Shown here: positions 1-44,263 of the stretch, piece after piece
Position numbering within the stretch: position 1 is the stretch's first letter
How the letters are laid out: every line of letters begins with the position of its first letter
IMG/VR virus record: IMGVR_UViG_3300037506_000026
Location: 1-44,263 of that record
Length of the DNA: 44,263 nt
Reading direction: 5' to 3' (one strand)
Source: a virus
The notes under the pieces: generated by a model
The model's input: only the letters and a program-made list of their open reading frames with translations
What the model was told of the DNA's origin: nothing
Database searches by the model: none
Program-made: the position numbers and the translations under genes

Positions 1-127
1 ATGGCAAAGCCAATGCGCGTTGAGATGGAATACATCCCCTTGCTTGGAATCCCCATAAACGAATAAGACGGTGCCACCGCTGAACCAAGCGGCGCAAGAA
101 TTTGAGTCGCGCTCAACCCTAACCGAT
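1..127. repeat. 127-bp terminal direct repeat, identical to 44137..44263 (overlap from a circular or circularly permuted assembly)
   Basis: Bases 1-127 (atggcaaagccaatgcgcgttgag...gctcaaccctaaccgat) recur exactly at 44137-44263. The repeat lies inside a tail-fibre reading frame. Confidence 0.9.
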
Positions 128-473
128 CAGAAAGATTTTGGGTGATCGCCACTATTTCTTCTGAGAGAACGTTGTGGTATTTCGCGTTTCCCCACATCCC
201 GATGGTTCCCCCATTCGAGTGGGAAGACGCTGTTGTCCCATCTGCTCCACGCGTAACTCCGGTCAAAGTTGTTGGCGTCACTCCGGTATACTGGATGACT
301 TCGTTTGATCCGTCCTCGAAGGTCAAATACCCTGCGGTCGGAATATCGGATGTGCTGTTGACGGGAATCGTCGTTACGACATCGTTGATGTTCCCCGTCA
401 GCGTGACGGATTTGTTGTTCCTCGCGTCGAGGAGTTGTAATGCTGTTGGTACACTCGATGGAAAAAATGACAT
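1..473 (-). CDS. Tail fibre protein, N-terminal segment. The ORF crosses the window junction and continues at 44136..42660.
   Basis: ATG at 473 is preceded by AAGGAGGAATAATCC. My translation gives MSFFPSSVPTALQLLDARNNKSVTLTG...VIQYTGVTPTTLTGVTRGADGTTASSHSNGGTIGMWGNAKYHNVLSEEIVAITQNLSDRLGLSATQILAPLG with no stop. Through the 127-bp overlap it is in phase with the 42660..44252 ORF, whose track start is a TTG. Confidence 0.8.
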   Translation of the reverse strand, partial: MSFFPSSVPTALQLLDARNNKSVTLTGNINDVVTTIPVNSTSDIPTAGYLTFEDGSNEVIQYTGVTPTTLTGVTRGADGTTASSHSNGGTIGMWGNAKYHNVLSEEIVAITQNLSDRLGLSATQILAPLGSAVAPSYSFMGIPSKGMYSISTRIGFA

Positions 474-486
474 GGATTATTCCTCC

Positions 487-1248
487 TTAAACTTCTTCAA
501 AAGATATTGTTCCGCTTAAAAGGTCTGGCCTTCCGGCGGCAATCATATTGAAAGTCGGGTCCTGCTGGCACTCTACGAGCCAGACGTGAGGCATCGGCCT
601 GAACCAAGCCCCGTCTTTGAACGCCGCCAGAAAAAATGTTCTCTTGGAATTATGAAACCGCTCAAGCTCTGCGAGCTGAGCCATCTCCATATACTGCGCC
701 CCTTGGAAGTTGAGCGTCACCAAATCTTTGACGGTGAGAAATTCCGAAAGCAATTCTCCGAGCCTGTTGCGCTCTTGGGATCGGTACAAGTTACGCTTGA
801 CAATCAGCGACGTCGGAAAAAGGTCGAGTTCGTATTGATCGAGCATATCTTCTGGGTCTGCGAACGCCCACTCGTTTCGGTTGAGTTCAAGTTCTGCGCT
901 CAGAGCGGTATCGAGCCAGTACGACCCCACTTCGCTCCACGGTTCGGATCGGTCGATGCCGTTCAGGGTCGGAGCCCATCGCCAGAATCTTTTTTGTCCA
1001 GACGGCTGAGAATCAGTGAATGAATACTGAGACACGCCGACGGTGGTGTTCACGAACGTCGTCCTGAAATCGGCGTACAAGGAAACCTGCAAGAAATATC
1101 CGACCACCGGAGTAACGGACGTCCAGTTAAGAGTGATTCCGCTTTGGTTGTAGATCACCTTTAGAGTGGTGGTGACGTCTGAAACGAGCGTGTTCCCGTT
1201 GATGCCGCCCGTATTGAATTGTGCTGAGTTGATCATTGAGCCGATCAT
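487..1248 (-). CDS. Structural protein in the distal-tail (Dit) position
   Basis: 253-aa ORF whose start overlaps the tape-measure stop (ATGA). The call rests on position immediately after the TMP; no motif was recognised. Confidence 0.45.
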   Translation of the reverse strand: MIGSMINSAQFNTGGINGNTLVSDVTTTLKVIYNQSGITLNWTSVTPVVGYFLQVSLYADFRTTFVNTTVGVSQYSFTDSQPSGQKRFWRWAPTLNGIDRSEPWSEVGSYWLDTALSAELELNRNEWAFADPEDMLDQYELDLFPTSLIVKRNLYRSQERNRLGELLSEFLTVKDLVTLNFQGAQYMEMAQLAELERFHNSKRTFFLAAFKDGAWFRPMPHVWLVECQQDPTFNMIAAGRPDLLSGTISFEEV

Positions 1249-3080
1249 GCTGTCGCCCCCCTCCGTCGAATGAAGTTTCCGGTCGGGTTGGACATCGTCA
1301 TGCGCCGGATTTCAGGCATGATTTTCTCGCGGAACATCCTTTGCCACTGATTCTCGTTCCCTTCGATGAATTGTCCGCTGATGTTCACGGTAAGGTTCAG
1401 GCCCCCGCTATCCATCGCTCCCGTAAAGTCCATCCCCATTTCTTTGGCTGTCATGTTCCCGCCAGAGCCGCTTTTACCAAGAGGGACAATGGCTTCCGCT
1501 CCCGCCTCTCCCGCCAAAATAGTTTTACCAGACTTGAGTCCAGTGAGGAGAGACGGTTCGTTGATGATGCCTCCAGTTGCGGACTCCCCCATCGGTTTTG
1601 AAGCCAGCCTCTGAAATCCGAGGATGGATGCGGCGACCTGTCCCATTGATGCTCCGCCGAAACCGAGGGCCGACTTGAACGCGAGCGCGATCGCCAATTT
1701 CGCTATGAGAGCTACGATCTCAGAGATGAGAGTTTTGATGAGGCTTTTCCACACCTGTTTGATCGCTTGGGAAAAATTCTGAGAATCTACTATGACATCG
1801 GCCATCGCCCTTCCGAAATCGTTGAACATCGTTTCAGTGATGGACGTAAATTTGTTTGCCATCTCCGTATTCGTCGTGACGAACATATCCCGCCAGATGG
1901 TCTGAGACTCGTGAGCTTTCGCGTAGTATTCTTCCCACGCCTTTCCTTGTTCCTCCGTCGCGGTCATCACTATGGAATTCGCCATCCCGATGCTCTCTGC
2001 CAAATGCTGAACGGTGGCGTCTCTCGCCGCATTTTCTGCGGCGGCAAGTTGCCTCCACGCTTTCGTCTCCGCATTTACTTCGTTGTCGATGATCCCTTTT
2101 TTGAGCGCAGCGTTTTGTTGAAGTGTTACAACCGATGCTTTCTCAGCGGCGTCTTTGGCTTGAAGTTGAACGAGAAGGTTGGTGTTCTGGATGATTCTGT
2201 TCCGCAAAAATTCATCGTCGAGAGCTTCTGCTCCCATCTTTTGAACCAGGGTATTTCGATATTCAGAATAGCCTTGAAGCGCGAGCCCAATGAGCTTGTT
2301 GCTCTCTTTTAGTTGGGCAATTTGCATCTCCCGCACCGTCAAATCATTTCTTGAAGCCCCCGTAATTCTTTCAACATATCCGACTGCTTTATTGAGCCAT
2401 CCTACCCAAGCCGAAACGACAGGGACGAGTTCTTTTCCGATCTTCTCTTGTAGCTCTCCGATTCTATTCTTGAGATTTTCTATCGAACCGATCGTAGTTC
2501 CAGCCATCTGCTCGGCGGCACCACCAAATTTTTCTGTCAGCAAAGCGGTGGTCTTCGCTAACCGATCAGCCCGCGAATCTCCTTCTTCGAGAATGAGTCC
2601 GTATTTTTTGAGTTCACGCGAGTTTCCGGCCAACGCTTGACCGAAAATATTGGTTGCTTCCGTGAGGTCTTTTCCGGTCGCGGCGGCGAAATCTAAAATG
2701 GGTTTGGTCGCAGCTTTGACCGTCCCAGGCATAAGTCCAAAATTCGCCAACTGAGTCTGCAAGGCGAGGATGCCCTCATCTGTGAAAGTGGTGACCTTCT
2801 GCAACTCCTCCGCATATTTCGAGAGCGCCCCAGCGGCATCACTTCCAACGGCAATGGTGAGGCGGGATAATGCTTGCTCCTGTTCCCCGTAGGCTCGAAC
2901 AGCATCACGTCCGAAATCGAGAATAGCCTTGGCAGAAAAGGCGACGCCGATGGCTTTTCCAATAGAGGCCAAACTCGATTGGAAGCCTTCGATTTTGTCT
3001 GTGGCTCCGCTGATTGATTTTTTGAAATCATCAGCGATGAGTTTTAGGGTGACTTCTAATTCACCCGCGTTTGTCGCCAT
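1245..3080 (-). CDS. Tail tape measure protein
   Basis: 611 aa. Long alpha-helical, Ala/Gly/Lys-rich sequence with a hydrophobic Gly-rich segment (LIAKLAIALAFKSALGFGGASMGQVAASILGF). Sits directly after the chaperone pair. Confidence 0.85.
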   Translation of the reverse strand: MATNAGELEVTLKLIADDFKKSISGATDKIEGFQSSLASIGKAIGVAFSAKAILDFGRDAVRAYGEQEQALSRLTIAVGSDAAGALSKYAEELQKVTTFTDEGILALQTQLANFGLMPGTVKAATKPILDFAAATGKDLTEATNIFGQALAGNSRELKKYGLILEEGDSRADRLAKTTALLTEKFGGAAEQMAGTTIGSIENLKNRIGELQEKIGKELVPVVSAWVGWLNKAVGYVERITGASRNDLTVREMQIAQLKESNKLIGLALQGYSEYRNTLVQKMGAEALDDEFLRNRIIQNTNLLVQLQAKDAAEKASVVTLQQNAALKKGIIDNEVNAETKAWRQLAAAENAARDATVQHLAESIGMANSIVMTATEEQGKAWEEYYAKAHESQTIWRDMFVTTNTEMANKFTSITETMFNDFGRAMADVIVDSQNFSQAIKQVWKSLIKTLISEIVALIAKLAIALAFKSALGFGGASMGQVAASILGFQRLASKPMGESATGGIINEPSLLTGLKSGKTILAGEAGAEAIVPLGKSGSGGNMTAKEMGMDFTGAMDSGGLNLTVNISGQFIEGNENQWQRMFREKIMPEIRRMTMSNPTGNFIRRRGATA

Positions 3081-3701
3081 ATCTCCTCACCTTTCCTTTC
3101 TTGACGGGCAACCCTGCCGCGCTCGCTTGCTCGGTCAAGGGTTTTGGTTGCCGCGCCTTCAACATGGCACCAGCGATTAAGTCCACTGGCGGGTTCGTTT
3201 CGATCCGCTTCATTAGGGCGCGAATGGTCGGCCACGTCAAACTGTCTACGTAGTCGATTGTCCATCCGTAAGCCAATCCCATGAAATGATAGATCCAAAA
3301 TTCCCCCGCTACACCGTCGGCTTGATCGTCTCTTGGGGAGCCGCCGGTTTTTGGTTCCCCATCTTTGCGAAAAAATCGTCTAACCCATTCACTTTGATCG
3401 CTGTCTCAATGATCGACCGGATATCGTTGATGGTCATGTTTTCGTCGATCCACGTCGGGTTCAAGAACGGATATTTGCCCGTTCTAAACAACAGCGGCAA
3501 GAACACGTTGATGCGCTCCTCGATGATCTTGGGAACGCGCATGGCTGACGGGGTTTCCCCGCTGGCTGTTATTTCTTCGATCGCATCGAACACGATCTTG
3601 AACACTTTTTTCACATTGCCGTAAGGCACCGCTTCCACTGTCAATGTCTTGTCGCCGATTTTGAAATCTACGGCGTCTCCTGCCTTCACTTCTTTGGTCA
3701 T
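3061..3701 (-). CDS. Tail assembly chaperone, -1 frameshift fusion product (G-T type)
   Basis: The -1 frame is open from the slippery site at 3375..3369 down to the stop at 3061. It reads ...GLDDFF/RKDGEPKTGGSPRDDQADGVAGEFWIYHFMGLAYGWTIDYVDSLTWPTIRALMKRIETNPP... and includes the 73-aa ORF 3061..3282. Confidence 0.6.
3309..3701 (-). CDS. Tail assembly chaperone (G-like, zero-frame product)
   Basis: 130-aa acidic protein directly upstream of the tape measure. It contains the in-phase T_TTT_TTC heptamer near its 3' end. Confidence 0.7.
   Translation of the reverse strand: MTKEVKAGDAVDFKIGDKTLTVEAVPYGNVKKVFKIVFDAIEEITASGETPSAMRVPKIIEERINVFLPLLFRTGKYPFLNPTWIDENMTINDIRSIIETAIKVNGLDDFFAKMGNQKPAAPQETIKPTV
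3369..3375 (-). promoter_or_regulatory. Programmed -1 ribosomal frameshift slippery heptamer T_TTT_TTC
   Basis: Minus strand reads GAT TTT TTC in the zero frame (X_XXY_YYZ phasing is correct). The -1 frame is open downstream for about 104 codons. Confidence 0.6.
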
Positions 3702-4231
3702 TTGAGGTCTCCTTTCCTTTCGGGTGATGCGATCACCGCGAGACCACCGTTCCCCGGCCTCACGCGGATCAACATCCCATTCGCTTTCGCGTAACCCTCG
3801 CAGGCGTCAAGCGTCTGCGGGTATTTGTTCACATCATGCACCATGATGAGTCCCGTCGGCTTGACCGACGGCCCCCATGTCTTCAATTCCAAATTCACTT
3901 GCTCGTAAGTGTGGATCGTGTCGCAGAACAGGAGATCCAACTCGCTCGGAACACCCTCTGATTTCAGACGCGCCACATCCAGAGAATTTCCGTGGATGAA
4001 TTTCCAATTCGGATGAGATCTGAAAACCTCCGAGCATCGGTCGTTCAAGTCCACGCTCCACACTTTCCCTCCGTTTTGTTCGACGCCGTATAGCAACGCC
4101 GACGTTGCGATGCCTTCCCTCACTCCCAACTCCAATACATTCCCTTCCGCATGGAGGTAGAGGAATTGCAGATGATCTTTGAATTCTACGCCAGACCTGA
4201 GCCACGCAGTGAACCGTTCGGCGGCCTTCAA
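3698..4231 (-). CDS. Class I SAM-dependent methyltransferase (O-methyltransferase/CmcI-like)
   Basis: 177 aa. Motif I-like VLELGVREGIATSAL, then acidic VWSVDLND and LLFCDTIH in Rossmann order. Confidence 0.65.
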   Translation of the reverse strand: MKAAERFTAWLRSGVEFKDHLQFLYLHAEGNVLELGVREGIATSALLYGVEQNGGKVWSVDLNDRCSEVFRSHPNWKFIHGNSLDVARLKSEGVPSELDLLFCDTIHTYEQVNLELKTWGPSVKPTGLIMVHDVNKYPQTLDACEGYAKANGMLIRVRPGNGGLAVIASPERKGDLK

Positions 4232-4980
4232 ACGGCCACCGTCCCGTTGAGGCGCGATCGAAACAACGCCTCGTTCTTAGCGACCACCGCCATATCGTCT
4301 TTCAGTCCCGTCTTTGGGAACCTGTGAATGAACACGCTGGCGTCCACTACTGTCATCCACCCCTTCTTCTCGGCACGATGGCAAAAATCCTGATCTTCAT
4401 ATCCGCGACCCATAAACGCCTCATCGAAACCGTTGACGCTCTCATATGTTTCACGCCTAAATGCCATGCAGAAGGAGCTAACGGATTGAGCCGGATAGGT
4501 CGTATCCTCACGCCCCATGCGCTGAGGCACGGGCCCGTGGGAAGTCATGGGGCCAACGATCCCTACCTTCGGATCGGACGTCAGCGTCTTGATGAGGCGC
4601 GATGCCCAGCCCGGCTCCACGACTACGTCCGGCGTCACGAGGATGCCGTACTTCACGCTGGCGAAAGCGAACATGAACCGGAAGGCCATATTTGCTTCTG
4701 CCGCGAGGCTGTGTTCCTTCTGGTATTTGAGGACGTTGACGTTGTGGTTGCGCGGGGTATATTTCAAATACTCCGAAGTCCTGAACCCGCTCATGTTGTC
4801 CACGATCGCCATGACGTAGCGGTGATCGGTGAAGTCCAAGATGGAGTGGAACGTCAGCTTGAAAAACTTGAGGTTGTCGCGCATGGGGATGGCGATCCCG
4901 ATGGAGCCTTCTGGCGGGTTCGACAGGAACGGCCTCGTAGAAGACGGCCATTCGTTCTGAGGCTTCACTGGCGCGTTCAT
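4228..4980 (-). CDS. Family 2 glycosyltransferase (GT-A fold)
   Basis: 250 aa. N-terminal IGIAIPMRDNLKFFKLTFHSIL...AIVDN, then GILVTPDVVV, then the C-terminal block FCMAFRRETYESVNGFDEAFMGRGYEDQDFCHRAEKKGW typical of GT2. Confidence 0.75.
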   Translation of the reverse strand: MNAPVKPQNEWPSSTRPFLSNPPEGSIGIAIPMRDNLKFFKLTFHSILDFTDHRYVMAIVDNMSGFRTSEYLKYTPRNHNVNVLKYQKEHSLAAEANMAFRFMFAFASVKYGILVTPDVVVEPGWASRLIKTLTSDPKVGIVGPMTSHGPVPQRMGREDTTYPAQSVSSFCMAFRRETYESVNGFDEAFMGRGYEDQDFCHRAEKKGWMTVVDASVFIHRFPKTGLKDDMAVVAKNEALFRSRLNGTVAV

Positions 4981-5195
4981 CGCGGAACCTCCTCCCTGAT
5001 CTTCACGCTTTTATCTGCTGGCTCAAGCCTGATGCCCTTGCTATCCACTTCTGAAACGACCCACCATTCGCCAGCCAGAGGGTATTTCGCCCCCTTCGAG
5101 ATAGAGATGCTTCCCTCCACATTGAACGTGCTGGCGGTCATTTTGGCGATCCATTCCAGAGGGATCGTGAGCTTAATGCCTGAAAAAAGTTTCAT
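4977..5195 (-). CDS. Hypothetical protein (72 aa) within the glycosylation cassette
   Basis: ATG at 5195 forms an ATGA overlap with the upstream stop and has GGGAG 6 nt upstream. The longer track start at 5300 would overlap the upstream gene by 108 nt. Confidence 0.5.
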   Translation of the reverse strand: MKLFSGIKLTIPLEWIAKMTASTFNVEGSISISKGAKYPLAGEWWVVSEVDSKGIRLEPADKSVKIREEVPR

Positions 5196-6283
5196 TCCCA
5201 ACTCCCTTTGATGGCCGGAGGCAGATTCAATATCTCGTCCAGGTGCCAGACTACCGTACGGCCTTCCTGAAAAGTCTTCTTGCAATTCTCGGCGGCCCAT
5301 TCAGCGAGGCTGGCTTGCTTCACTCCCCACGGCTGAAAAATGTTCCACGTAGAACAAGTGGTGAAGTCCAACTCCTTGAAGGCTTGGATGATGTTCAGGA
5401 GCGACTTAGCATAGATCGCAAGCTCAGGGTCGGTGCGGTAGGAAAGCTCCTTGGAACCTTCCGGCGTCTTCATGTCGGGTTCCGAGGCCGTCCCTTGAGG
5501 TTTAAGGAACGAACGGGAGACGCGCTCGTCGTTGTCGTAGAGGGGCGTGGATGCCTTGGGAACCCACTTGTCGCCCTCCTTGACGTAATCTTGGGCGCGG
5601 TAACGCCACCCGTCGCCGTCCTTGGCATAGCACAAGTCCATTCCGACCCCCGCCACCTTCTTGCACCCCAACACCATCGCCAACTGGACAGCCATGTTTC
5701 CTACCGTTCCGGCCGATGGTATCTGGCCGATGTCGGGGTAGATGTATGGCAGAAGTTTCTCAGAAAATTCGTCGGTCGTGTGCCAGTGATTGAAAAAGAG
5801 TTTCGTCCCAACCCACGATTTGATGACGTCTGGGTGGGCGCAGGAATCGAACACCATCGGCACTCCCGTCATCAGTCCATCCCACAAAACGGATTGCTCC
5901 TTCTTGCAGTCGAACGAGATCACGAGATCGGGCGTAATGTTGTTGATCCGAAGCGGCTTGAAGGCCGCATCAGTGGCGATGATGACGGCCTTACGCTTGA
6001 GCGATCTCAGCGTGTCGAAATTGGCGTCGAGGCTTGGCCCAACCCCAACGACGACGGCAGGCATCCCTTCGCAAGAGCCCGAGAGGAAGCGGACGCCTCT
6101 GGACTTCGACACGAGCGCGTAATTCTGCGCGGCGTGCTTGGCCCATCGGTGCAACCACGAATCGGTTGCCTTGACGTCCGCTCCCCCCTTCTCTGAACGA
6201 AAAGCTCTCACGCCGGATCTGACTGGAAATCCGGCCTGCTTCAATTCTGCGACTTGGTTCTCTAATGTTGACGATTGGCTCAT
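5192..6283 (-). CDS. DUF115 / MptE-like, motility-accessory-factor (Maf)-like putative glycosyltransferase
   Basis: 363 aa from the ATG at 6283 (AAGGAG upstream). Carries the DUF115-type block AVVVGVGPSLDANFDTLRSLKRKAVIIATDAAFKPLRINNITPDLVISFDCK and later GTVGNMAVQLAMVLGCKKVAGVGMDL. Confidence 0.6.
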   Translation of the reverse strand: MSQSSTLENQVAELKQAGFPVRSGVRAFRSEKGGADVKATDSWLHRWAKHAAQNYALVSKSRGVRFLSGSCEGMPAVVVGVGPSLDANFDTLRSLKRKAVIIATDAAFKPLRINNITPDLVISFDCKKEQSVLWDGLMTGVPMVFDSCAHPDVIKSWVGTKLFFNHWHTTDEFSEKLLPYIYPDIGQIPSAGTVGNMAVQLAMVLGCKKVAGVGMDLCYAKDGDGWRYRAQDYVKEGDKWVPKASTPLYDNDERVSRSFLKPQGTASEPDMKTPEGSKELSYRTDPELAIYAKSLLNIIQAFKELDFTTCSTWNIFQPWGVKQASLAEWAAENCKKTFQEGRTVVWHLDEILNLPPAIKGSWE

Positions 6284-6304
6284 GGCTCTTACGTCTCCTT
6301 TTCT

Positions 6305-6323
6305 CTTAACCCTTGGGGTTAAG
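6305..6323 (-). other. Intercistronic stem-loop just downstream of the major tail protein gene
   Basis: Perfect 8-bp stem CTTAACCC/GGGTTAAG with a 3-nt loop, 7 nt after the stop at 6330. No U-tract follows. Confidence 0.5.
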
Positions 6324-6329
6324 GATATT

Positions 6330-7106
6330 TTAGGCGGTCGCGTCTTCTTGGATGATTTCTCCGAGGTTCTTTCCTTCCGGCCTCGAAGTGTCAACCAACG
6401 CCTTGAACATGATGTTGTGAACAGTGTAGTCGCCCGATTCTCTTTCGTTGAAGGCCATTTCCAACTCGGTGCTGGTCATAGCTTTGAACAGAGTGATCTG
6501 CCAGAGTTTTCCCGTCGAATCACGATGGGTAAAATCAAGCTGAAACGTGTTGGGCGCACGAGTTTCCCCGCCGAACGGAAGGCTTGCGGCTCCCGCGTCT
6601 GAGAAGTCGTACTCAAGGCCGACGTATTGTCCGGCTGAGATAGCTCCACCAGAAACGCGGCGAATGTCGGATGGCGAACCAGACAAAACGTAATCGGTCG
6701 TCACGACATATTCGGTTTTTCGGTCGAGGGAGAACACGCTGAGCGAACCAGACAGGATCGTCTCTGCTGGCGACGTGAATACAACACCAGACAGCCTCAA
6801 CACTTCGCGGTTGCGAAGGCGTTTGTCGGTCGTCGAATCAACGGCTTCGTTGATGCCGAGGGCGTGGCGCAGTTGCGAGAGTTTCAGGTCGCACACCGAT
6901 GCTTCGAGTGTGCATTCTTCTCCGACCACTTCACCTTTGACATCTGCCACGTTGTTGCCCGGACGCTGATAAGCGTATGAGCGTGTGAACGTGAAGGTCA
7001 CCGTCTCTTTCAGGTTTCCGACAAACACGTCGTTGATGTATAGGTCGCCAAGACCCAACAGCAAGCGTCGTGGTTCGGCGTATGCGTTTTGATTGTTTCC
7101 TGACAT
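6330..7106 (-). CDS. Major tail (tube) protein
   Basis: 258 aa with a strong SD (AAGGAGGAAGCAAA-ATG). Sits between the tail-completion genes and the chaperones and is followed by a stem-loop. Confidence 0.7.
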   Translation of the reverse strand: MSGNNQNAYAEPRRLLLGLGDLYINDVFVGNLKETVTFTFTRSYAYQRPGNNVADVKGEVVGEECTLEASVCDLKLSQLRHALGINEAVDSTTDKRLRNREVLRLSGVVFTSPAETILSGSLSVFSLDRKTEYVVTTDYVLSGSPSDIRRVSGGAISAGQYVGLEYDFSDAGAASLPFGGETRAPNTFQLDFTHRDSTGKLWQITLFKAMTSTELEMAFNERESGDYTVHNIMFKALVDTSRPEGKNLGEIIQEDATA

Positions 7107-7135
7107 TTTGCTTCCTCCTTATGGGTCTTTGACCC

Positions 7136-7570
7136 TTAGATTGGGTTCTGCGCCTTTGGAACCACGAAGAACCTGTACCGAACGTCCTTCCTCTGGATCT
7201 CCAACTGCTCGTCGAACCCATCAGGGCCTTCCCAGTCCCAGATGCAAGAGACTTGGCCGACCTGAATGTAGTTCGTTGGAACCACAAAATTGTGACCGTT
7301 GAAAAGTTTGAACAAGCGGAATGTGATGTCCGCGTAATTCGAGGCGAAGATGTTGAATTGGATGAACACCTCTAACGTCCGCATGAAGTCTCCCTGAACG
7401 CCTCCGGACGACTGCGTATAAACGTGGAAAGTCAAAAACGGAACAGACGGATCGGCAGACTGGAAAGCGTGGAGAATTCTGTTTACGTTGCCGAGCAAAG
7501 CTACGAGTCCGTTGGCCGGCTCTGTGTCGGCGATCAACCGAGCATAAACAAGCTGTTCGACTTCTTTCAC
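7136..7570 (-). CDS. Tail completion / tail terminator protein (DUF3168-like)
   Basis: 144 aa. N-terminus LVYARLIADTEPANGLVALLGNVNRILHAFQSADPSVPFLTFHV resembles the DUF3168/gp17-like pattern. Sits directly before the tube protein. Confidence 0.55.
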   Translation of the reverse strand: MKEVEQLVYARLIADTEPANGLVALLGNVNRILHAFQSADPSVPFLTFHVYTQSSGGVQGDFMRTLEVFIQFNIFASNYADITFRLFKLFNGHNFVVPTNYIQVGQVSCIWDWEGPDGFDEQLEIQRKDVRYRFFVVPKAQNPI

Positions 7571-8022
7571 AGGTTCACCGCCTTGATTATCTCTCTGCGA
7601 AAGAAAGAACCGTTCTTCAAAAGAGCGGGGCCGAGGAAAGGACGGGCAGGAGTTCCGCGACGCGATATAGCCCTCGCTACGACGAAGGCAAGATTTTCGT
7701 CTCCGAGTTTTTTCTCAGCCCAAGGTTTTAGCGCGTCCACAGGCGGGAAGTGAGGGCGCGTTCCCAATTCAACAAACAAAGCATAATCTGCATTTGCAAC
7801 CACTTTAGCCGTAACGTCCGTCTTGGTCACTTCAATGTCTCCGGGGAGGATAGATTGACGAAGGGTGGTCATAAAAACAGGAGCGGCATCCCGCGCATCG
7901 TTGACGACACGGGCTTGCGTTTTTTCACAAGCAGTCACGATCCTGTTGAAGACCTGCTTCTCGATCTTCCCAAGATTCTGAATAACTTGCTTGACCCCTT
8001 TTATTTCAAATTCGTTCGCCAT
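7567..8022 (-). CDS. HK97 gp10-family neck/tail component
   Basis: 151 aa. EIKGVKQVIQNLGKIEKQV...VNDARDAAPV...ADYALFVELGTRP matches the gp10-family pattern. Confidence 0.6.
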   Translation of the reverse strand: MANEFEIKGVKQVIQNLGKIEKQVFNRIVTACEKTQARVVNDARDAAPVFMTTLRQSILPGDIEVTKTDVTAKVVANADYALFVELGTRPHFPPVDALKPWAEKKLGDENLAFVVARAISRRGTPARPFLGPALLKNGSFFRREIIKAVNL

Positions 8023-8390
8023 CAGTCATTCCTCCTGACCAACTTCAACTCAGCCATTCGGTGTGATTCAAAAATATGCGCTCTCAAGACATCATACTCG
8101 AACGTGTCCCCTGATTGGAGGATGCGGTCTTTGGGAATGAGCGCGAACCCAGAATACTTCTGGAAGGCCAAGTGAGTTGTCTCTGCGTTCAATCCCTGTT
8201 CTCGAATATCCGAATTCCCGCCGAGAGGCTGAACCCATATCAACTCGCTCGCCACTTGCGTGACAAATGTTCCTGTTTTCTTTCCGGCAGAATCCGTCGT
8301 CGCAATAAACCTCGACACCGTTGAGGGGATCGACCAATCGTCGATGACAACTTGAGCTTGGCCTCGTATGGCGGCGCGAGGAGGAGCCAT
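8022..8390 (-). CDS. Head closure / head-tail adaptor protein
   Basis: 122 aa. Position plus the pattern ...LIWVQPLGGNSDIREQGLNAETTHLAFQKYSGFALIPKDRILQSGDTFEYDV. Confidence 0.5.
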   Translation of the reverse strand: MAPPRAAIRGQAQVVIDDWSIPSTVSRFIATTDSAGKKTGTFVTQVASELIWVQPLGGNSDIREQGLNAETTHLAFQKYSGFALIPKDRILQSGDTFEYDVLRAHIFESHRMAELKLVRRND

Positions 8391-8656
8391 TATCCTACCG
8401 GCTCCCCAAGGTATTCTCCGTAGTCATGGCCGAGAGGATCGACTCCGTTTTGAACCGTGTCGATAGACTCGGAAGGCTCGGAGCGCATGAGCTTTATCAA
8501 ATCGTTCTGCATTTCCATCAGGTATTTGAGATAGTCTTGCTGGTTGAATTCCACTTGACCGACGCGCCAATTAGCGGTCGGGTTGGCGAGCGCGGCGGTG
8601 ATCGCTGCCTGTATTGCCGTGAGTTGAGTGTTCAAACTTGTTTGGTCGAGTCCCAT
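8390..8656 (-). CDS. Putative head-tail connector / head completion protein
   Basis: 88-aa helical protein. The call is by position only. Confidence 0.4.
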   Translation of the reverse strand: MGLDQTSLNTQLTAIQAAITAALANPTANWRVGQVEFNQQDYLKYLMEMQNDLIKLMRSEPSESIDTVQNGVDPLGHDYGEYLGEPVG

Positions 8657-8660
8657 CGCA

Positions 8661-9143
8661 TCACCTCTCTATGAAATCCAATTTATCCGACGACACCAAT
8701 TCGTTCGGACTCACGAGCTTATCCCCCACATCCACCAGAGCGAATCCCGCTTCTTTATACGCACTCGCGACCCATGCTGAGCAGACTTGGTGGACGTGGG
8801 TGAGGCCAAATTGCCCAAGAAACATTTGCCAGAAAGAATATGAATCGTTGATGTGAAAGTACGCCCAATAGATCGCTCTCGTTTTGATCGCGTCATCGCA
8901 CTTGGGCCTCATCACGATTTTCGTTCTCATATCGTCGGCGATAAATCGAAAGCTCGGCCTCGGCCACTTCATGTCGATCATCAAATCCGGCTCCGTCGAG
9001 ATCATCCCCACATGAGTCATGGAAGTCTCTTTGGACATTTTCCCCATCTGCCCTCCCCACACTTGGAGCAAGGTGAAGATTCTGTTCTGCCACTTTCCGC
9101 TGTCTGGATAGAACACGATGTCTCCGGCCTTGAGTTCGATCAT
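8661..9143 (-). CDS. Permuted papain-fold (NlpC/P60 superfamily, C92 YiiX/YaeF-like) amidase
   Basis: 160 aa from the ATG at 9143 (ATGA overlap with the upstream stop). LKAGDIVFY ... MTHVGMI ... VMRPK ... VCSAWVASAYKEAG shows the His-before-Cys order typical of the permuted family. Confidence 0.6.
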   Translation of the reverse strand: MIELKAGDIVFYPDSGKWQNRIFTLLQVWGGQMGKMSKETSMTHVGMISTEPDLMIDMKWPRPSFRFIADDMRTKIVMRPKCDDAIKTRAIYWAYFHINDSYSFWQMFLGQFGLTHVHQVCSAWVASAYKEAGFALVDVGDKLVSPNELVSSDKLDFIER

Positions 9144-9760
9144 GCATAGTAGTCCAGCAAGAAGTAGACTTTTTTCGCTGTCCCTGTTGACACGGGCGTG
9201 AATGTGATCTTGAGGCGAAGCGTTGTCGCAAACTCCATGCACTCCGATGATAAGACTTCAACACGCATCCCATTCACCAAAAACAAATCCTCCATCGGTG
9301 TCATAATGGTCGTCCACACGCTGTTGATCTGCATCTGGATTTCGACCTTCACCTTATCGCCATTCGCAACGTCTTTCGAGTAAATCATCCCGCCGCGCAA
9401 ATAGATCAACGTGCCAAATGAAATATCAAGGGATGCCGAGGAATCTTCTGCGCCACAAGCAATCTCGTAGCCTTTCCACCGCTCGGTTGTGTTATTTGGT
9501 TGCGGAGAATTGCTAACGCGATGAACACGCGCCGTGCCTGCTTTTATCTCAAGAGGAGCGTTGGCGGTTGGCATGAAGTTGTCTTCGAAATCTTCGTAGT
9601 CAGCTGTGCCGGAAACGACCGTAACGTGCCACAAGAGGACATTCGCTTCTGGCGCAAAGATGTCGTAAGAATTTGCTCCGACAGAATACTGCATGAGCAA
9701 TTTTTTGGACGCGACCAGAGATTTGAAATCACTCCATGATGCGATTTCCATTGATTGCAT
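9140..9760 (-). CDS. Hypothetical structural-module protein (206 aa)
   Basis: Long ORF with a TAATG junction to the upstream gene. The sequence looks beta-rich. Confidence 0.6.
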   Translation of the reverse strand: MQSMEIASWSDFKSLVASKKLLMQYSVGANSYDIFAPEANVLLWHVTVVSGTADYEDFEDNFMPTANAPLEIKAGTARVHRVSNSPQPNNTTERWKGYEIACGAEDSSASLDISFGTLIYLRGGMIYSKDVANGDKVKVEIQMQINSVWTTIMTPMEDLFLVNGMRVEVLSSECMEFATTLRLKITFTPVSTGTAKKVYFLLDYYA

Positions 9761-10341
9761 TATGCGTTCACCTCATAACCACCAAAGTTCGCTCTCCACG
9801 TTGTGCTGGTTGCCGCCGAAGGAGTCACGACAACACGGATAACAGTTCCGGCGGGAATAGGGACATTCAAAGCAACGGGCGAATCGTTTGATGGAGCGTG
9901 GAACCTATCGACTGTTATTATTTTAGTCCCACTTGGAGTTTCAGCGCTCATGGAGCCAAGGAATATAGGGTTCACATTTCCAGGAAGCGATGTCCTGTAC
10001 CCGTTCATCTGCACATATTGCAAATAAAAAATTTTCCCCGATGTTACGGTGTACGTTAGAACCACTTGATCGGCGGTCGTCGCTGTCGTAATAAGCGATC
10101 CCGTCTTAAAGACTGGCGTTCCAGTCGCCGGTGGTTGGACAGTGACAGGAATGGAAGGCTGATCGGATGCCATTGTAAAGGGAACCGAATTGGCCATCGT
10201 CTTTTGACCAAGCGTTAGAGCAGAACCTCCGACACGAAGAATGTCTGCCGGCGTGTTTCCCTCGGCAGTCACATTGGCATCAATGCCTGTTGGCCCCTCG
10301 ATGACGGTGCGGTTCTTCTCGATGTTCGGCAAATCAGCCAT
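9760..10341 (-). CDS. Hypothetical structural-module protein carrying the shared C-terminal IPAG-x-VI-x-V domain (paralog 1)
   Basis: 193 aa. C-terminus NVPIPAGTVIRVVVTPSAATSTTWRANFGGYEVNA resembles the C-termini of the 11919..12320 and 10687..11661 products. Confidence 0.6.
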   Translation of the reverse strand: MADLPNIEKNRTVIEGPTGIDANVTAEGNTPADILRVGGSALTLGQKTMANSVPFTMASDQPSIPVTVQPPATGTPVFKTGSLITTATTADQVVLTYTVTSGKIFYLQYVQMNGYRTSLPGNVNPIFLGSMSAETPSGTKIITVDRFHAPSNDSPVALNVPIPAGTVIRVVVTPSAATSTTWRANFGGYEVNA

Positions 10342-10621
10342 TTTTCTTCACATCATCTTTGTGAGCAAATTCGTGAACCGTCCTCGCCAAAAAAGCGAGG
10401 TTGCGATTGATGCTCGAAAGCACTTGAACCAAAACGATCAACTCATTCCCTTGGACGTGCATGGTCGGTCGAAGTTCAACTCCCGACGGAGTTTCTTTGA
10501 GTTTCCGACCTGCTTCCGGTACGGGAGTTTTCTCGACGTTGACCGTTTTCTCTGGATTCGGATTCTCCGTCACCGCCGGAATATCCTCCGGCTTTCTTCC
10601 TTGCAAGTCTATGTCTGCCAT
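10334..10621 (-). CDS. Hypothetical protein (95 aa)
   Basis: ORF with AAGGAGAC upstream. Pro/Glu-rich N-terminus and helical C-terminus. Confidence 0.5.
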   Translation of the reverse strand: MADIDLQGRKPEDIPAVTENPNPEKTVNVEKTPVPEAGRKLKETPSGVELRPTMHVQGNELIVLVQVLSSINRNLAFLARTVHEFAHKDDVKKNG

Positions 10622-10640
10622 GTTGTCTCCTTGTGGTCAT

Positions 10641-10670
10641 GGGGAGAGCGACCCGAAGGCCGCCCTCCCC
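10641..10670 (-). other. Stable intercistronic RNA hairpin with a UUCG tetraloop (forms fully only in the minus-strand transcript)
   Basis: Minus-strand RNA GGGGAGGGCGGCC-UUCG-GGUCGCUCUCCCC gives 13 bp including two G-U pairs. The same positions are A-C mismatches on the plus strand. Confidence 0.6.
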
Positions 10671-10686
10671 CGCCCGATTGAATTTT

Positions 10687-11661
10687 TTACGCTACGTCGT
10701 TACCCATGATCGTCGAGTAGACGTCCTGAGCTTGTCCTTGGCGGTTCGTCCGAATCACTCGCACGGTGCCAGTCGAAGTGACGGGAACCTCACGCGGAGG
10801 ATTGAACGGAATGAAACAGTTGCCGCCTTCTTTGGGAATGAACCCGACGGCGATGGTGACCAGAGAGGCCACGGGACCAGTCTGGACTGTCACCTTAAGG
10901 CCGCCCGAAGCCGAAGCCCACACGCCCTTCAAGAGGAACGTGGTTCCGGTTACGGCATAGTCGTGGTTGTCTCCCGTGTCGGAGGCCACATCCACCGAAG
11001 TGTCATAACTGTGGACTTCGTTCGACAGGACTCCAACGTCAACCATCTGAACGTAGATGGGGTTGGTTGGGCCGTTGGCGGTTGTGTTGCCGGAAATCTT
11101 CACGGAATCCAGAGCCAGAGTGAGGTCGCGAATGTCGAGATCAGTCGCCGAAACAGGAACAGTGCCGTTGACGTTGACCGTTACTCGGCCGGAAGCGTCA
11201 ATCGCAAGACGATTGGCATCAGTGGTAGCGTCAACCAAAACGATGAGCTGTTTCCGGTCAAGCGTCATTCGAGCGATACCAACATCGCCTTCATTCACGG
11301 AGTCAGGAGCCGTTTCATCGGCCAAGAAGCCGCCGGGGGAAACCTTGTCAACGCCGATCGAGAAGGCCGAATCGTCGTCTTTGGACGGCCCAGAGCCTGC
11401 GCCGTTCACGTCTTCGACCCACAACGCGCCGTTGGCATTCACGCGAAGCTGAACGTAGTCTCCGTCTGCCGGAGTGAGAGCTGTCAGAGCATCGTCGCGA
11501 ACCGCGAGGATCGCTACGCCTGCATCAGAGCCGCCTGCCGCTACGTCAACGACCTTGTGGAGAGCGTTTGTTCCGTCTGAGAGTTCGATCCAGATCGGGT
11601 TGCCGACCACGTTTGCGTTTCTGTCTTTTGATACGAGTGTTGGAAAATGACCGTCAGCCAT
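10687..11661 (-). CDS. Hypothetical structural-module protein (324 aa), paralog 2; possibly an abundant virion component
   Basis: Long Gly/Asp/Val/Thr-rich, beta-type sequence. C-terminus VPVTSTGTVRVIRTNRQGQAQDVYSTIMGNDVA parallels ...IPAGDVIDVKVEHFVTGETPDFEASIMGY. Followed by a stable hairpin. Confidence 0.65.
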   Translation of the reverse strand: MADGHFPTLVSKDRNANVVGNPIWIELSDGTNALHKVVDVAAGGSDAGVAILAVRDDALTALTPADGDYVQLRVNANGALWVEDVNGAGSGPSKDDDSAFSIGVDKVSPGGFLADETAPDSVNEGDVGIARMTLDRKQLIVLVDATTDANRLAIDASGRVTVNVNGTVPVSATDLDIRDLTLALDSVKISGNTTANGPTNPIYVQMVDVGVLSNEVHSYDTSVDVASDTGDNHDYAVTGTTFLLKGVWASASGGLKVTVQTGPVASLVTIAVGFIPKEGGNCFIPFNPPREVPVTSTGTVRVIRTNRQGQAQDVYSTIMGNDVA

Positions 11662-11917
11662 TTGTTTGTCCTCCTTGAGAATTTTCGTTTAAGTCGATTT
11701 CGATGGCGAGTTTGTTTTCCAGTTTAAGGATTTCCAACTCGCACATCTTGATCTTTGCCTGCAAGTCAAGGATGCGTCCCTTTTGCAAATCTTCAATGTC
11801 CTGAGTGTAGCGAACGATCTGCGAACGCTTCTCTTGGATCTGCACCTTAACCCACATGTCGTCTATCTCTTTGGTCGGACTCACGAGCCAGTTTTTAGCT
11901 ATCCCGATGTCTGCCAT
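11654..11917 (-). CDS. Coiled-coil protein (87 aa)
   Basis: ATG at 11917, one nt after the upstream TGA. Heptad-like QIQEKRSQIVRYTQDIEDLQKGRILDLQAKIKMCELEILKLENKL. Confidence 0.5.
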   Translation of the reverse strand: MADIGIAKNWLVSPTKEIDDMWVKVQIQEKRSQIVRYTQDIEDLQKGRILDLQAKIKMCELEILKLENKLAIEIDLNENSQGGQTNG

Positions 11918-11918
11918 G

Positions 11919-12320
11919 TCAGTACCCCATGATCGACGCTTCAAAATCTGGCGTCTCTCCTGTGACGAAGTGTTCCACTTTCACGTCGATCACATCACCC
12001 GCTGGAATTTTCCACGGGCTGGCGAATTGGAAGGGCTGGTCGCGATCTGGTCCTGTTCTCTGGATGATTTCGTCGGCTGAATTGCGGACGAGAAACCATT
12101 TTGCATACTCCATCCCAGAACAAAAAATTGCCGTGATGTATCTGTCTGTTACGGCGGCGGCCAGCGTCACCACGGTCGTCTTGACCGATGCGGCAACTGA
12201 TGGAGCGATTGCCTTTGCCAATATCGTCGAAGGCATCACCACATCGCCACTTCCTCCGCTCCCATCCCCGACCAAATCGAGGCGTCCTGTGAGCGGGTTG
12301 TATCGGAATTGGTTTGACAT
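11919..12320 (-). CDS. Hypothetical structural-module protein (133 aa), paralog 3
   Basis: N-terminus FRYNPLTGRLDLVGDGSGGSG (fibre-like). C-terminus KIPAGDVIDVKVEHFVTGETPDFEASIMGY. Confidence 0.6.
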   Translation of the reverse strand: MSNQFRYNPLTGRLDLVGDGSGGSGDVVMPSTILAKAIAPSVAASVKTTVVTLAAAVTDRYITAIFCSGMEYAKWFLVRNSADEIIQRTGPDRDQPFQFASPWKIPAGDVIDVKVEHFVTGETPDFEASIMGY

Positions 12321-12321
12321 A

Positions 12322-12579
12322 TCACGGGAACAAGGACGCCCTATCGTCCCACTTCTTTTTCACGGACAGGCTTCGCGCCCGTATGCAACACGCGGATGAG
12401 TCGTATTGCAGTTTCGTGATGAACCAAATTTCCGCATCTGTTGGACCGTTCACGGCCGCTGTGACGCCGACGTATTCGATCACGGTCTGGACAGGCGTTC
12501 CTGCCGTGGTGTAAGCGATCCGAACATCCTTGCCGGATGCGGAAAAAACCAACTGAGCAAGGAGTTCGTCTACGCTCAT
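12322..12579 (-). CDS. Hypothetical protein (85 aa)
   Basis: ORF tightly packed between its neighbours, with a 4-nt overlap upstream. Confidence 0.5.
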   Translation of the reverse strand: MSVDELLAQLVFSASGKDVRIAYTTAGTPVQTVIEYVGVTAAVNGPTDAEIWFITKLQYDSSACCIRARSLSVKKKWDDRASLFP

Positions 12580-12944
12580 TGTTCGCTCTTGACCTCGATC
12601 ATGATCGAATAAGTGTCTCCGGCGGTGTGTCCGATTGTGCTGAGTTTTATGTCTCCGGTTCCACCTGTCCCGTCGTCTTGGATCCCTTCAACCGAAAGAG
12701 CGCCTTGCCCAGCGCAAATGAACGCGCGGTCTGGCGATGAACGGTCGAAGAACAATTCGACGGACATCCCTTCGACGGCCCATTCGAGCCGAGAAATCTT
12801 TACGCGAGAAGGCGCACCCGGCAGAGCCGAGATGTCGATTTTCGTCACCGAGGTTTCCCCGGTTCCATCGCTTCGATTCGTCAGCAAAAAGATCGACTTA
12901 TCTTTTCCAGACGCGATGGTTTTAATTGCCACTGAATCTGCCAT
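12576..12944 (-). CDS. Hypothetical beta-rich protein (122 aa)
   Basis: ORF with AGGAGGACACA-ATG. First gene after the 12968..12999 hairpin. Confidence 0.55.
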   Translation of the reverse strand: MADSVAIKTIASGKDKSIFLLTNRSDGTGETSVTKIDISALPGAPSRVKISRLEWAVEGMSVELFFDRSSPDRAFICAGQGALSVEGIQDDGTGGTGDIKLSTIGHTAGDTYSIMIEVKSEQ

Positions 12945-12967
12945 TGTGTCCTCCTGTTATGGGTCGC

Positions 12968-12999
12968 GGGGGCCAGCCCGCCGAGATGGGCCAGCCCCC
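12968..12999 (-). other. Stable intercistronic RNA hairpin after the capsid gene pair (specific to the minus-strand transcript)
   Basis: Minus-strand RNA GGGGGCUGGCCC-AUCUCGGC-GGGCUGGCCCCC gives 12 bp with two G-U pairs (C-A/A-C mismatches on the plus strand). No U-tract follows. Confidence 0.6.
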
Positions 13000-13014
13000 T
13001 TGATCCCAATTCAA

Positions 13015-13287
13015 TTAGCTTTGAGTCCCGACCTTCTGCCATCCGTTCACGCCGGTTGTAAGCGTCGAGATGTAGACCTTGAAGGACGAATCCCTCACAA
13101 TCTGCCCGACGACCGTCGGCGTGGACGTCAACACATTCACTTCTGGGATGGTGAGTTTGGCGATGGTTCCCTGCCCTTCGACAGAGAGATCCCCAGTCAC
13201 CGTCACATTGGTGAACTTCGTTGCCGCCGCGTAGGCGATGGCCATGAAAGCCACGACCGCAACGAGTGCGAGCGTCACTTTTCTCAT
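13015..13287 (-). CDS. Small protein with an N-terminal signal peptide or membrane anchor (90 aa)
   Basis: From the ATG at 13287: MRKVTLALVAVVAFMAIAYA/AATKF... shows n-region, h-region and an AxA-type motif. The track start at 13419 would overlap the capsid gene. Confidence 0.55.
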   Translation of the reverse strand: MRKVTLALVAVVAFMAIAYAAATKFTNVTVTGDLSVEGQGTIAKLTIPEVNVLTSTPTVVGQIVRDSSFKVYISTLTTGVNGWQKVGTQS

Positions 13288-13300
13288 GGCGTCACCAGCC

Positions 13301-14383
13301 TTAAGCGTTGTTCTCGAGGACGTAGCGGGTATCGACCGCGCCGCATCCACCGTAGAACGACACTTTGAACTGCTGGACGATGTCTTGGCCGAAACCTTCG
13401 GAGGTGTCCTGACCCACACGGGTGAAGACTTCCAGAGGCCAGATTTCTTCCCAGCGGAACTGACGGTTGAACCCGCCGTACCACCAGTCGGTCGAGGCTT
13501 TCGCCAAGTACGGATTCACTACGATGTCGAACATGTTTTGAGCCATGTTCTTGTCGAGGTTAGCCGTTCCGAGAGGTGAGTACTCGTTCATCTGGAGCTT
13601 CCAAGCCGTCGGATACAAACCAGAAGGCACGATCATGATTGGCTTTTCGCCAAAGACCCAGATCGGTTTCCCGGTTGTGTCGTCTTTCTTGTCGAGCAGT
13701 TCGACGTGCGCGTTTTCCCATCCAGTCGTTCCCAGAGGGTTGGACGTGATGAGGTTGTCGTTGCCAACGGTGTACAGGTCGCCGCCAGAGAGGGCGTCGG
13801 CGTTCACGTTGCAGACGCAGTTCATGATGAGTTCATCACGGAACCGAGCGCCTTCTTCGCCGAGGCCACGGGCGTTGTTCATCAGTTCGCCGGTCTGATC
13901 AAAGAAGATGGATTCTTTGGTCAGGTCGAGAACGCCACCGTATTTCTGATTCTTGATGGTGACGGTCTTTTCGTCCGGCGGAGTGACTTGTCCGTAGGGC
14001 TGACGTTCATTCAAGGCCGAGATTTTACCGATGGCTTTCCATCCGGCAATATTGCTCACCTTGAGTTTCGACGGGACAGTGCGAACCAAGCGGTCTCCGG
14101 CTTTCGGAAACGCCTGATAAGCGGCGATGATCACGGACGAAATGATCTCGCCAGCGATGGTCGGGAACCCAGAAGAAGAAATGTTTTCTTCGAGGTTCTT
14201 TTTGGTCACCATATTCTCCCAGAGGGCTTTCAGGCTGATCTTTGACGGATCAACTTTTTTGGCCTCAACGAGTTTCTTGATGTCCTTCGCCATCTCCTGA
14301 TGTGCGACTCGCGCACCAGCAGACGTCCCACTTGGATTGTGCTTTTTCTCGTATGCTTCAACGAGGTTGATTATTTCACGCAT
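13301..14383 (-). CDS. Major capsid protein
   Basis: 360 aa from the ATG at 14383 (AGGAGG 8 nt upstream). Size, position after the scaffold and decoration genes, and overall sequence character fit a tailed-phage major capsid protein. Confidence 0.85.
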   Translation of the reverse strand: MREIINLVEAYEKKHNPSGTSAGARVAHQEMAKDIKKLVEAKKVDPSKISLKALWENMVTKKNLEENISSSGFPTIAGEIISSVIIAAYQAFPKAGDRLVRTVPSKLKVSNIAGWKAIGKISALNERQPYGQVTPPDEKTVTIKNQKYGGVLDLTKESIFFDQTGELMNNARGLGEEGARFRDELIMNCVCNVNADALSGGDLYTVGNDNLITSNPLGTTGWENAHVELLDKKDDTTGKPIWVFGEKPIMIVPSGLYPTAWKLQMNEYSPLGTANLDKNMAQNMFDIVVNPYLAKASTDWWYGGFNRQFRWEEIWPLEVFTRVGQDTSEGFGQDIVQQFKVSFYGGCGAVDTRYVLENNA

Positions 14384-14408
14384 TGTTTTTTCCTCCTGTG
14401 GGTTGCGA

Positions 14409-14840
14409 TCAGCTTGCATCACCGACGAACCGAAGTCCGGCGGCGGTGTTGGGGAGCAGATAAATGACCTCGACCTCGGTCGCGCTCGTCCCTTTGTTCA
14501 CGGCAACAGCCACCGGATCGGTGGTGTTCTTGCTCAATTTCTGTTCTCCGCTCAACTGAAACAGATCGCCGACCACCCACGTGGATGCGGCGTCCAGTTG
14601 AACCTTGTAAATCGCTTCTGCGTTGGGCAGAGCTACGGTGATCTTCCCCGCACCATCAGTCGAGCGATGTGCTTCTTTCGCTACGCCGATGAAGGCGAGG
14701 TTGTCGGTTGCGGCGGCCACTGGTTCGACGACTCCACCGGAGAGTTTGAGGTGATCTCCGATATCGACGACGACACCAGAAGCGATAGGCAGTGCTTGGA
14801 GCGTTTCAACGCCACGCAAGGCTTTGAAGTCATTAGCCAT
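14409..14840 (-). CDS. DUF2190-like head decoration / cement protein
   Basis: 143-aa Gly/Val/Ala-rich beta protein between the scaffold/protease and capsid genes, the usual DUF2190 position. Confidence 0.55.
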   Translation of the reverse strand: MANDFKALRGVETLQALPIASGVVVDIGDHLKLSGGVVEPVAAATDNLAFIGVAKEAHRSTDGAGKITVALPNAEAIYKVQLDAASTWVVGDLFQLSGEQKLSKNTTDPVAVAVNKGTSATEVEVIYLLPNTAAGLRFVGDAS

Positions 14841-14858
14841 TTTCGTTTCCTCCTGTCG

Positions 14859-15809
14859 CTATCCCTGAATCGCTCGAGCCAATTCGTCTTCCGACGGCAG
14901 CTCTGCTTCTTGCAGGTTTTCATCTTTGGAACCGCCATGACCGTTCACCGCAGGATCTTTCTTTCCAGCGGGAGCCGGTTTGACGCTCTCCAAAATTTCC
15001 TTCTGTGCTTTGATCAGACCGTTGGCTTGTTCCAGAGTCATGCTGTCAGCTTCGATGAGAGGTTTGACTTTCTCAACGACTTCCTTCGGCAGACCTGATT
15101 CAGCCAAGGCCAGAGCCTTTTTGCTCTTTTCCAAGAGCTTGGGGGCTTCTTCTCCCGCTTTGATCTTTTCCTCCAACTCCTTGAGGACGGCACTCCGTTC
15201 ACCGGCTTTGATCGACTCCACCAGTGCAGGATTGCCCGTCGTCAATTCGTCGAGGGTGACTTTAGATAAGTCCATGTCTTCTCCTCCTTGAGTTGATTCG
15301 AACAATGTCTCATTCACCGATGCTTCGGTGACGAGATCGATTGAGAATGATCCCTTCGCGGCAAAACCTTCCACGAGGAAAACTCCGTTCTCCTCACGGC
15401 CGCGTCCGCGGTCGCGGATGGAAAGCCCTACCCCTGCGGGTTTGGCTTCCGCTATCGGCAACACGATGTTTCGCACGCTGTCACTTGGGACTAAGTGCAG
15501 GTCGGCCTTGAGGAACTTTCCTTCCTCAAGCCGGACGTTTTTGTAAACGCCGCCGAAGTCTCTCACCGACCGAACTTCCCCGTCGCCGGGTTTCGGATGG
15601 TCGAGGAACATCTTTGCCCCTTCGTAGCGTTGCACCGCTTCCGAAAGAGCTTGCTTCGTGTAGAAGGTCTTGTTGCGAGAAACCTTCTCACCGGTCAGGA
15701 TGACCACTCCCTCAATCACGCCTCGCTCTTTGTTGACGACCGCTGTTCTGGCCGCCTCCTCCAAGTCCGACGCAAATTCAAAACTGATGAAACCATTTTT
15801 CTTGCTCAT
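14859..15809 (-). CDS. Putative prohead protease / scaffolding protein
   Basis: 316 aa. A globular N-terminal half (..AKMFLDHPKPGD..GLSIRDRG..) is followed by a long charged helical C-terminal half (KELEEKIKAGEEAPKLLEKSKKALALAESG...), which is typical of scaffolds. Confidence 0.55.
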   Translation of the reverse strand: MSKKNGFISFEFASDLEEAARTAVVNKERGVIEGVVILTGEKVSRNKTFYTKQALSEAVQRYEGAKMFLDHPKPGDGEVRSVRDFGGVYKNVRLEEGKFLKADLHLVPSDSVRNIVLPIAEAKPAGVGLSIRDRGRGREENGVFLVEGFAAKGSFSIDLVTEASVNETLFESTQGGEDMDLSKVTLDELTTGNPALVESIKAGERSAVLKELEEKIKAGEEAPKLLEKSKKALALAESGLPKEVVEKVKPLIEADSMTLEQANGLIKAQKEILESVKPAPAGKKDPAVNGHGGSKDENLQEAELPSEDELARAIQG

Positions 15810-16915
15810 TCTTCTTCTCCTCCTGCGAGAACGTCATCTTTGAAAATATAAGTCCCGTAGCACATACAATGCGGGTGGAACGGAACGACGTCCTCGAATT
15901 CCTCTGGCGAGAGTATCTTTCCCGCCCAGTCGTCGCACACGTCTTCATCTTCGTGCGCTGGCGACAGCGTGACCATCAAGCCTTTGAGCCACGTCTTCCC
16001 TTTAGCAAACTCGGCAGACGCCTTGGCGTATGCGCGGTTGGTCTCCGTCCGCGCTATCCTCATGGCGTTCGAGAACGGGTTTTTGTAGAGGCCCGGCCCG
16101 ACCTGAGCATCAACGTCCGCGTTATACGGAGCGACGTATTTTTTCACGGTCTTGGCGATGGAGAACGGACTCTCCCCTTGAGAAATCTTGCTTGCGATGA
16201 TCCGGCGAAGATCGGCTTCGGCGCGTGACGAGAGGTCAACGACGCGCTCGGAAAATGTTTGCCCTGCCAGATTCTTTTTGGCGATGTTCCTGATGACCTG
16301 AGACTGCTTCTTCGACCACTTGGCGGTCGATGTTTTTGCGCGTGGGTCGCGTGAAGCGAGCGTGGCATTCAGCGATACAGACAGCTTGGCCTCGAACAAA
16401 AGCCGGTCGGTATACAGGTTTTCTTCCGCGCCCTTGAACGATTCGCGGTTGTCTTTGAAGATCGGGAGCAGTGCTTCGCCAGCGTTCTTGAATCCCATTT
16501 TCGCCGAGTCTTTGATGAGCGCGTATATAATCCGCTTAAGTTCCTTCTTCACTACCATGCCCATCAGACGAACCCTCATGTTGATGCGGGGTATTTTCCC
16601 GATGGAGTCTCCGTGCCGCAAAACGAACTCATACATTGCATTTGCTTCGTTGGAAAACAACGTACGGATTTCTTTTTCAGCATCGTTCAGCCGAACGAAC
16701 AGGGGAGCGCGGGCGAGGCGCATCCTGCGAGCCACGGCGTTGCGAGCGGCCACGTTCTTGTTCACTTCGCCTCTGGCGGCCAATTCCAAGGCGGCGTCCA
16801 AATCCTTGTCGGCGAGGCGCATGATCTCCGGCCAATTCTTCGATCCGATGGAAGCTGGATATGACCGAAGAACTTGTTTAACGTTCTTGCTGTGTACCTG
16901 CTCTCCAAGTTTCAT
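15806..16915 (-). CDS. Minor head protein, Mu F / SPP1 gp7 family
   Basis: 369 aa from the ATG at 16915 (ATGA coupling). RIARTETNRAYAKAS and the C-terminal SPAHEDEDVCDDWAGKILSPEEFEDVVPFHPHCMCY are characteristic. Confidence 0.8.
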   Translation of the reverse strand: MKLGEQVHSKNVKQVLRSYPASIGSKNWPEIMRLADKDLDAALELAARGEVNKNVAARNAVARRMRLARAPLFVRLNDAEKEIRTLFSNEANAMYEFVLRHGDSIGKIPRINMRVRLMGMVVKKELKRIIYALIKDSAKMGFKNAGEALLPIFKDNRESFKGAEENLYTDRLLFEAKLSVSLNATLASRDPRAKTSTAKWSKKQSQVIRNIAKKNLAGQTFSERVVDLSSRAEADLRRIIASKISQGESPFSIAKTVKKYVAPYNADVDAQVGPGLYKNPFSNAMRIARTETNRAYAKASAEFAKGKTWLKGLMVTLSPAHEDEDVCDDWAGKILSPEEFEDVVPFHPHCMCYGTYIFKDDVLAGGEEE

Positions 16916-17109
16916 ATTTGCGGCATATTCGCTTTGAGTTCGGAGTCGATCTCGTTCACGATAGAAGGCAATCGGCTCGCCAAAACTTGTTTGACATTCA
17001 GCGGCGCGGCGGCCAATACGTCCCTGATCTTCATGTCGATATCCCAATGCTTCTGCTGGATATTATTCACTTCGTTGATTGAACTCTGTCCCAATTTTGC
17101 TACTGGCAT
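16912..17109 (-). CDS. Small hypothetical protein (65 aa) between the portal and Mu-F-like genes
   Basis: Strong SD (AAGGAGGATCGA-ATG). Its TGA overlaps the downstream ATG (ATGA). Confidence 0.5.
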   Translation of the reverse strand: MPVAKLGQSSINEVNNIQQKHWDIDMKIRDVLAAAPLNVKQVLASRLPSIVNEIDSELKANMPQI

Positions 17110-17135
17110 TCGATCCTCCTTAACAACCCAATGGT

Positions 17136-18869
17136 TTACGCGGCCCCATCTGCTTTGCCTCCGACTCCCGCTTTTTCTTTGGCCTTGTCAGCCATGAATT
17201 TTTCTTTTTCTTCCGGCGTCATGGTTTTCATCAGGTCATTCATCTCAGCGTCCATTTCCGCTTCGTCTCCGAACCCCGCCTGTTTTCCGAGCAGAGGGTT
17301 CCCGTCGAGTTCCGCTTCGTCTTCGACCTGTTTCTGTTTGCGGACCTCCTCCGCGTAGTCGTAACCGAGAGCGGCCGATGCGGTCGGGTCGGCGATCCAT
17401 CCGTTGGATCGAGCAACGGCCAGCGCATCGGTATGAGATTTGATGTCGCGATGAACAATATCCGGCCACGACATATCGCATCCGAAGAACATCTCGGACG
17501 GCATTTCCATCTTCCCATTCGGCATGATCTCAGCCAACAGTTTTTTCTTCGGATCTTCTTTCGGTTCTTCGTCTTCTTCGCCCGTGGCGTCAACGTCCTC
17601 GCCGTCTTCCATGTCCTCAGCTTCGCCAAGGTCGCGAACGCTTTTGAGTTTGTTGATGAATTCCTCATCGTTTGGAGCTTCGAGGACGCCACCATCTACG
17701 GCGGTCTGAATGACCATCTTGTAGAGGCGTCCCAGGTGGTATTCGAGGAAAATCTGCCACGACTGAATCGCTTTGACGAACGGGCTTTCGGCCACGAGAG
17801 TGCTTGCGAAGTTGGCGTTGGACGCGTCACCCAAAATGTATTCGGGGAGGTTCGTCCCTGCGGCCATCGAGAGTTTGATGTTGCGCCCGTCTTCCTTCAC
17901 GTCCGAGGCGTTGATGTTCGGGGCTTCCATGCGGTAAGTAACGCCGGGGCCTTCGGTGATCATCGTGCCGCCTCGGATCATCTGCTTCTTGGTTTCGCCG
18001 GACGCGGTGTTGGTGGCGTTGGGGATTTTGTTGGCGAGGTTGGCGACTTCCGTCGGAGTTCCTTCGACCTTCTTGATCAACACAATGGCCGAGCGCATCT
18101 TGTTGAGCAGGATTCGGTTTTCAAGCCACTGCTCGTAGTGCTTCATCAGCGTGAGGATGGACTGCATGAACGGCTCGCCGCGCTTCTGATCTGAGTCTGC
18201 GTTGAGTTTGATGTGGAGCATATTCTCGGCTTTGATGAATCGGAATTCGTTTTCGTTCGTGCGCTTCTGGACGTGGTAGCCGATCACTTTCTCGATGTCC
18301 TCTGGGTCGGTCTGAATTCCGTTCTTGTTCGCGTCGTCCACCATCGCTCCAGGTGTGACGGGGGCGCGAACCAAAAGCGGATCGACGAAACGGATAGTCA
18401 TCTTTCCGGTTTTCTTGCCGTCTCCGTCGGTGTCAAATTTCTCGATGAAAACTTCTCCGTCACGGAAAAGTCTTTTGACGATCTCGAATTGCTTGAGTTG
18501 CATTTTGTTGCGGTCAGCCGTCCAGAATTCCCGCCACACATACCACACCAGAGGGTCTTCGCTCTTGGGGGTCATGGAGAGTCCCTTGCCCATGATGTAG
18601 TTCACCATCGTCGCAATGATGCCGTGCGCTTCGGCATCCCATCGTTCAAACTCTCTGGATTTGCGGATTACTTCGAGCTGGTTGGATTGGAGATGTCCCT
18701 TCTCGCGGTCGGTTACTCCGTACATTCGGGCCCAGCCGTCGCGGTCGGGGCGGTCGATAACAATCTGTTGCGCTTCTTCGAGGATGGATTCTTGAAGTTC
18801 CATCGACGTGCGCTTGTATTTCAATTCCGCGTTTTTGCCTCTGTACCAGTTCCAGATCAAATCTATCAT
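17136..18869 (-). CDS. Portal protein
   Basis: 577 aa directly after terL (ATGA overlap). Acidic C-terminal tail with the sequence character of the portal family. Confidence 0.85.
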   Translation of the reverse strand: MIDLIWNWYRGKNAELKYKRTSMELQESILEEAQQIVIDRPDRDGWARMYGVTDREKGHLQSNQLEVIRKSREFERWDAEAHGIIATMVNYIMGKGLSMTPKSEDPLVWYVWREFWTADRNKMQLKQFEIVKRLFRDGEVFIEKFDTDGDGKKTGKMTIRFVDPLLVRAPVTPGAMVDDANKNGIQTDPEDIEKVIGYHVQKRTNENEFRFIKAENMLHIKLNADSDQKRGEPFMQSILTLMKHYEQWLENRILLNKMRSAIVLIKKVEGTPTEVANLANKIPNATNTASGETKKQMIRGGTMITEGPGVTYRMEAPNINASDVKEDGRNIKLSMAAGTNLPEYILGDASNANFASTLVAESPFVKAIQSWQIFLEYHLGRLYKMVIQTAVDGGVLEAPNDEEFINKLKSVRDLGEAEDMEDGEDVDATGEEDEEPKEDPKKKLLAEIMPNGKMEMPSEMFFGCDMSWPDIVHRDIKSHTDALAVARSNGWIADPTASAALGYDYAEEVRKQKQVEDEAELDGNPLLGKQAGFGDEAEMDAEMNDLMKTMTPEEKEKFMADKAKEKAGVGGKADGAA

Positions 18870-20407
18870 CCGAGGAAACCTCCCACGTTGGAGTTGTCGC
18901 CGATTTCTGCGAAGTCAGCTTCTTCGGCGAGTTCGGCCTGATCGACGAAGCGTGCTTGGTTGAAGAAGTTTATGGCTTGAGTCATGGCGTCCACTTGGTC
19001 GTTGATCTCTCCGTCGGTTCCCTTGAACGCGGCGCACTCCTCGATGAAGTCGTTGACCCAAGGATTCTGATTCGGTTCGGGGAGGTGGACGTTTCCGGCT
19101 TCAACGATTGGCGACGCGGCCTGCGCCCGTGCGATCTTGGATCCCTGCGGTTGGATCGGAATGAGGCCGGAGATTTTTTTCTGCAAGACCGATATGATCG
19201 CTGGCCCGTTGGCTTTGTCTTCGATGAGGTGGCCCGTGGCTCCCTGATTCTGAGCGGCCATGATGACGACCATCTGCAACGCTTCTGAGAAATCACACCG
19301 CTCGCGCATCTGCCGGATCAAGTAATAGTCCGCTCCGCGCTTACCCCAAAGTTGTCCGACGACGAACGATCCCTCTTTGGTTTCCTTGAAGCTCATGTCC
19401 CACGAAGTGATCATCACATCGAAGCCAGACGGAAGGACGGAGTAGAATTTCCACCACGAGCGTTTGAGAATGTTGCCGATTTCTGAGGACGGGTTCTGCT
19501 GGCCTTGGGCCGCGAATGTGCGGGTACCCATTGCTTTTTTCAGTTCATCCACTTCAACCTGGCCGTGCCGTCCTTCGTTGAGGAGGTCGCCATCGTTCCG
19601 CACGATTCTTTTCTTCGAGATCGGAAATTCGATGACGGTCTTGCCTTCAGCGACCAGCGGCAGAACGACGTGGTGCCAGCCGGATTCGTTTTTGAGGATG
19701 TGGCCCGTTAAATCCTGGGCGTGAGTGCGTTGCTCGACGACGACGCGGATGCCAGTCTTTGGGTTGTCGAGCCGCGAGGAGAGGACGCTCGCGTGCATGG
19801 TTTGCATGTGATAGCGCATTGCTTCTGATTCGGCTTCGTCGGGTTTCAGCATGTCGTCCTCGACGATAACGTCTCCGCCTTTTCCTGTCAGCGTTCCGCC
19901 GACGGAGGTGGCGATCATGTGGCCGCGCGCTGTGTTTTCGTATTCGTGCTTTTGGTTTTGGTCGTCCTGGATCGTGACGAGGCCGCCCCAGTTATCTTGG
20001 AACCATTGCGACTCGATGACGCGCCGGCGTGCGAGCGAATGCTTGACGGAGAGGCCGGATGAGTACGAGCAGAATATCCAGCGCATGCTGGGCTTTTGTG
20101 TCCATGACCAGACGGGCCAGAGGATGGTCACGATGTTCGACTTCCCGTAGCGCGGGGGCATGTTGATCAAAAGTTTTTTGATCTCTCCGCGCGTGACGAG
20201 TTCCAAATGCTCGCAAAGGTAACCGACATACCACGACTCCATTAGTGGGTTGGCCGGTTCGAGGATGGGCCACGCTTTGCGAATAAATTCGGGGAAGGAG
20301 TACAGGGGCGAGATGAGTGATTTTGAAAGTCGTTTGAGTCCGTCTACGCGAGGTTCCGTGAGGTCGATGGCGGTGGAGTATTTTGACGCCGGGAATGTTT
20401 CGATCAT
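18866..20407 (-). CDS. terL: Terminase large subunit
   Basis: 513 aa. Walker A-like INMPPRYGKSN, Walker B-like GGDVIVEDD, and a C-terminal nuclease-type region. Confidence 0.9.
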   Translation of the reverse strand: MIETFPASKYSTAIDLTEPRVDGLKRLSKSLISPLYSFPEFIRKAWPILEPANPLMESWYVGYLCEHLELVTRGEIKKLLINMPPRYGKSNIVTILWPVWSWTQKPSMRWIFCSYSSGLSVKHSLARRRVIESQWFQDNWGGLVTIQDDQNQKHEYENTARGHMIATSVGGTLTGKGGDVIVEDDMLKPDEAESEAMRYHMQTMHASVLSSRLDNPKTGIRVVVEQRTHAQDLTGHILKNESGWHHVVLPLVAEGKTVIEFPISKKRIVRNDGDLLNEGRHGQVEVDELKKAMGTRTFAAQGQQNPSSEIGNILKRSWWKFYSVLPSGFDVMITSWDMSFKETKEGSFVVGQLWGKRGADYYLIRQMRERCDFSEALQMVVIMAAQNQGATGHLIEDKANGPAIISVLQKKISGLIPIQPQGSKIARAQAASPIVEAGNVHLPEPNQNPWVNDFIEECAAFKGTDGEINDQVDAMTQAINFFNQARFVDQAELAEEADFAEIGDNSNVGGFLG

Positions 20408-20895
20408 CCGTTGTTACCGATGAGCCGGTTGGATAGTGCTTCGAGTTCCTTGGCGATGGTGTTGGAGAGTTCAACGGGCATGTGCTTGCGCAGGATGAGG
20501 GTCACGTCGGTGATGAGCGTGTTCATGAAACGCATGTTGACTTCGTGGACGATCTTCTCTCGGTATACGTCTGGCATCTTGGCTTTCAGGAGGAAGATCA
20601 GGAGGGTTGCTGAGCTTGCGTCTGAGTCGGTTAAGGCGCGGACGATGGCGCGCTGTTGCAGGTTGTCGACGATGGTTGAGTCGATCTCGTTAAACTTCTC
20701 GGCGAACTTCGGATCGGATTCGCGCCAGCGCAAGACGGTCATGCGGGTGATGCCAACGGACTGGGCGGCCTGGGAAATAGAAATCTTTTTGGCGTACTGA
20801 TCCAAGAACGGTTGCTTCAAATGTTCTTTGTTCGCCTTGCTTTTTGTGTTCGGTAGATGTTGCGAGCCTCCAGTCCCGCTCTTGTCTTGCAACAT
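20404..20895 (-). CDS. terS: Terminase small subunit (HTH-containing)
   Basis: 163 aa. The HTH SISQAAQSVGITRMTVLRWRESDPKFAEKF lies directly upstream of terL, and the gene overlaps terL. Confidence 0.7.
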   Translation of the reverse strand: MLQDKSGTGGSQHLPNTKSKANKEHLKQPFLDQYAKKISISQAAQSVGITRMTVLRWRESDPKFAEKFNEIDSTIVDNLQQRAIVRALTDSDASSATLLIFLLKAKMPDVYREKIVHEVNMRFMNTLITDVTLILRKHMPVELSNTIAKELEALSNRLIGNNG

Positions 20896-20978
20896 TCGTA
20901 ACCCCGCGCGCAGTTCGTGGTTGACCGCTTAAACCATATCGGTCGATTGAATATTATACACCCGATTTTTAAATCGCT

Positions 20979-21176
20979 TTACTTGTGGCCGTTGCGGTGT
21001 GGTTCGTCCTCCGTCGAGAATTCACGCAGAATTTTTGTTGATAAAATCCTTGACGGGTGAAACATCCAACGCCCGAATCCGTCTTTGACCTTGGCTTGCG
21101 CGACCTCGGCGTTGTCGGCCAGGATGTCGACCGTATAGTATTCGTGAATGGTCAGTTCGACCACGTAGCGTTTCAT
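20979..21176 (-). CDS. Hypothetical protein (65 aa)
   Basis: The only support is an ORF with plausible globular composition. Confidence 0.45.
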   Translation of the reverse strand: MKRYVVELTIHEYYTVDILADNAEVAQAKVKDGFGRWMFHPSRILSTKILREFSTEDEPHRNGHK

Positions 21177-21235
21177 GGTCGAGCATTTTAGCAGGCGTGA
21201 TTAACTATGGGGCTGTGACTTTTGTGTAGGCTGGT

Positions 21236-21478
21236 TCAGTCGTCGGCTTCGGCGCGCATCTCAAATAGCAGGTTCTTAATTTTCCAGATCGACTCGGCTT
21301 TTCCCTGATGCACCTCATGAACCCAAACCGTGAGGCGTTGCAGATTCTTTTGGTGGTATTTCCGTCGTTGTCTCTCAATCCCTCTCCACGCAACAAAGGC
21401 TCCCCGGAGGGCTTTGTATTTCGACTCCCAAAACGTGGCCGTGCAGAACGATGCCGAGCATTCAACAAATGCCATCAA
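21236..21478 (-). CDS. Hypothetical protein (80 aa)
   Basis: ORF that overlaps the upstream stop by 4 nt. Confidence 0.4.
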   Translation of the reverse strand: MMAFVECSASFCTATFWESKYKALRGAFVAWRGIERQRRKYHQKNLQRLTVWVHEVHQGKAESIWKIKNLLFEMRAEADD

Positions 21479-21804
21479 TACGCTTTCCCACCATGCCTGT
21501 GTGGTCGCGTGGAGTTGTACGCCATTTTCTTCCTAATGACCTTTTCCAAATCCCAACGCTTCTTTCCAAAGTAGTCGGCGATCCGAATAACGGCGTCCGC
21601 GAGTTCGACGGCTTCCCCCTCCGGCTTCCTTCGGTCAGTTGGGTTTTCATAAAACGCGCTCGCGCCTTCCCTCACCTGCTCCGTGGCCTCAGATATTTCC
21701 GAATGAATCAGCGCGTGGATTTCCAATGGGCTTCTCTCATTTTCGTGCCAGCCCTTTTTCACGGCCATCCGGTGAGCCTTCTCAACAAATTCGTTAATCT
21801 TCAT
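21475..21804 (-). CDS. MazG-like nucleotide pyrophosphohydrolase
   Basis: 109 aa. LIHSEISEATEQVREG ... EGEAVELADAVIRIADY gives the all-alpha NTP-PPase EExxE / ExxD pattern. Confidence 0.7.
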   Translation of the reverse strand: MKINEFVEKAHRMAVKKGWHENERSPLEIHALIHSEISEATEQVREGASAFYENPTDRRKPEGEAVELADAVIRIADYFGKKRWDLEKVIRKKMAYNSTRPHRHGGKAY

Positions 21805-22292
21805 ATCGCCTCCGTTTTTGGCAATCCCTTAAATAACCTGTAGATCGTTTGCTCCGTGACGTTGTTGCGCCGGGCCAGCACGATCACCTTAAGGCGGCCC
21901 TTGTCCAGCAGGATCGCGCGCCGCTGATCGTTCGTCAGCTTCGACCGCCCGTTGTTCTCGCCCGCTGTGTTTGGAAAAGATAAAGCGTTGCCCTGTTTCC
22001 AGGTGCCGTGCTTAAGGGCCATGCGCACCATGTCGCCGCGCGTGCCGACCCGCAGATGCTCCGGGTTCACACAACCGGTTGTGGTGCATTTCCGGTAGAC
22101 CACCATGCCCGGCGGGATGGGGCCGTTATAATACCGGTACGAGAAAACGTGCGCCGCGATCTTCCGGCGCGTCCCGTCCGATCGGCTCCCGGTCATCATG
22201 TAACCGTAGCCGTCTTTTTTGCACCCCTTCCACAACCAGCATTTGCCCGCCTGGTCGATCATCGACTCGAATCGTTGGTGCGCGTAGCGCAT
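21801..22292 (-). CDS. HNH endonuclease (HNH_3-like) with a C-terminal HTH
   Basis: CWLWKGCKKDGYGYM...AHVFSYRYYNGPIPPGMVVYRKCTTTGCVNPEHL, followed by RRNNVTEQTIYRLFKG. Confidence 0.75.
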   Translation of the reverse strand: MRYAHQRFESMIDQAGKCWLWKGCKKDGYGYMMTGSRSDGTRRKIAAHVFSYRYYNGPIPPGMVVYRKCTTTGCVNPEHLRVGTRGDMVRMALKHGTWKQGNALSFPNTAGENNGRSKLTNDQRRAILLDKGRLKVIVLARRNNVTEQTIYRLFKGLPKTEAI

Positions 22293-22582
22293 CAGTCGTT
22301 ATGGCACTTCGCTGTTCCGTGCGCCCTAGCCGTTTTAATTAGCTCAGATTCCGCCGCCTTCAGATGCTTGCTCAGAATCGCTCGGATCGATTGTCGGGTC
22401 AGTGGTCGCCCGAAGCCCATTGAGTTGCCGGTGTCGATTTCCTTTTCATCCTCAGTTCGATACTGAAAGTACTCGGTCGCATACGATCGCGGAATTTGTT
22501 TTTCAACAATCACGTTTTCGTTTCCGCATACACACCACGCCCGCATGCGGATCGATTTTACGGCCAGTTGTTTTTTGCTCAC
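22292..22582 (-). CDS. Hypothetical protein (96 aa), GTG start
   Basis: GTG lies 6 nt after the conserved AAAACCTGGAGG motif. Confidence 0.45.
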   Translation of the reverse strand: MSKKQLAVKSIRMRAWCVCGNENVIVEKQIPRSYATEYFQYRTEDEKEIDTGNSMGFGRPLTRQSIRAILSKHLKAAESELIKTARAHGTAKCHND

Positions 22583-22837
22583 ACATTTCCTCCAGGTTTT
22601 TAAAGTGCCCGTCTCTCCGGGCTGTCAAGCCGTTCCGTGTTTTGGATTCACCTTGCCCGGCCATTCCCTCGGCTGGTTTAGTTCCGAGTCCTTCGTCCGG
22701 CGCATTCATCCCTATTGGCTCCAGGCTTTCTCTTGCCGCATTTACGCCTATACACTCAGGGGCTGGATCGTACCCTCACGACTTCGCCAGCATCGATCGC
22801 AGGCCATACCATGCGCCTGCGCGGAGGCTCGAGAAAT
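22583..22837 (-). other. 255-nt GC-rich non-coding leader; candidate structured RNA or regulatory region
   Basis: No credible ORF. Several short hairpins, for example CCCG-GAGAGA-CGGG. A TTGACA-N18-TTTAAA promoter-like pair at 22628..22599. Shares GGCAAGGTGA and a hairpin+TTTAAAAA arrangement with 23862..24090. Confidence 0.4.
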
Positions 22838-23230
22838 CTATTTCCTCAGAAGTCCTGCACATCGATGAGAACAACATAATCGTTTTGACCGTCGAATTCT
22901 TACGAGATAATCGCACCGTTTGATCTTAAATTTAGCTGAGCAAACGTGGCATGCGCATTCGATGTCGGCGACTTGCCTATATTTCTGGTGATGAGCGGAG
23001 TGCCTTCGGATGTCCATGTGTTCTAAATTTTCGATCGAATCGTTTCCCTTATCCCCATCCATATGATGGACGATTTCGCCCTTCGCAAGTAGGCGTCCAA
23101 TCTTATTTTCAATCAAGACCCGGTGAAGCGGATAAAGGCCCTTCGCGTTCGCCTTCGGGTGCATCGGCTCCGTTCGGCAATATCGATACCCGCCGCCTTC
23201 GCATATTGAAACGATTTTGAACATCACCAT
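22838..23230 (-). CDS. HNH endonuclease
   Basis: 130 aa. LHRVLIENKIGRLLAKGEIVHHMDGDKGNDSIENLEHMDIRRHSAHH, then a Cys-rich tail. Confidence 0.75.
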   Translation of the reverse strand: MVMFKIVSICEGGGYRYCRTEPMHPKANAKGLYPLHRVLIENKIGRLLAKGEIVHHMDGDKGNDSIENLEHMDIRRHSAHHQKYRQVADIECACHVCSAKFKIKRCDYLVRIRRSKRLCCSHRCAGLLRK

Positions 23231-23237
23231 AAATTGT

Positions 23238-23270
23238 GGACGCTGATTTTTTGATTGAGGCTCAGCGTCC
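23238..23270 (-). other. Perfect 9-bp inverted repeat (stem-loop) immediately upstream of the HNH gene
   Basis: GGACGCTGA (23238..23246) and TCAGCGTCC (23262..23270) are separated by a 15-nt loop. Confidence 0.5.
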
Positions 23271-23283
23271 GAGGCCCCGCCGT

Positions 23284-23544
23284 CTACCGGTGTAGTACCA
23301 CACCCTCGGCGGCATCAATTTTTTGCGCGTGTCCAGGACATCCTTTTTCCACCGGATCGAACCCTTCGCAGTCTCCATACGGAACGTAATTCCGGCCCGC
23401 CTGCAGTTCCTCCATGAGTTGGAGCTTGGCCTCGCGCGCGGTCATAACGGTTCCGTCGTCCTTCTTAAACATTCCACGGAACATGCGGTCGTCCCAGTTC
23501 AAAAGTGCGCCGCGAATGTCGAGTCGCATGTGGTGGATGGTCAT
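23284..23544 (-). CDS. Hypothetical protein (86 aa)
   Basis: ORF that overlaps the upstream stop by 4 nt. Confidence 0.45.
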   Translation of the reverse strand: MTIHHMRLDIRGALLNWDDRMFRGMFKKDDGTVMTAREAKLQLMEELQAGRNYVPYGDCEGFDPVEKGCPGHAQKIDAAEGVVLHR

Positions 23545-23861
23545 GGCCGGTGGTATCGATCCGTCAAAATTGCTTCGAGCAGGATCAGGTAGTTGATCGC
23601 ATCGCCCAGCTTTTCTTGCGCGAGTTCCTCATGCGGCGTCTTGCCTTGCTCTATGTCGTCCACCATGTCGGCGATGGATGTGAAGTGTTTCATGGCGAAT
23701 CCGAAGCAGACCGCCTCCGGCGTCTTGTTCATGAACGATCCGGCGCGCTTGAAGTTGTGCAGGCGGTCGCCGCGCGCGTACTCTTTTGCTTTCGATGACA
23801 GGATGGATTTGATCAGCCTGCATCGCTCGTTTATGATTTTGTCGAATGTCTCTGTGTTCAT
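23541..23861 (-). CDS. All-alpha protein, possibly DUF1599 / NTP-pyrophosphohydrolase-superfamily-like
   Basis: 106 aa. SKAKEYARGDRLHNFKRAG...KHFTSIADMVDDIE...EKLGDAINYLILLEAIL. The family assignment is tentative. Confidence 0.4.
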   Translation of the reverse strand: MNTETFDKIINERCRLIKSILSSKAKEYARGDRLHNFKRAGSFMNKTPEAVCFGFAMKHFTSIADMVDDIEQGKTPHEELAQEKLGDAINYLILLEAILTDRYHRP

Positions 23862-24090
23862 TGTGTCTCCCTTTTTAAATCGCCCCCTGTCTCATGCGCA
23901 GGGCTTGCACCTGCAACCACGAGGACTCGCCAACAAGTTTTCTCCATTCCTTCCAAGCGTCTTGACGCTCACCTTGCCAGCTACGGGACGGCAATCCCTT
24001 CCTCGCGCTCTGCCTCCACCTCCACTACGCCGGTCGGTTTCCTTGTCCCGGCTTTGAGCTAGCATGAGCGACCCGCGTCCGGGCAGGAGG
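23862..24090 (-). other. 229-nt GC-rich non-coding leader; candidate structured RNA
   Basis: No credible ORF. A perfect palindromic hairpin AGCGTC-AA-GACGCT, the GGCAAGGTGA motif, and CCCTG...CAGGG followed by TTTAAAAAGGGAG. Confidence 0.35.
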
Positions 24091-24981
24091 TTAAATTTTC
24101 ACCGCGTAATCTTTGATGACCTCGCCGGCTTCCTTGCTCCCGCGCGTTGTCATCGGCCACCAGTATCGGCCCTTGTATTTTCCGAACAATCCTTGCCCGT
24201 GCGAAAAATCCTTGAAGTGTCCCCGGCAAATATGAAGGGCGCGCGGCGTTAACAGTTCGGAGCTTCCCGAATGTTCACCGATGATTTTCTTGATGGGGCC
24301 GATCTCAAGGGTGTACACCTTAACCAGTGGCGGGCGGCCTTCTCTCCGCCGGCTCTTTGGGAAAAGCGATGCCCGCTTGACGACCTTTTCGACGTTCCGG
24401 CAGTTCATGAACGAGATCGCGAGCAGGAGCGGCTTCGTGAAATTCAGGCAGTCCTGCTTTGTTTTCAAATCCCACTTCGCGTATTCTCTTAAAAAATCGT
24501 CGTTGGCAAATATCTTGTACCAGTTCTGCTCTCCCTCCGTGTTCGATCCGAGCGGAATCATCTCGCCCGTTTTCTTGTCCACTTCGTAGAGGACGGTAAA
24601 TGGCGCGATCCCCGGCCCCTTGAATCCTTCGATGTCGGTATAGGTAAAAACCATGACCGACTTCGTCGTCTCTGTCTCGGCCCATGTCGTCACGATATTG
24701 CAGAGGCGTTTCCCGCGCTCCGATTCCACCGCGTCCCTCCACACCCCATTCTCATTCACTTGGTCGGGGATGATGTACTCCATCGCAAACGAATCGAACG
24801 GAGGCATCGCACACGGGAGATCGCGGTTTACTTCCCAGACCGATTGCGGAGAGGACGAGTAGTAATCCACCACGTTCTGAATGTCAATCGTTACCGCGTT
24901 CTTGATGACTTCACCGAGTCGGCCTTGGTGATTCTGTTCTCTGAGGTGGTCGATCAGATAGCGCAACGACTTAAACTCCAA
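24091..24981 (-). CDS. Hypothetical protein (296 aa), TTG start in the track
   Basis: Long ORF with no recognised domain and a basic C-terminal region RALHICRGHFKDFSHGQGLFGKYKGRYWWP. Confidence 0.6.
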   Translation of the reverse strand: MEFKSLRYLIDHLREQNHQGRLGEVIKNAVTIDIQNVVDYYSSSPQSVWEVNRDLPCAMPPFDSFAMEYIIPDQVNENGVWRDAVESERGKRLCNIVTTWAETETTKSVMVFTYTDIEGFKGPGIAPFTVLYEVDKKTGEMIPLGSNTEGEQNWYKIFANDDFLREYAKWDLKTKQDCLNFTKPLLLAISFMNCRNVEKVVKRASLFPKSRRREGRPPLVKVYTLEIGPIKKIIGEHSGSSELLTPRALHICRGHFKDFSHGQGLFGKYKGRYWWPMTTRGSKEAGEVIKDYAVKI

Positions 24982-25066
24982 GCTCCATCTGGCGTTCTTC
25001 CGCGGTCAATTCCCGCTCGCTGATGATGACGCCTGTGTCTTTGCGAACCACTGTCCGCTTCCCAGT

Positions 25067-25276
25067 TCAGTCATTTCTGAATCCTCCATTTTTTTGTTTT
25101 CTGTAAAACTTTCCTTCGCGTATCGCTTCCGTCTTCCCGATCCAGTAGATGTCTCCCATTTTCCTGACGTCGGTGAAATGGAGCCGCAAATGAACCTCCA
25201 TTGCCTCCACTTTGCAGTAACAGACAGCGCACCGCTCAACCCTGATGGAGTCGAGGAGGCACGTTGACTTACTCAC
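25067..25276 (-). CDS. Small Cys-containing protein (69 aa), GTG start
   Basis: GTGA overlap with the upstream stop. Preferred over the overlapping 25006..25239 ORF on composition. Confidence 0.4.
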   Translation of the reverse strand: MSKSTCLLDSIRVERCAVCYCKVEAMEVHLRLHFTDVRKMGDIYWIGKTEAIREGKFYRKQKNGGFRND

Positions 25277-25527
25277 AGCTTCTCGTCGTGGATCGCTTTC
25301 ATTTTTAGGATCGTATTTTGGACTATGTGGAAAGGACAGAACGTCCGTTCATATTCGTGTTGACAATGAGGAAACCCTTTGGCAATTTTGTCCAGCCCTT
25401 CAAGCGCGGCCTCAACTACACGGTCGCGACTTTTGATAATGGCGATGGCCTCTTTGAGTTGCGCTTCCGTGTCTTGACAAACGCTGATGAGTTTTTCCAC
25501 ACTTGAAATTGGATCGTCTGCGATCAT
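25273..25527 (-). CDS. Hypothetical protein (84 aa)
   Basis: GGAGGAAATAGGCC-ATG. Confidence 0.5.
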   Translation of the reverse strand: MIADDPISSVEKLISVCQDTEAQLKEAIAIIKSRDRVVEAALEGLDKIAKGFPHCQHEYERTFCPFHIVQNTILKMKAIHDEKL

Positions 25528-25530
25528 GGC

Positions 25531-25692
25531 CTATTTCCTCCGCGTATTGACTTCGATCTTTTCGAGCAGATAAATCACTCGGCCTATTTCTTTCCCAGAC
25601 CAATACCTTCCCATTTCGATCGCGCTCAAGGTAGTAACTCCAATCGTTCCCGCAATCACACCAATAACGAACCACATCAGTTGCTTTTTCAT
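25531..25692 (-). CDS. Small membrane protein (53 aa; below the track's 60-aa cutoff)
   Basis: My translation is MKKQLMWFVIGVIAGTIGVTTLSAIEMGRYWSGKEIGRVIYLLEKIEVNTRRK, with GGAGGTG 6 nt upstream. It fills the gap between flanking genes exactly. Confidence 0.5.
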   Translation of the reverse strand: MKKQLMWFVIGVIAGTIGVTTLSAIEMGRYWSGKEIGRVIYLLEKIEVNTRRK

Positions 25693-25695
25693 GGC

Positions 25696-25926
25696 TCACA
25701 CCTCCAATTTTCTGATCTCTGCAAACCTTTTCGCCTCTGCTTCGGAAAATTCTTTTATCTTTGCGGCCAAAAATCCGAGCCACTCCCAATCTTCTTCTTG
25801 GTACGAGATGTTGGTGACGTGGTAGTCGCATTTGGTGAACCGACCATCCACAAAGTTGATGCTGGCGTCTTGCTCCTTGTGTTTCCCTTTGAGTTGGTAT
25901 TGGACGCAGACGGTCTCCGTCCTCAT
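25696..25926 (-). CDS. Hypothetical protein (76 aa)
   Basis: ORF that overlaps the upstream stop by 4 nt. Confidence 0.5.
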   Translation of the reverse strand: MRTETVCVQYQLKGKHKEQDASINFVDGRFTKCDYHVTNISYQEEDWEWLGFLAAKIKEFSEAEAKRFAEIRKLEV

Positions 25927-26225
25927 CGAACGATCACCGGAACCACTACCGGCCGCTTTTTCTTAACGGGTGCGTCCATTTTCTCTCCGGCCAAGAATCG
26001 GTCGAGCTGTTTTTTCAACGCCTCACTTTCGCGGAGGTCATTCGCTTTGATGTCGTACAAGCGGCAGAAAGCGCGGACGTCTCCTTCGCTCAAATTGTGA
26101 GAAGCCGCATAATTGCGCCGTGCTTGCGGTTCGAGGATGAGGCCGTCCAGTACAACGTAAACGAGAAGGCTCAACACCACTGTCATCAAGAACGCCAGGA
26201 AGATGTGGCCGCGTTCGCCTCTCAT
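25923..26225 (-). CDS. Membrane protein (100 aa)
   Basis: ATG at 26225 forms an ATGA overlap with the 26222..26446 stop. TM segment IFLAFLMTVVLSLLVYVVL. Confidence 0.5.
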   Translation of the reverse strand: MRGERGHIFLAFLMTVVLSLLVYVVLDGLILEPQARRNYAASHNLSEGDVRAFCRLYDIKANDLRESEALKKQLDRFLAGEKMDAPVKKKRPVVVPVIVR

Positions 26226-26446
26226 TTGATCGGCAATCCTTTCGACGTGTCGTTGGCCTCTCTCATGTGCTTCAAAAGTTCTTCCGCTTGGTTGCGGTCG
26301 AACAACATTACCACCGTGAGCGGCGGAGCGCATGGAACCACCACCGAGAATCCAATCCTGCCCGGCTGTCCGTCTCGCGGAGCCACGGCGATGATCGTAT
26401 ACTGCGGGTTCAACATCTGGCATTGACCACCGAATTGAAACTGCAT
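26222..26446 (-). CDS. Hypothetical protein (74 aa)
   Basis: Globular-looking ORF, preferred over the Arg/Gly-rich N-terminus of the 184-aa alternative. Confidence 0.5.
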   Translation of the reverse strand: MQFQFGGQCQMLNPQYTIIAVAPRDGQPGRIGFSVVVPCAPPLTVVMLFDRNQAEELLKHMREANDTSKGLPIK

Positions 26447-26616
26447 TAGCTTTGTTCTTCCTCGTTTTTTTCTTCAATGTGAATCAACTTTGCGTATTCT
26501 TCTGCGCTCATAGTCCACTCGCATGAAACGCATTTAAGGGCCGCGCCTCCACCGCCCCACACGGGAATGATCTTCCCGCAACACGCTTCACAAATTGTCG
26601 GGACTCTTTTTCTCAT
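26446..26616 (-). CDS. Zinc-ribbon protein (56 aa; below the track cutoff)
   Basis: My translation is MRKRVPTICEACCGKIIPVWGGGGAALKCVSCEWTMSAEEYAKLIHIEEKNEEEQS. TAATG junction with the next gene. The SD is weak. Confidence 0.45.
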   Translation of the reverse strand: MRKRVPTICEACCGKIIPVWGGGGAALKCVSCEWTMSAEEYAKLIHIEEKNEEEQS

Positions 26617-26845
26617 ACTTCCCGCACGTCGGCCAATTCGCTCTGTGATCCGTCGCAGGCCCGTGACTGATTTTCCTCAGCGCACATTTGAAATAACGAT
26701 TGCCGTGCTGATGGACAATGAAGTGGCAGCACGTTTTACATCGCGTGTCGTCCGGCCCCTTCCCGTACAAATCCACGCACGGGTTCTTCGACCGCTCGCG
26801 CGGCCCAAAAAGAGTCTCGTCAATCAGCTCGCCGAATTTGATCAC
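26588..26845 (-). CDS. Cys-rich protein; start uncertain (GTG at 26845 proposed)
   Basis: ...CVDLYGKGPDDTRCKTCCHFIVHQHGNRYFKCALRKISHGPATDHRANWPTCGKYE. GGAG lies 8 nt before the GTG. Confidence 0.4.
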   Translation of the reverse strand: MIKFGELIDETLFGPRERSKNPCVDLYGKGPDDTRCKTCCHFIVHQHGNRYFKCALRKISHGPATDHRANWPTCGKYEKKSPDNL

Positions 26846-26969
26846 GGAATTTTCTCCGCAGTCCGTAGAACGTAACGAGCGAAAGGATGAATGTCCCGAT
26901 AACTCCGCAACACACGCCAACGGCGAATCCGATCTTGAAGCCCTCAATGATGTTTGCGTCGATGGTCAT
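26820..26969 (-). CDS. Small membrane protein (49 aa; below the track cutoff)
   Basis: My translation is MTIDANIIEGFKIGFAVGVCCGVIGTFILSLVTFYGLRRKFRDQIRRAD. GGAGA lies 6 nt upstream. It overlaps both neighbours by 26 nt. Confidence 0.4.
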   Translation of the reverse strand: MTIDANIIEGFKIGFAVGVCCGVIGTFILSLVTFYGLRRKFRDQIRRAD

Positions 26970-27198
26970 GGGTGTCTCCGGGGGCCACGTCTCGTCGATA
27001 GGGCTGGGTGCTTCCTGTGTACCGTGTCCATTTGCATCGTCTCCGTTTGCAGAAGTAATAGACGCCGCTGTAGTAATCCACCACTTGCCGCGCGTCGCCT
27101 TTTTGGTAGGCGAGCTTGCGTTCCTGTCCGTCCACCGCGTCGATGTCGTGTCCCTTGTGCCAGCATTCGGGGAGTTTGCTGAGGAGCCAGCGGATCAT
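26944..27198 (-). CDS. Cys/His-containing small protein (84 aa)
   Basis: An ORF with a CWHKGH...FCKRRRCKW pattern. Confidence 0.45.
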   Translation of the reverse strand: MIRWLLSKLPECWHKGHDIDAVDGQERKLAYQKGDARQVVDYYSGVYYFCKRRRCKWTRYTGSTQPYRRDVAPGDTHDHRRKHH

Positions 27199-27446
27199 TT
27201 GAGCCTCGGATCGAGTTGGTTAAGTCGGGCGGGTTGGTTCATTTTCAGGTCGCACAGTTCGTCGCGCCATCCGTTCTTGAGAATTCGGGTGCGCATAAAG
27301 ACGTTGAGTGATTGCCCGGCCTCATGCGCTTTCCGGGCCACGTATTCGTGTTCCTCGACGGAGAAGCGGACGTGCGCGCCGCGCTCGCGCTTTAGTCCTG
27401 CCACGGGATTTTCCGCTCTCTCCGGGTGAACATCGCGGCCAGCCAT
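27195..27446 (-). CDS. Ribbon-helix-helix (MobC/CopG-like) DNA-binding protein
   Basis: 83 aa from the ATG at 27446. The pattern RGAHVRFSVEEHEYVARKAHEAGQSLNVFMRTRIL fits a strand followed by two helices. Confidence 0.5.
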   Translation of the reverse strand: MAGRDVHPERAENPVAGLKRERGAHVRFSVEEHEYVARKAHEAGQSLNVFMRTRILKNGWRDELCDLKMNQPARLNQLDPRLK

Positions 27447-27546
27447 TTGATTGCGTTCCTTATTAGCACCATGCCATGATGGTATCATATTTTCGGTGGC
27501 GATGGAATGCCCTTGCCGTCGCCCCATCCTTAAATCTTTCCGGGGC

Positions 27547-27804
27547 CTAGATTTCGTATCCGGGAACGGGTTCCTGGGGAGGGAACATCTTGCGCCCGAC
27601 AGGCGAGTCCAGCGGGACGACCTGCTTCGATTGGCAGATGGGGCATCCCTTATACTGGGCAAGCTTGCGCCATAAGGAGTAGATGAGACCGGGCAGGATC
27701 ATGATGAGCCAGGCTCCCAGTTCCAGGATCATGCTCCCCGGCGTGATGGTCTTTGGTTTCCCTTTGTACTGGCATTGCAGGCAGACAATCTCTTTGTCGA
27801 ACAT
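27547..27804 (-). CDS. LITAF-like membrane-inserted zinc-ribbon protein
   Basis: 85 aa from the ATG at 27804 (AACGGAGGAACCTAACC-ATG). The order is CLQC, then a hydrophobic stretch (ILELGAWLIMILPGLIYSLW), then CPIC. Confidence 0.55.
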   Translation of the reverse strand: MFDKEIVCLQCQYKGKPKTITPGSMILELGAWLIMILPGLIYSLWRKLAQYKGCPICQSKQVVPLDSPVGRKMFPPQEPVPGYEI

Positions 27805-27806
27805 GG

Positions 27807-28127
27807 TTAGGTTCCTCCGTTTTGTTGAGTTTTTATTTCGGCTTCGCATGCTTCACAGTACGGCGTGTAACTGTTTTCAGGGCAGGCTGGTTCAGCGTAG
27901 GCGTCGGGGTGCTTGCGGCACCGGCGTCCGCTTTCAAACCATTCTTCCATTTGGTCGGCGCAACATTGAAAGTCGGGGGTCTTGGCGTTCTCGGCAACCG
28001 TGCCTTCCTGGCAGTGCCAGGTATGACATTCTGTGCAGTTGCATTCGGGGGGGATGATGGTTCGATCGCTGTGCCGGGGTTCCGGCGGGTCGTACCAGCT
28101 TGATGGCGGGGAGCCGTCGAGGCTCAT
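27807..28127 (-). CDS. Cys-rich protein (106 aa, 12 Cys)
   Basis: ATGA overlap upstream. Motifs include CNCTECHTWHC, CC and CEAC. Confidence 0.5.
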   Translation of the reverse strand: MSLDGSPPSSWYDPPEPRHSDRTIIPPECNCTECHTWHCQEGTVAENAKTPDFQCCADQMEEWFESGRRCRKHPDAYAEPACPENSYTPYCEACEAEIKTQQNGGT

Positions 28128-28336
28128 GGCCGTGCCGCCTTGCGCGCGTAGACTTTTTTGCGCGGCTGGAATTGGATGGATGCGATGCAGTTGGTGGCCG
28201 TTTGAAATTCTCGGACGGCCCGGATCAGCATATCGATCGCGCCCTTATGGTCGGATTCTTTTAGGTTTTCGCCGGCGGATATTAAATACGACTTCGCCAG
28301 TTGTTGGCTTCGCAGGTACGTTCCGAATCGGCTCAT
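28124..28336 (-). CDS. Hypothetical helical protein (70 aa)
   Basis: AAAACCTGGAGGAACC-ATG. Confidence 0.5.
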   Translation of the reverse strand: MSRFGTYLRSQQLAKSYLISAGENLKESDHKGAIDMLIRAVREFQTATNCIASIQFQPRKKVYARKAARP

Positions 28337-28363
28337 GGTTCCTCCAGGTTTTTACGGCCTTAA

Positions 28364-28552
28364 TCAATCCATTTCGTCGAAAAAGTGCGCTTGCTCCGTC
28401 ATGTCGTTGTGTTCGTCCAGCCATTCGCGCCGGGCGTTCCAGGGGATTTGGGCGATCGGGATTACGCGGACGTTGTGGCCCGCGCCGTGTCCTTCCTGGA
28501 CTTCGATGCCGCAGTCGTTGCAGAAAAATGTTCGTTCGAGTAGGTTGCGCAT
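28364..28552 (-). CDS. Small protein with a CxxC motif (62 aa)
   Basis: ATG at 28552 lies 7 nt after GGAGG. Acidic C-terminus. Confidence 0.5.
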   Translation of the reverse strand: MRNLLERTFFCNDCGIEVQEGHGAGHNVRVIPIAQIPWNARREWLDEHNDMTEQAHFFDEMD

Positions 28553-28565
28553 TGGGATGCCTCCG

Positions 28566-28781
28566 TTATTTGCCATGACCGTTCTTCCGTTTCTTGGCGT
28601 CGGCCAGATACTTTTCGATCGACGCGCGGGTCAGAGGGTGCATGGCTTTAGTGTGACCATTAAACGCGCGTTGTAGTGTTTTGGTTCGGACGCCGATCGC
28701 GCGCGCCAGGTCGTCATTCGTGATCCCGGTCTTTTCCTTGTGCTGATAAAGTTCTTTTGTCAGCGGGTCGAGTATTTTCAT
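28566..28781 (-). CDS. Helix-turn-helix DNA-binding protein (71 aa)
   Basis: From the ATG at 28781 (GGAGGGGAC-ATG): ITNDDLARAIGVRTKTLQRAFNG. Confidence 0.6.
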   Translation of the reverse strand: MKILDPLTKELYQHKEKTGITNDDLARAIGVRTKTLQRAFNGHTKAMHPLTRASIEKYLADAKKRKNGHGK

Positions 28782-28836
28782 GTCCCCTCCATTTCCCTCT
28801 GATTCTACCCGGCTTCCGGCGTTCTGTCCACCCATA

Positions 28837-29043
28837 TTACCGGTCATGGCATCCCTCGCAGGTTTCTTCCGGTTCCGTGTGTCCGCCCGCCGCCTCATTG
28901 GCGTCATCCAAATTGTCGAGGACAAATTCCAGGTTCCGGTTATCGACGTATCCAAGGAGTTCTTCGATCAGCGTTTGGCGCACCGCCTCCGGGGCCGTCT
29001 CGATATATTTGGCGATCTTAAAAATCATCGCGCGGCGGTTCAT
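28837..29043 (-). CDS. Small acidic protein (68 aa)
   Basis: TAATG junction with the upstream gene. Acidic C-terminus DNLDDANEAAGGHTEPEETCEGC. Confidence 0.5.
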   Translation of the reverse strand: MNRRAMIFKIAKYIETAPEAVRQTLIEELLGYVDNRNLEFVLDNLDDANEAAGGHTEPEETCEGCHDR

Positions 29044-29228
29044 TACAGCACCGCCTGGATGGCTTTGTAGAGGCCGTAGCCGAGGCCGTAAAGGATAAGC
29101 AGGACGATCGCGCTTAAAGCCGCGACCTGGATTTCGTGCGCCCAGTAGCCGGGCTGTTTCATCTGCCATTCAAGGTAGGCTTCTTCTTCGACGTCGTTTT
29201 TGATCCGTTGATATTCGCGCTCGTTCAT
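29043..29228 (-). CDS. Small membrane protein (61 aa)
   Basis: AAGGAGAACGGCC-ATG. C-terminal TM segment AALSAIVLLILYGLGYGLY. Confidence 0.55.
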   Translation of the reverse strand: MNEREYQRIKNDVEEEAYLEWQMKQPGYWAHEIQVAALSAIVLLILYGLGYGLYKAIQAVL

Positions 29229-29267
29229 GGCCGTTCTCCTTTTGGGTCTTTGTTTTCCTTCCCCATC

Positions 29268-29295
29268 AGTATAACGGTGTCCGGTCTTTTGTCCA
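29268..29295 (-). promoter_or_regulatory. Sigma-70-like promoter candidate: TGGACA-N16-TATACT
   Basis: Minus strand has TGGACA at 29295..29290 and TATACT at 29273..29268, within the 143-nt gap upstream of 29228. GACCGGA occurs twice, at or just upstream of the -35 and within the spacer. Confidence 0.5.
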
Positions 29296-29371
29296 GTCCT
29301 ATTTCCGGTCAGGCGACCGATTTCTTCACTTTGTCACATAAACGGAGCGATATACCGCGTCAAACAACGCG

Positions 29372-29779
29372 CTACGTTCGTTCTTTAGTGGGTCGAATTT
29401 CGAGGCGGGTTCCGCCCTTTGGATTCTGCTTGTCCCATCGGCGATGGCAGGGCTGGCATAGCCAGCGGACTTTTAGCGGTTGGCTGTAATCGTAATGCGC
29501 GCCCTCGATGGGAATTCCAGTTCGGCGGCATTCCTCGCATTCGGTTGGGCGGTGGATATGGCCCTTGGCGATGTGGTAGCGAAGCAGGCTGGACGCCGTC
29601 CCGGCCTTAGCCGTGTGGACGTGAAATCTTACGCGCCCCGTAGCCTTTGTTAAGTACCAACATTTCTTTGAACAAAATCTTCGACCGAGATGATCCAACG
29701 GGCCGAATCGATTTCCACATTTTTCACAATTTCTAAATGTCTGTGGTTTCCGATTTCCTCCCTGTTGTCCTGGCCTCAT
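29372..29779 (-). CDS. HNH-type endonuclease / zinc-finger protein
   Basis: 135 aa. CEKCGNRF...CSKKC, then CEECRRTGIPIEGAHYDYSQPLKVRWLCQPCHRRWD. Confidence 0.65.
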   Translation of the reverse strand: MRPGQQGGNRKPQTFRNCEKCGNRFGPLDHLGRRFCSKKCWYLTKATGRVRFHVHTAKAGTASSLLRYHIAKGHIHRPTECEECRRTGIPIEGAHYDYSQPLKVRWLCQPCHRRWDKQNPKGGTRLEIRPTKERT

Positions 29780-31182
29780 AATTTCTGCGGCTTAACTCCC
29801 GTGAGCTTCTCGAACCTCTGAAGGATAACATCGCAATACGCGCGGTCGAGTTCGATGCCGTAGCATTTGCGGCCCGTGGATTCGGCTCCGAGGAGCGTGG
29901 TGCCGCTTCCTAGAAACGGGTCGATCACGATCTCGCCGGGCAGGCTTGAGTTTTGGAGCGCGCGGCGCGCCAGCTCCACCGGTTTTTGGGTGGGGTGTTC
30001 GTAGTCCGACTCGCGGGATACCTCCCAGAGGTCGTCCTCCCCTTTGCTGGAGGCCAAAATTAACGCCTCCCCTTGAGCCAGGCGAACGTTTCGCACCTTT
30101 TTAGGGGTAGGGCCTGGGCCGATGAAAATCGTCGAGCCTTGGCCATCCTGGACGTTTATACCGTGTCCGAGCGTCATGCTCTGGCCGGTTTTGGTTTTGT
30201 AGCCGAGTCGCCAGACGGTTGATTCGTTCCGCTGGCCGAAGTAGCGGGGCTTCTGTCCTTCCTTGGCGGCGTAGAAACACGGCTCATGCGCCCAGCGGTA
30301 ATCGCTCCAGCCCAGCACGAAGCTCGGCTTAGCCCAGATGATGTATTGGCGTTCCATAATTCCGGCGGCCTTAAGGGCGTAGGAGAATTCGTCGCGGGTC
30401 GTGGTGGCGTGCCAGACGTACCAGGCGGCGTCGTCCGAGGCGTGGAGCATGGCCTGCTGGAACACGGGTTTTAAGAGATCGACGATCAGCCGGTCGCCGG
30501 TCTTTTCGTCGTTCTGGATTTTGGCGAATTTGTCCGTGGTCGATTCGTAGCTGATCCCATACGGCGGGTCGGTGAAGATGAGGTTGGCTTGCGCACCGTC
30601 CATAAGCGCGGCCCATATGTCCGGGTTCTTGGCGTCACCGCAGATGAGCCGATGGTTTCCCAACGCCCACATTTCCCCGGTGCCAAATTCTTTGCCCGCC
30701 GCGATCTCCGGCTTCACGGCGTCGTCCAGGGCCTTCTCGCTGGTTCCTTCCACTTCGTTCATGAGCGCGCGCGCGGTCGCGTCGTAACCGGTTAGGTCAA
30801 GATCGAGCGAGCTTTTCATGAGTTCTTGCATCATCGATCCCACGGCGTCGCCATCGATGTCAGCGAGTTCGGCGATCCGGTTGTCGGCCAGCAGGTCGGC
30901 CAGCTCGACTTCCTCGTTTACGTATTCCTGGTAATCGACCGGCACGTGCGTCACCAGCATTTTCTTAGCGGCCATCAGGCGCGCGTGGCCGGATGTAATG
31001 AATCCTGATCGCTTAGACACCGTGATCGGCTTGCGCCATCCCTGGGCTTTGATGATCCGGGCGAGCAGTTCCACTTGCTCATCCGAGTGTCGGTTCGGGT
31101 TACGCGGGTGGGGCTTGAGGTTGCCCACCGGCTCGATGGCGTTGTGGGAGCAGTGAACGTCGAGGAAGTCGGCCTTGGCCAT
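29776..31182 (-). CDS. ParB-like nuclease domain fused to an N6/N4 DNA methyltransferase
   Basis: 468 aa. N-terminal LKPHPRNPNRHS...ITSGHARLMAA (ParB/Srx-like). Catalytic LIFTDPPYG, and a C-terminal SAM-binding block VIDPFLGSGTTLLGAE. Confidence 0.85.
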   Translation of the reverse strand: MAKADFLDVHCSHNAIEPVGNLKPHPRNPNRHSDEQVELLARIIKAQGWRKPITVSKRSGFITSGHARLMAAKKMLVTHVPVDYQEYVNEEVELADLLADNRIAELADIDGDAVGSMMQELMKSSLDLDLTGYDATARALMNEVEGTSEKALDDAVKPEIAAGKEFGTGEMWALGNHRLICGDAKNPDIWAALMDGAQANLIFTDPPYGISYESTTDKFAKIQNDEKTGDRLIVDLLKPVFQQAMLHASDDAAWYVWHATTTRDEFSYALKAAGIMERQYIIWAKPSFVLGWSDYRWAHEPCFYAAKEGQKPRYFGQRNESTVWRLGYKTKTGQSMTLGHGINVQDGQGSTIFIGPGPTPKKVRNVRLAQGEALILASSKGEDDLWEVSRESDYEHPTQKPVELARRALQNSSLPGEIVIDPFLGSGTTLLGAESTGRKCYGIELDRAYCDVILQRFEKLTGVKPQKL

Positions 31183-31571
31183 TAGAACGGTTCTCCGGGA
31201 GCCACGCCGGCGGGGACGTCGTTGAGTTTTTCTTGGTGTTCACCGAACGTCTTTGGCGTGTCGTCGTAGCCCCAGGCGAGTTCGACTTCCTTGGCCGGGA
31301 CGCCGAGCGCGGGGAAGATGATGTTCTTGCGTTCGAGGACTTTCAGGAGATCGCTTCCGTTTAACCCCTTGGCTTTCCCGACTTTCATCCCGCCGCCTTC
31401 CTCGTTCCAGTAGTCGCGTTTCTCCACGACGGCGCGCGTTGCTTTTCCGTCCACTGTCCAACAGCCGACGCGCAGGATTGTCCCGCCGTCGCCGCGTTCC
31501 GACTCCGCTTTGTAGATCGTGTCGATGTCCTTCCATGCGAATACTTTTGCTGGGCCTTTTTCTTTTGCCAT
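31182..31571 (-). CDS. Possible PC4/YdbC-like ssDNA-binding protein
   Basis: 129 aa from the ATG at 31571 (GGAGGCAGATAAAA-ATG). LRVGCWTVDGKATRAVVEKRDYWNEEGGGMKVGKAKGLNGSDLLKVL recalls the YdbC pattern. Tentative. Confidence 0.45.
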   Translation of the reverse strand: MAKEKGPAKVFAWKDIDTIYKAESERGDGGTILRVGCWTVDGKATRAVVEKRDYWNEEGGGMKVGKAKGLNGSDLLKVLERKNIIFPALGVPAKEVELAWGYDDTPKTFGEHQEKLNDVPAGVAPGEPF

Positions 31572-31573
31572 TT

Positions 31574-32290
31574 TTATCTGCCTCCTACGGCGAGCGTTTT
31601 TTCGGACTTCACGCGCAGACCGAATTTCTCCCATTGAGGCGAGACGGATTCTTTTAAGCTCCGTGCGAGCGAGTTCAGCACGGAGATGTTTGCGCTTATG
31701 TATTCAGCCGGAGCCAGTCCTTCCGCTACGGCTTTGCAGAGCAGTTTTATGTCCACCACTTCGGCGGAGTAAATCGTGCGGTATTGGATACCGTCGTGCT
31801 TCGTTGTTTTGGGGAGGACGACTTCGTGCGCCACGATCGGTTCTTCGATGAGGGCGTTGGCTTCCTCGGCCTTGCCGGACTTCTCCATCTCGGCGGCGAG
31901 TTCGAGCCGGCGGGCTTCCTCTTGCTGACGCAGTTCGCGGTTGGCGCGCTCTTGCTCGATGCGTCGCTTTTCTTCCTGGGCGCGTTCCCATTTCAGGATC
32001 GCCGGTTGCAGGATTTCCACGCGGGCTTTTTTCAGTGGCGCGCCGAGATCGTTCTTGAGGTCGTTGAGTTGTTTGTGGAGTTGGTGAGCGGTTTTGATGG
32101 AGGGGGCGATTTTTGATTCCCAGGCTTTCAGCATTTCGTCGACCTGGATCAGCGTGTCGCAGGCCATTTTGTATTGGCTCTCCGTGAATATCCCTTTGGA
32201 TATTTCGAGGGCCTGCGCGGCCATGTTATTGTGGACTCTTAAGTCGTCGTCGTATTGTGTTGTGTTGATCTGCAGTTGCATCGTCTCCAT
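31574..32290 (-). CDS. Coiled-coil protein of the recombination module (238 aa)
   Basis: ATG at 32290 follows AAACCTGGAGGAAAC. Central part is charged helix: WERAQEEKRRIEQERANRELRQQEEARRLE. Confidence 0.5.
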   Translation of the reverse strand: METMQLQINTTQYDDDLRVHNNMAAQALEISKGIFTESQYKMACDTLIQVDEMLKAWESKIAPSIKTAHQLHKQLNDLKNDLGAPLKKARVEILQPAILKWERAQEEKRRIEQERANRELRQQEEARRLELAAEMEKSGKAEEANALIEEPIVAHEVVLPKTTKHDGIQYRTIYSAEVVDIKLLCKAVAEGLAPAEYISANISVLNSLARSLKESVSPQWEKFGLRVKSEKTLAVGGR

Positions 32291-32303
32291 GTTTCCTCCA
32301 GGT

Positions 32304-32867
32304 TTATTTATTTTTCCAGTTGGCGATGGTGACTGCCGCACGGAAAACAAGATAATCATCCACGTCTGTAAAAGGGGCCACGTTCGGTTTTCCGACGGCT
32401 GGCACCTTGAGTCCGAACCGGCGGCGTTGCTTACCGCCCATGAGCATGTCCTGCCCCGCCGTTTGCACGCCGGTCCACTTCGACACATTACCGCTTTTTA
32501 GTTCAACAATCCCCTCGGCTCCGTCCGGGAATTCACCAAGAACGTCCAGCATGCCGGCGACGCGCATGTTGAAGTTGTAGATCGCCTTCTCTGTTTCGCG
32601 GGGAATGAATCCGGTGTGTTTCACGAATTCATCCCAGGCCAGCACGCGCGGGACGAGGGCGGGGTCGAGTGTGTTGTAGTTGAGCGTGCCGTTTATGTGA
32701 AGCTCAATCGCTCGGTGTGTGGCGGTTCCCACCCACAGATCGTAATCCGACCCGTGGACGTTTTCGATCACGCCGGCTGACTTCATGCAGTCGGTTATCG
32801 AGAGAACCTTCCTTCCGTCGACGTGGTATTCGTGCTTCTCGCGGTCAACGACTAGGCCGGTTGTCAT
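32304..32867 (-). CDS. PD-(D/E)XK exonuclease (RecB/Cas4-like, no Fe-S cluster)
   Basis: 187 aa. GTATHRAIE ... AGMLDVLG ... GIVELKSG gives the D...ExK arrangement. Confidence 0.6.
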   Translation of the reverse strand: MTTGLVVDREKHEYHVDGRKVLSITDCMKSAGVIENVHGSDYDLWVGTATHRAIELHINGTLNYNTLDPALVPRVLAWDEFVKHTGFIPRETEKAIYNFNMRVAGMLDVLGEFPDGAEGIVELKSGNVSKWTGVQTAGQDMLMGGKQRRRFGLKVPAVGKPNVAPFTDVDDYLVFRAAVTIANWKNK

Positions 32868-33730
32868 TTCTTTTCTTCGGGCATGGCCGGGCCGGTTTTC
32901 TCTGCGCCGGCGCGGTTGAACATTTCTTCGATGCGGACGTGGCCCTCCGAGAGCGAGTTGAAAATGCCTTGCAGATGGACGAGTAGTTGTCCGTCGTCCT
33001 CGAACGCTTCGGCGTTCTCGGCGATGTAGGTTTTCATTTCCTCCGGCGTCACGCCAAACTTTTTCATGATCGCTTGCTGGCCGATGAGGATGCGTTGCTG
33101 GATCGACTGTGTGGCGGCGAGTGTGTTCTTCGGCGGGTTGATCACGAGTTCCTTGGCGCGGTTGTAGTAAACGTGGACGAGCCAGTCGGGGAGCGAGGCG
33201 AGGATGGCGTTGCGAACGGCTTTTGATTTTCCGGCTTGGATGTGGGTTTGAAGAAGATCGCTGTTCTTTGGGATGACGCCTTGGCCGCCACTCGGTTTAT
33301 AAAACTTCGGCACGCGCCAGGTGCGCATCGTGTAGGTTCCCATCTGCACGTCAAAAAACATTCCGTTGATGTAGACCGCGCTCTTGTCCTCGCCGGCTTG
33401 GCACTCGCCGTTCAACGCCCATTGCCAGTTGCGGCAGAGGGTCATCGCCGCTTTGATGCCTGGGCCTTCGACGCGAGTTTCGTTTTTCTTGCCCTGATTG
33501 TACGGGATCGAGTAGTAGCTCCGGGCCGCGAGGTCGGGGACGATGCCGAGTTCAAAGAGGGCGACGTCACGGACTTTTTCTAGGTCGCGCGGGAAGCGGC
33601 GGGCCTGCACCATCATCGTTTCTAAAACGCCAGGGGTGATTCCAAAGACTTCGGTGATGACGGGATCGTTGACGGCAATCGGTTGTGTGGCGGGCGAGAA
33701 GGCGGGCGCGTCCTGTAATTCGTTGCTCAT
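32864..33730 (-). CDS. Putative single-strand annealing / recombination protein
   Basis: 288 aa. Called mainly from its position immediately upstream of, and overlapping, the PD-(D/E)XK exonuclease gene. I could not verify a family motif. Confidence 0.35.
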   Translation of the reverse strand: MSNELQDAPAFSPATQPIAVNDPVITEVFGITPGVLETMMVQARRFPRDLEKVRDVALFELGIVPDLAARSYYSIPYNQGKKNETRVEGPGIKAAMTLCRNWQWALNGECQAGEDKSAVYINGMFFDVQMGTYTMRTWRVPKFYKPSGGQGVIPKNSDLLQTHIQAGKSKAVRNAILASLPDWLVHVYYNRAKELVINPPKNTLAATQSIQQRILIGQQAIMKKFGVTPEEMKTYIAENAEAFEDDGQLLVHLQGIFNSLSEGHVRIEEMFNRAGAEKTGPAMPEEKK

Positions 33731-33766
33731 GAGAACCTCCAGGTTTTATTTTTACAGCGCATGATC

Positions 33767-34249
33767 TTAGTAAGTTGCCGGCTCTTTGCCCAGTATTAAA
33801 TCGGCGAAATCGAGTTCGAGAAGCCCGTGCCGCTTTGATTCCTGGTACCGCTCTCCGTTCCAGCGCGCGTTGCCGCGCCCGGCGAAAGCGTTTCCGTTCA
33901 CGCACACGCACGCGAGCGCGAACTGGTATTTGTCTTTGTTGCGCATTGTGACGATCCCGCGTCCGTCGCACTTCTCGCATTGCGTTTTCACTTCTTCCTC
34001 GTAGGTCATCTTGTCTTTGATGGCGTCGAGGAGGTTGGCGAATTTGATCGACTTCAAATCCTCCGCCTGTAGAGACTTGATCCCAGCGAGGATGGCCTGC
34101 GCCGGGTATCCGGTCTGTCCGAGTTCGTCGAGCAGGATCACTTTTTTTTCTTTTGACATGGGTCGGTCTTGAAGCACGAACAGTTTTTCGAGTTCGTTGC
34201 CGATGCGTATCTTGTCGTTATCGTCGAGCGGCGTTGTTAGTTCGTTCAC
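33767..34249 (-). CDS. Replication-module protein with a Cys cluster (160 aa), GTG start
   Basis: GTG lies 6 nt after AAAAAACTGGAGG. Contains CEKCDGRG...CVCVNG. Confidence 0.5.
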   Translation of the reverse strand: MNELTTPLDDNDKIRIGNELEKLFVLQDRPMSKEKKVILLDELGQTGYPAQAILAGIKSLQAEDLKSIKFANLLDAIKDKMTYEEEVKTQCEKCDGRGIVTMRNKDKYQFALACVCVNGNAFAGRGNARWNGERYQESKRHGLLELDFADLILGKEPATY

Positions 34250-35063
34250 GTTCTTCCTCCAGTTTTTTTAATTCCTTCAGCAAATCGTCGTCCGCTTTGG
34301 CCTTCGGGTCGATTTTCTCTTTGAAAATTAACCGGTTCCATTTCGCGTCGAGCGTCTCGATGGTAAATTCGGCCCAGCCTTCCTCTTTCGTGAACCACTT
34401 GTCCCGGTTCTCGCACGCCTCGCCGAGCATTTGCGCTTTCCTCACGGTCACGGCCAGCCCGTGCGAGTCGATCATCCGCTTGGCGATCCGCAGGATTGCT
34501 GGGGTGGCGTTGAATGGTTCGCCGGTGCGGCTGGCATACACTGCACCAAATTGGCGGACGAAGTCTACGTGGATTCCAAACTCTTGCGGCGGGGCTTGGC
34601 GAGTGAGCGGCGCGGCGCGCTGGGGTACGATGCTGGGGGGTTTGAAATCGGTTGGGCTGATCGTGCCTATATTACGCGTACACGCGCGCTCTGCCTCTGT
34701 CTCTGCCTCTGTCTCTCCCTCTTTCTCTGTCTCTCTCTCTTCTCTTCTCTTCTCTGGAGTATCAAGTTGATGTCGTGATGATATCGCTCTGATATCAAGT
34801 TGTTCCAGCCAGTGAGACAGCGTGATGATTTGGGTGGCGATTTCTTTAGCGGGGAGGCGTAGGCGGAAGGAAAGTGTTTCGATGTCCGGGACGTCTCCGT
34901 TGTTTTCGCTGGCGATGAGCCAAAGGTTGATGAGCAATCCCTTTGCGTCTCCACGAAGCTTGAACCATTCGACGTCGTCGAGTAGGTCGCGGTACAGTTT
35001 AATCCACGGGGGGCGACGATCTTTAAAGTGTTGGAACCGACTCCAGTTTTTGATGCGAACCAT
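34218..35063 (-). CDS. Putative replication initiation / organiser protein (DUF1376/YdaU-like N-terminus)
   Basis: ATG at 35063 lies 5 nt after GGAGG. N-terminus IKNWSRFQHFKDRRPPWIKLYRDLLDDVEWFKL. Internal acidic linker EKRREERETEKEGETEAETEAE. Confidence 0.55.
   Translation of the reverse strand: MVRIKNWSRFQHFKDRRPPWIKLYRDLLDDVEWFKLRGDAKGLLINLWLIASENNGDVPDIETLSFRLRLPAKEIATQIITLSHWLEQLDIRAISSRHQLDTPEKRREERETEKEGETEAETEAERACTRNIGTISPTDFKPPSIVPQRAAPLTRQAPPQEFGIHVDFVRQFGAVYASRTGEPFNATPAILRIAKRMIDSHGLAVTVRKAQMLGEACENRDKWFTKEEGWAEFTIETLDAKWNRLIFKEKIDPKAKADDDLLKELKKLEEERERTNNAARR
34689..34802. repeat. Polypyrimidine/polypurine tract with a tandem 12-mer, plus two direct TATCAAGTTG repeats; candidate origin inside the replication gene
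   Basis: On the plus strand, 34689..34755 contains no A and only 5 G. ctctgcctctgt is duplicated in tandem (34689..34712). TATCAAGTTG occurs at 34760..34769 and 34793..34802. GATATC occurs at 34780..34785 and 34791..34796. Confidence 0.5.
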
Positions 35064-35123
35064 TTTCACCTCCAGGTTGTGTAGGGCCCAAACTTACGAC
35101 AATCTTTGCGAGATGGGAACCGG

Positions 35124-35163
35124 AAAACAAAAACCCCCCGGCTCTCCGACGAGAACCGAGGGG
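35124..35163 (-). terminator. Rho-independent terminator
   Basis: Minus-strand RNA CCCCUCGGUUCUC-GUCG-GAGAGCCGGGGGG forms a 13-bp stem and is followed by UUUUUGUUUU. Confidence 0.8.
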
Positions 35164-35188
35164 TCTGATTAAAAGTTGGGTGGCGCGA

Positions 35189-35198
35189 AACCTGGAGG
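35189..35198 (-). promoter_or_regulatory. Anti-Shine-Dalgarno element, perfectly complementary to the SD region of the replication gene (35069..35078)
   Basis: The minus-strand RNA carries CCUCCAGGUU at 35198..35189 and AACCUGGAGG at 35078..35069. This 10-nt perfect inverted repeat brackets the terminator. Confidence 0.4.
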
Positions 35199-35233
35199 AG
35201 ACGCGGCACACCCGCCAAATCGTTCCCGTGAAC

Positions 35234-35545
35234 CTACAAGAATTTTTGCACGTCGTCAATGCTTCGAGCGACGAACGCGATCCCGTTGTTCACGATGACG
35301 TTGTTGATGAACTCTGTTTGTTCCGGCGTCGGGTTCTTGCCCGGTACCTTCACTTCGATCGAGAAGAATCTTCCATCCTTCGTGAGGCCGAGAATGTCTC
35401 CCGACCCTTTTTTGCCGAAGGTGTAGTAGTGATCCCGCTTGTCGATGAACCCGCCCGTGTTATTCCGCCACGCGAAAAGTCCGCGAAACTTAAGGTAATC
35501 CAGGATCGCTTTCTGGATTTCTTTTTCAGTTGGCTTGAGGCGCAT
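35234..35545 (-). CDS. VRR-NUC domain nuclease
   Basis: 103 aa. IQKAILDYLKFRGLFAWRNNTGG...KGSGDILGLTKDGRFFSIEVKVPG...PEQTEFI. Confidence 0.75.
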   Translation of the reverse strand: MRLKPTEKEIQKAILDYLKFRGLFAWRNNTGGFIDKRDHYYTFGKKGSGDILGLTKDGRFFSIEVKVPGKNPTPEQTEFINNVIVNNGIAFVARSIDDVQKFL

Positions 35546-35565
35546 TCATCCATTTTAGCACGTTC

Positions 35566-36009
35566 TTACTTCGGTTCCTCTTTGGTTACGTTGCGCGCGC
35601 CGAGATTCTGTCCGAAGCTCAGGGCCGCTCCAACGAGCGCGGTCATGGTCGGCATCCACACGGGGTCGATGCCACCGGTGTTGAGGGCCACCAACATTTT
35701 CTGCGCTTCCGTTAAACCGGACATCCAGAATTCCGTGGTGCGAAGTGTTCCCTTGATCTCCGGGCCTTCCGCTTTATCGAGTCCGCGCAGGACGTTGTAG
35801 AGAGCTTGCATGACCGAGGTGACGATGAGTTGAGTTTGAGGCGGTATCACGCCCGCAAGCGCGCCGGCGGTTGTGCCGAGCGTGCCGATGAGTGTGACCG
35901 CAAACGAGAACCACTTCTTTGTTTTCTTGGCTTGCTGGGCGGCTTCGATGACCTCGCCGACCGGCTTGCGTACTTTTACGAGCAGTTTGAGTTTTTCAAT
36001 AAGTCCCAT
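35566..36009 (-). CDS. Multi-pass membrane protein (147 aa), holin-like candidate
   Basis: Hydrophobic segments WFSFAVTLIGTLGTTAGALAGVI, LIVTSVMQALYNVL and VWMPTMTALVGAALSFG. Located in the lysis region. Confidence 0.55.
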   Translation of the reverse strand: MGLIEKLKLLVKVRKPVGEVIEAAQQAKKTKKWFSFAVTLIGTLGTTAGALAGVIPPQTQLIVTSVMQALYNVLRGLDKAEGPEIKGTLRTTEFWMSGLTEAQKMLVALNTGGIDPVWMPTMTALVGAALSFGQNLGARNVTKEEPK

Positions 36010-36021
36010 GTTTGAATCCTC

Positions 36022-36582
36022 CTATTTGAAATTGCGCCCTAATATCAGGGCGATCCACCAGAAGATGCGATCGGCGTCTCTCTTGGCTCCGATGTATCCC
36101 ATCCAGAGTTGGCCGTCACGATCTTCTTTTGTTCCGTCCGGGATCGGTTGAGCCCCGGTGTTGTATTTGTGAAACGAGAAAAACAGCGGCCACTGGATGG
36201 CCCAGTGCCATGCACTCCAGTATTGAATCCGGGAGAGGTAATAACCAGGATTGGCTTTTATGAATTCGTCCGGCTCCATACCACTGGCCACGTCCGGTTT
36301 CCCGTCGGCCTCGTATCGCCACGATCCGACGCCCTTGCGCGCGATGAGGACGATCGGCGTTTCGCGCCATTTGCGCATGAGGATGAACGGCGGCCACATC
36401 GAGAACGCAATTCCTTTTGGCGAGCGCGGGCCGAAGGCGTCCCAGTGTTTTGTGGCTTTGTTCCACCGCTTCCAGAGGTTGCCGAAAAATCCTTTGTACT
36501 GACTGTCGTCTGGAAACGCCGCCTCGACTTCCTCTTTGGTGTTGAGGTGTTCCGGGAAGGCCGATCTGTCACCGATGCCCAT
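36022..36582 (-). CDS. Trp-rich hypothetical protein (186 aa), possibly membrane-associated
   Basis: ATG at 36582 follows AAAGGAGGAAACAGA and overlaps the cyclase stop by 14 nt. 17 Trp, with hydrophobic patches IAFSMWPPFILM, WHWAIQWPLFFSF and IFWWIALILG. Confidence 0.55.
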   Translation of the reverse strand: MGIGDRSAFPEHLNTKEEVEAAFPDDSQYKGFFGNLWKRWNKATKHWDAFGPRSPKGIAFSMWPPFILMRKWRETPIVLIARKGVGSWRYEADGKPDVASGMEPDEFIKANPGYYLSRIQYWSAWHWAIQWPLFFSFHKYNTGAQPIPDGTKEDRDGQLWMGYIGAKRDADRIFWWIALILGRNFK

Positions 36583-37206
36583 TCTGTTTCCTCCTTTCTT
36601 CACAGCAGTTATACGACCACAGCGCGTGCAAGTCCTCTTGCTCGACGCCATCGAGCGCGGTGCGGTGCGGGTTCACTTTCTTAAATTCGACGTGATCTTT
36701 TTGACCGATGATGTCCTTTACGCTCTCATGGCAGATGAGCGGAACGTCCGGGCAGACGCGCAGGAGCCGGGCCGCGAGGTTCATCGCGTATCCGACAAAA
36801 TCTGTTTCACCGTCGAGCGTTTTGATTTTGAAAACTTGGCCGGCGGCGATGCGTACACGAAAACCGTCGGGCTTAGGAAAACTGGGGATCGCTGAGATGA
36901 TCTGATTAACTTCTTCGGCAAGGGCGTGAAGCTCGCAGAGAAATTTGACGGCAGTGTGGCAGTTGTGACCTTGTACCAGCGTGGTGATCGCGAGGAATCC
37001 GTCTCCCAGGTATTTGACGAAATGCTCTGAGGCGAACCGGTAACGGGCAAATACGGCGTAGATGTCTTTGACGAATTTCTCGAACGTCTCCGGGTCGCGC
37101 GATGCGATTTTCGCATACGATCCGAAGCGTGTGACGTCCGCAAATGCGCAGATGACCCTCGCTTTCTCGATGCGGAGTTTGCGCTTTTTTTTGATTGCTT
37201 GTTCAT
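36569..37206 (-). CDS. Class III nucleotidyl (adenylyl/guanylyl/Pycsar-type) cyclase homology domain protein. Needs a -1 shift at the A8 run, or a CTG start at 37213.
   Basis: The frame of the 71-aa ORF is open up to 37236. It reads ...VICAFADVTRFGS...KYLGDGFLAI...FRVRIAAGQVF...DFVGYAMNLAARLL..., which are the four hallmark CHD blocks. The ATG at 37206 is in the neighbouring frame. Confidence 0.7.
37185..37192 (-). promoter_or_regulatory. A8 homopolymer / A_AAA_AAA slippery heptamer joining the ATG frame to the cyclase frame
   Basis: Minus strand reads ATG AAC AAG CAA TCA AAA AAA AGC. A -1 slip or one extra A gives ...TCA AAA AAA AAG CGC AAA CTC = MNKQSKKKRKLRIEKARVICAFADV. Confidence 0.6.
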
Positions 37207-37226
37207 GTGTCAGATCGCTTCTCCAG

Positions 37227-37673
37227 TTAGGGTTTCATCATTCCGTTGGCGGTGAAGAGCATCTTCGCAATCCAAAACAACGCACCAACAAAAACCACGC
37301 CGATGCTCCCCTTGTACAGGGTATCGAGGCGGTTATCGAATCCGTTCAAGCGTTTCTCCAGCGCGTCATCTTCTTTTTTGTCGGACTCTTTTTTGTTGCG
37401 CATCTCTGCTTTCACTTCGCCGAATGACACCATGAGTTCGTCGACTTTCTTCGATGTTTCTGTGAGCGTTTTTGAAACGCCGAATTCAAATCGTTCCTTA
37501 AGCTGGCCCTGTTGATTGAGCATCAGCTCCATTTTGTTTTCGAGCTTGAGTTGTTCTTTTAAGAACGACTCCATCCGATCCTTGACCTCGTTAATTTCCC
37601 GGCGACGATCGGAGTCCAGTTGGAACACCACGTTCTCTGTGACGGCGGATGGCTGTTTAATTTCTTCGCTCAT
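37227..37673 (-). CDS. Coiled-coil protein with a C-terminal transmembrane anchor (148 aa), lysis-region accessory
   Basis: Long charged helix, then SIGVVFVGALFWIAKMLF at the C-terminus. Overlaps the endolysin stop by 4 nt. Confidence 0.55.
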   Translation of the reverse strand: MSEEIKQPSAVTENVVFQLDSDRRREINEVKDRMESFLKEQLKLENKMELMLNQQGQLKERFEFGVSKTLTETSKKVDELMVSFGEVKAEMRNKKESDKKEDDALEKRLNGFDNRLDTLYKGSIGVVFVGALFWIAKMLFTANGMMKP

Positions 37674-38158
37674 ACACCGATCCTCTTGGCGAGACTCAGC
37701 ACCCGGAACGACCAGTTGATGGCGAACACGAGCAGGTTCGGCTTGGCCGCCATGAGCCGAGCGTATGCCGCGAGCCGTTCGGCCAGAGCCAGACGCATCG
37801 CACGTGGTTGCGCCGCGTGGGCCGCCGCAAGGGTCTTTGGCCCGATGATGCCGTCATCTTTAACTTTCAGAGCGCGTTGCATGATACAGATCGCCGTCTG
37901 CGTCCCTTGGTTCACGGCGCAGTCGAAAAGCGAGATCGCAAACTCGCGCGGGAGTTCGTCGCACTTGCAAGGTGCCCAGTAGTCGCGCTTATAAATATCC
38001 ATCGCCTCCGCCACCGTCAGGTTGCGGATGTCCAGGTTCGGGTACGCTTTTTTGCTGATCCCGAATTTGGTCACGCCACCTGGATCGTTCGGGTCGTCGG
38101 TCAGCCCGCCCTCTTGCTCAAGTACAAATGCGATCGCGTCATCCCAGTCAGTTCTCAT
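37670..38158 (-). CDS. Endolysin: glycoside hydrolase family 108 plus a peptidoglycan-binding (PG_binding_3) domain
   Basis: From the ATG at 38158: DDAIAFVLEQEGGLTDDPNDPGGVTKFGISKKAYP (the GH108 EGG...DPGG.T..GI signature), then LKVKDDGIIGPKTL. Confidence 0.8.
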   Translation of the reverse strand: MRTDWDDAIAFVLEQEGGLTDDPNDPGGVTKFGISKKAYPNLDIRNLTVAEAMDIYKRDYWAPCKCDELPREFAISLFDCAVNQGTQTAICIMQRALKVKDDGIIGPKTLAAAHAAQPRAMRLALAERLAAYARLMAAKPNLLVFAINWSFRVLSLAKRIGV

Positions 38159-38549
38159 GGCCGTTGTTCTCCTTGTTCTCAAGAGATGGGAGAGGAACGG
38201 CCTCGATCATCTCGCGTTGTGTGTCGGCCAAGTCTTGAATAGCGTGAGCCGCTTTCGCCATCGCTCCGGCAAATCCCTTCATATTCTCGTTTGTTTCGTT
38301 GCGGAACTCTTGAGTAGTCGCGGTCATGTGACGCGTCATCTGAGAGGATTCCAAAACGACAACCGGAACCCACGCCATCGCACAATCGTAATGGTCGATC
38401 ACTTTTTCCGATTGCGGATCTTTCCCGGCGACGTGCGTCCACCACCGGCACGGTTTTGTCGAGCTATCGAAATCGCTTCGGATTCCCTCTTTGCAAAGTT
38501 TCCCATTCAAGGGACAGGTCATCTCAGTACGTGTTGATTCTGGTTGCAT
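38148..38549 (-). CDS. Hypothetical protein (133 aa) upstream of the endolysin
   Basis: ATG at 38549 follows TAGGAGGCTCC. Cys pairs and one short hydrophobic segment, CAMAWVPVVVL. Confidence 0.5.
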   Translation of the reverse strand: MQPESTRTEMTCPLNGKLCKEGIRSDFDSSTKPCRWWTHVAGKDPQSEKVIDHYDCAMAWVPVVVLESSQMTRHMTATTQEFRNETNENMKGFAGAMAKAAHAIQDLADTQREMIEAVPLPSLENKENNGHEN

Positions 38550-38557
38550 GGAGCCTC

Positions 38558-40309
38558 CTAATTTTTCTGGCACAAGATTACGTTGGCGTAAGCGAACGTC
38601 ACGTTGCTGAGTGCGCTCGAACTTGTGCCTCCGTGATTGTGCGAATCAGTTGTCGTCGTTGTGGCGACAGACGTTGTTGTATTTTTCAGCCTGGACCCGA
38701 ACACACCCGTGTCCGACCCGACATGGACTTCGTTGCCGCTCGGATTGGTCAGATAGCGATTCGAGATCGGAGTCCCGGCGGCTTGAGAATTAGTGTCCAT
38801 GACGTGTGAATGGCTCGGATAAGTGTGGCTGTGAACGTACGAAGTGATCGAGTGGGTGTGAGCGAGAGTGATGGCATTTGAAATCAAATGGCTCCCGCCG
38901 CTTCCCCCGCCCGCGCCCGATACTACGCGAAGAACCTTGTCGTGCTGAGCCGACACCAACGTCCATAAAAGCGGAATCGCCGATTGATAGAAGGCCATGA
39001 TTGATCCGGCCGGTGTCGTGTGATAGCGAATATGCTCATCATTCTGCGCGTATTTGTTCAGCCGTTGTTTTGACACGAGGTCTTTGTATTGGATTGTTGA
39101 TGTCAAATCTTGGAATGAATAAGGCGCTCCCGTTCCGAGTTTTTGGCACTGAATCATGTCAACGTAGGCCAAAACTATATTGGTCAAAGAAGAGTTGAGT
39201 GTATGTGTATGATCGGGGTCTGTGCCAGACGCGCCACCGCCGCCTGTTTTATTCGTGCGGCCTTTGACGGCGCTCTGAACCGATCCATCGTTGTTGGTCG
39301 GTTTGAAGTAATCGCTTCCGTCAACGGTGATATAAAAAAACACGCCGCTGAATGAAGCGGGGCCAGCTGTTACTTGACCAACATCATGACGATGACTTCC
39401 GAGCGTGTGAGAGTGAGATCCGGAAGCGGCAGTGGAGTGTATATGTTGAAGCGTAATTGTCTGTCCTGTCCCAAGGCTCCCGCCGGTTCCACCTCCGGCT
39501 CCTGAAACGATGCGGAGAGCTTTGTCGTTTTGCGTTGCGAGCTTACTCCATCCTGTCGGAGCGGCCGCGTTGTAAAACATCGACACCGTTCCGGTCGGAG
39601 TGAGACGCGCTTGATTGAATACGTCGTTCCCATATAAGCCGGACGTCGCTCCGAAAGGTTCATAGCGGATGCGATCGTTGTGGTTGAAAAAAGCCGTAAA
39701 ATCCGTGTAACCGGAAGATGTTGATTTCACTCCGATGATGACATCAGCATAAGCTGGCTGAACATTTGAAAGAGCGCTGTTTGAAGCGTGGCTGTGGCTT
39801 CCCGCCGAACTTGTTGCATCAACATCACTTGCCGTCGTGACGAAATTTTTTGACCAACGCGGAGTCGAACCTGATCCGAACGTGTTTTGAAATTGAGAAT
39901 TTACTGTATTGCCTATAGCGGTTGGGAAGTTGGAGCCTATGGAATTCGACCCCACTCCCGTAGTCATTCCGTGCGCATGAGACGATATTCCAGAATGGCT
40001 GTGATTCCCAACCCCCGTAATAGTTCCGTGATCGTGAACCAACGTCAACCCAGAGGAAACGGCAAGCGATCCACCGACGGCACCTCCGGGGTTTCCTCCC
40101 GTGTTGTTTACCACGCGAAGAAACTTGTCGTTAGCCGAAACATCTTGCGTCCATCCGGTCGGAACTGCCGCCTGAAAGAAAACAACTTTGACCGAATCCT
40201 GCCAGCCATTGTCCTTGAGGTATTGGTCGTTCTCTCCGAGCTGATCGAATTTAGATCGCAAGAGAGGTTGTTTATAAATAAATTGATCGACGAGGTTTTG
40301 GTAAGCCAT
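38558..40309 (-). CDS. Tail fibre protein with three tandem tail-collar-like repeats and many HxH motifs
   Basis: 583 aa. VVFFQAAVPTGWTQDVSANDKFLRVVNNTGGNPGG / VSMFYNAAAPTGWSKLATQNDKALRIVSGAGGGTGG / IMAFYQSAIPLLWTLVSAQHDKVLRVVSGAGGGSGG, each followed by His-x-His clusters. Confidence 0.75.
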   Translation of the reverse strand: MAYQNLVDQFIYKQPLLRSKFDQLGENDQYLKDNGWQDSVKVVFFQAAVPTGWTQDVSANDKFLRVVNNTGGNPGGAVGGSLAVSSGLTLVHDHGTITGVGNHSHSGISSHAHGMTTGVGSNSIGSNFPTAIGNTVNSQFQNTFGSGSTPRWSKNFVTTASDVDATSSAGSHSHASNSALSNVQPAYADVIIGVKSTSSGYTDFTAFFNHNDRIRYEPFGATSGLYGNDVFNQARLTPTGTVSMFYNAAAPTGWSKLATQNDKALRIVSGAGGGTGGSLGTGQTITLQHIHSTAASGSHSHTLGSHRHDVGQVTAGPASFSGVFFYITVDGSDYFKPTNNDGSVQSAVKGRTNKTGGGGASGTDPDHTHTLNSSLTNIVLAYVDMIQCQKLGTGAPYSFQDLTSTIQYKDLVSKQRLNKYAQNDEHIRYHTTPAGSIMAFYQSAIPLLWTLVSAQHDKVLRVVSGAGGGSGGSHLISNAITLAHTHSITSYVHSHTYPSHSHVMDTNSQAAGTPISNRYLTNPSGNEVHVGSDTGVFGSRLKNTTTSVATTTTTDSHNHGGTSSSALSNVTFAYANVILCQKN

Positions 40310-41991
40310 CAGAAAATCCTGTAATCCGGCGGCGGCGAACCCGCGTCTCCGAAATAGGCATACTTGGCTTTTTCGGCCACGGTCGCTGAATCGTAATCGT
40401 CCGTCTGCGGACTCTCGCCGTCTCCTTCGTTGGCTTCTGATCCGATGAGTCCGAATATCTGGTCGATCTGATTGTCGCGACGAACCATGAGCGCGATCTT
40501 TGATGGACGGATATCAAACTGTTTTCTCACCATCGCCACTTCTCCGACCGCCGCTTGGAATCCATACTTGGTATCAGTCAATCCGATGATGTCCCCGATC
40601 TCTGTCTCAAGCGCATCCATCCCCGTCTCGAAATAGATGTTGACTGGCGGTTCCGCATAGCGAGCGACAAGTTTGTCTGCAAAGTCTTGAACGTGTTGCC
40701 CCGTGGACGTGTGCCACGGAATCGTAAAGGCTACTGCGAGTTCTTTGTAGGTCGAGATGGAAGACGTGTCCTTGTCTACGTGGAGGCCATCAAACACCAA
40801 TTCCTCATCGGAGAAAGGCCAGTTGGCCGTGCGGATGTATTCAACGGAAACCGAATTGATCACTTCGTCAATCGTTCGGTTGTACGAGAGTTTCGTTATT
40901 TTATCTTCGTCTGCGAACGTGTTGACTACCGCCGTTGGGTCTGGAACGTACACCTTAAACTTAATCCGTCCATCTTGTCCCGTGTAGAGAGAGCCGAGAA
41001 CCAAGGTGGTCAACGTCTGTAAAACTTCCACCGCTTCGGAATCATACGGGACAAACCCCGTGATATTAAACACAGATAAAGTCGTGATGTCTGCGATGGC
41101 TGTCACGAATGAATCGTAATCAAGGTCTGGGTTTGCGCTCGATTGAGTGTTCGAGAAGTTGAATACGAACTCCGAGAAATTCTCAAGCGTATTGGCGTCG
41201 TAATTGTACCCCGTGAGAATCGACCAGATTATTTTTCCGAGGTTAGTCGTCGTCCATTGAGGATGCTGTCTCGTTGAAAATGTGAAACTGTCTCCGACCG
41301 TCCAGTTAAGCGTCCCGACCTTGATGGTAAACTTGAGTCCCGCCGCATTTGAGATGAACTCTGTTCCGCTTGTGGCAGGACCGATAGATCCAGACACGCT
41401 TCCAACAACAGAGAACGTCGCCACACCATCCCCACCACCGAGCGTGCAAGTTAGAGTCCACGTCTGGTTGACCGTTGCGAATGGCTTGGTATGAATCGTT
41501 GTGACGTATCCGTTCCCGACGTTTCCTCCTCCCGCTATTGGAACTTCTGATGTTGGCCTCGCATGGAGTTTTCTGTCCATGATTTGCCACATTCGATCAC
41601 GACACCTAAGCGTCACGCGGGAGACAGATGAATCAGTCAACAGTTGATCTATGTACCCGACCCCTTGCGTCAGATATTCTTCCGTCCCATCAGGGAGGAT
41701 GAACCCCTGAGAAATGCGGATGCGGTCTCCATGATAATCGCCCGACGAGAATAGGCCGCCTGTCTTGTACTCTGAGAAATAATCGTCATGATTAGACAGG
41801 ATGACGTCGAATTGACCGGCCTGAATCTCATCAGGGGCGCGTTCCTTGACTTGTTCGAGGTTTGCGCCCGAAAGGAAATAGCGCGAGATGTCCGTGACGG
41901 TGTTCGACTTGGAAATATGTTCGATCTTCGTCTTCGGATTCGACCCGCGCTTGCGAGCCATCTCCTGCAAAAATGCAAGAGATGGAGCCAC
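40309..41991 (-). CDS. Large tail tip / baseplate-type structural protein (560 aa)
   Basis: Long ORF in the tail-fibre module. The call rests on position and size only. Confidence 0.55.
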   Translation of the reverse strand: MAPSLAFLQEMARKRGSNPKTKIEHISKSNTVTDISRYFLSGANLEQVKERAPDEIQAGQFDVILSNHDDYFSEYKTGGLFSSGDYHGDRIRISQGFILPDGTEEYLTQGVGYIDQLLTDSSVSRVTLRCRDRMWQIMDRKLHARPTSEVPIAGGGNVGNGYVTTIHTKPFATVNQTWTLTCTLGGGDGVATFSVVGSVSGSIGPATSGTEFISNAAGLKFTIKVGTLNWTVGDSFTFSTRQHPQWTTTNLGKIIWSILTGYNYDANTLENFSEFVFNFSNTQSSANPDLDYDSFVTAIADITTLSVFNITGFVPYDSEAVEVLQTLTTLVLGSLYTGQDGRIKFKVYVPDPTAVVNTFADEDKITKLSYNRTIDEVINSVSVEYIRTANWPFSDEELVFDGLHVDKDTSSISTYKELAVAFTIPWHTSTGQHVQDFADKLVARYAEPPVNIYFETGMDALETEIGDIIGLTDTKYGFQAAVGEVAMVRKQFDIRPSKIALMVRRDNQIDQIFGLIGSEANEGDGESPQTDDYDSATVAEKAKYAYFGDAGSPPPDYRIF

Positions 41992-42329
41992 TATTTTACC
42001 TCAAGGTCTGGCTTTTTTTCTGAAGCCTTGTCGCATTTGTCGAGGTAGGCTAAGACCTGTCCGTGCGGCCCTTGAAATAATTTGGCCTCATTCTTCCCAA
42101 CCTTTTCGCGAATGATTTTGAACTCCGCATTTTCAAGCTCGATGTCCGGCTCCACTTGCCGGAGCTTGAGAAGGATCTGGTTCACATCGAGTGATTCATC
42201 GGCGTCTTTCGCCACCTGCTTATTGAGGATGAGTTTGATCAAAAACCGAAACGTCGGAAGTTGTGATTCGTCCACTTCTACATCTTCCAAGTTGAGGATT
42301 TTGTCATCGAGTCCTGTCAATTTCTTCAT
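41991..42329 (-). CDS. Hypothetical protein (112 aa), tail module
   Basis: ORF with GGAGAAAAACA-ATG and a 1-nt junction with the next gene. Confidence 0.5.
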   Translation of the reverse strand: MKKLTGLDDKILNLEDVEVDESQLPTFRFLIKLILNKQVAKDADESLDVNQILLKLRQVEPDIELENAEFKIIREKVGKNEAKLFQGPHGQVLAYLDKCDKASEKKPDLEVK

Positions 42330-42380
42330 TTTGTTTTTCTCCTTTCGTCTTTCCCTCGGTCATGCCGAGAGTCGCGATTT

Positions 42381-42650
42381 TTACAAAGTCACTCCACCTA
42401 TAACCGAGGCAACTTCCTCCGACGTTGTTTCTTCTTGCGCAAGCCAGGCGGTTTTGATTGCCGCCGCTTTTACGTTGGCTTTCGTTTTGGCTTCAGCTTC
42501 ACTGGATGGTGTGGTCATTTCGGATGCAAGAACGGTCACGCAGAACGTATTGACCTTCCCCGATTCCTCAAGGCGATACGAGAAATCGTACTGCTTGATT
42601 GAGTCATCTTCGTTGAGAATTTTGTCGCACTTTGTAATTTCGTCAGCCAT
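42381..42650 (-). CDS. Hypothetical acidic protein (89 aa) following the fibre gene
   Basis: ORF 10 nt downstream of the fibre stop. Confidence 0.5.
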   Translation of the reverse strand: MADEITKCDKILNEDDSIKQYDFSYRLEESGKVNTFCVTVLASEMTTPSSEAEAKTKANVKAAAIKTAWLAQEETTSEEVASVIGGVTL

Positions 42651-42659
42651 GATTTCCCC

Positions 42660-44263
42660 CTAATTGAATTTTGCTTTTGATTTCAAGTCTGCCAATTCAT
42701 CTTCGAGCTTGCGAACGTGAGCGCATAATATACCCACGACGGCATTTTCGTAATTCATGGTTTCAAGAATATGCCCGTCCTCGATTGGCCGACAAACGCT
42801 TGGGAGATTGTCGTTCAAGTAGCCCATGAATCTTCGCCCGCCCCTATCAAATAAAATGCCGCGCGGGATTTCCACGGAGGCGGGGTCGATGTCAGTGATG
42901 TTTTCTTTCGTCGATGAATGCGATGTGTTGATCGTGCTGTTTGTTGCGAAAACAGTATTCCATCTCGCCGAGCCGGAGCCAAGATTCATAGTTCCGTCCG
43001 TGCCACCAGGAGAAAGTTGCCCTGTCGTAAGAGCAAGATGTTGAGCGCCATTGCAAGCCCAACCGATAACATCCGCGCCCTGCCTAAACATGCCGGTGTT
43101 CGTGTCGTTCGTAAACGTGAATGATGGCGATGCCGCTGATCCATCCTCCAACCTGCAATTCAGCGCATTCAAATTGCTCTCCGTGCTAAAATTGAAGTCC
43201 CCCGTCGTAATTCCAAAGCGTAACACCCCGCCCGTCGAAAAGTTCAATTGGTTTGATCCGGCACGATATATGCCTGTATCCTGGTCACTGTCAAAAGAAA
43301 TGCTTGGAGTTCCAGCCGACCCGTCTCCAACTCGTAATGGTGTGGCATTAAGCAGAGTAAATTGAGAACCCGTTGAGAAAGAAAGACCTTGGGAACCATT
43401 TGTAGACCACCCAATAGTATTAGCTCCTTGTCGAAACATTCCGGTGTCCGTATCCGATGTAAACGTAATTGAAGGGGCCGCCGCGCTTCCGTCTGCGAAC
43501 TGGATCGTTGATGTCAACACTCCACTATTGACAGTCAACCCACTGTTGTCGATGGTGACGCGGAGAACGCCGTTGGTGGAGAAGCCGATAGAGTCCGCCG
43601 ATGGACTAAACATCCCAGTATTTCCGTCCCCGTTATATGAGTATGTCGGAAGGGACGCAGAGCCGAGCGGAGAAAACATTTGACCCCCTCCACCAAGCGT
43701 GAAATGATCGGTTGAACCAATCCTAAAAATCATCACTTCGTTTGCTGCCGTTGCATTGTGTGTGTATTGAATCAACCCTTGCACTGTCGTGCCTTCTGCA
43801 TCAGTAAAGGCAAGAATGCCGGAATTGTTAGTGCCAGAACGAATTGTGATTCCTGTTGAGCCAGTGGACGAGGCGACGACGAATTGACGAGCGTTTGAAT
43901 TGTATGAGATAGGGCTTGCTGTTCCGAGTCCCATACGGCCACCTGAATCGACAACCCACCGTTGCACTCCCGCTGTTCCGAGGGACACTTCATCTGCCGC
44001 GCTATTGTAGAGTCCTGTGTTGTCGTCTGCCGCCCATGAGTACGTTGGCAAGGTGACGCTTCCAGCTTGTCCAAGAAATGTCCCAACCTCAAGAGAAACA
44101 CCGTCCGAGCCGATGCGCATAATCTGAACGCCGCCAATGGCAAAGCCAATGCGCGTTGAGATGGAATACATCCCCTTGCTTGGAATCCCCATAAACGAAT
44201 AAGACGGTGCCACCGCTGAACCAAGCGGCGCAAGAATTTGAGTCGCGCTCAACCCTAACCGAT
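42660..44263 (-). CDS. Tail fibre protein, main body: about six copies of a ~40-aa repeat plus a C-terminal S74-type intramolecular chaperone domain. Its N-terminus is at 473..1.
   Basis: Repeats of the type PS[YI][ST]F..D.[DN]TG[MI][FY]....[AD]..[GS][FW][SA]T.G. C-terminus ...TSHSSTKENITDID...MNYENAVVGILCAHVRKLEDELADLK resembles Peptidase_S74. Confidence 0.8.
   Translation of the reverse strand, partial: RLGLSATQILAPLGSAVAPSYSFMGIPSKGMYSISTRIGFAIGGVQIMRIGSDGVSLEVGTFLGQAGSVTLPTYSWAADDNTGLYNSAADEVSLGTAGVQRWVVDSGGRMGLGTASPISYNSNARQFVVASSTGSTGITIRSGTNNSGILAFTDAEGTTVQGLIQYTHNATAANEVMIFRIGSTDHFTLGGGGQMFSPLGSASLPTYSYNGDGNTGMFSPSADSIGFSTNGVLRVTIDNSGLTVNSGVLTSTIQFADGSAAAPSITFTSDTDTGMFRQGANTIGWSTNGSQGLSFSTGSQFTLLNATPLRVGDGSAGTPSISFDSDQDTGIYRAGSNQLNFSTGGVLRFGITTGDFNFSTESNLNALNCRLEDGSAASPSFTFTNDTNTGMFRQGADVIGWACNGAQHLALTTGQLSPGGTDGTMNLGSGSARWNTVFATNSTINTSHSSTKENITDIDPASVEIPRGILFDRGGRRFMGYLNDNLPSVCRPIEDGHILETMNYENAVVGILCAHVRKLEDELADLKSKAKFN
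44137..44263. repeat. Second copy of the 127-bp terminal overlap (= 1..127)
   Basis: Exact identity with bases 1-127. Confidence 0.9.

Follow-up and report, generated by a model that had tools for sequence, protein, structure and literature searches.

In cells, Maf enzymes attach nonulosonic acids from CMP-sugars in O-linkage to Ser/Thr residues of flagellin. Besides their native donors they take CMP-Neu5Ac and CMP-Kdo (PMC11339370). In Aeromonas, Maf-1 works in the cytoplasm, where it attaches Pse to flagellin as the linking sugar; Fgi glycosyltransferases lengthen the chain, and methylation of some sugars occurs as well. The corresponding glycosylation islands are polymorphic and adjoin the flagellin genes (PMC7874193). 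Among phages, virion glycosylation cassettes have been described for the mycobacteriophages Che8, Corndog and Myrna (Freeman et al. 2023, as cited in PMC11600133 and PMC12363180), and an O-methyltransferase together with three glycosyltransferases of cluster O mycobacteriophages is reported to modify the capsid and the tail tube (PMC11600133).

Here we describe a gene cassette of an uncultured phage that, by analogy, appears to parallel both the Aeromonas flagellin islands and the methyltransferase/glycosyltransferase cassette of Corndog. With the former it would share a Maf-type linking sugar, its extension by a glycosyltransferase, sugar methylation, a position next to the substrate gene and a gene content that is polymorphic between lineages; the islands, however, are cellular, carry pse donor-synthesis genes and act on a flagellin exported by the flagellar type III system, whereas the phage cassette comprises two to five genes without donor synthesis. 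Like the mycobacteriophage cassettes, it combines a phage-encoded putative O-methyltransferase with glycosyltransferases inside a virion structural operon, and in Corndog, for which glycosylation of both capsid and tube is reported, gp35 also belongs to Methyltransf_24 while gp37 is GT2-like. The mycobacteriophages, in contrast, infect actinobacteria; Corndog has no DUF115 or Maf-like enzyme, its cassette occupies a different site, flanked by portal and protease instead of tube and chaperone, and its enzymes show no significant homology to those described here beyond one 24-residue local match.

Gene order and junctions

The window, that is, the whole analysed stretch of 44,263 nucleotides, is the genome of a 44-kb tailed phage in which every gene lies on the minus strand. 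The gene order is tail tube, DUF115/MptE-like protein, 72-aa ORF, GT2, Methyltransf_24, G/GT-type chaperone and tape measure. A preliminary description had placed four ORFs between the major tail protein and the tail chaperones; all four are present on the minus strand at the coordinates it had given, and fold matches of the tube together with the slippery site of the chaperone verified the placement.

The upstream neighbor (6330..7106, minus strand; 258 aa) was assigned as the tail tube, or major tail, protein by structure: its AF2 model, computed from alignment A3 (pLDDT 77), gave 19 Foldseek matches in the PDB at E <= 0.001, all of them siphophage tube proteins (E 3e-10 to 4e-4; 8xkn, 9jgh, 8ygm [SPR], JBD30, Mystique, YSD1 6xgr and Chi), and the protein also weakly matches PHROG 807 and NCBIfam tail_tube_6XGR. 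On the other flank, the G/GT-like tail assembly chaperone pair (3061..3701, minus strand) consists of a G ORF at 3701–3309 with a canonical –1 slippery heptamer, T TTT TTC, at 3375–3369; by three-frame translation, the –1 frame is open down to a stop at 3063–3061, which lies shortly beyond the tape-measure start (3080). This pair lies directly upstream of the tape measure gene (1245..3080, minus strand; 611 aa), an arrangement conserved in relatives, and the tape measure protein, which bounds the cassette context on its downstream side, matches PHROGs 991, 339 and 1533 (‘tail length tape measure protein’; E 9e-17 to 1e-6).

The overlaps of 4 nt that had been claimed for the cassette are seen at all four junctions downstream of DUF115: ATGA between DUF115 and the small ORF, between the small ORF and GT2, and between the methyltransferase and the chaperone, and TTGA between GT2 and the methyltransferase, whose start codon is TTG. 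The tube-to-DUF115 junction differs, with no overlap and instead a 46-nt spacer (6284..6329, minus strand) that holds a hairpin and the ribosome-binding site AAGGAGA. This GC-rich hairpin of 8–10 bp (arms CCTTAACCCC/GGGTTAAG; RNAfold –10.8 kcal/mol) is matched in most relatives (about 13 of 18 folded spacers) by one that is placed alike but differs in sequence. No T-run was seen 3′ of it on the coding strand, so that any role as attenuator or RNA-stability element would be putative. Although this hairpin follows the tube gene, the cassette may be co-transcribed with the tail genes, and its enzymes would be made late along with the tail proteins, in smaller amounts than the tube subunit.

The DUF115 protein resembles the core of Maf enzymes

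The first cassette gene (5192..6283, minus strand) encodes a 363-aa protein that had been called DUF115 from its motifs. A Pfam search bore this out, with a match to PF01973 (MptE-like/DUF115) at E 2.2e-34 and 119 bits, well above the cut-off of 34.6, and the motifs GVGPSLD, ATD and PDLVISFD were all found. The sole NCBIfam match was to the flagellin modification protein PseD, a domain-level hit (5e-14) whose 52 bits lie far under the model's 670-bit cut-off. The AF2 model of the protein (pLDDT 87, pTM 0.84) has as its top Foldseek match the Maf glycosyltransferase 5MU5 (E 2.9e-8 over 308 of 363 columns), albeit at only 14% identity; an MptE structure, a pyrophosphokinase, ranks second, archaeal MptE/HPPK aligns over only 180–200 columns, and sialyltransferases appear lower in the list.

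Beyond the phage clade, an all-against-all HMMER comparison returned a few short DUF115 proteins of 298–421 aa and then mostly proteins of 590–660 aa, which are matched over about their residues 200–480. Three of these Maf-sized relatives (P0122–P0124) align with the PseD model, at most over positions 78–577 of 640. Thirty columns are invariant among 39 aligned phage homologs, and the conserved residues common to the phage proteins and 28 Maf-sized relatives lie not only within the Pfam core but as far out as Y291 and C334. The earlier label ‘Maf-like’ therefore needs qualifying: within its family the protein groups with Maf rather than with archaeal MptE, and yet is not a full Maf. It shares with Maf enzymes (PseD/PseE, Maf-1, CbMaf; 5MU5) the catalytic superfamily PF01973 and the conserved GPSL, PD, D125 and GxD216; its nearest cellular relatives are Maf/PseD-like proteins of about 600 aa; and both are soluble and presumably cytoplasmic, with a gene adjoining that of a protein that polymerizes into a helical filament or tube. 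Unlike the Mafs of about 600–650 aa, it is a single domain from which both flanking domains, the N-terminal Rossmann-like and the C-terminal helical one, are missing; it is phage-encoded, next to a tail tube rather than a flagellin gene, and no nonulosonic-acid biosynthesis genes lie nearby. This ‘mini-Maf’ is the enzyme that all the cassettes have in common, and we predict that it works as a glycosyltransferase of the sialyltransferase-like kind.

DUF115 enzymes also occur in other uncultured viruses, as indicated by fold matches in BFVD to proteins that are annotated as MptE-like/DUF115 in uncultured Caudovirales and in the Mimiviridae ChoanoV1 (among them A0A6J5PG89 and A0A0F7L3H2; E 3e-14 to 1e-9, TM about 0.5–0.7). 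These differ in length (246 to 714 aa) and share only 13–20% identity with the phage protein, and the literature searched held no functional study of such proteins.

Partner genes

The small ORF (4977..5195, minus strand), an optional cassette member, is best read as a 72-aa gene (5195–4977), in agreement with an independent gene caller; a 107-aa reading from 5300 is less likely. It has no match in Pfam, PHROG or NCBIfam and is absent from most relatives, although homologs stand at the same position in two of them (L011 and L012; 29–30% identity, E 8e-5 and 2e-7).

For the 250-aa product of 4228..4980 (minus strand), the proposed assignment as a GT2-type glycosyltransferase, of GT-A fold, is backed by two Pfam families above cut-off, Glycos_transf_2 (30.2 bits, cut-off 23.3; 5e-7) and Glyco_transf_7C (36.5 bits, cut-off 23; 4e-9), as well as by PHROG 2456 (glycosyltransferase) and a partial NCBIfam match to MftF (5.6e-13). 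Its motifs VDN, TPD (DXD-like) and EDQDF are conserved in ‘full’ cassettes. Six minimal cassettes have lost the EDxDF motif, three of them also the DXD-like Asp, so that GT2 chemistry is not uniformly conserved. We predict that the enzyme extends the glycan.

The 177-aa product of 3698..4231 (minus strand), expected to be a class I SAM methyltransferase, indeed matches Methyltransf_24 (PF13578) at 62.1 bits (cut-off 26.3; E 1e-16). A sub-threshold Pfam match to the rhamnosyl O-methyltransferase RMNT_CmcI (7.8e-4) and a weak one to PDB 6g7d (‘Methyltransferase domain protein’; E 0.0086) accompany it. The gene was not detected in nine of 17 related loci that extend through its position, and we predict a sugar O-methyltransferase that is an optional member of the cassette. 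No transmembrane segment was found in any cassette protein (maximal 19-residue Kyte–Doolittle hydropathy below 1.5), and we propose that all of these enzymes would act in the cytoplasm.

Conservation among uncultured relatives

About 116 protein clusters are of the mini-Maf type, all from contigs of at most about 47 kb. More than 20 metagenomic contigs, independent of one another, show the same arrangement with protein identities of 35–76%, a recurrence beyond chance. Among the fetched relatives with a readable position, the gene next after the tube is DUF115 in 21 of 21 distinct loci, making the tube the invariant upstream neighbor of the cassette. In a far more distant phage (30% identity), tube and DUF115 are kept in this order and GT2 is replaced by a GT-B-like enzyme; more generally, the downstream partners differ between loci and include GT2, GT-B-like and Methyltransf_24 enzymes, a second class I methyltransferase and small ORFs. 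Cultured phages and PHROG families contained no match to this cassette type, and the precomputed Pfam annotation of the genome and its relatives listed no genes for nonulosonic acid or CMP-sugar synthesis. The region from capsid to tube is variable as well, and relatives can encode large Laminin_G_3-containing proteins there.

Proposed function and alternatives

Following this comparative work, phage-encoded glycosylation and methylation of virion proteins, as the preliminary description had suggested, is the best-supported explanation. Specifically, we consider it probable, by a modest degree, that the cassette glycosylates a virion protein in the cytoplasm, most plausibly the tube, with host-made sugar donors. 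By homology, the DUF115 protein would be a minimal Maf that keeps only the sialyltransferase-like catalytic core and takes as donor a CMP-activated ulosonic or nonulosonic acid made by the host (Pse, Leg, Neu5Ac or Kdo). This sugar would be attached to Ser/Thr of the virion protein itself, forming the link to it, or else be added to a glycan. GT2 may then add a hexose or HexNAc from a host nucleotide sugar, a step that in relatives a GT-B-like enzyme might perform additionally or instead, and the Methyltransf_24 enzyme could O-methylate a sugar, thereby capping and diversifying the glycan. The structural protein would thus be decorated before virion assembly. Donor (a nonulosonic acid), acceptor and linkage are all inferred; since Maf enzymes accept CMP-Neu5Ac and CMP-Kdo, host pools could suffice.

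Adjacency does not prove that the tube, the presumed acceptor, is the protein modified, given that mycobacteriophages modify capsid and tube. The sugar might instead go to the major capsid protein, to a decoration protein or to the fibers, and the site behind the tube gene would then just be permissive for insertion. The Corndog cassette within a head-gene block, the lack of any conserved Ser/Thr in the tube C-terminus and the variable capsid-to-tube region with its possible large Laminin_G_3-containing proteins would fit this; we nevertheless regard it as unlikely, as tube and DUF115 stay together in the distant phage despite an exchanged neighboring partner enzyme, and as cellular maf genes likewise adjoin their substrate gene. 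Similarly improbable in our estimate is that the enzymes modify a host envelope glycan during infection (LPS core, O-antigen, capsule or a lipid-linked precursor), in a seroconversion-like manner that blocks superinfection or keeps progeny from re-adsorbing to debris, an alternative that the preliminary description had also named. Polysaccharide pathways typically employ GT2 enzymes and sugar methyltransferases, the GT2 and GT-B-like enzymes weakly match exopolysaccharide and LPS enzymes in NCBIfam (HpsN, HfsG, HpsP and Kdo transferase), and soluble glycosyltransferases can use lipid-linked acceptors at the inner membrane face. Known seroconversion modules of the Gtr type, however, consist of integral-membrane proteins that prophages express from loci close to attachment sites. 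The cassette, by contrast, encodes no membrane-spanning protein, no integrase was detected and a search of 185,579 species genomes yielded no prophage copy; its genes are translationally coupled to a tail chaperone inside the late structural operon, and the strict tube–DUF115 adjacency over deep divergence would be unexpected for a host-surface moron.

Less likely still is a reading of the DUF115 protein as an MptE/thiamin-pyrophosphokinase-like or other nucleotide-dependent enzyme that either activates the GT2 substrate or takes part in some other, unrelated step in assembling the tail. PF01973 is named after archaeal MptE (6-hydroxymethyl-7,8-dihydropterin pyrophosphokinase) and contains this enzyme, which shares the Rossmann-like core with its GxGPS motif; M. 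jannaschii HPPK (8sd5, 8sbu) is matched by fold at E about 1e-5 and a target-normalized TM of about 0.6, the thiamin-pyrophosphokinase-like SteA is also among the fold matches, and plain sequence comparison matches MptE and Maf chains equally weakly. On the other hand, the Maf fold match is stronger and longer (308 versus about 190 columns), PseD is the only NCBIfam match, and the best 150 matches among 1.84 billion representatives include no MptE-sized proteins and, beyond the phage type, are mostly Maf-sized. MptE chains are single-domain proteins of about 215–240 aa from pterin metabolism; the phage protein has an extra 140-aa region common to Maf, its conservation with Maf-sized relatives continues past the MptE core, and no pterin or folate genes lie in its context. 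Hypermodification of phage DNA against restriction, by base glycosylation or methylation, we consider very improbable: phage glycosyltransferases classically modify DNA (PMC12619734) and the methyltransferase has a short local match to PHROG 2675 (‘DNA methyltransferase’), but the cassette sits in the tail module instead of a replication or nucleotide-metabolism module, base-hypermodification genes (dNMP kinase, thymidylate-synthase-like) were not detected, the genome encodes a separate ParB-N6/N4 DNA methyltransferase, and Methyltransf_24, which includes the O-methyltransferases TylF and CmcI, is not a DNA methyltransferase family.

We therefore return to virion glycosylation. With a mini-Maf and helper enzymes directly after its tail-tube gene, the phage most likely sugar-coats its own tail. 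From precedent, such a coat may alter how the tail surface is recognized by proteases, adsorbing matrices and possibly host immune sensors of the tube, and a fixed tube–DUF115 pair whose partners are gained and lost from lineage to lineage is the pattern to be expected of a surface-glycan system that diversifies.

The tail module of a complete phage genome houses an enzyme cassette

The window is a complete genome of ~44,136 bp, circular or terminally redundant, since its ends (1–127 and 44137–44263) form an exact direct repeat of 127 bp and the same genome recurs in circularly permuted form in another assembly (Logan SRR12687782_218680; 44,166 bp). The window ends interrupt a tail gene of 649 aa (42660–44252 plus the window start). 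Most genes, including the whole structural block, lie on the minus strand, and no tRNA gene was found in the window. In transcription order, the structural block opens with a probable small terminase, TerL, a lambda-type portal, a Phage_capsid_4 major capsid protein, and head-tail connector genes; it continues with a 258-aa protein (7106–6330), the four cassette genes, a 130-aa ORF (3701–3309), and a 611-aa tape measure (3080–1245), and it closes with distal tail genes followed by a GH108 plus PG_binding_3 endolysin—a type typical of phages infecting Gram-negative hosts. The capsid-to-connector region is highly variable in the clade: positions 8661–12400 of the window hold a 324-aa protein without family match along with several small ORFs, and the corresponding region of the related locus L001 (1125–5335) harbors genes for a protein of 1149 aa and for a Laminin_G_3 protein. 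Elsewhere in the window (29776–31182, minus strand), a 468-aa protein fuses a ParB-like nuclease/partition domain to an N6/N4 DNA methyltransferase, matching PHROG 498 at E 5e-125 as well as ParB-like PHROGs.

The preliminary description had placed the cassette between the major tail protein and the tail chaperones, and both flanks held up under structural and frameshift analysis. When the 258-aa protein was modeled with AF2 (pLDDT 77), all significant Foldseek matches were siphophage tail tube proteins (SPR, JBD30, Mystique, YSD1, and Chi; best E 3e-10), the nearest solved structures being of the SPR/SPbeta type (PDB 8ygm, 8ygo, 8ygc). A conserved Ser/Thr glycosylation tail at the tube C-terminus, as in mycobacteriophages, is absent here. 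On the other side, a canonical −1 slippery heptamer (T TTT TTC; 3375–3369, minus strand) lies within the 130-aa ORF, and the −1 frame stays open for ~104 more codons to position 3061, ending 20 nt inside the tape-measure gene. Left unannotated by independent gene calls, this predicted extension and the 130-aa ORF together form the hallmark of a G/GT-type tail chaperone.

Profile searches likewise bore out the family assignments that had been read from the cassette by eye. The DUF115 protein (6283–5192) matched PF01973 with 119.1 bits against a cut-off of 34.6 (E 2.2e-34; profile positions 2–170 of 171) and contains all three expected motifs (GVGPSLD, ATD, and PDLVISFD). The presumed GT2 glycosyltransferase (4980–4228) matched both Glycos_transf_2 (PF00535; 30.2 bits, cut-off 23.3) and Glyco_transf_7C (PF02709; 36.5 bits, cut-off 23), and the SAM methyltransferase (4231–3698) matched Methyltransf_24 (PF13578; 62.1 bits vs 26.3). 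Tight coupling, claimed for every junction of the four genes, was found from DUF115 down to the chaperone, with successive ATGA, ATGA, TTGA, and ATGA overlaps (the methyltransferase starts with TTG). Tube and DUF115 do not overlap; they are 46 nt apart. For the small ORF, we prefer a length of 72 aa (5195–4977): this version is ATGA-coupled to its neighbor and was also called by an independent gene caller; a 107-aa version starting at 5300 would overlap DUF115 by 109 nt and was rejected. A 295-aa plus-strand ORF (4324–5211) runs antisense to GT2, the small ORF, and the 3′ part of DUF115; as relatives conserve each of these three minus-strand genes, it was taken to be spurious.

Within the 46-nt spacer between tube and DUF115 (6284–6329, minus strand), a GC-rich hairpin is accompanied by a strong ribosome-binding site. 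A hairpin occurs at the same position in most related loci (e.g., L009, L012, L015, L017, L020, L041, and L042), conserved in position and structure only, its sequence differing from locus to locus. On the coding strand, the hairpin is not followed by a T-run. It could act as an attenuator or influence mRNA stability, and we infer that it lowers expression of the enzymes relative to the very abundant tube protein.

Tube and DUF115 form the invariant unit among related loci

In each of the 21 distinct related loci examined, all taken from metagenomes or IMG/VR, the gene directly after tube is DUF115. Between DUF115 and the chaperone, the gene content differs: GT2 alone; the small ORF, GT2, and Methyltransf_24, as in the window; a GT-B-like protein of 334–371 aa with GT2, with or without Methyltransf_24; or a class I methyltransferase followed by a small ORF, the GT-B-like protein, GT2, and Methyltransf_24. 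A distant phage, whose tube and DUF115 proteins are 29% and 31% identical to those of the window, encodes tube, DUF115, the GT-B-like protein, chaperones, and tape measure, and has no GT2. Given this variation in partner genes and the GT2-less distant phage, tube plus DUF115 is the sole invariant unit, always accompanied by at least one further glycosyltransferase.

DUF115 homologs occur only on contigs of up to ~47 kb, many of them 42–46 kb like the window genome; one NCBI-derived homolog lies in the MAG assembly GCA_040383985.1. Among 50,697 phage records, neither megablast with 20 kb of the window nor tblastn with the DUF115 and tube proteins gave a match, and tblastn with GT2 returned a single weak gut-phage fragment. 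No PHROG family or cultured phage record matched the DUF115 protein, and literature searches found no relevant study on DUF115/MptE-like proteins in phages. Structure comparison against BFVD identified DUF115/MptE-like proteins of the same fold in other uncultured Caudovirales and in the giant virus ChoanoV1 (A0A6J5PG89, A0A0F7L3H2, A0A6J7X5Q0, and A0A5B8IGA8); these are 213–714 aa long and 13–20% identical, with the 714-aa match annotated as 'Methyltransferase domain containing protein'.

The DUF115 protein resembles a Maf catalytic core

The AF2 model of the DUF115 protein (pLDDT 87, pTM 0.84) had as its top Foldseek match the Maf structure 5mu5 (E 2.9e-8, 308 of 363 columns), with eukaryotic and viral sialyltransferases further down the list; archaeal MptE aligned over ~190 columns only. 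Its sole NCBIfam match was the flagellin modification protein PseD, at the domain level (5e-14) and with a model score of 51.8 bits, far under the cut-off of 670 for full membership. A word-indexed profile search returned ~116 phage-type clusters at E <= 1e-94, the next matches, at E ~1e-19, being proteins of 477–624 aa, one of them named a Maf-family glycosyltransferase and three spanning most of the PseD model. When 1.84 billion representatives were searched exhaustively with HMMER, 14,480 superfamily members were recovered, with phage-type proteins on top, then a few short intermediates and then mostly proteins of 590–660 aa; no MptE-sized protein was among the best 150 of these 14,480 matches. 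Maf-sized relatives align only over their residues ~200–480. Residues common to the phage proteins and 28 Maf-sized relatives (N54, GPSL at 82–85, P118-D119, D125, G214-x-D216, Y291, and C334) reach as far as Y291 and C334, and conservation therefore extends past the Pfam core.

By fold, NCBIfam match, word-indexed profile search, and exhaustive HMMER search, the DUF115 protein falls on the Maf side of the family. Maf enzymes consist of an N-terminal Rossmann-like, a catalytic, and a C-terminal helical domain, the roles of the two terminal domains being described as unclear (PMC11339370). The phage protein is predicted to comprise the sialyltransferase-like catalytic core and the subdomain that follows it, without the N- and C-terminal Maf domains. 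With 363 aa it lacks the three-domain architecture of Maf (~600–650 aa), and its gene sits in a phage tail module rather than being linked to flagellin and to pse, leg, or neu donor-synthesis genes. Because both the architecture and the PseD score fall short, we call the protein Maf-like in its predicted mechanism and do not file it as a Maf.

Partner enzymes differ in conservation

The window GT2 retains its VDN, TPD, and EDQDF motifs. In three of 14 aligned GT2 relatives (L009, L013, and L014) the DXD-like Asp is missing, and in six minimal cassettes consisting of DUF115 and GT2 only (L009, L010, L013, L014, L015, and L041) GT2 has lost EDxDF and carries a deletion; these six also have no Methyltransf_24 gene. 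The GT2 homolog of such minimal cassettes may be inactive or repurposed.

The window methyltransferase scored 19.7 bits against RMNT_CmcI, under the cut-off of 23.2, and weakly matched PDB 6g7d (E 0.0086), which we take to be a mannoside methyltransferase. In many relatives, the GT-B-like protein (L001, 11059–12063; L003, 8087–9199; L017, 10038–11048; L042, 9040–10056) is encoded between DUF115 and GT2; in the distant phage, it substitutes for GT2. Its matches to Glycos_transf_1 and Glyco_trans_1_2 were sub-threshold, and its conserved motifs are HITTTDPAG, HIHGHP, and GLSSLEG-MGKP. The family is probably an undescribed GT4-like subfamily.

Comparison with known glycosylation systems

In cluster O mycobacteriophages, an O-methyltransferase followed by three glycosyltransferases is reported to modify capsid and tail tube (PMC11600133, citing Freeman et al. 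2023; also PMC12363180). The respective genes of the cluster O phage Corndog (gp35–38) lie between portal and protease, within the structural operon. The window cassette shares this layout in that glycosyltransferase and methyltransferase genes sit inside the structural operon, here in the tube-chaperone interval, and Corndog gp35 (Methyltransf_24, and TylF) shares its Pfam family with the window methyltransferase. However, the enzymes show no significant sequence homology—BLASTP against gp35–38 gave one local match of 24 residues—and Corndog has no DUF115. Aeromonas flagellin glycosylation islands provide a second parallel: in these, Maf-1 attaches pseudaminic acid as the linking sugar, Fgi-1 carries out the extension, and HexNAc is variably methylated (PMC7874193). 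The phage cassettes follow the pattern of these islands, combining a fixed initiating enzyme, encoded beside its presumptive substrate gene, with lineage-specific extending and capping enzymes. Given the mycobacteriophage precedent, the kind of system is known; the novelty lies in its Maf-type core, in where the cassette is inserted, and in the phage lineage carrying it.

Candidate donors, site of action, and alternative readings

The preliminary description had read the cassette as a virion-glycosylation module and had named modification of the host surface as an alternative. The observation itself is confirmed, and after the comparative work virion glycosylation is the best-supported interpretation: we lean towards a cassette that would glycosylate a virion protein in the cytoplasm. 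In that case, the tube would be the favored acceptor and DUF115 the favored candidate for the enzyme adding a (non)ulosonic acid, the donor, the acceptor, and the biological benefit all being what we infer. Modification of the host envelope, akin to seroconversion, seems unlikely. Gtr-type seroconversion modules are integral-membrane systems of prophages, located near an integrase or attachment site; here, no cassette protein has a transmembrane segment (maximum 19-residue hydropathy below 1.5 in each), an integrase was not detected, and 185,579 species genomes yielded no prophage copy of the DUF115 relatives. Moreover, the cassette belongs to the late tail operon and is translationally coupled to the tail chaperone. 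Together, these features argue against a Gtr-type module and for a cytoplasmic reaction, which would take place during late infection. That a virion protein other than the tube serves as acceptor is likewise improbable in our estimate; the capsid is a reported target in cluster O phages, and the tube gene is the constant neighbor of DUF115.

A pyrophosphokinase-type chemistry of DUF115, as in archaeal MptE, we rate as distinctly improbable. In plain sequence comparison, Maf (5mu5) and MptE (8sd5) match the DUF115 protein equally weakly. MptE, however, is a single-domain protein of ~215–240 aa found in a pterin/methanopterin context, in contrast to the 363-aa window protein with its additional Maf-shared region, and no pterin genes were detected. 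That the cassette modifies DNA is hardly credible, as it belongs to the tail module and a separate ParB-N6/N4 DNA methyltransferase is encoded elsewhere in the genome.

For virion glycosylation, the precomputed Pfam annotation of the window genome and its relatives contains no genes for nucleotide-sugar or nonulosonic-acid synthesis; the host would have to supply the donors. Essentially all Gram-negative bacteria produce CMP-Kdo. Maf enzymes are reported to accept CMP-Neu5Ac and CMP-Kdo besides CMP-Pse and CMP-Leg, and CbMaf was studied with E. coli strain EV136, in which CMP-Neu5Ac accumulates (PMC11339370). In its most specific form, our reading is a tentative one, possible though doubtful in its details: in a widespread, wholly uncultured clade of ~44-kb siphophages, a one-domain DUF115 protein, or mini-Maf, would draw on the CMP-sugar pools of the host and attach Kdo or a sialic-acid-like sugar by O-linkage to the tube subunits in the cytoplasm.

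Implications for phage tails and the Maf family

To our knowledge, actinobacteriophages are so far the only phages for which glycosylation of virions by their own enzymes has been reported. Our analysis suggests that such glycosylation is also a conserved, clade-defining trait of an unrelated, abundant environmental lineage, built on a Maf-type catalytic core. If true, the mini-Maf would be the first member of the Maf family to act on a substrate other than flagellin, and the particles would be the first virions decorated with an ulosonic acid. A Maf naturally minimized to 363 aa and acting on a new protein acceptor would, if so, separate the catalytic from the substrate-recognition parts of Maf, and it could provide a compact means of adding sialic acid or Kdo to proteins in the bacterial cytoplasm. 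More speculatively, because the closest solved tubes, those of SPR, also occur in PDB complexes with the defense protein DSR2, tube modification could affect immune sensing, with the glycan masking tube monomers from tube-sensing defense proteins. The clade offers a testable case of glycan diversification on the tail surface, with possible roles in particle stability, adsorption, and evasion of defenses that sense structural proteins.

Follow-up and report, generated by a model that had tools for sequence, protein, structure and literature searches.

The DNA analyzed here, a stretch of 44,263 nucleotides referred to as the window, derives from an uncultured phage of ~44 kb with siphovirus-like gene content. 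On its minus strand the genes for p141, a GH108 endolysin, the membrane protein ccTM, a cyclase, a Trp-rich protein, p147 and a VRR-NUC-type nuclease follow each other in this order and are closed by an intrinsic terminator (Table 1). A first-pass annotation made from the sequence alone had described this gene order, a strong terminator behind the nuclease gene, an overlap of 14 nt between the Trp-rich gene and the cyclase stop as well as FADV and GDG motifs within the cyclase, and all of these were recovered, the overlap being exactly 14 nt. The p141 protein comprises 141 aa from a GTG and 133 aa from an internal Met; it could be assigned to no family in Pfam, PHROG or NCBIfam, and homologues occupy the same position in the relatives L001 (58%) and L003 (73%). 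With 20.9 bits the nuclease scores slightly below the cut-off of PF08774. Promoter-like sites were not found within the cassette, the terminator 3' of the nuclease gene is strong, and the region is best explained as the tail end of the phage late operon. Here the cyclase gene lies between the tail fibres and endolysin on one side and the terminator on the other, and not in a defence island.

Table 1. Features of the minus-strand cassette, with positions in the window
Feature	Position	Strand	Remarks
p141, Cys-rich	38148..38573	-	ORF between tail fibre and endolysin
GH108 endolysin + PG_binding_3	37670..38182	-	PF05838 4.6e-26; PF09374 4.8e-07; phrog_315 endolysin 4.9e-45
ccTM, 148 aa, K/E-rich, coiled-coil-like	37227..37673	-	single C-terminal TM anchor, KD 2.03 at residues 124-142
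Proposed non-canonical cyclase start	37211..37224	-	GGAG 37221-37224, 7 nt, in-frame CTG 37211-37213
Minimal class III nucleotide cyclase, catalytic domain only	36569..37213	-	214 aa if CTG-started
A8 run (A_AAA_AAA)	37185..37192	-	downstream of out-of-frame ATG 37204-37206; possible -1 slip site
ATC codon	37169..37171	-	in-frame ATG (MQR...) in L010 and L001
Cyclase motif FADV	37133-37144	-	
Cyclase motif KYLGD	37001-37015	-	
Cyclase motif DFVG	36791-36802	-	
Cyclase motif NLAAR	36767-36781	-	
Trp-rich protein, 186 aa, soluble, beta-rich	36022..36582	-	AF2, TM prediction; 14-nt overlap with cyclase stop
p147, membrane protein, 147 aa, holin candidate	35566..36009	-	TM prediction
VRR-NUC-type nuclease	35234..35545	-	phrog_93 endonuclease 4.8e-19; PF08774 E=4e-4
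Intrinsic terminator, end of late operon	35131..35166	-	16-bp stem, 9 G-C pairs, 4-nt loop, T-rich tail

The window cyclase reaches only 18.5 bits (E=0.0016) against PF00211, below the gathering score of 21.9 bits, so that its assignment to class III rests on profile and fold evidence. PF00211 was matched by 45 of 97 cyclase relatives (best 2.2e-15), and a profile of the cyclase family matched 54 solved class III cyclases, the best being CyaB from P. aeruginosa (3r5g, 4.3e-13), with Rv1625c at about 1e-11. A Foldseek search with the AF2 model (pLDDT 93.7, pTM 0.88) yielded 156 PDB matches at E<=0.001, of which the top 50 were all class III AC/GC domains with a probability of 1.0; the model superimposes on AC/GC catalytic domains with a TM of about 0.65 at an identity of only 14-19% to solved structures. 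All six catalytic residues are present. D26 (FADV) and D71 (KYLGDG) are the two metal-binding Asp and align with FSDI and VGDC of CyaB, K67 and D138 (DFVG) occupy the canonical base-contacting Lys/Asp positions, and N145 and R149 (MNLAARL) form the transition-state pair. Across 11 phage cyclases D26, K67, D71 and R119 are invariant, and the position of D138 is taken by D or E. Fold, family profile and catalytic residues agree with the class III call of the first-pass annotation, and judged from sequence and model the protein is a genuine class III cyclase, encoded by the phage and with its active site intact. With the bacterial AC/GC domains of CyaB (3r5g), Rv1625c and Cya2 (2w01) it shares the fold, the metal Asp, the Lys/Asp and the Asn/Arg pair. 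It differs from them in being encoded by a phage, in having no fused regulatory domain (membrane, HAMP, GAF or other), a complete homodimer-type active site standing without a sensor domain, and in a C-terminal motif, GV(D/E)xED..LW, which is specific to its family.

The cyclase reading frame is open from 36569 to 37234, but upstream of a Met at 36784 it contains no ATG, GTG or TTG start and is absent from a standard ORF listing; a nearby ATG is out of frame. The GGAG and in-frame CTG given in Table 1, the latter 13 nt downstream of the stop codon of ccTM, recur with a spacer of 7-10 nt in L010, L012 and L001 and hence in all four close relatives including the window. The cyclase start is therefore likely to be this conserved CTG preceded by GGAG. 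A -1 slippage at the A8 run was considered as well and is unlikely, as the run is not conserved in L010, L012 or L001 and downstream RNA structure is not in excess (z = +0.63).

The missing canonical start could alternatively point to weak expression or decay of the gene in the window phage. In the extreme case, replacement of the ATG, which L010 and L001 retain where the window has ATC, would have silenced the cyclase and set it on the way to a clean loss of the kind seen in L003. We consider this very improbable, although neither the window nor L012 possesses an ATG, GTG or TTG start: 214 codons remain open with every catalytic residue intact, two independent lineages without ATG (window and L012) have kept frame, GGAG and CTG, and the amino-acid sequence of the K-rich N-terminal extension upstream of the ATG/ATC site has been conserved in all four, the window, L010, L012 and L001. 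Moreover, a comparison with L010 gave a pN of 0.16 against a pS of 0.76, the latter being saturated, and the gene is under strong purifying selection.

In the first-pass annotation cyclase, Trp-rich protein and p147 were proposed to form a dedicated module, in which one of the partners senses the phage-made cyclic nucleotide (cNMP) and gates holin triggering. The genes are indeed adjacent in the window with the overlap mentioned above, the order cyclase/Trp-rich is common to the window, L010, L012 and L001, and L002 carries a Trp-rich homologue 1.5 kb from the cyclase on the opposite strand. The distribution of the genes in the relatives nevertheless shows that they occur separately. L003, a close relative, and L004 encode tail fibre, p141, GH108 endolysin, ccTM, Trp-rich protein and p147 in the same order with the cyclase precisely missing; at the cyclase site the ccTM and Trp-rich genes are just 8 nt apart. 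L005-L009 likewise possess the Trp-rich gene and no cyclase, and the Trp-rich family comprises at least 62 homologous clusters, most of them without cyclase, versus six clusters of the close cyclase family. Conversely, the cyclases of L011, L141, L142, L143 and L147 have no Trp-rich gene nearby, and in more distant phages the cyclase is accompanied by neither the Trp-rich protein nor p147. Leaving out a short partial ORF behind the Trp-rich gene of L012, homologues of the window-type p147 were found only in the cyclase-less L003 and in L010; elsewhere unrelated small TM proteins take its place. Between window and L012 the identities are mosaic, with 92% for ccTM, 58-60% for the cyclase and 63% for the Trp-rich protein, which indicates recombination breakpoints between the genes and their independent exchange. 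The cyclase is thus an optional and dispensable accessory gene of this phage group and not part of a fixed three-gene module, and the partners proposed for it are cassette genes in their own right. The modular reading is largely refuted by this distribution, and we rate it as most improbable.

The properties of the proposed partners point in the same direction. The Trp-rich protein (7.0% Trp), whose ATG is preceded by the Shine-Dalgarno sequence AAGGAGG at 36590-36596, had been regarded as membrane-associated; no TM segment is predicted, however, and the confident AF2 model (pLDDT 91.3) is a soluble beta-rich fold. The many invariant polar residues of its family could bind a small ligand and would to this extent be compatible with a sensing partner. 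Foldseek searches of PDB and BFVD with the model gave no match at E<=0.001, and no fold resembling known cNMP-binding domains; a sequence search of the PDB was equally without match. As far as sequence and predicted structure allow, the protein is not a cNMP-binding domain. The earlier statement that the two proposed partners carry no recognisable cNMP-binding motif stands, sequence scans including PF00027 and the PADLOC effectors being negative for both and for ccTM. Separate scans of the cassette genes revealed no cNMP-binding domain, and among the 53 other ORFs of the window no cNMP-binding or phosphodiesterase domain was matched in Pfam. Irrespective of the cyclase, this protein is widespread among phages, and its confidently modelled fold has no counterpart among either the solved structures of the PDB or the viral predictions of BFVD.

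Of a holin-endolysin-spanin cassette the endolysin component (GH108 + PG_binding_3) is present. For p147, which had been described as a multi-TM holin-like protein, one clear TM segment was confirmed at residues 37-55 (KD 1.66), while the two further hydrophobic segments are weak (1.17 and 0.90) and leave the multi-TM character uncertain. Scans of p147 and ccTM against Pfam, PHROGs and NCBIfam yielded no holin family, and neither protein matched any GenBank phage protein; the membrane proteins of the cassette matched no spanin family, and the minus-strand ORFs of 35200-38700 include no o-spanin candidate with a signal-peptide-like segment and lipobox. The cassette resembles the canonical holin/endolysin/spanin cassettes of Gram-negative phages and T4-type lysis inhibition in that the genes for small membrane proteins are tightly packed and co-transcribed with that of a GH108 endolysin where the late operon ends. 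It differs in the presence of a cyclase and in membrane proteins without match to holin or spanin families. A phage lysis cassette with a nucleotide cyclase is described neither in the papers nor among the GenBank phages that could be searched, and the cyclase family, with about 435 representative clusters in metagenomes, has no member in GenBank phages. Since L003 evidently has a working cassette without the cyclase, a role of the cyclase in lysis would be modulatory at most. As the first-pass annotation proposed, the cyclase may act in lysis timing, exclusion or host signalling.

The siting of the cyclase at the lysis end of the late operon, emphasized in the first-pass annotation, recurs in 10 contexts with cyclases sharing 29-78% identity. 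Usually the cyclase adjoins an endolysin, whose family varies (GH108, M15, M15_3 and others) or which is absent altogether. In all 10 contexts, by comparison, a gene for a single-pass membrane protein lies directly upstream of the cyclase with a gap of no more than 13 nt or an overlap, and this protein is the sole constant partner of the cyclase. It is of the ccTM type in the window, L010, L012, L002, L011, L143 and L147 and of a non-homologous 'FRWITPL' type with N-terminal TM in L001, L141 and L142. The ccTM family could not be assigned in Pfam, PHROG, PADLOC or NCBIfam. As its homologue is also encoded in the cyclase-less L003, ccTM has a function of its own. The recurrent neighbourhood could reflect inherited synteny of one phage lineage and not functional coupling.

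Cyclase and upstream coiled-coil membrane protein might also constitute a split membrane-anchored cyclase, with which the phage would make its own messenger at the inner membrane late in infection and set or sense the moment of lysis; the triggering of the holin or an inhibition of lysis might, for instance, be tied in this way to superinfection or to the state of the membrane. Membrane-anchored class III cyclases consist of TM, a coiled-coil or cyclase-transducer element and the catalytic domain. The upstream genes of L001, L141 and L142, which encode an N-terminal TM, in L141 and L142 followed by a short helical tail, and which extend up to the cyclase start or stop shortly ahead of it, mimic this architecture in two genes. 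In the window, however, the polarity of ccTM is reversed, with the coiled coil preceding a C-terminal TM, and ccTM occurs cyclase-free in L003. We regard a split cyclase as rather improbable; if true, it would represent a virus-encoded cyclic-nucleotide timer within a lysis cassette.

Cyclic nucleotides are central in bacterial anti-phage immunity, as in Pycsar, CBASS and type III CRISPR, and the countermeasures known from phages either degrade or sequester these molecules. In Pycsar a cyclase is paired with a membrane effector, and the effectors (PycTM/PycTIR) are defined by a cNMP-binding domain, which is fused to TM helices or TIR. Like Pycsar, the phage locus encodes a small class III cyclase with membrane proteins flanking it. 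A model of PADLOC for PycC was matched by 40 of the 97 wider relatives (best 9.8e-13), several of which match other PycC models, and relatives fused to a Zn ribbon (P0095) belong to an integrative defence island that also carries an integrase, M78/DUF4411 and a DEAD/MZB helicase. The clade D uridylate cyclase AnPycC is reported to possess a distinct zinc-finger motif (PMC11224242), which also speaks for a connection. The phage gene may accordingly be a Pycsar-derived conflict gene, producing cCMP/cUMP or another non-canonical cNMP for inter-phage competition, superinfection exclusion or action against host immunity; the phage's own membrane proteins would then act as effectors in competition or exclusion, or host cNMP-dependent effectors would, for example, be mistimed or saturated late in infection. 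We consider this origin unlikely, though worth keeping in view. Unlike the bacterial defence operons, the locus is a late structural-lysis operon, no integrase or repressor was matched in Pfam among the 53 other ORFs, and no neighbour of the cyclase has the effector-defining cNMP-binding domain. The window cyclase itself lacks a sensor or Zn-finger extension and matches no PADLOC PycC model at E<=0.1, so that by sequence it appears to belong to a PycC-related family and is not a demonstrated Pycsar member. Furthermore, Lys/Asp is the canonical adenine pair. In clade D PycC, on the other hand, the residues recognizing UTP include a Lys (K104), and specificity residues differ between the PycC clades (PMC11224242); the Lys/Asp pair consequently does not fix the substrate of the cyclase.

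The explanation we prefer, and to which we would give about an even chance, is an optional late-operon cyclase with a constant upstream membrane partner and a cNMP product that would act on a receptor other than the partners first proposed. Translation would most likely initiate at the weak conserved CTG behind the ccTM stop, and little enzyme would be made owing to this weak start. The late, low-level cyclase would form a constitutively active dimer and produce a 3',5'-cyclic mononucleotide, for which the base-contacting pair favours cAMP, a pyrimidine product being possible. As receptor a cNMP-binding protein of the host or the upstream membrane protein may be envisaged, rather than the Trp-rich protein or p147. 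The presumed effect would be an adjustment of lysis timing or of the state of the infected cell.

A phage-encoded, PycC-related cyclase family in late/lysis operons would place the signal under control of the phage. If active, the cyclase could time lysis, manipulate CRP-type regulation of the host, or disrupt or exploit host cNMP-dependent effectors. The cyclase also probably exemplifies conserved initiation at a non-canonical CTG, owing to which gene callers overlook or shorten it.

Judged by its gene content, the window contig is a complete siphovirus-like genome of ~44 kb. All of its genes are encoded on the minus strand, and in addition to terminase, tape measure and tail fibre genes (listed below) they comprise portal, head morphogenesis and protease/capsid genes as well as a replication and recombination block with a ParB-methyltransferase fusion, exonucleases and a replication protein. 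The large terminase shares at most 37% identity with that of any GenBank phage. For the cassette region no DNA match was found in GenBank phages, and tblastn searches of these phages with the cyclase, the Trp-rich protein, the membrane protein p147 and the coiled-coil-like protein ccTM gave no match either. The region studied here constitutes the final section of the late operon; no promoter-like site was detected within the cassette and an Rfam scan of 34000-39000 returned nothing meaningful. The idea that a prophage moron is present is unsupported, integrase and repressor both being absent among the ORFs scanned.

Coordinates of the features discussed, with family matches and identities between the window proteins and their counterparts in the relatives L003/L004
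Feature	Locus	Position	Strand	Match	Identity (L003/L004)
Tape measure	window	1245-3080	minus		
Large terminase	window	18866-20407	minus		
Small terminase	window	20404-20895	minus		
Replication protein	window	34218-35069	minus		
Terminator, 16-bp stem	window	35166-35131	minus		
VRR-NUC nuclease	window	35234-35545	minus	phrog_93 4.8e-19	
p147 membrane protein	window	35566-36009	minus		56%
Trp-rich gene, 186 aa	window	36022-36582	minus		64%
Cyclase open frame	window	36569-37234	minus		
Cyclase start region	window	37169-37224	minus		
Cyclase start region	L010	384-443			
Cyclase start region	L012	about 715-800			
Cyclase start region	L001	10100-10168			
ccTM, 148 aa, K/E-rich, one C-terminal TM segment	window	37227-37673	minus		36%
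ccTM	L003	5591-5992			
GH108 endolysin	window	37670-38182	minus	PF05838 4.6e-26, phrog_315 4.9e-45	66%
p141, 141 aa, Cys-rich	window	38148-38573	minus		73%
p141-type protein	L001	8865-9293			
p141-type protein	L003	4682-5086			
Tail fibres	window	38558-40309 and 42660-44252	minus		75% (tail fibre)
Two-TM protein, 83-101 aa	L002	4166-4417		phmmer 1e-14 to 1e-18 (three loci)	
Two-TM protein, 83-101 aa	L011	7072-7377			
Two-TM protein, 83-101 aa	L141	1772-2026			

On its own, the window cyclase scored 18.5 bits against PF00211, which is under the cut-off of 21.9 bits, and sequence comparison with the PDB gave only a marginal match (1ybt, E=1.2). A word-index search yielded six close homologues, and the profile built from them was searched against 1.84 billion representatives (E<=0.001). 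It matched 435 clusters, most of which are stand-alone proteins of ~200 aa. Of the 97 relatives sampled, 45 matched PF00211 (best 2.2e-15) and 40 the PADLOC model for PycC, the pyrimidine cyclase of the bacterial defence system Pycsar (best 9.8e-13). The 97-sequence profile recovered 54 solved class III cyclases, with CyaB of P. aeruginosa as the best (4.3e-13) and Rv1625c-type domains at ~1e-11. The AlphaFold model of the window cyclase (pLDDT 93.7) was assigned by Foldseek to class III AC/GC catalytic domains with a probability of 1.0 and a TM of ~0.65.

The window cyclase has all six canonical residues, with D26 (FADV) and D71 (KYLGDG) at the metal-binding, K67 and D138 (DFVG) at the base-contacting, and N145 and R149 (MNLAARL) at the transition-state positions; D26, K67, D71 and R119 do not vary among 11 phage cyclases. 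Between the cyclases of the window and the relative L010, pN is 0.16 and pS, with synonymous sites saturated, 0.76; purifying selection has thus acted on the gene. A Lys/Asp pair is the classical adenine signature. Since the UTP-recognition residues of clade D PycC also include a Lys (K104) and the specificity residues differ between PycC clades (PMC11224242), the product cannot be assigned from the sequence.

The enzyme family itself is already known. None of the papers searched describes a family of stand-alone class III cyclases in the late/lysis operons of phages, or any class III cyclase of a phage lysis cassette, and 50,697 GenBank phage records contained no homologue. In IMG/VR one contig only (L011, identical with L016) was found to carry a relative, single-protein scans of that database found nothing, and a scan of JGI metagenomes added two loci. 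A motif scan of GTDB genomes gave at least 120 loci; all of those listed were chance matches, with zero true family members among them.

The mechanical ORF list omitted the cyclase, since from the upstream stop to the Met at 36784 its frame is devoid of ATG, GTG and TTG. An ATG at 37206, with an A8 run (37185-37192) behind it, lies one base out of the cyclase frame. We compared the start region with those of three independently assembled relatives, L010, L012 and L001. In the window and the relatives alike, the ATG has an identical offset from the cyclase frame, so that a homopolymer sequencing error is unlikely; read in the cyclase frame it forms (A/C)AT Gxx, i.e., Asn or His and the next codon. 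Common to all four is a GGAG that a spacer of 7-10 nt separates from a CTG in the cyclase frame; the CTG lies close behind the upstream gene's stop codon (13 nt past it in the window) and leads into a K-rich stretch conserved at the protein level. In L010 and L001 an additional in-frame ATG occurs 13 codons farther downstream; at this position the window has ATC (37169-37171) and L012 no start codon. Among the four, only the window has the A8 heptamer, and the RNA that follows shows no excess of structure (z = +0.63). Initiation at the conserved CTG is therefore favoured, possibly reached by re-initiation after ccTM, and such a start would be expected to give low expression. Frameshifting is less likely, and a programmed -1 shift at A8 from the ATG at 37206 was rejected as the main route on the same two grounds. 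Loss of expression is likewise less likely, and decay of the cyclase gene, which a frame lacking the usual start codons might bring to mind, appears very improbable beside the intact active site and the purifying selection. Gene callers truncate the protein at an internal GTG (P0004, 167 aa), the 168-aa homologue P0002, which was called on a 909-bp contig with an internal Met as its start, is possibly truncated too, and in the window an overlapping wrong-frame ORF of 141 aa (36781-37206) would be called instead of the cyclase.

The first-pass annotation had combined the cyclase with the Trp-rich protein and p147 into a triad, in which a phage-made cyclic nucleotide would gate lysis timing, superinfection exclusion or host signalling. 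Its observations were largely right: the 14-nt overlap is exact, with the cyclase stop TGA at 36569-36571 and the Trp-rich ATG, preceded by AAGGAGG, at 36580-36582. The interpretation did not hold. The Trp-rich protein, described as membrane-associated, has no predicted TM segment, and the supposed multi-TM protein p147 contains one clear segment, its two further hydrophobic segments being weak. Above all, the three genes are not conserved as a module. Homologues of the Trp-rich protein (P0008-P0068) form a phage family of at least 62 clusters, versus six for the close cyclase family. In the close relative L003/L004 the gene order of the window is kept, the cyclase is absent and ccTM and the Trp-rich gene are separated by 8 nt. 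Trp-rich genes without an HMM-detectable cyclase were found at L005/6, L007 and L008/9, five loci (L011, L141, L142, L143, L147) have a cyclase and no Trp-rich gene nearby, and in L002 the Trp-rich homologue lies 1.5 kb from the cyclase on the opposite strand. Window-type p147 homologues were detected in L003 and L010 only, a short partial ORF after the Trp-rich gene of L012 being left out. Between the window and L012 the identity amounts to 92% for ccTM, 58-60% for the cyclase and 63% for the Trp-rich protein, and the Trp-rich proteins of L010 and L012 are ~96% identical; these mosaic values indicate that recombination separates the cassette genes freely. We thus consider the triad module highly unlikely.

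The Trp-rich protein (7.0% Trp) was modelled with a pLDDT of 91.3 as N-terminal helices followed by a beta-rich core. The fold had no match in PDB or BFVD (Foldseek, E<=0.001), the sequence none in the PDB, and no Pfam, PHROG, PADLOC or NCBIfam family was matched; a cNMP-binding or other known domain was rejected accordingly. The invariant polar residues of the family (D25, R89, E91, R118, Q120, D169, D171) suggest an enzyme or a ligand-binding site. The gene is often, not always, found near endolysins (GH108 in L003, Peptidase_M23 in L007).

A different partner recurs. A gene for a single-pass coiled-coil membrane protein is located immediately upstream of the cyclase, with a gap of at most 13 nt or an overlap, in all ten contexts with flanking sequence, which are not phylogenetically independent and whose cyclases share 29-78% identity with that of the window. 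In seven of them (window, L010, L012, L002, L011, L143, L147) the protein belongs to the ccTM type, which has its TM segment at the C-terminus and carries a GVSKT-like motif (phmmer/HMM 3e-12 to 2e-29); the other three (L001, L141, L142) encode an unrelated protein of 65-85 aa, the 'F(M/V)xxFRWITPL' type, whose TM segment is N-terminal. The neighbouring endolysin varies: GH108 in the window and L001, M15-like in L002 (phrog_894 5.4e-12) and Peptidase_M15_3 in L142. Proteins without family match take its place in L011 (174 aa) and L141 (148 aa), and L143 and L147 have no adjoining endolysin, that of L147 lying 3.5 kb off on the other strand. Downstream, VRR-NUC-like or RusA-like nuclease and recombination genes usually follow. 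With the upstream gene constant and the endolysin varying, the robust association is that of a single-pass membrane protein with the cyclase directly behind it, placed where the late operon ends and usually within the lysis cassette.

The exchange of the upstream protein for a non-homologous one of similar type points to something beyond inherited synteny, an argument limited by the relatedness of the contexts and by the presence of ccTM without cyclase in L003. A split membrane cyclase that times lysis would fit such a pair; we regard this arrangement as quite improbable. The ccTM proteins of the window and L003 share 36% identity, the flanking genes 56-75%; among the cyclase-bearing relatives L010 and L012 ccTM identity is 88-93%. 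The upstream membrane protein may diverge with presence or absence of the cyclase, or may be a mere recombination module.

Cyclase variants of ~310 aa carry an N-terminal Cys-rich, zinc-ribbon-like region, and one of these variants, P0095, has an integrase, Peptidase_M78/DUF4411, a 707-aa protein and a DEAD/MZB helicase as its neighbours in an integrative defence island. This island relative and the PycC matches tie the phage family evolutionarily to Pycsar-type cyclases, which speaks for a conflict function derived from Pycsar. In contrast to Pycsar cyclases, the window sequence itself has no PycC match, no effector with a cNMP-binding domain was found among the ORFs scanned, and the gene belongs to a phage late operon instead of a cellular defence operon; with none of these defining features found, such a function is doubtful. 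At L144 (6001-6948 and flanks; also L145 and L146) a 315-aa relative with zinc-ribbon-like N-terminus is accompanied in an integrative island by an integrase, two N6/N4 methyltransferases, Peptidase_M78 and DUF4411, a 707-aa protein and a 1626-aa DEAD/Helicase_C/MZB protein, which looks like an undescribed cyclase-containing defence locus.

Lying on a late transcript that lacks an internal promoter, the cyclase, which has no sensor domain, would be made late, and at a low level if the CTG is used. As a homodimer it would be active and would form a 3',5'-cNMP. As no phage-encoded cNMP receptor is recognisable, the target would be either a protein of the host that binds cNMP or a phage receptor that has escaped recognition; distribution supports no candidate other than the upstream membrane protein. 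Since the cassette exists without the cyclase in a natural relative, any effect on lysis would be modulatory, e.g., on timing or as a conditional delay; the evidence agrees just as well with an action on host physiology or on the cNMP-dependent immunity of the host. That the protein is an active accessory cyclase with a target outside the proposed triad is, in our estimation, an evenly balanced proposition. The surviving lead, consisting of the pair of membrane protein and cyclase, the CTG start and the cNMP receptor, is directly testable.

At other loci the cyclase is followed by a family of 83-101-aa two-TM proteins or by other small TM proteins. In three distant phages a member of this family closely follows the cyclase. 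The proteins combine an amphipathic helix at the N-terminus with WN[FY]xxHRF at the C-terminus, match no PHROG or NCBIfam entry and are holin-like candidates. GH108/PG_binding_3 endolysins, such as that of the window, usually belong to phages of Gram-negative bacteria. On the minus strand of 35200-38700 no lipobox ORF was found, an embedded o-spanin (or u-spanin) or lipoprotein was consequently discarded, and a step of outer-membrane disruption appears to lack a candidate gene in or around the cassette. The p141-type proteins (~140 aa; window, L001, L003) are always encoded between the last tail fibre gene and the endolysin and share C-x6-C ... C ... C and an acidic C-terminus; they match no family and could be tail fibre chaperones or lysis components.

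Further ORFs of the window encode the ParB-like/DNA methyltransferase fusion (29776-31182; phrog_498 5e-125), an MptE-like domain protein (2.7e-34), family-2 glycosyltransferases and a Methyltransf_24 protein. Tet_JBP is present in the relatives L001 and L003, and L001 also has TAGT. Together these genes suggest DNA hypermodification or glycosylation in this phage group.

Follow-up and report, generated by a model that had tools for sequence, protein, structure and literature searches.

How can a phage gene that encodes a recognizable enzyme be expressed when its reading frame offers no ATG, GTG or TTG in front of the enzyme? The question is raised by a locus on the minus strand of the viral record IMGVR_UViG_3300037506_000026, whose 44,263 nucleotides were analysed as a whole and are called the window here. 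The original prediction held that a class III nucleotidyl cyclase lies in this region in a frame without a canonical start, and that ribosomes reach it either from an in-frame CTG or by slippage at a run of eight A residues. The observation itself is confirmed and the interpretation is supported in part. The sites and reading frames on which the argument turns are the following.

37670..38158, minus strand: GH108 endolysin with a PG_binding_3 domain (Pfam E=4e-26; PHROG endolysin E=2e-44)
37227..37673, minus strand: upstream gene, following the endolysin, for a 148-aa coiled-coil protein with a hydrophobic C-terminal segment
37221..37224, minus strand: Shine-Dalgarno (SD) sequence GGAG, just 3' of the TAA stop of the upstream gene
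36569..37213, minus strand: cyclase frame, 214 codons and a TGA stop, counted from the conserved in-frame CTG
37211..37213, minus strand: in-frame CTG, candidate weak start of the cyclase, invariant in 6/6 close relatives
37204..37206, minus strand: ATG 'start #1', offset +1 from the cyclase frame and 7 nt downstream of the CTG
36781..37206, minus strand: 141-aa Ser/Arg-rich ORF in the +1 frame, from ATG 37206, with no Pfam match
37185..37192, minus strand: A8 run with an in-phase A_AAA_AAA heptamer, KKK in the cyclase frame
37169..37171, minus strand: ATC (Ile) at the position of an ATG in L001 and L002 (CTC in L008, ACC in L007)
36022..36582, minus strand: downstream 186-aa gene, AGGAGG-7-ATG, sharing 14 nt with the 3' end of the cyclase

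The GGAG, CTG, ATG and A8 run stand where they had been placed, with 7 nt from GGAG to CTG and 14 nt from GGAG to ATG 37206, and both ORFs into which the region had been split, the 141-aa ORF and a 71-aa ORF at 36569..36784, are present as described. Following two consecutive TGA codons, the frame of the 71-aa ORF runs on for 221 codons without a stop, with a translation identical to that quoted, and neither ATG, GTG nor TTG precedes its first metal Asp (37138..37136). The lack of a canonical in-frame start is thus upheld, and it is a state common to relatives as well.

The class III cyclase domain of frame 37213..36569 is genuine, as had been proposed from its sequence motifs; structure, family profile and catalytic residues settle the call. 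The AF2 model (pLDDT 84.9, pTM 0.80) has the class III cyclase fold, with 148 Foldseek matches in the PDB at E<=1e-3, the best 50 of which are all class III adenylyl or guanylyl cyclases (E~1e-8, TM 0.5-0.7). A profile built from 56 family sequences matches Pseudomonas aeruginosa CyaB (3r5g) at E=3.2e-12, and 50 other cyclase chains were also matched. The suggested search with PF00211 gave a divided answer, the window protein alone being marginal (E=1.5e-3; 18.6 bits, under the 21.9-bit cut-off) while 30 of the 56 relatives match the model; NCBIfam returned no matches. The cyclase frame is conserved far beyond chance, relatives matching at E=2e-102 to 1e-37, and its homologues range from E=2e-102 to 1e-10. 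All six canonical catalytic residues are present in the window cyclase, at the positions below.

36767..37138, minus strand: catalytic-residue span, from the 56-sequence family alignment, in the same register as CyaB (HMMER alignment)
37138..37136, minus strand: first metal Asp (AFADV)
37015..37013, minus strand: substrate Lys (KYLGDG)
37003..37001, minus strand: second metal Asp (KYLGDG)
36802..36800, minus strand: substrate Asp (DFVG)
36781..36779, minus strand: transition-state Asn (MNLAAR)
36769..36767, minus strand: transition-state Arg (MNLAAR)

Across the family alignment the metal Asp pair is invariant (both 56/56) and aligned with the Asp residues of CyaB; the other positions hold Lys in 51/56, Asp or Glu in 53/56, Asn in 46/56 and Arg or Lys in 46/56. 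An Arg is also found in FRVRIAAG within the span, and a C-terminal element, HESVKD...GVExEDLxxLW or GVDxEDLxxLW, is specific to the family. The protein is predicted to be an active, phage-borne, stand-alone cyclase; it is probably homodimeric, and the Lys/Asp specificity pair suggests that its substrate would be ATP.

The close set consists of six sequences from independent metagenomes, the window gene and those of L001, L002, L007, L008 and L010. The ORF is intact in all six. Between them pS is 0.66-0.87, which is saturated, and pN 0.16-0.33, also in pairs of two start-less genes; since pN is far below saturated pS, the cyclase genes are under purifying selection. A usable canonical in-frame start is missing in four of the six. 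The window, L007 and L008 have no in-frame ATG, GTG or TTG from the preceding in-frame stop to the first metal Asp, and the sole ATG of L010 lies 27 codons upstream of the CTG, within the upstream gene. The in-frame ATG of L001 and L002 is without a good SD and aligns with Ile, Leu or Thr elsewhere, and therefore behaves as an internal residue. Cultured phages gave no match by megablast or tblastn, GTDB genomes and IMG/VR held no further close relatives, and a metagenome scan returned distant ones only. A near-identical genome of 44,294 bp was found in Logan. The window cyclase is very probably a real, expressed gene with a conserved non-canonical start.

The start region is built alike in 6/6 genes: GGAG, 6-10 nt, the in-frame CTG, 4 nt, an ATG or GTG in the +1 frame and an A-rich Lys leader. 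The CTG belongs to an invariant block, YCTGA.A..TG.A, which occurs nowhere else in the window and for which no promoter or terminator was found to account. The CTG is followed by the codon AAA in five of the six, the leader has 19-20 codons in five relatives, with all length differences multiples of 3, and the +1-frame start, an ATG in five genes and a GTG in one, always lies 7 nt after the CTG. Because the closest relatives share this odd start region, its conservation looks like that of a low-output expression device rather than an error.

How such a device might work is proposed as follows. Ribosomes would initiate weakly at CUG 37213, 7 nt from the SD and thus at an ideal distance, to give Met-THEQAIKKKRKLRIEKARVICAFADV..., the weakness of the start would keep the dosage of the enzyme very low, and the nearby +1-frame AUG would serve as a competing or decoy start. 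CUG initiation in E. coli reaches ~0.1-1% of that at AUG, and natural CUG starts in bacteria are very rare; a literature search on phage CUG starts found nothing directly relevant. What marks such a start, a conserved near-cognate codon 5-10 nt from an SD with no usable canonical alternative, is seen here, the last in 4/6. Both routes of the original prediction are possible; the balance leans toward the CTG, since the codon and its SD spacing are invariant while the A8 run is not conserved and has no stimulator. We regard weak CUG initiation as the likeliest route, if a little short of probable. Several observations sit uneasily with it. The out-of-frame ATG or GTG 7 nt on is conserved as well as the CTG, and across it the cyclase-frame residues vary (N/H/S, E/G/A) while its T and G, and the A two bases on, are fixed, which points to selection as a start codon. 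In L008 another GGAG stands 8 nt ahead of the GTG, the longest A runs (A8 and A7) both occur in start-less genes, conservation of CTGA could instead reflect the TGA stop in the +1 frame, and the comparison base is six sequences only.

These observations bear directly on the second route, in which translation starts at ATG 37206 and reaches the cyclase by a -1 shift on A_AAA_AAA (37192..37186), or RNA polymerase adds an A. The predicted phase of the run, tcA AAA AAA Agc in the ATG frame, is correct, and a -1 slip would therefore yield MNKQSKKKRKLRIEK..., matching the original prediction, with most ribosomes keeping the zero frame and making the 141-aa Ser/Arg-rich protein as a by-product. Such a slip would make sense of the ATG or GTG that 6/6 genes keep in exactly the frame needing a -1 shift, of its fixed T, G and A amid variable cyclase-frame residues and of the GGAG before the GTG of L008. 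In the window and L008 (A_AAA_AAA) and in L001 (A_AAA_AAC, the IS1 motif) the heptamer has the right phase; the IS1-type A_AAA_AAC needs no stimulator to work, and AAAAAAA is prone to slippage (PMC4066793). The +1 ORF also exceeds the length expected from synonymous permutation in the window, L002 and L008 (P=0.01-0.04), and +1 stops are not depleted genome-wide. Against the slip, the heptamer is absent from L002, L007 and L010, and of these L007 and L010, both start-less, offer no more than A5 runs and tetramer sites, in-phase A_AAN sites following automatically from the AAA Lys codons of the cyclase frame. The SD lies 13-17 nt from the ATG equivalents in nearly all relatives, outside the 4-11 nt usual for this phage, whose own genes have GGAGG or AGGAGG mostly at that spacing. 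Single-sequence folds, RNAalifold and SD-to-leader folds found no conserved stimulator, the z values being not significant except in L008 (window z=-0.39), and the SD, 29 nt upstream of the A run, leaves no SD-like stimulator 10-14 nt upstream of it. By eye, the bases that follow the A run could form a long-range stem of 5-6 bp with the TCTGCGC in the ICA codons. Transcriptional slippage typically involves a homopolymer of 9 or more A or T, and the run is A8 in the window and A5-A7 in relatives. The zero-frame product ranges from 28 to 141 aa and is conserved only within the closest trio, and the invariant in-frame CTG is left unexplained. Slippage, the main rival to the CUG route, is possible, yet we doubt it.

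The two routes may be joined. The clade could be expressed obligatorily through a dual start, in which the weak CUG makes the enzyme and the AUG diverts ribosomes or feeds a -1 slip; we put this forward tentatively, as one possibility that falls well below an even chance.

The conserved ATG might otherwise start a genuine +1-frame gene that overlaps the cyclase and encodes a basic, disordered, Ser/Arg-rich protein, with the cyclase started separately, a reading compatible with the CUG model. The +1 ORFs of 141, 103 and 102 codons stand against permutation medians of 11-33 (P=0.01-0.04), all +1 stops fall in the 3' part of the gene, and +1 stops come early in distant homologs that start normally. 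Among the window, L002 and L008, codon identity at conserved residues falls from 0.62-0.68 in the 5' part to 0.30-0.50 in the 3' part, and the +1 frame reaches 38-42/80 identities where the null gives ~27, an excess confined to the 5' half. However, the ORF has just 28 codons in L010, 64 in L001 and 85 in L007, pairs with L007 or L001 show no excess +1-frame conservation, and the three significant cases are mutually related. The signal is a gradient and not a boundary, such as mosaic recombination could also cause, the composition is typical of off-frame translation, and the 141-aa ORF, which has no Pfam match, is not called in any public assembly. An overlapping gene is therefore improbable, and the 141-aa ORF is probably an off-frame reading of the cyclase gene, if an unusually long one. 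Readthrough fusion with the upstream gene was discarded, since L002 and L008 are the only genes in which the two frames coincide.

A decaying or silent pseudogene, in which the change of ATG to ATC at 37171..37169 abolished translation, would fit the ATG of L001 and L002 at that position, the lack of a canonical start and the sub-threshold Pfam score of the window protein; it is very unlikely given an intact 214-codon frame with complete catalytic residues, pN well under pS even where start-less genes with saturated synonymous sites are compared, a start-less state in 4/6 lineages separated by such saturation, and a conserved upstream block. That the true sequence is A9, with ATG 37206 in frame and the split an assembly or sequencing error, as the original prediction had allowed, is the least credible account of all: the A8 run does lie exactly where one extra A would restore an ATG-started 212-aa gene, but the frame relation is the same in 6/6, the five other relatives having their ATG or GTG in the +1 frame and CTG in frame so that A9 would be the odd one out, a usable in-frame start is equally missing from L007, L008 and L010, two of which have no A run longer than A5, the ends of the circular contig overlap by 127 nt, in the way usual for short-read de Bruijn assembly, the 71-aa fragment is likewise all that a separate 44,166-bp assembly of this phage in Logan provides, and a 212-aa protein of the A9 type is absent among 15 billion sequences.

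The cyclase is an optional accessory insertion in the endolysin cassette, between the coiled-coil gene and the conserved 186-aa gene. The coiled-coil gene is 37% identical to the equivalent gene of the cyclase-less relative L013, and the 186-aa gene has 62 homologs, most in contigs without a cyclase, for which reason functional coupling of the cyclase to the 186-aa gene was set aside. A Pycsar-like two-gene system was likewise rejected, as there is no effector nearby: neither Pfam nor PADLOC revealed a cyclic-nucleotide-binding, TM or TIR effector among the neighbours. The window protein does not match the PADLOC PycC models, and 24/56 relatives weakly match one of them, PDLC00734 (best E=1.2e-9), no better than generic PF00211.

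This family of minimal class III cyclases, specific to phages, comprises 435 cluster representatives, found repeatedly just after an endolysin, and a literature search found nothing directly relevant on it and no functional study. Its genes expose an annotation blind spot, public gene calls being N-terminally truncated (P0002, P0004, P0153 and the 71-aa fragment), artificially extended (P0003, P0219) or missing. A phage could use cyclic nucleotides of its own making to manipulate the signalling of its host or to disrupt cyclic-nucleotide immunity. In the present clade the family offers a conserved and testable case of non-canonical phage expression, by CUG initiation and/or -1 slippage. If the dual start holds, the AUG 7 nt downstream would send most ribosomes into a long stop-free +1 frame, a built-in dosage limiter for a cyclic-nucleotide synthase deployed at lysis, and standard gene callers would systematically miss or truncate such genes.

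Among known enzymes, the fold and the order of the six catalytic residues are shared with CyaB 3r5g, to which the family profile matches full-length, M. avium Ma1120, Rv1625c and Spirulina CyaC, at Foldseek TM values of 0.6-0.7, and the Lys-Asp specificity pair is that of ATP-using class III members. In contrast to the bacterial homodimeric class III cyclases, the phage protein has no regulatory or membrane domain, the family has its own C-terminal element and genes beside lysis genes, and in the present clade the N-terminus is a basic leader and a canonical start is lacking. The usual R-x-G-x-H-x-G of class III cyclases is replaced by RVRIAAG, with a second invariant Arg. PycC proteins, the cCMP/cUMP synthases of anti-phage defence, are likewise stand-alone cyclase-homology-domain proteins of ~200 aa, and 7r65 is among the Foldseek matches, but the phage gene lies in a lysis cassette and not in a bacterial defence island.

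With regard to expression, the in-phase heptamer of IS1, A_AAA_AAC, recurs in L001, and as A_AAA_AAA in the window and L008; the A_AAA_AAG of the IS3 family and dnaX is the other unstimulated -1 site for comparison. Like the orfB of insertion sequences, the phage cyclase is a downstream frame without a start codon of its own. Unlike those sites, the phage site comes only five codons after the start, has no stimulator, is missing in half of the relatives and goes with a zero-frame product that has no conserved function. The AUU of infC and the rare CUG starts of translation table 11 are the counterparts of the putative CUG start, the phage case combining a near-cognate codon with ideal SD spacing and an A-rich +2 region; no autoregulatory logic is known for the cyclase, and known non-AUG cases do not, to our knowledge, have a co-conserved out-of-frame AUG 7 nt downstream. 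As in non-AUG starts that hold expression low, the phage CTG has been kept even though one change would make it a strong start.

The minus-strand frame running from the CTG at 37213 to 36569 in the window encodes a real class III cyclase domain, as the original prediction had held. The Pfam check proposed with it did return PF00211, but marginally (E=1.5e-3, 18.6 bits, under the cut-off of 21.9 bits); the call is settled by homologs, family profile, fold and catalytic residues. Close homologs match the window protein at E=2e-102 to 1e-37, one of them carrying the JGI name "class 3 adenylate cyclase", and an exhaustive profile search gives a family of 435 cluster representatives, most of them ~200 aa long and stand-alone. 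A profile of 56 family sequences, 30 of which are matched by PF00211, finds P. aeruginosa CyaB as a full-length match (E=3.2e-12) and also ~50 further cyclase chains. The AlphaFold model (pLDDT 84.9, pTM 0.80) gave 148 Foldseek hits in the PDB at E<=1e-3, and every one of the top 50 is a class III adenylyl or guanylyl cyclase; they include 7r65, the Pycsar cUMP synthase. In the family alignment both metal Asp residues are present in 56/56 sequences, the substrate Lys in 51/56, the substrate Asp/Glu in 53/56, and the Asn and the Arg/Lys at the remaining catalytic positions in 46/56 each; the window protein has all six canonical catalytic positions. The Lys/Asp pair suggests that ATP would be the substrate.

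The start region on the minus strand reads ...ccc TAA ct GGAG aagcgat CTG acac ATG aac aag caa tcA AAA AAA Agc gca..., with the following elements from the sequence and ORFs from the mechanical ORF list.

37224..37221, minus strand, Shine-Dalgarno (SD) sequence GGAG
37213, minus strand, CTG in the cyclase frame
37206, minus strand, ATG in the +1 frame relative to the cyclase
37185..37192, minus strand, A8 run
36781..37206, minus strand, 141-aa ORF
36569..36784, minus strand, 71-aa ORF, in a frame differing from that of the 141-aa ORF

All coordinates given originally, those of GGAG, CTG, ATG and A8 among them, were correct, the A8 heptamer is in the phase originally stated, and the peptide quoted at that time is the translation of the upstream-extended 71-aa frame. 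This frame stays open for 221 codons, back to a TGA TGA pair, and the window sequence has no ATG, GTG or TTG in it ahead of the first catalytic Asp, confirming the lack of a canonical in-frame start.

The missing start is common to close relatives and not a feature of the window alone. Among the five with DNA (loci L001, L002, L007, L008 and L010, from independent metagenomes), an in-frame ATG just ahead of strand beta-1 (MQR[TE]RI[IV]CAF) occurs in L001 and L002 alone; in its place there is ATC (Ile) in the window, CTC (Leu) in L008 and ACC (Thr) in L007. No start was found in the intergenic leader of L010, whose sole in-frame ATG lies 27 codons upstream, within the preceding gene. More distant homologs start ordinarily, with SD and ATG in L003, a TTG overlapping TGA in L004 and ATG in L006 and L011. 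Public gene calls are cut at an internal M or V (P0002 'MRDIY', P0004 'VRELY', P0153) or lengthened into the upstream gene (P0003, P0219), and for the window's phage the 71-aa tail is the only cyclase piece found. The 264-aa call P0003, from L001, runs the cyclase 5' through a holin-like ORF that was itself left uncalled and has two hydrophobic stretches (L001 9841-10097); this ORF lies between endolysin and cyclase.

Pairwise Nei-Gojobori counts give saturated pS of 0.66-0.87 against pN of 0.16-0.33, including pairs without a start in either gene (window-L008, window-L007, L007-L008). The genes are thus under selection. Since the frames are also intact and the catalytic residues retained, a recent pseudogene is unlikely.

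The block YCTGA.A..TG.A is present in all six sequences (window and five relatives), where it is the densest stretch of invariant columns outside the cyclase domain, and the combined motif has no second copy in the window. Its CTG is in the cyclase frame in 6/6, and an ATG (GTG in L008) follows 7 nt past it, hence in the +1 frame in every case. The leader from CTG to beta-1 has 19-20 codons in five sequences and 14 in L010; as every length difference is divisible by three, the block is tied to the cyclase frame.

Of the two routes into this frame originally proposed, both of which may contribute, initiation at the CUG is the better rated, at somewhat under an even chance. The GGAG lies 7, 9, 6, 10, 9 and 7 nt upstream of the CTG, within the 4-11 nt that mostly separate strong SDs from their genes in the window, and this spacing is ideal and invariant. 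Five of the six sequences have AAA right after the CTG, and the site of the 'lost' ATG varies among I, L, M and T like an ordinary residue; both points also count for CUG initiation. That the CTG is kept, though one change would make a strong start, suggests selection for weak expression. In L010 (2720-2745) a predicted pairing joins the SD GGAG to a CUCC directly downstream (GGAGUUCCCUCC); it would occlude the SD together with the C of the CUG, and other relatives do not keep it.

A -1 shift from the ATG/GTG, ribosomal or transcriptional, is rated lower, at well under an even chance. This start is as conserved as the CTG. The cyclase-frame residues encoded across it differ between sequences (N/H/S, E/G/A), yet there is no variation in its T and G or in the A two bases on, the reverse of what coding constraint would give. 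The sole substitution, ATG to GTG, keeps start function, and the GTG of L008 is preceded at 8 nt by another GGAG. In-phase heptamers occur as A_AAA_AAA in the window and L008, and L001 has one with the IS1 motif A_AAA_AAC, which functions without a stimulator (PMC4066793). However, in-phase A_AAN sites arise automatically from AAA Lys codons, the start-less L007 and L010 have A5 runs only, and there is neither a conserved or significant downstream RNA structure nor an SD-like stimulator near the A run. The SD spacing to the +1-frame start is poor (13-17 nt from the shared GGAG), and the zero-frame product ranges in length between 28 and 141 aa. Under either route cyclase output should be low.

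The +1 ORF itself extends for 141 codons in the window, 103 in L002 and 102 in L008, against medians of 11-33 under synonymous-codon permutation (P=0.01-0.04); shorter ORFs are seen in L007 (85), L001 (64) and L010 (28). In the window's other genes +1-frame stops are not depleted (262 observed vs 241 expected), and in the cyclase genes total +1 stops are normal but all lie in the 3' part. Among the window, L002 and L008, conserved residues have a codon identity of 0.62-0.68 at the 5' end but of 0.30-0.50 at the 3' end, and +1-frame identity exceeds the null in the 5' half only. Synonymous sites over the ORF span are more conserved in these three closest relatives. Ribosomes could travel in the +1 frame, because of an overlapping gene or selection against early termination, or the signal could reflect mosaic ancestry instead.

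A homopolymer error at the A8 run is very improbable: with A9 the window's ATG would come into frame and its CTG would drop out of it, an arrangement that differs from 5/5 relatives; the same 71-aa call appears in a separate Logan assembly of the phage (44,166 bp); no A9-type 212-aa product was found in a 15-billion-protein collection; and window ends 1-127 and 44137-44263 are 100% identical over 127 nt, indicating a circular contig (44,136-bp genome), such a terminal overlap being typical of short-read de Bruijn assembly.

The window is thus a complete, circularly closed phage genome, with a lambda-type portal, terminase and Phage_capsid_4 major capsid protein. Upstream of the cyclase lie a GH108 endolysin and then a 148-aa coiled-coil protein whose C-terminus is hydrophobic; downstream are a 186-aa protein, a membrane protein and a VRR-NUC nuclease.

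36022-36582, minus strand, 186-aa protein gene, 62 homologs in diverse phage contigs
5192-6283, minus strand, MptE-like (6-hydroxymethylpterin diphosphokinase-like) gene, PF01973, E=2e-34
29776-31182, minus strand, N6/N4 DNA methyltransferase, 468 aa, PF01555, E=4e-30

L001, L010 and L011 likewise have endolysin, coiled-coil protein and cyclase in this order, and the distant L004 has an equivalent succession of coiled-coil protein and cyclase. In L013 and other related phages only 8 nt separate homologs of the two flanking genes and the cyclase is missing there; it is therefore an optional accessory insertion. The 186-aa protein, which has no match in Pfam, PHROG or PADLOC, belongs to a widespread uncharacterised phage family without a tie to the cyclase. 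An MptE-like domain is unusual cargo for a phage. In L001, a 45-kb related phage, adjoining ParB_N, Tet_JBP and TAGT genes (17314-20268) suggest thymidine hypermodification of its DNA.

The window carries a genuine phage class III cyclase that selection maintains and whose non-canonical start is conserved, a case that is directly testable. No cyclic-nucleotide effector was found among the neighbouring genes, which rules out a Pycsar-type system. It adds a variant to kinds already known, as a subfamily of cyclases and as a case of recoding or of non-AUG starting.
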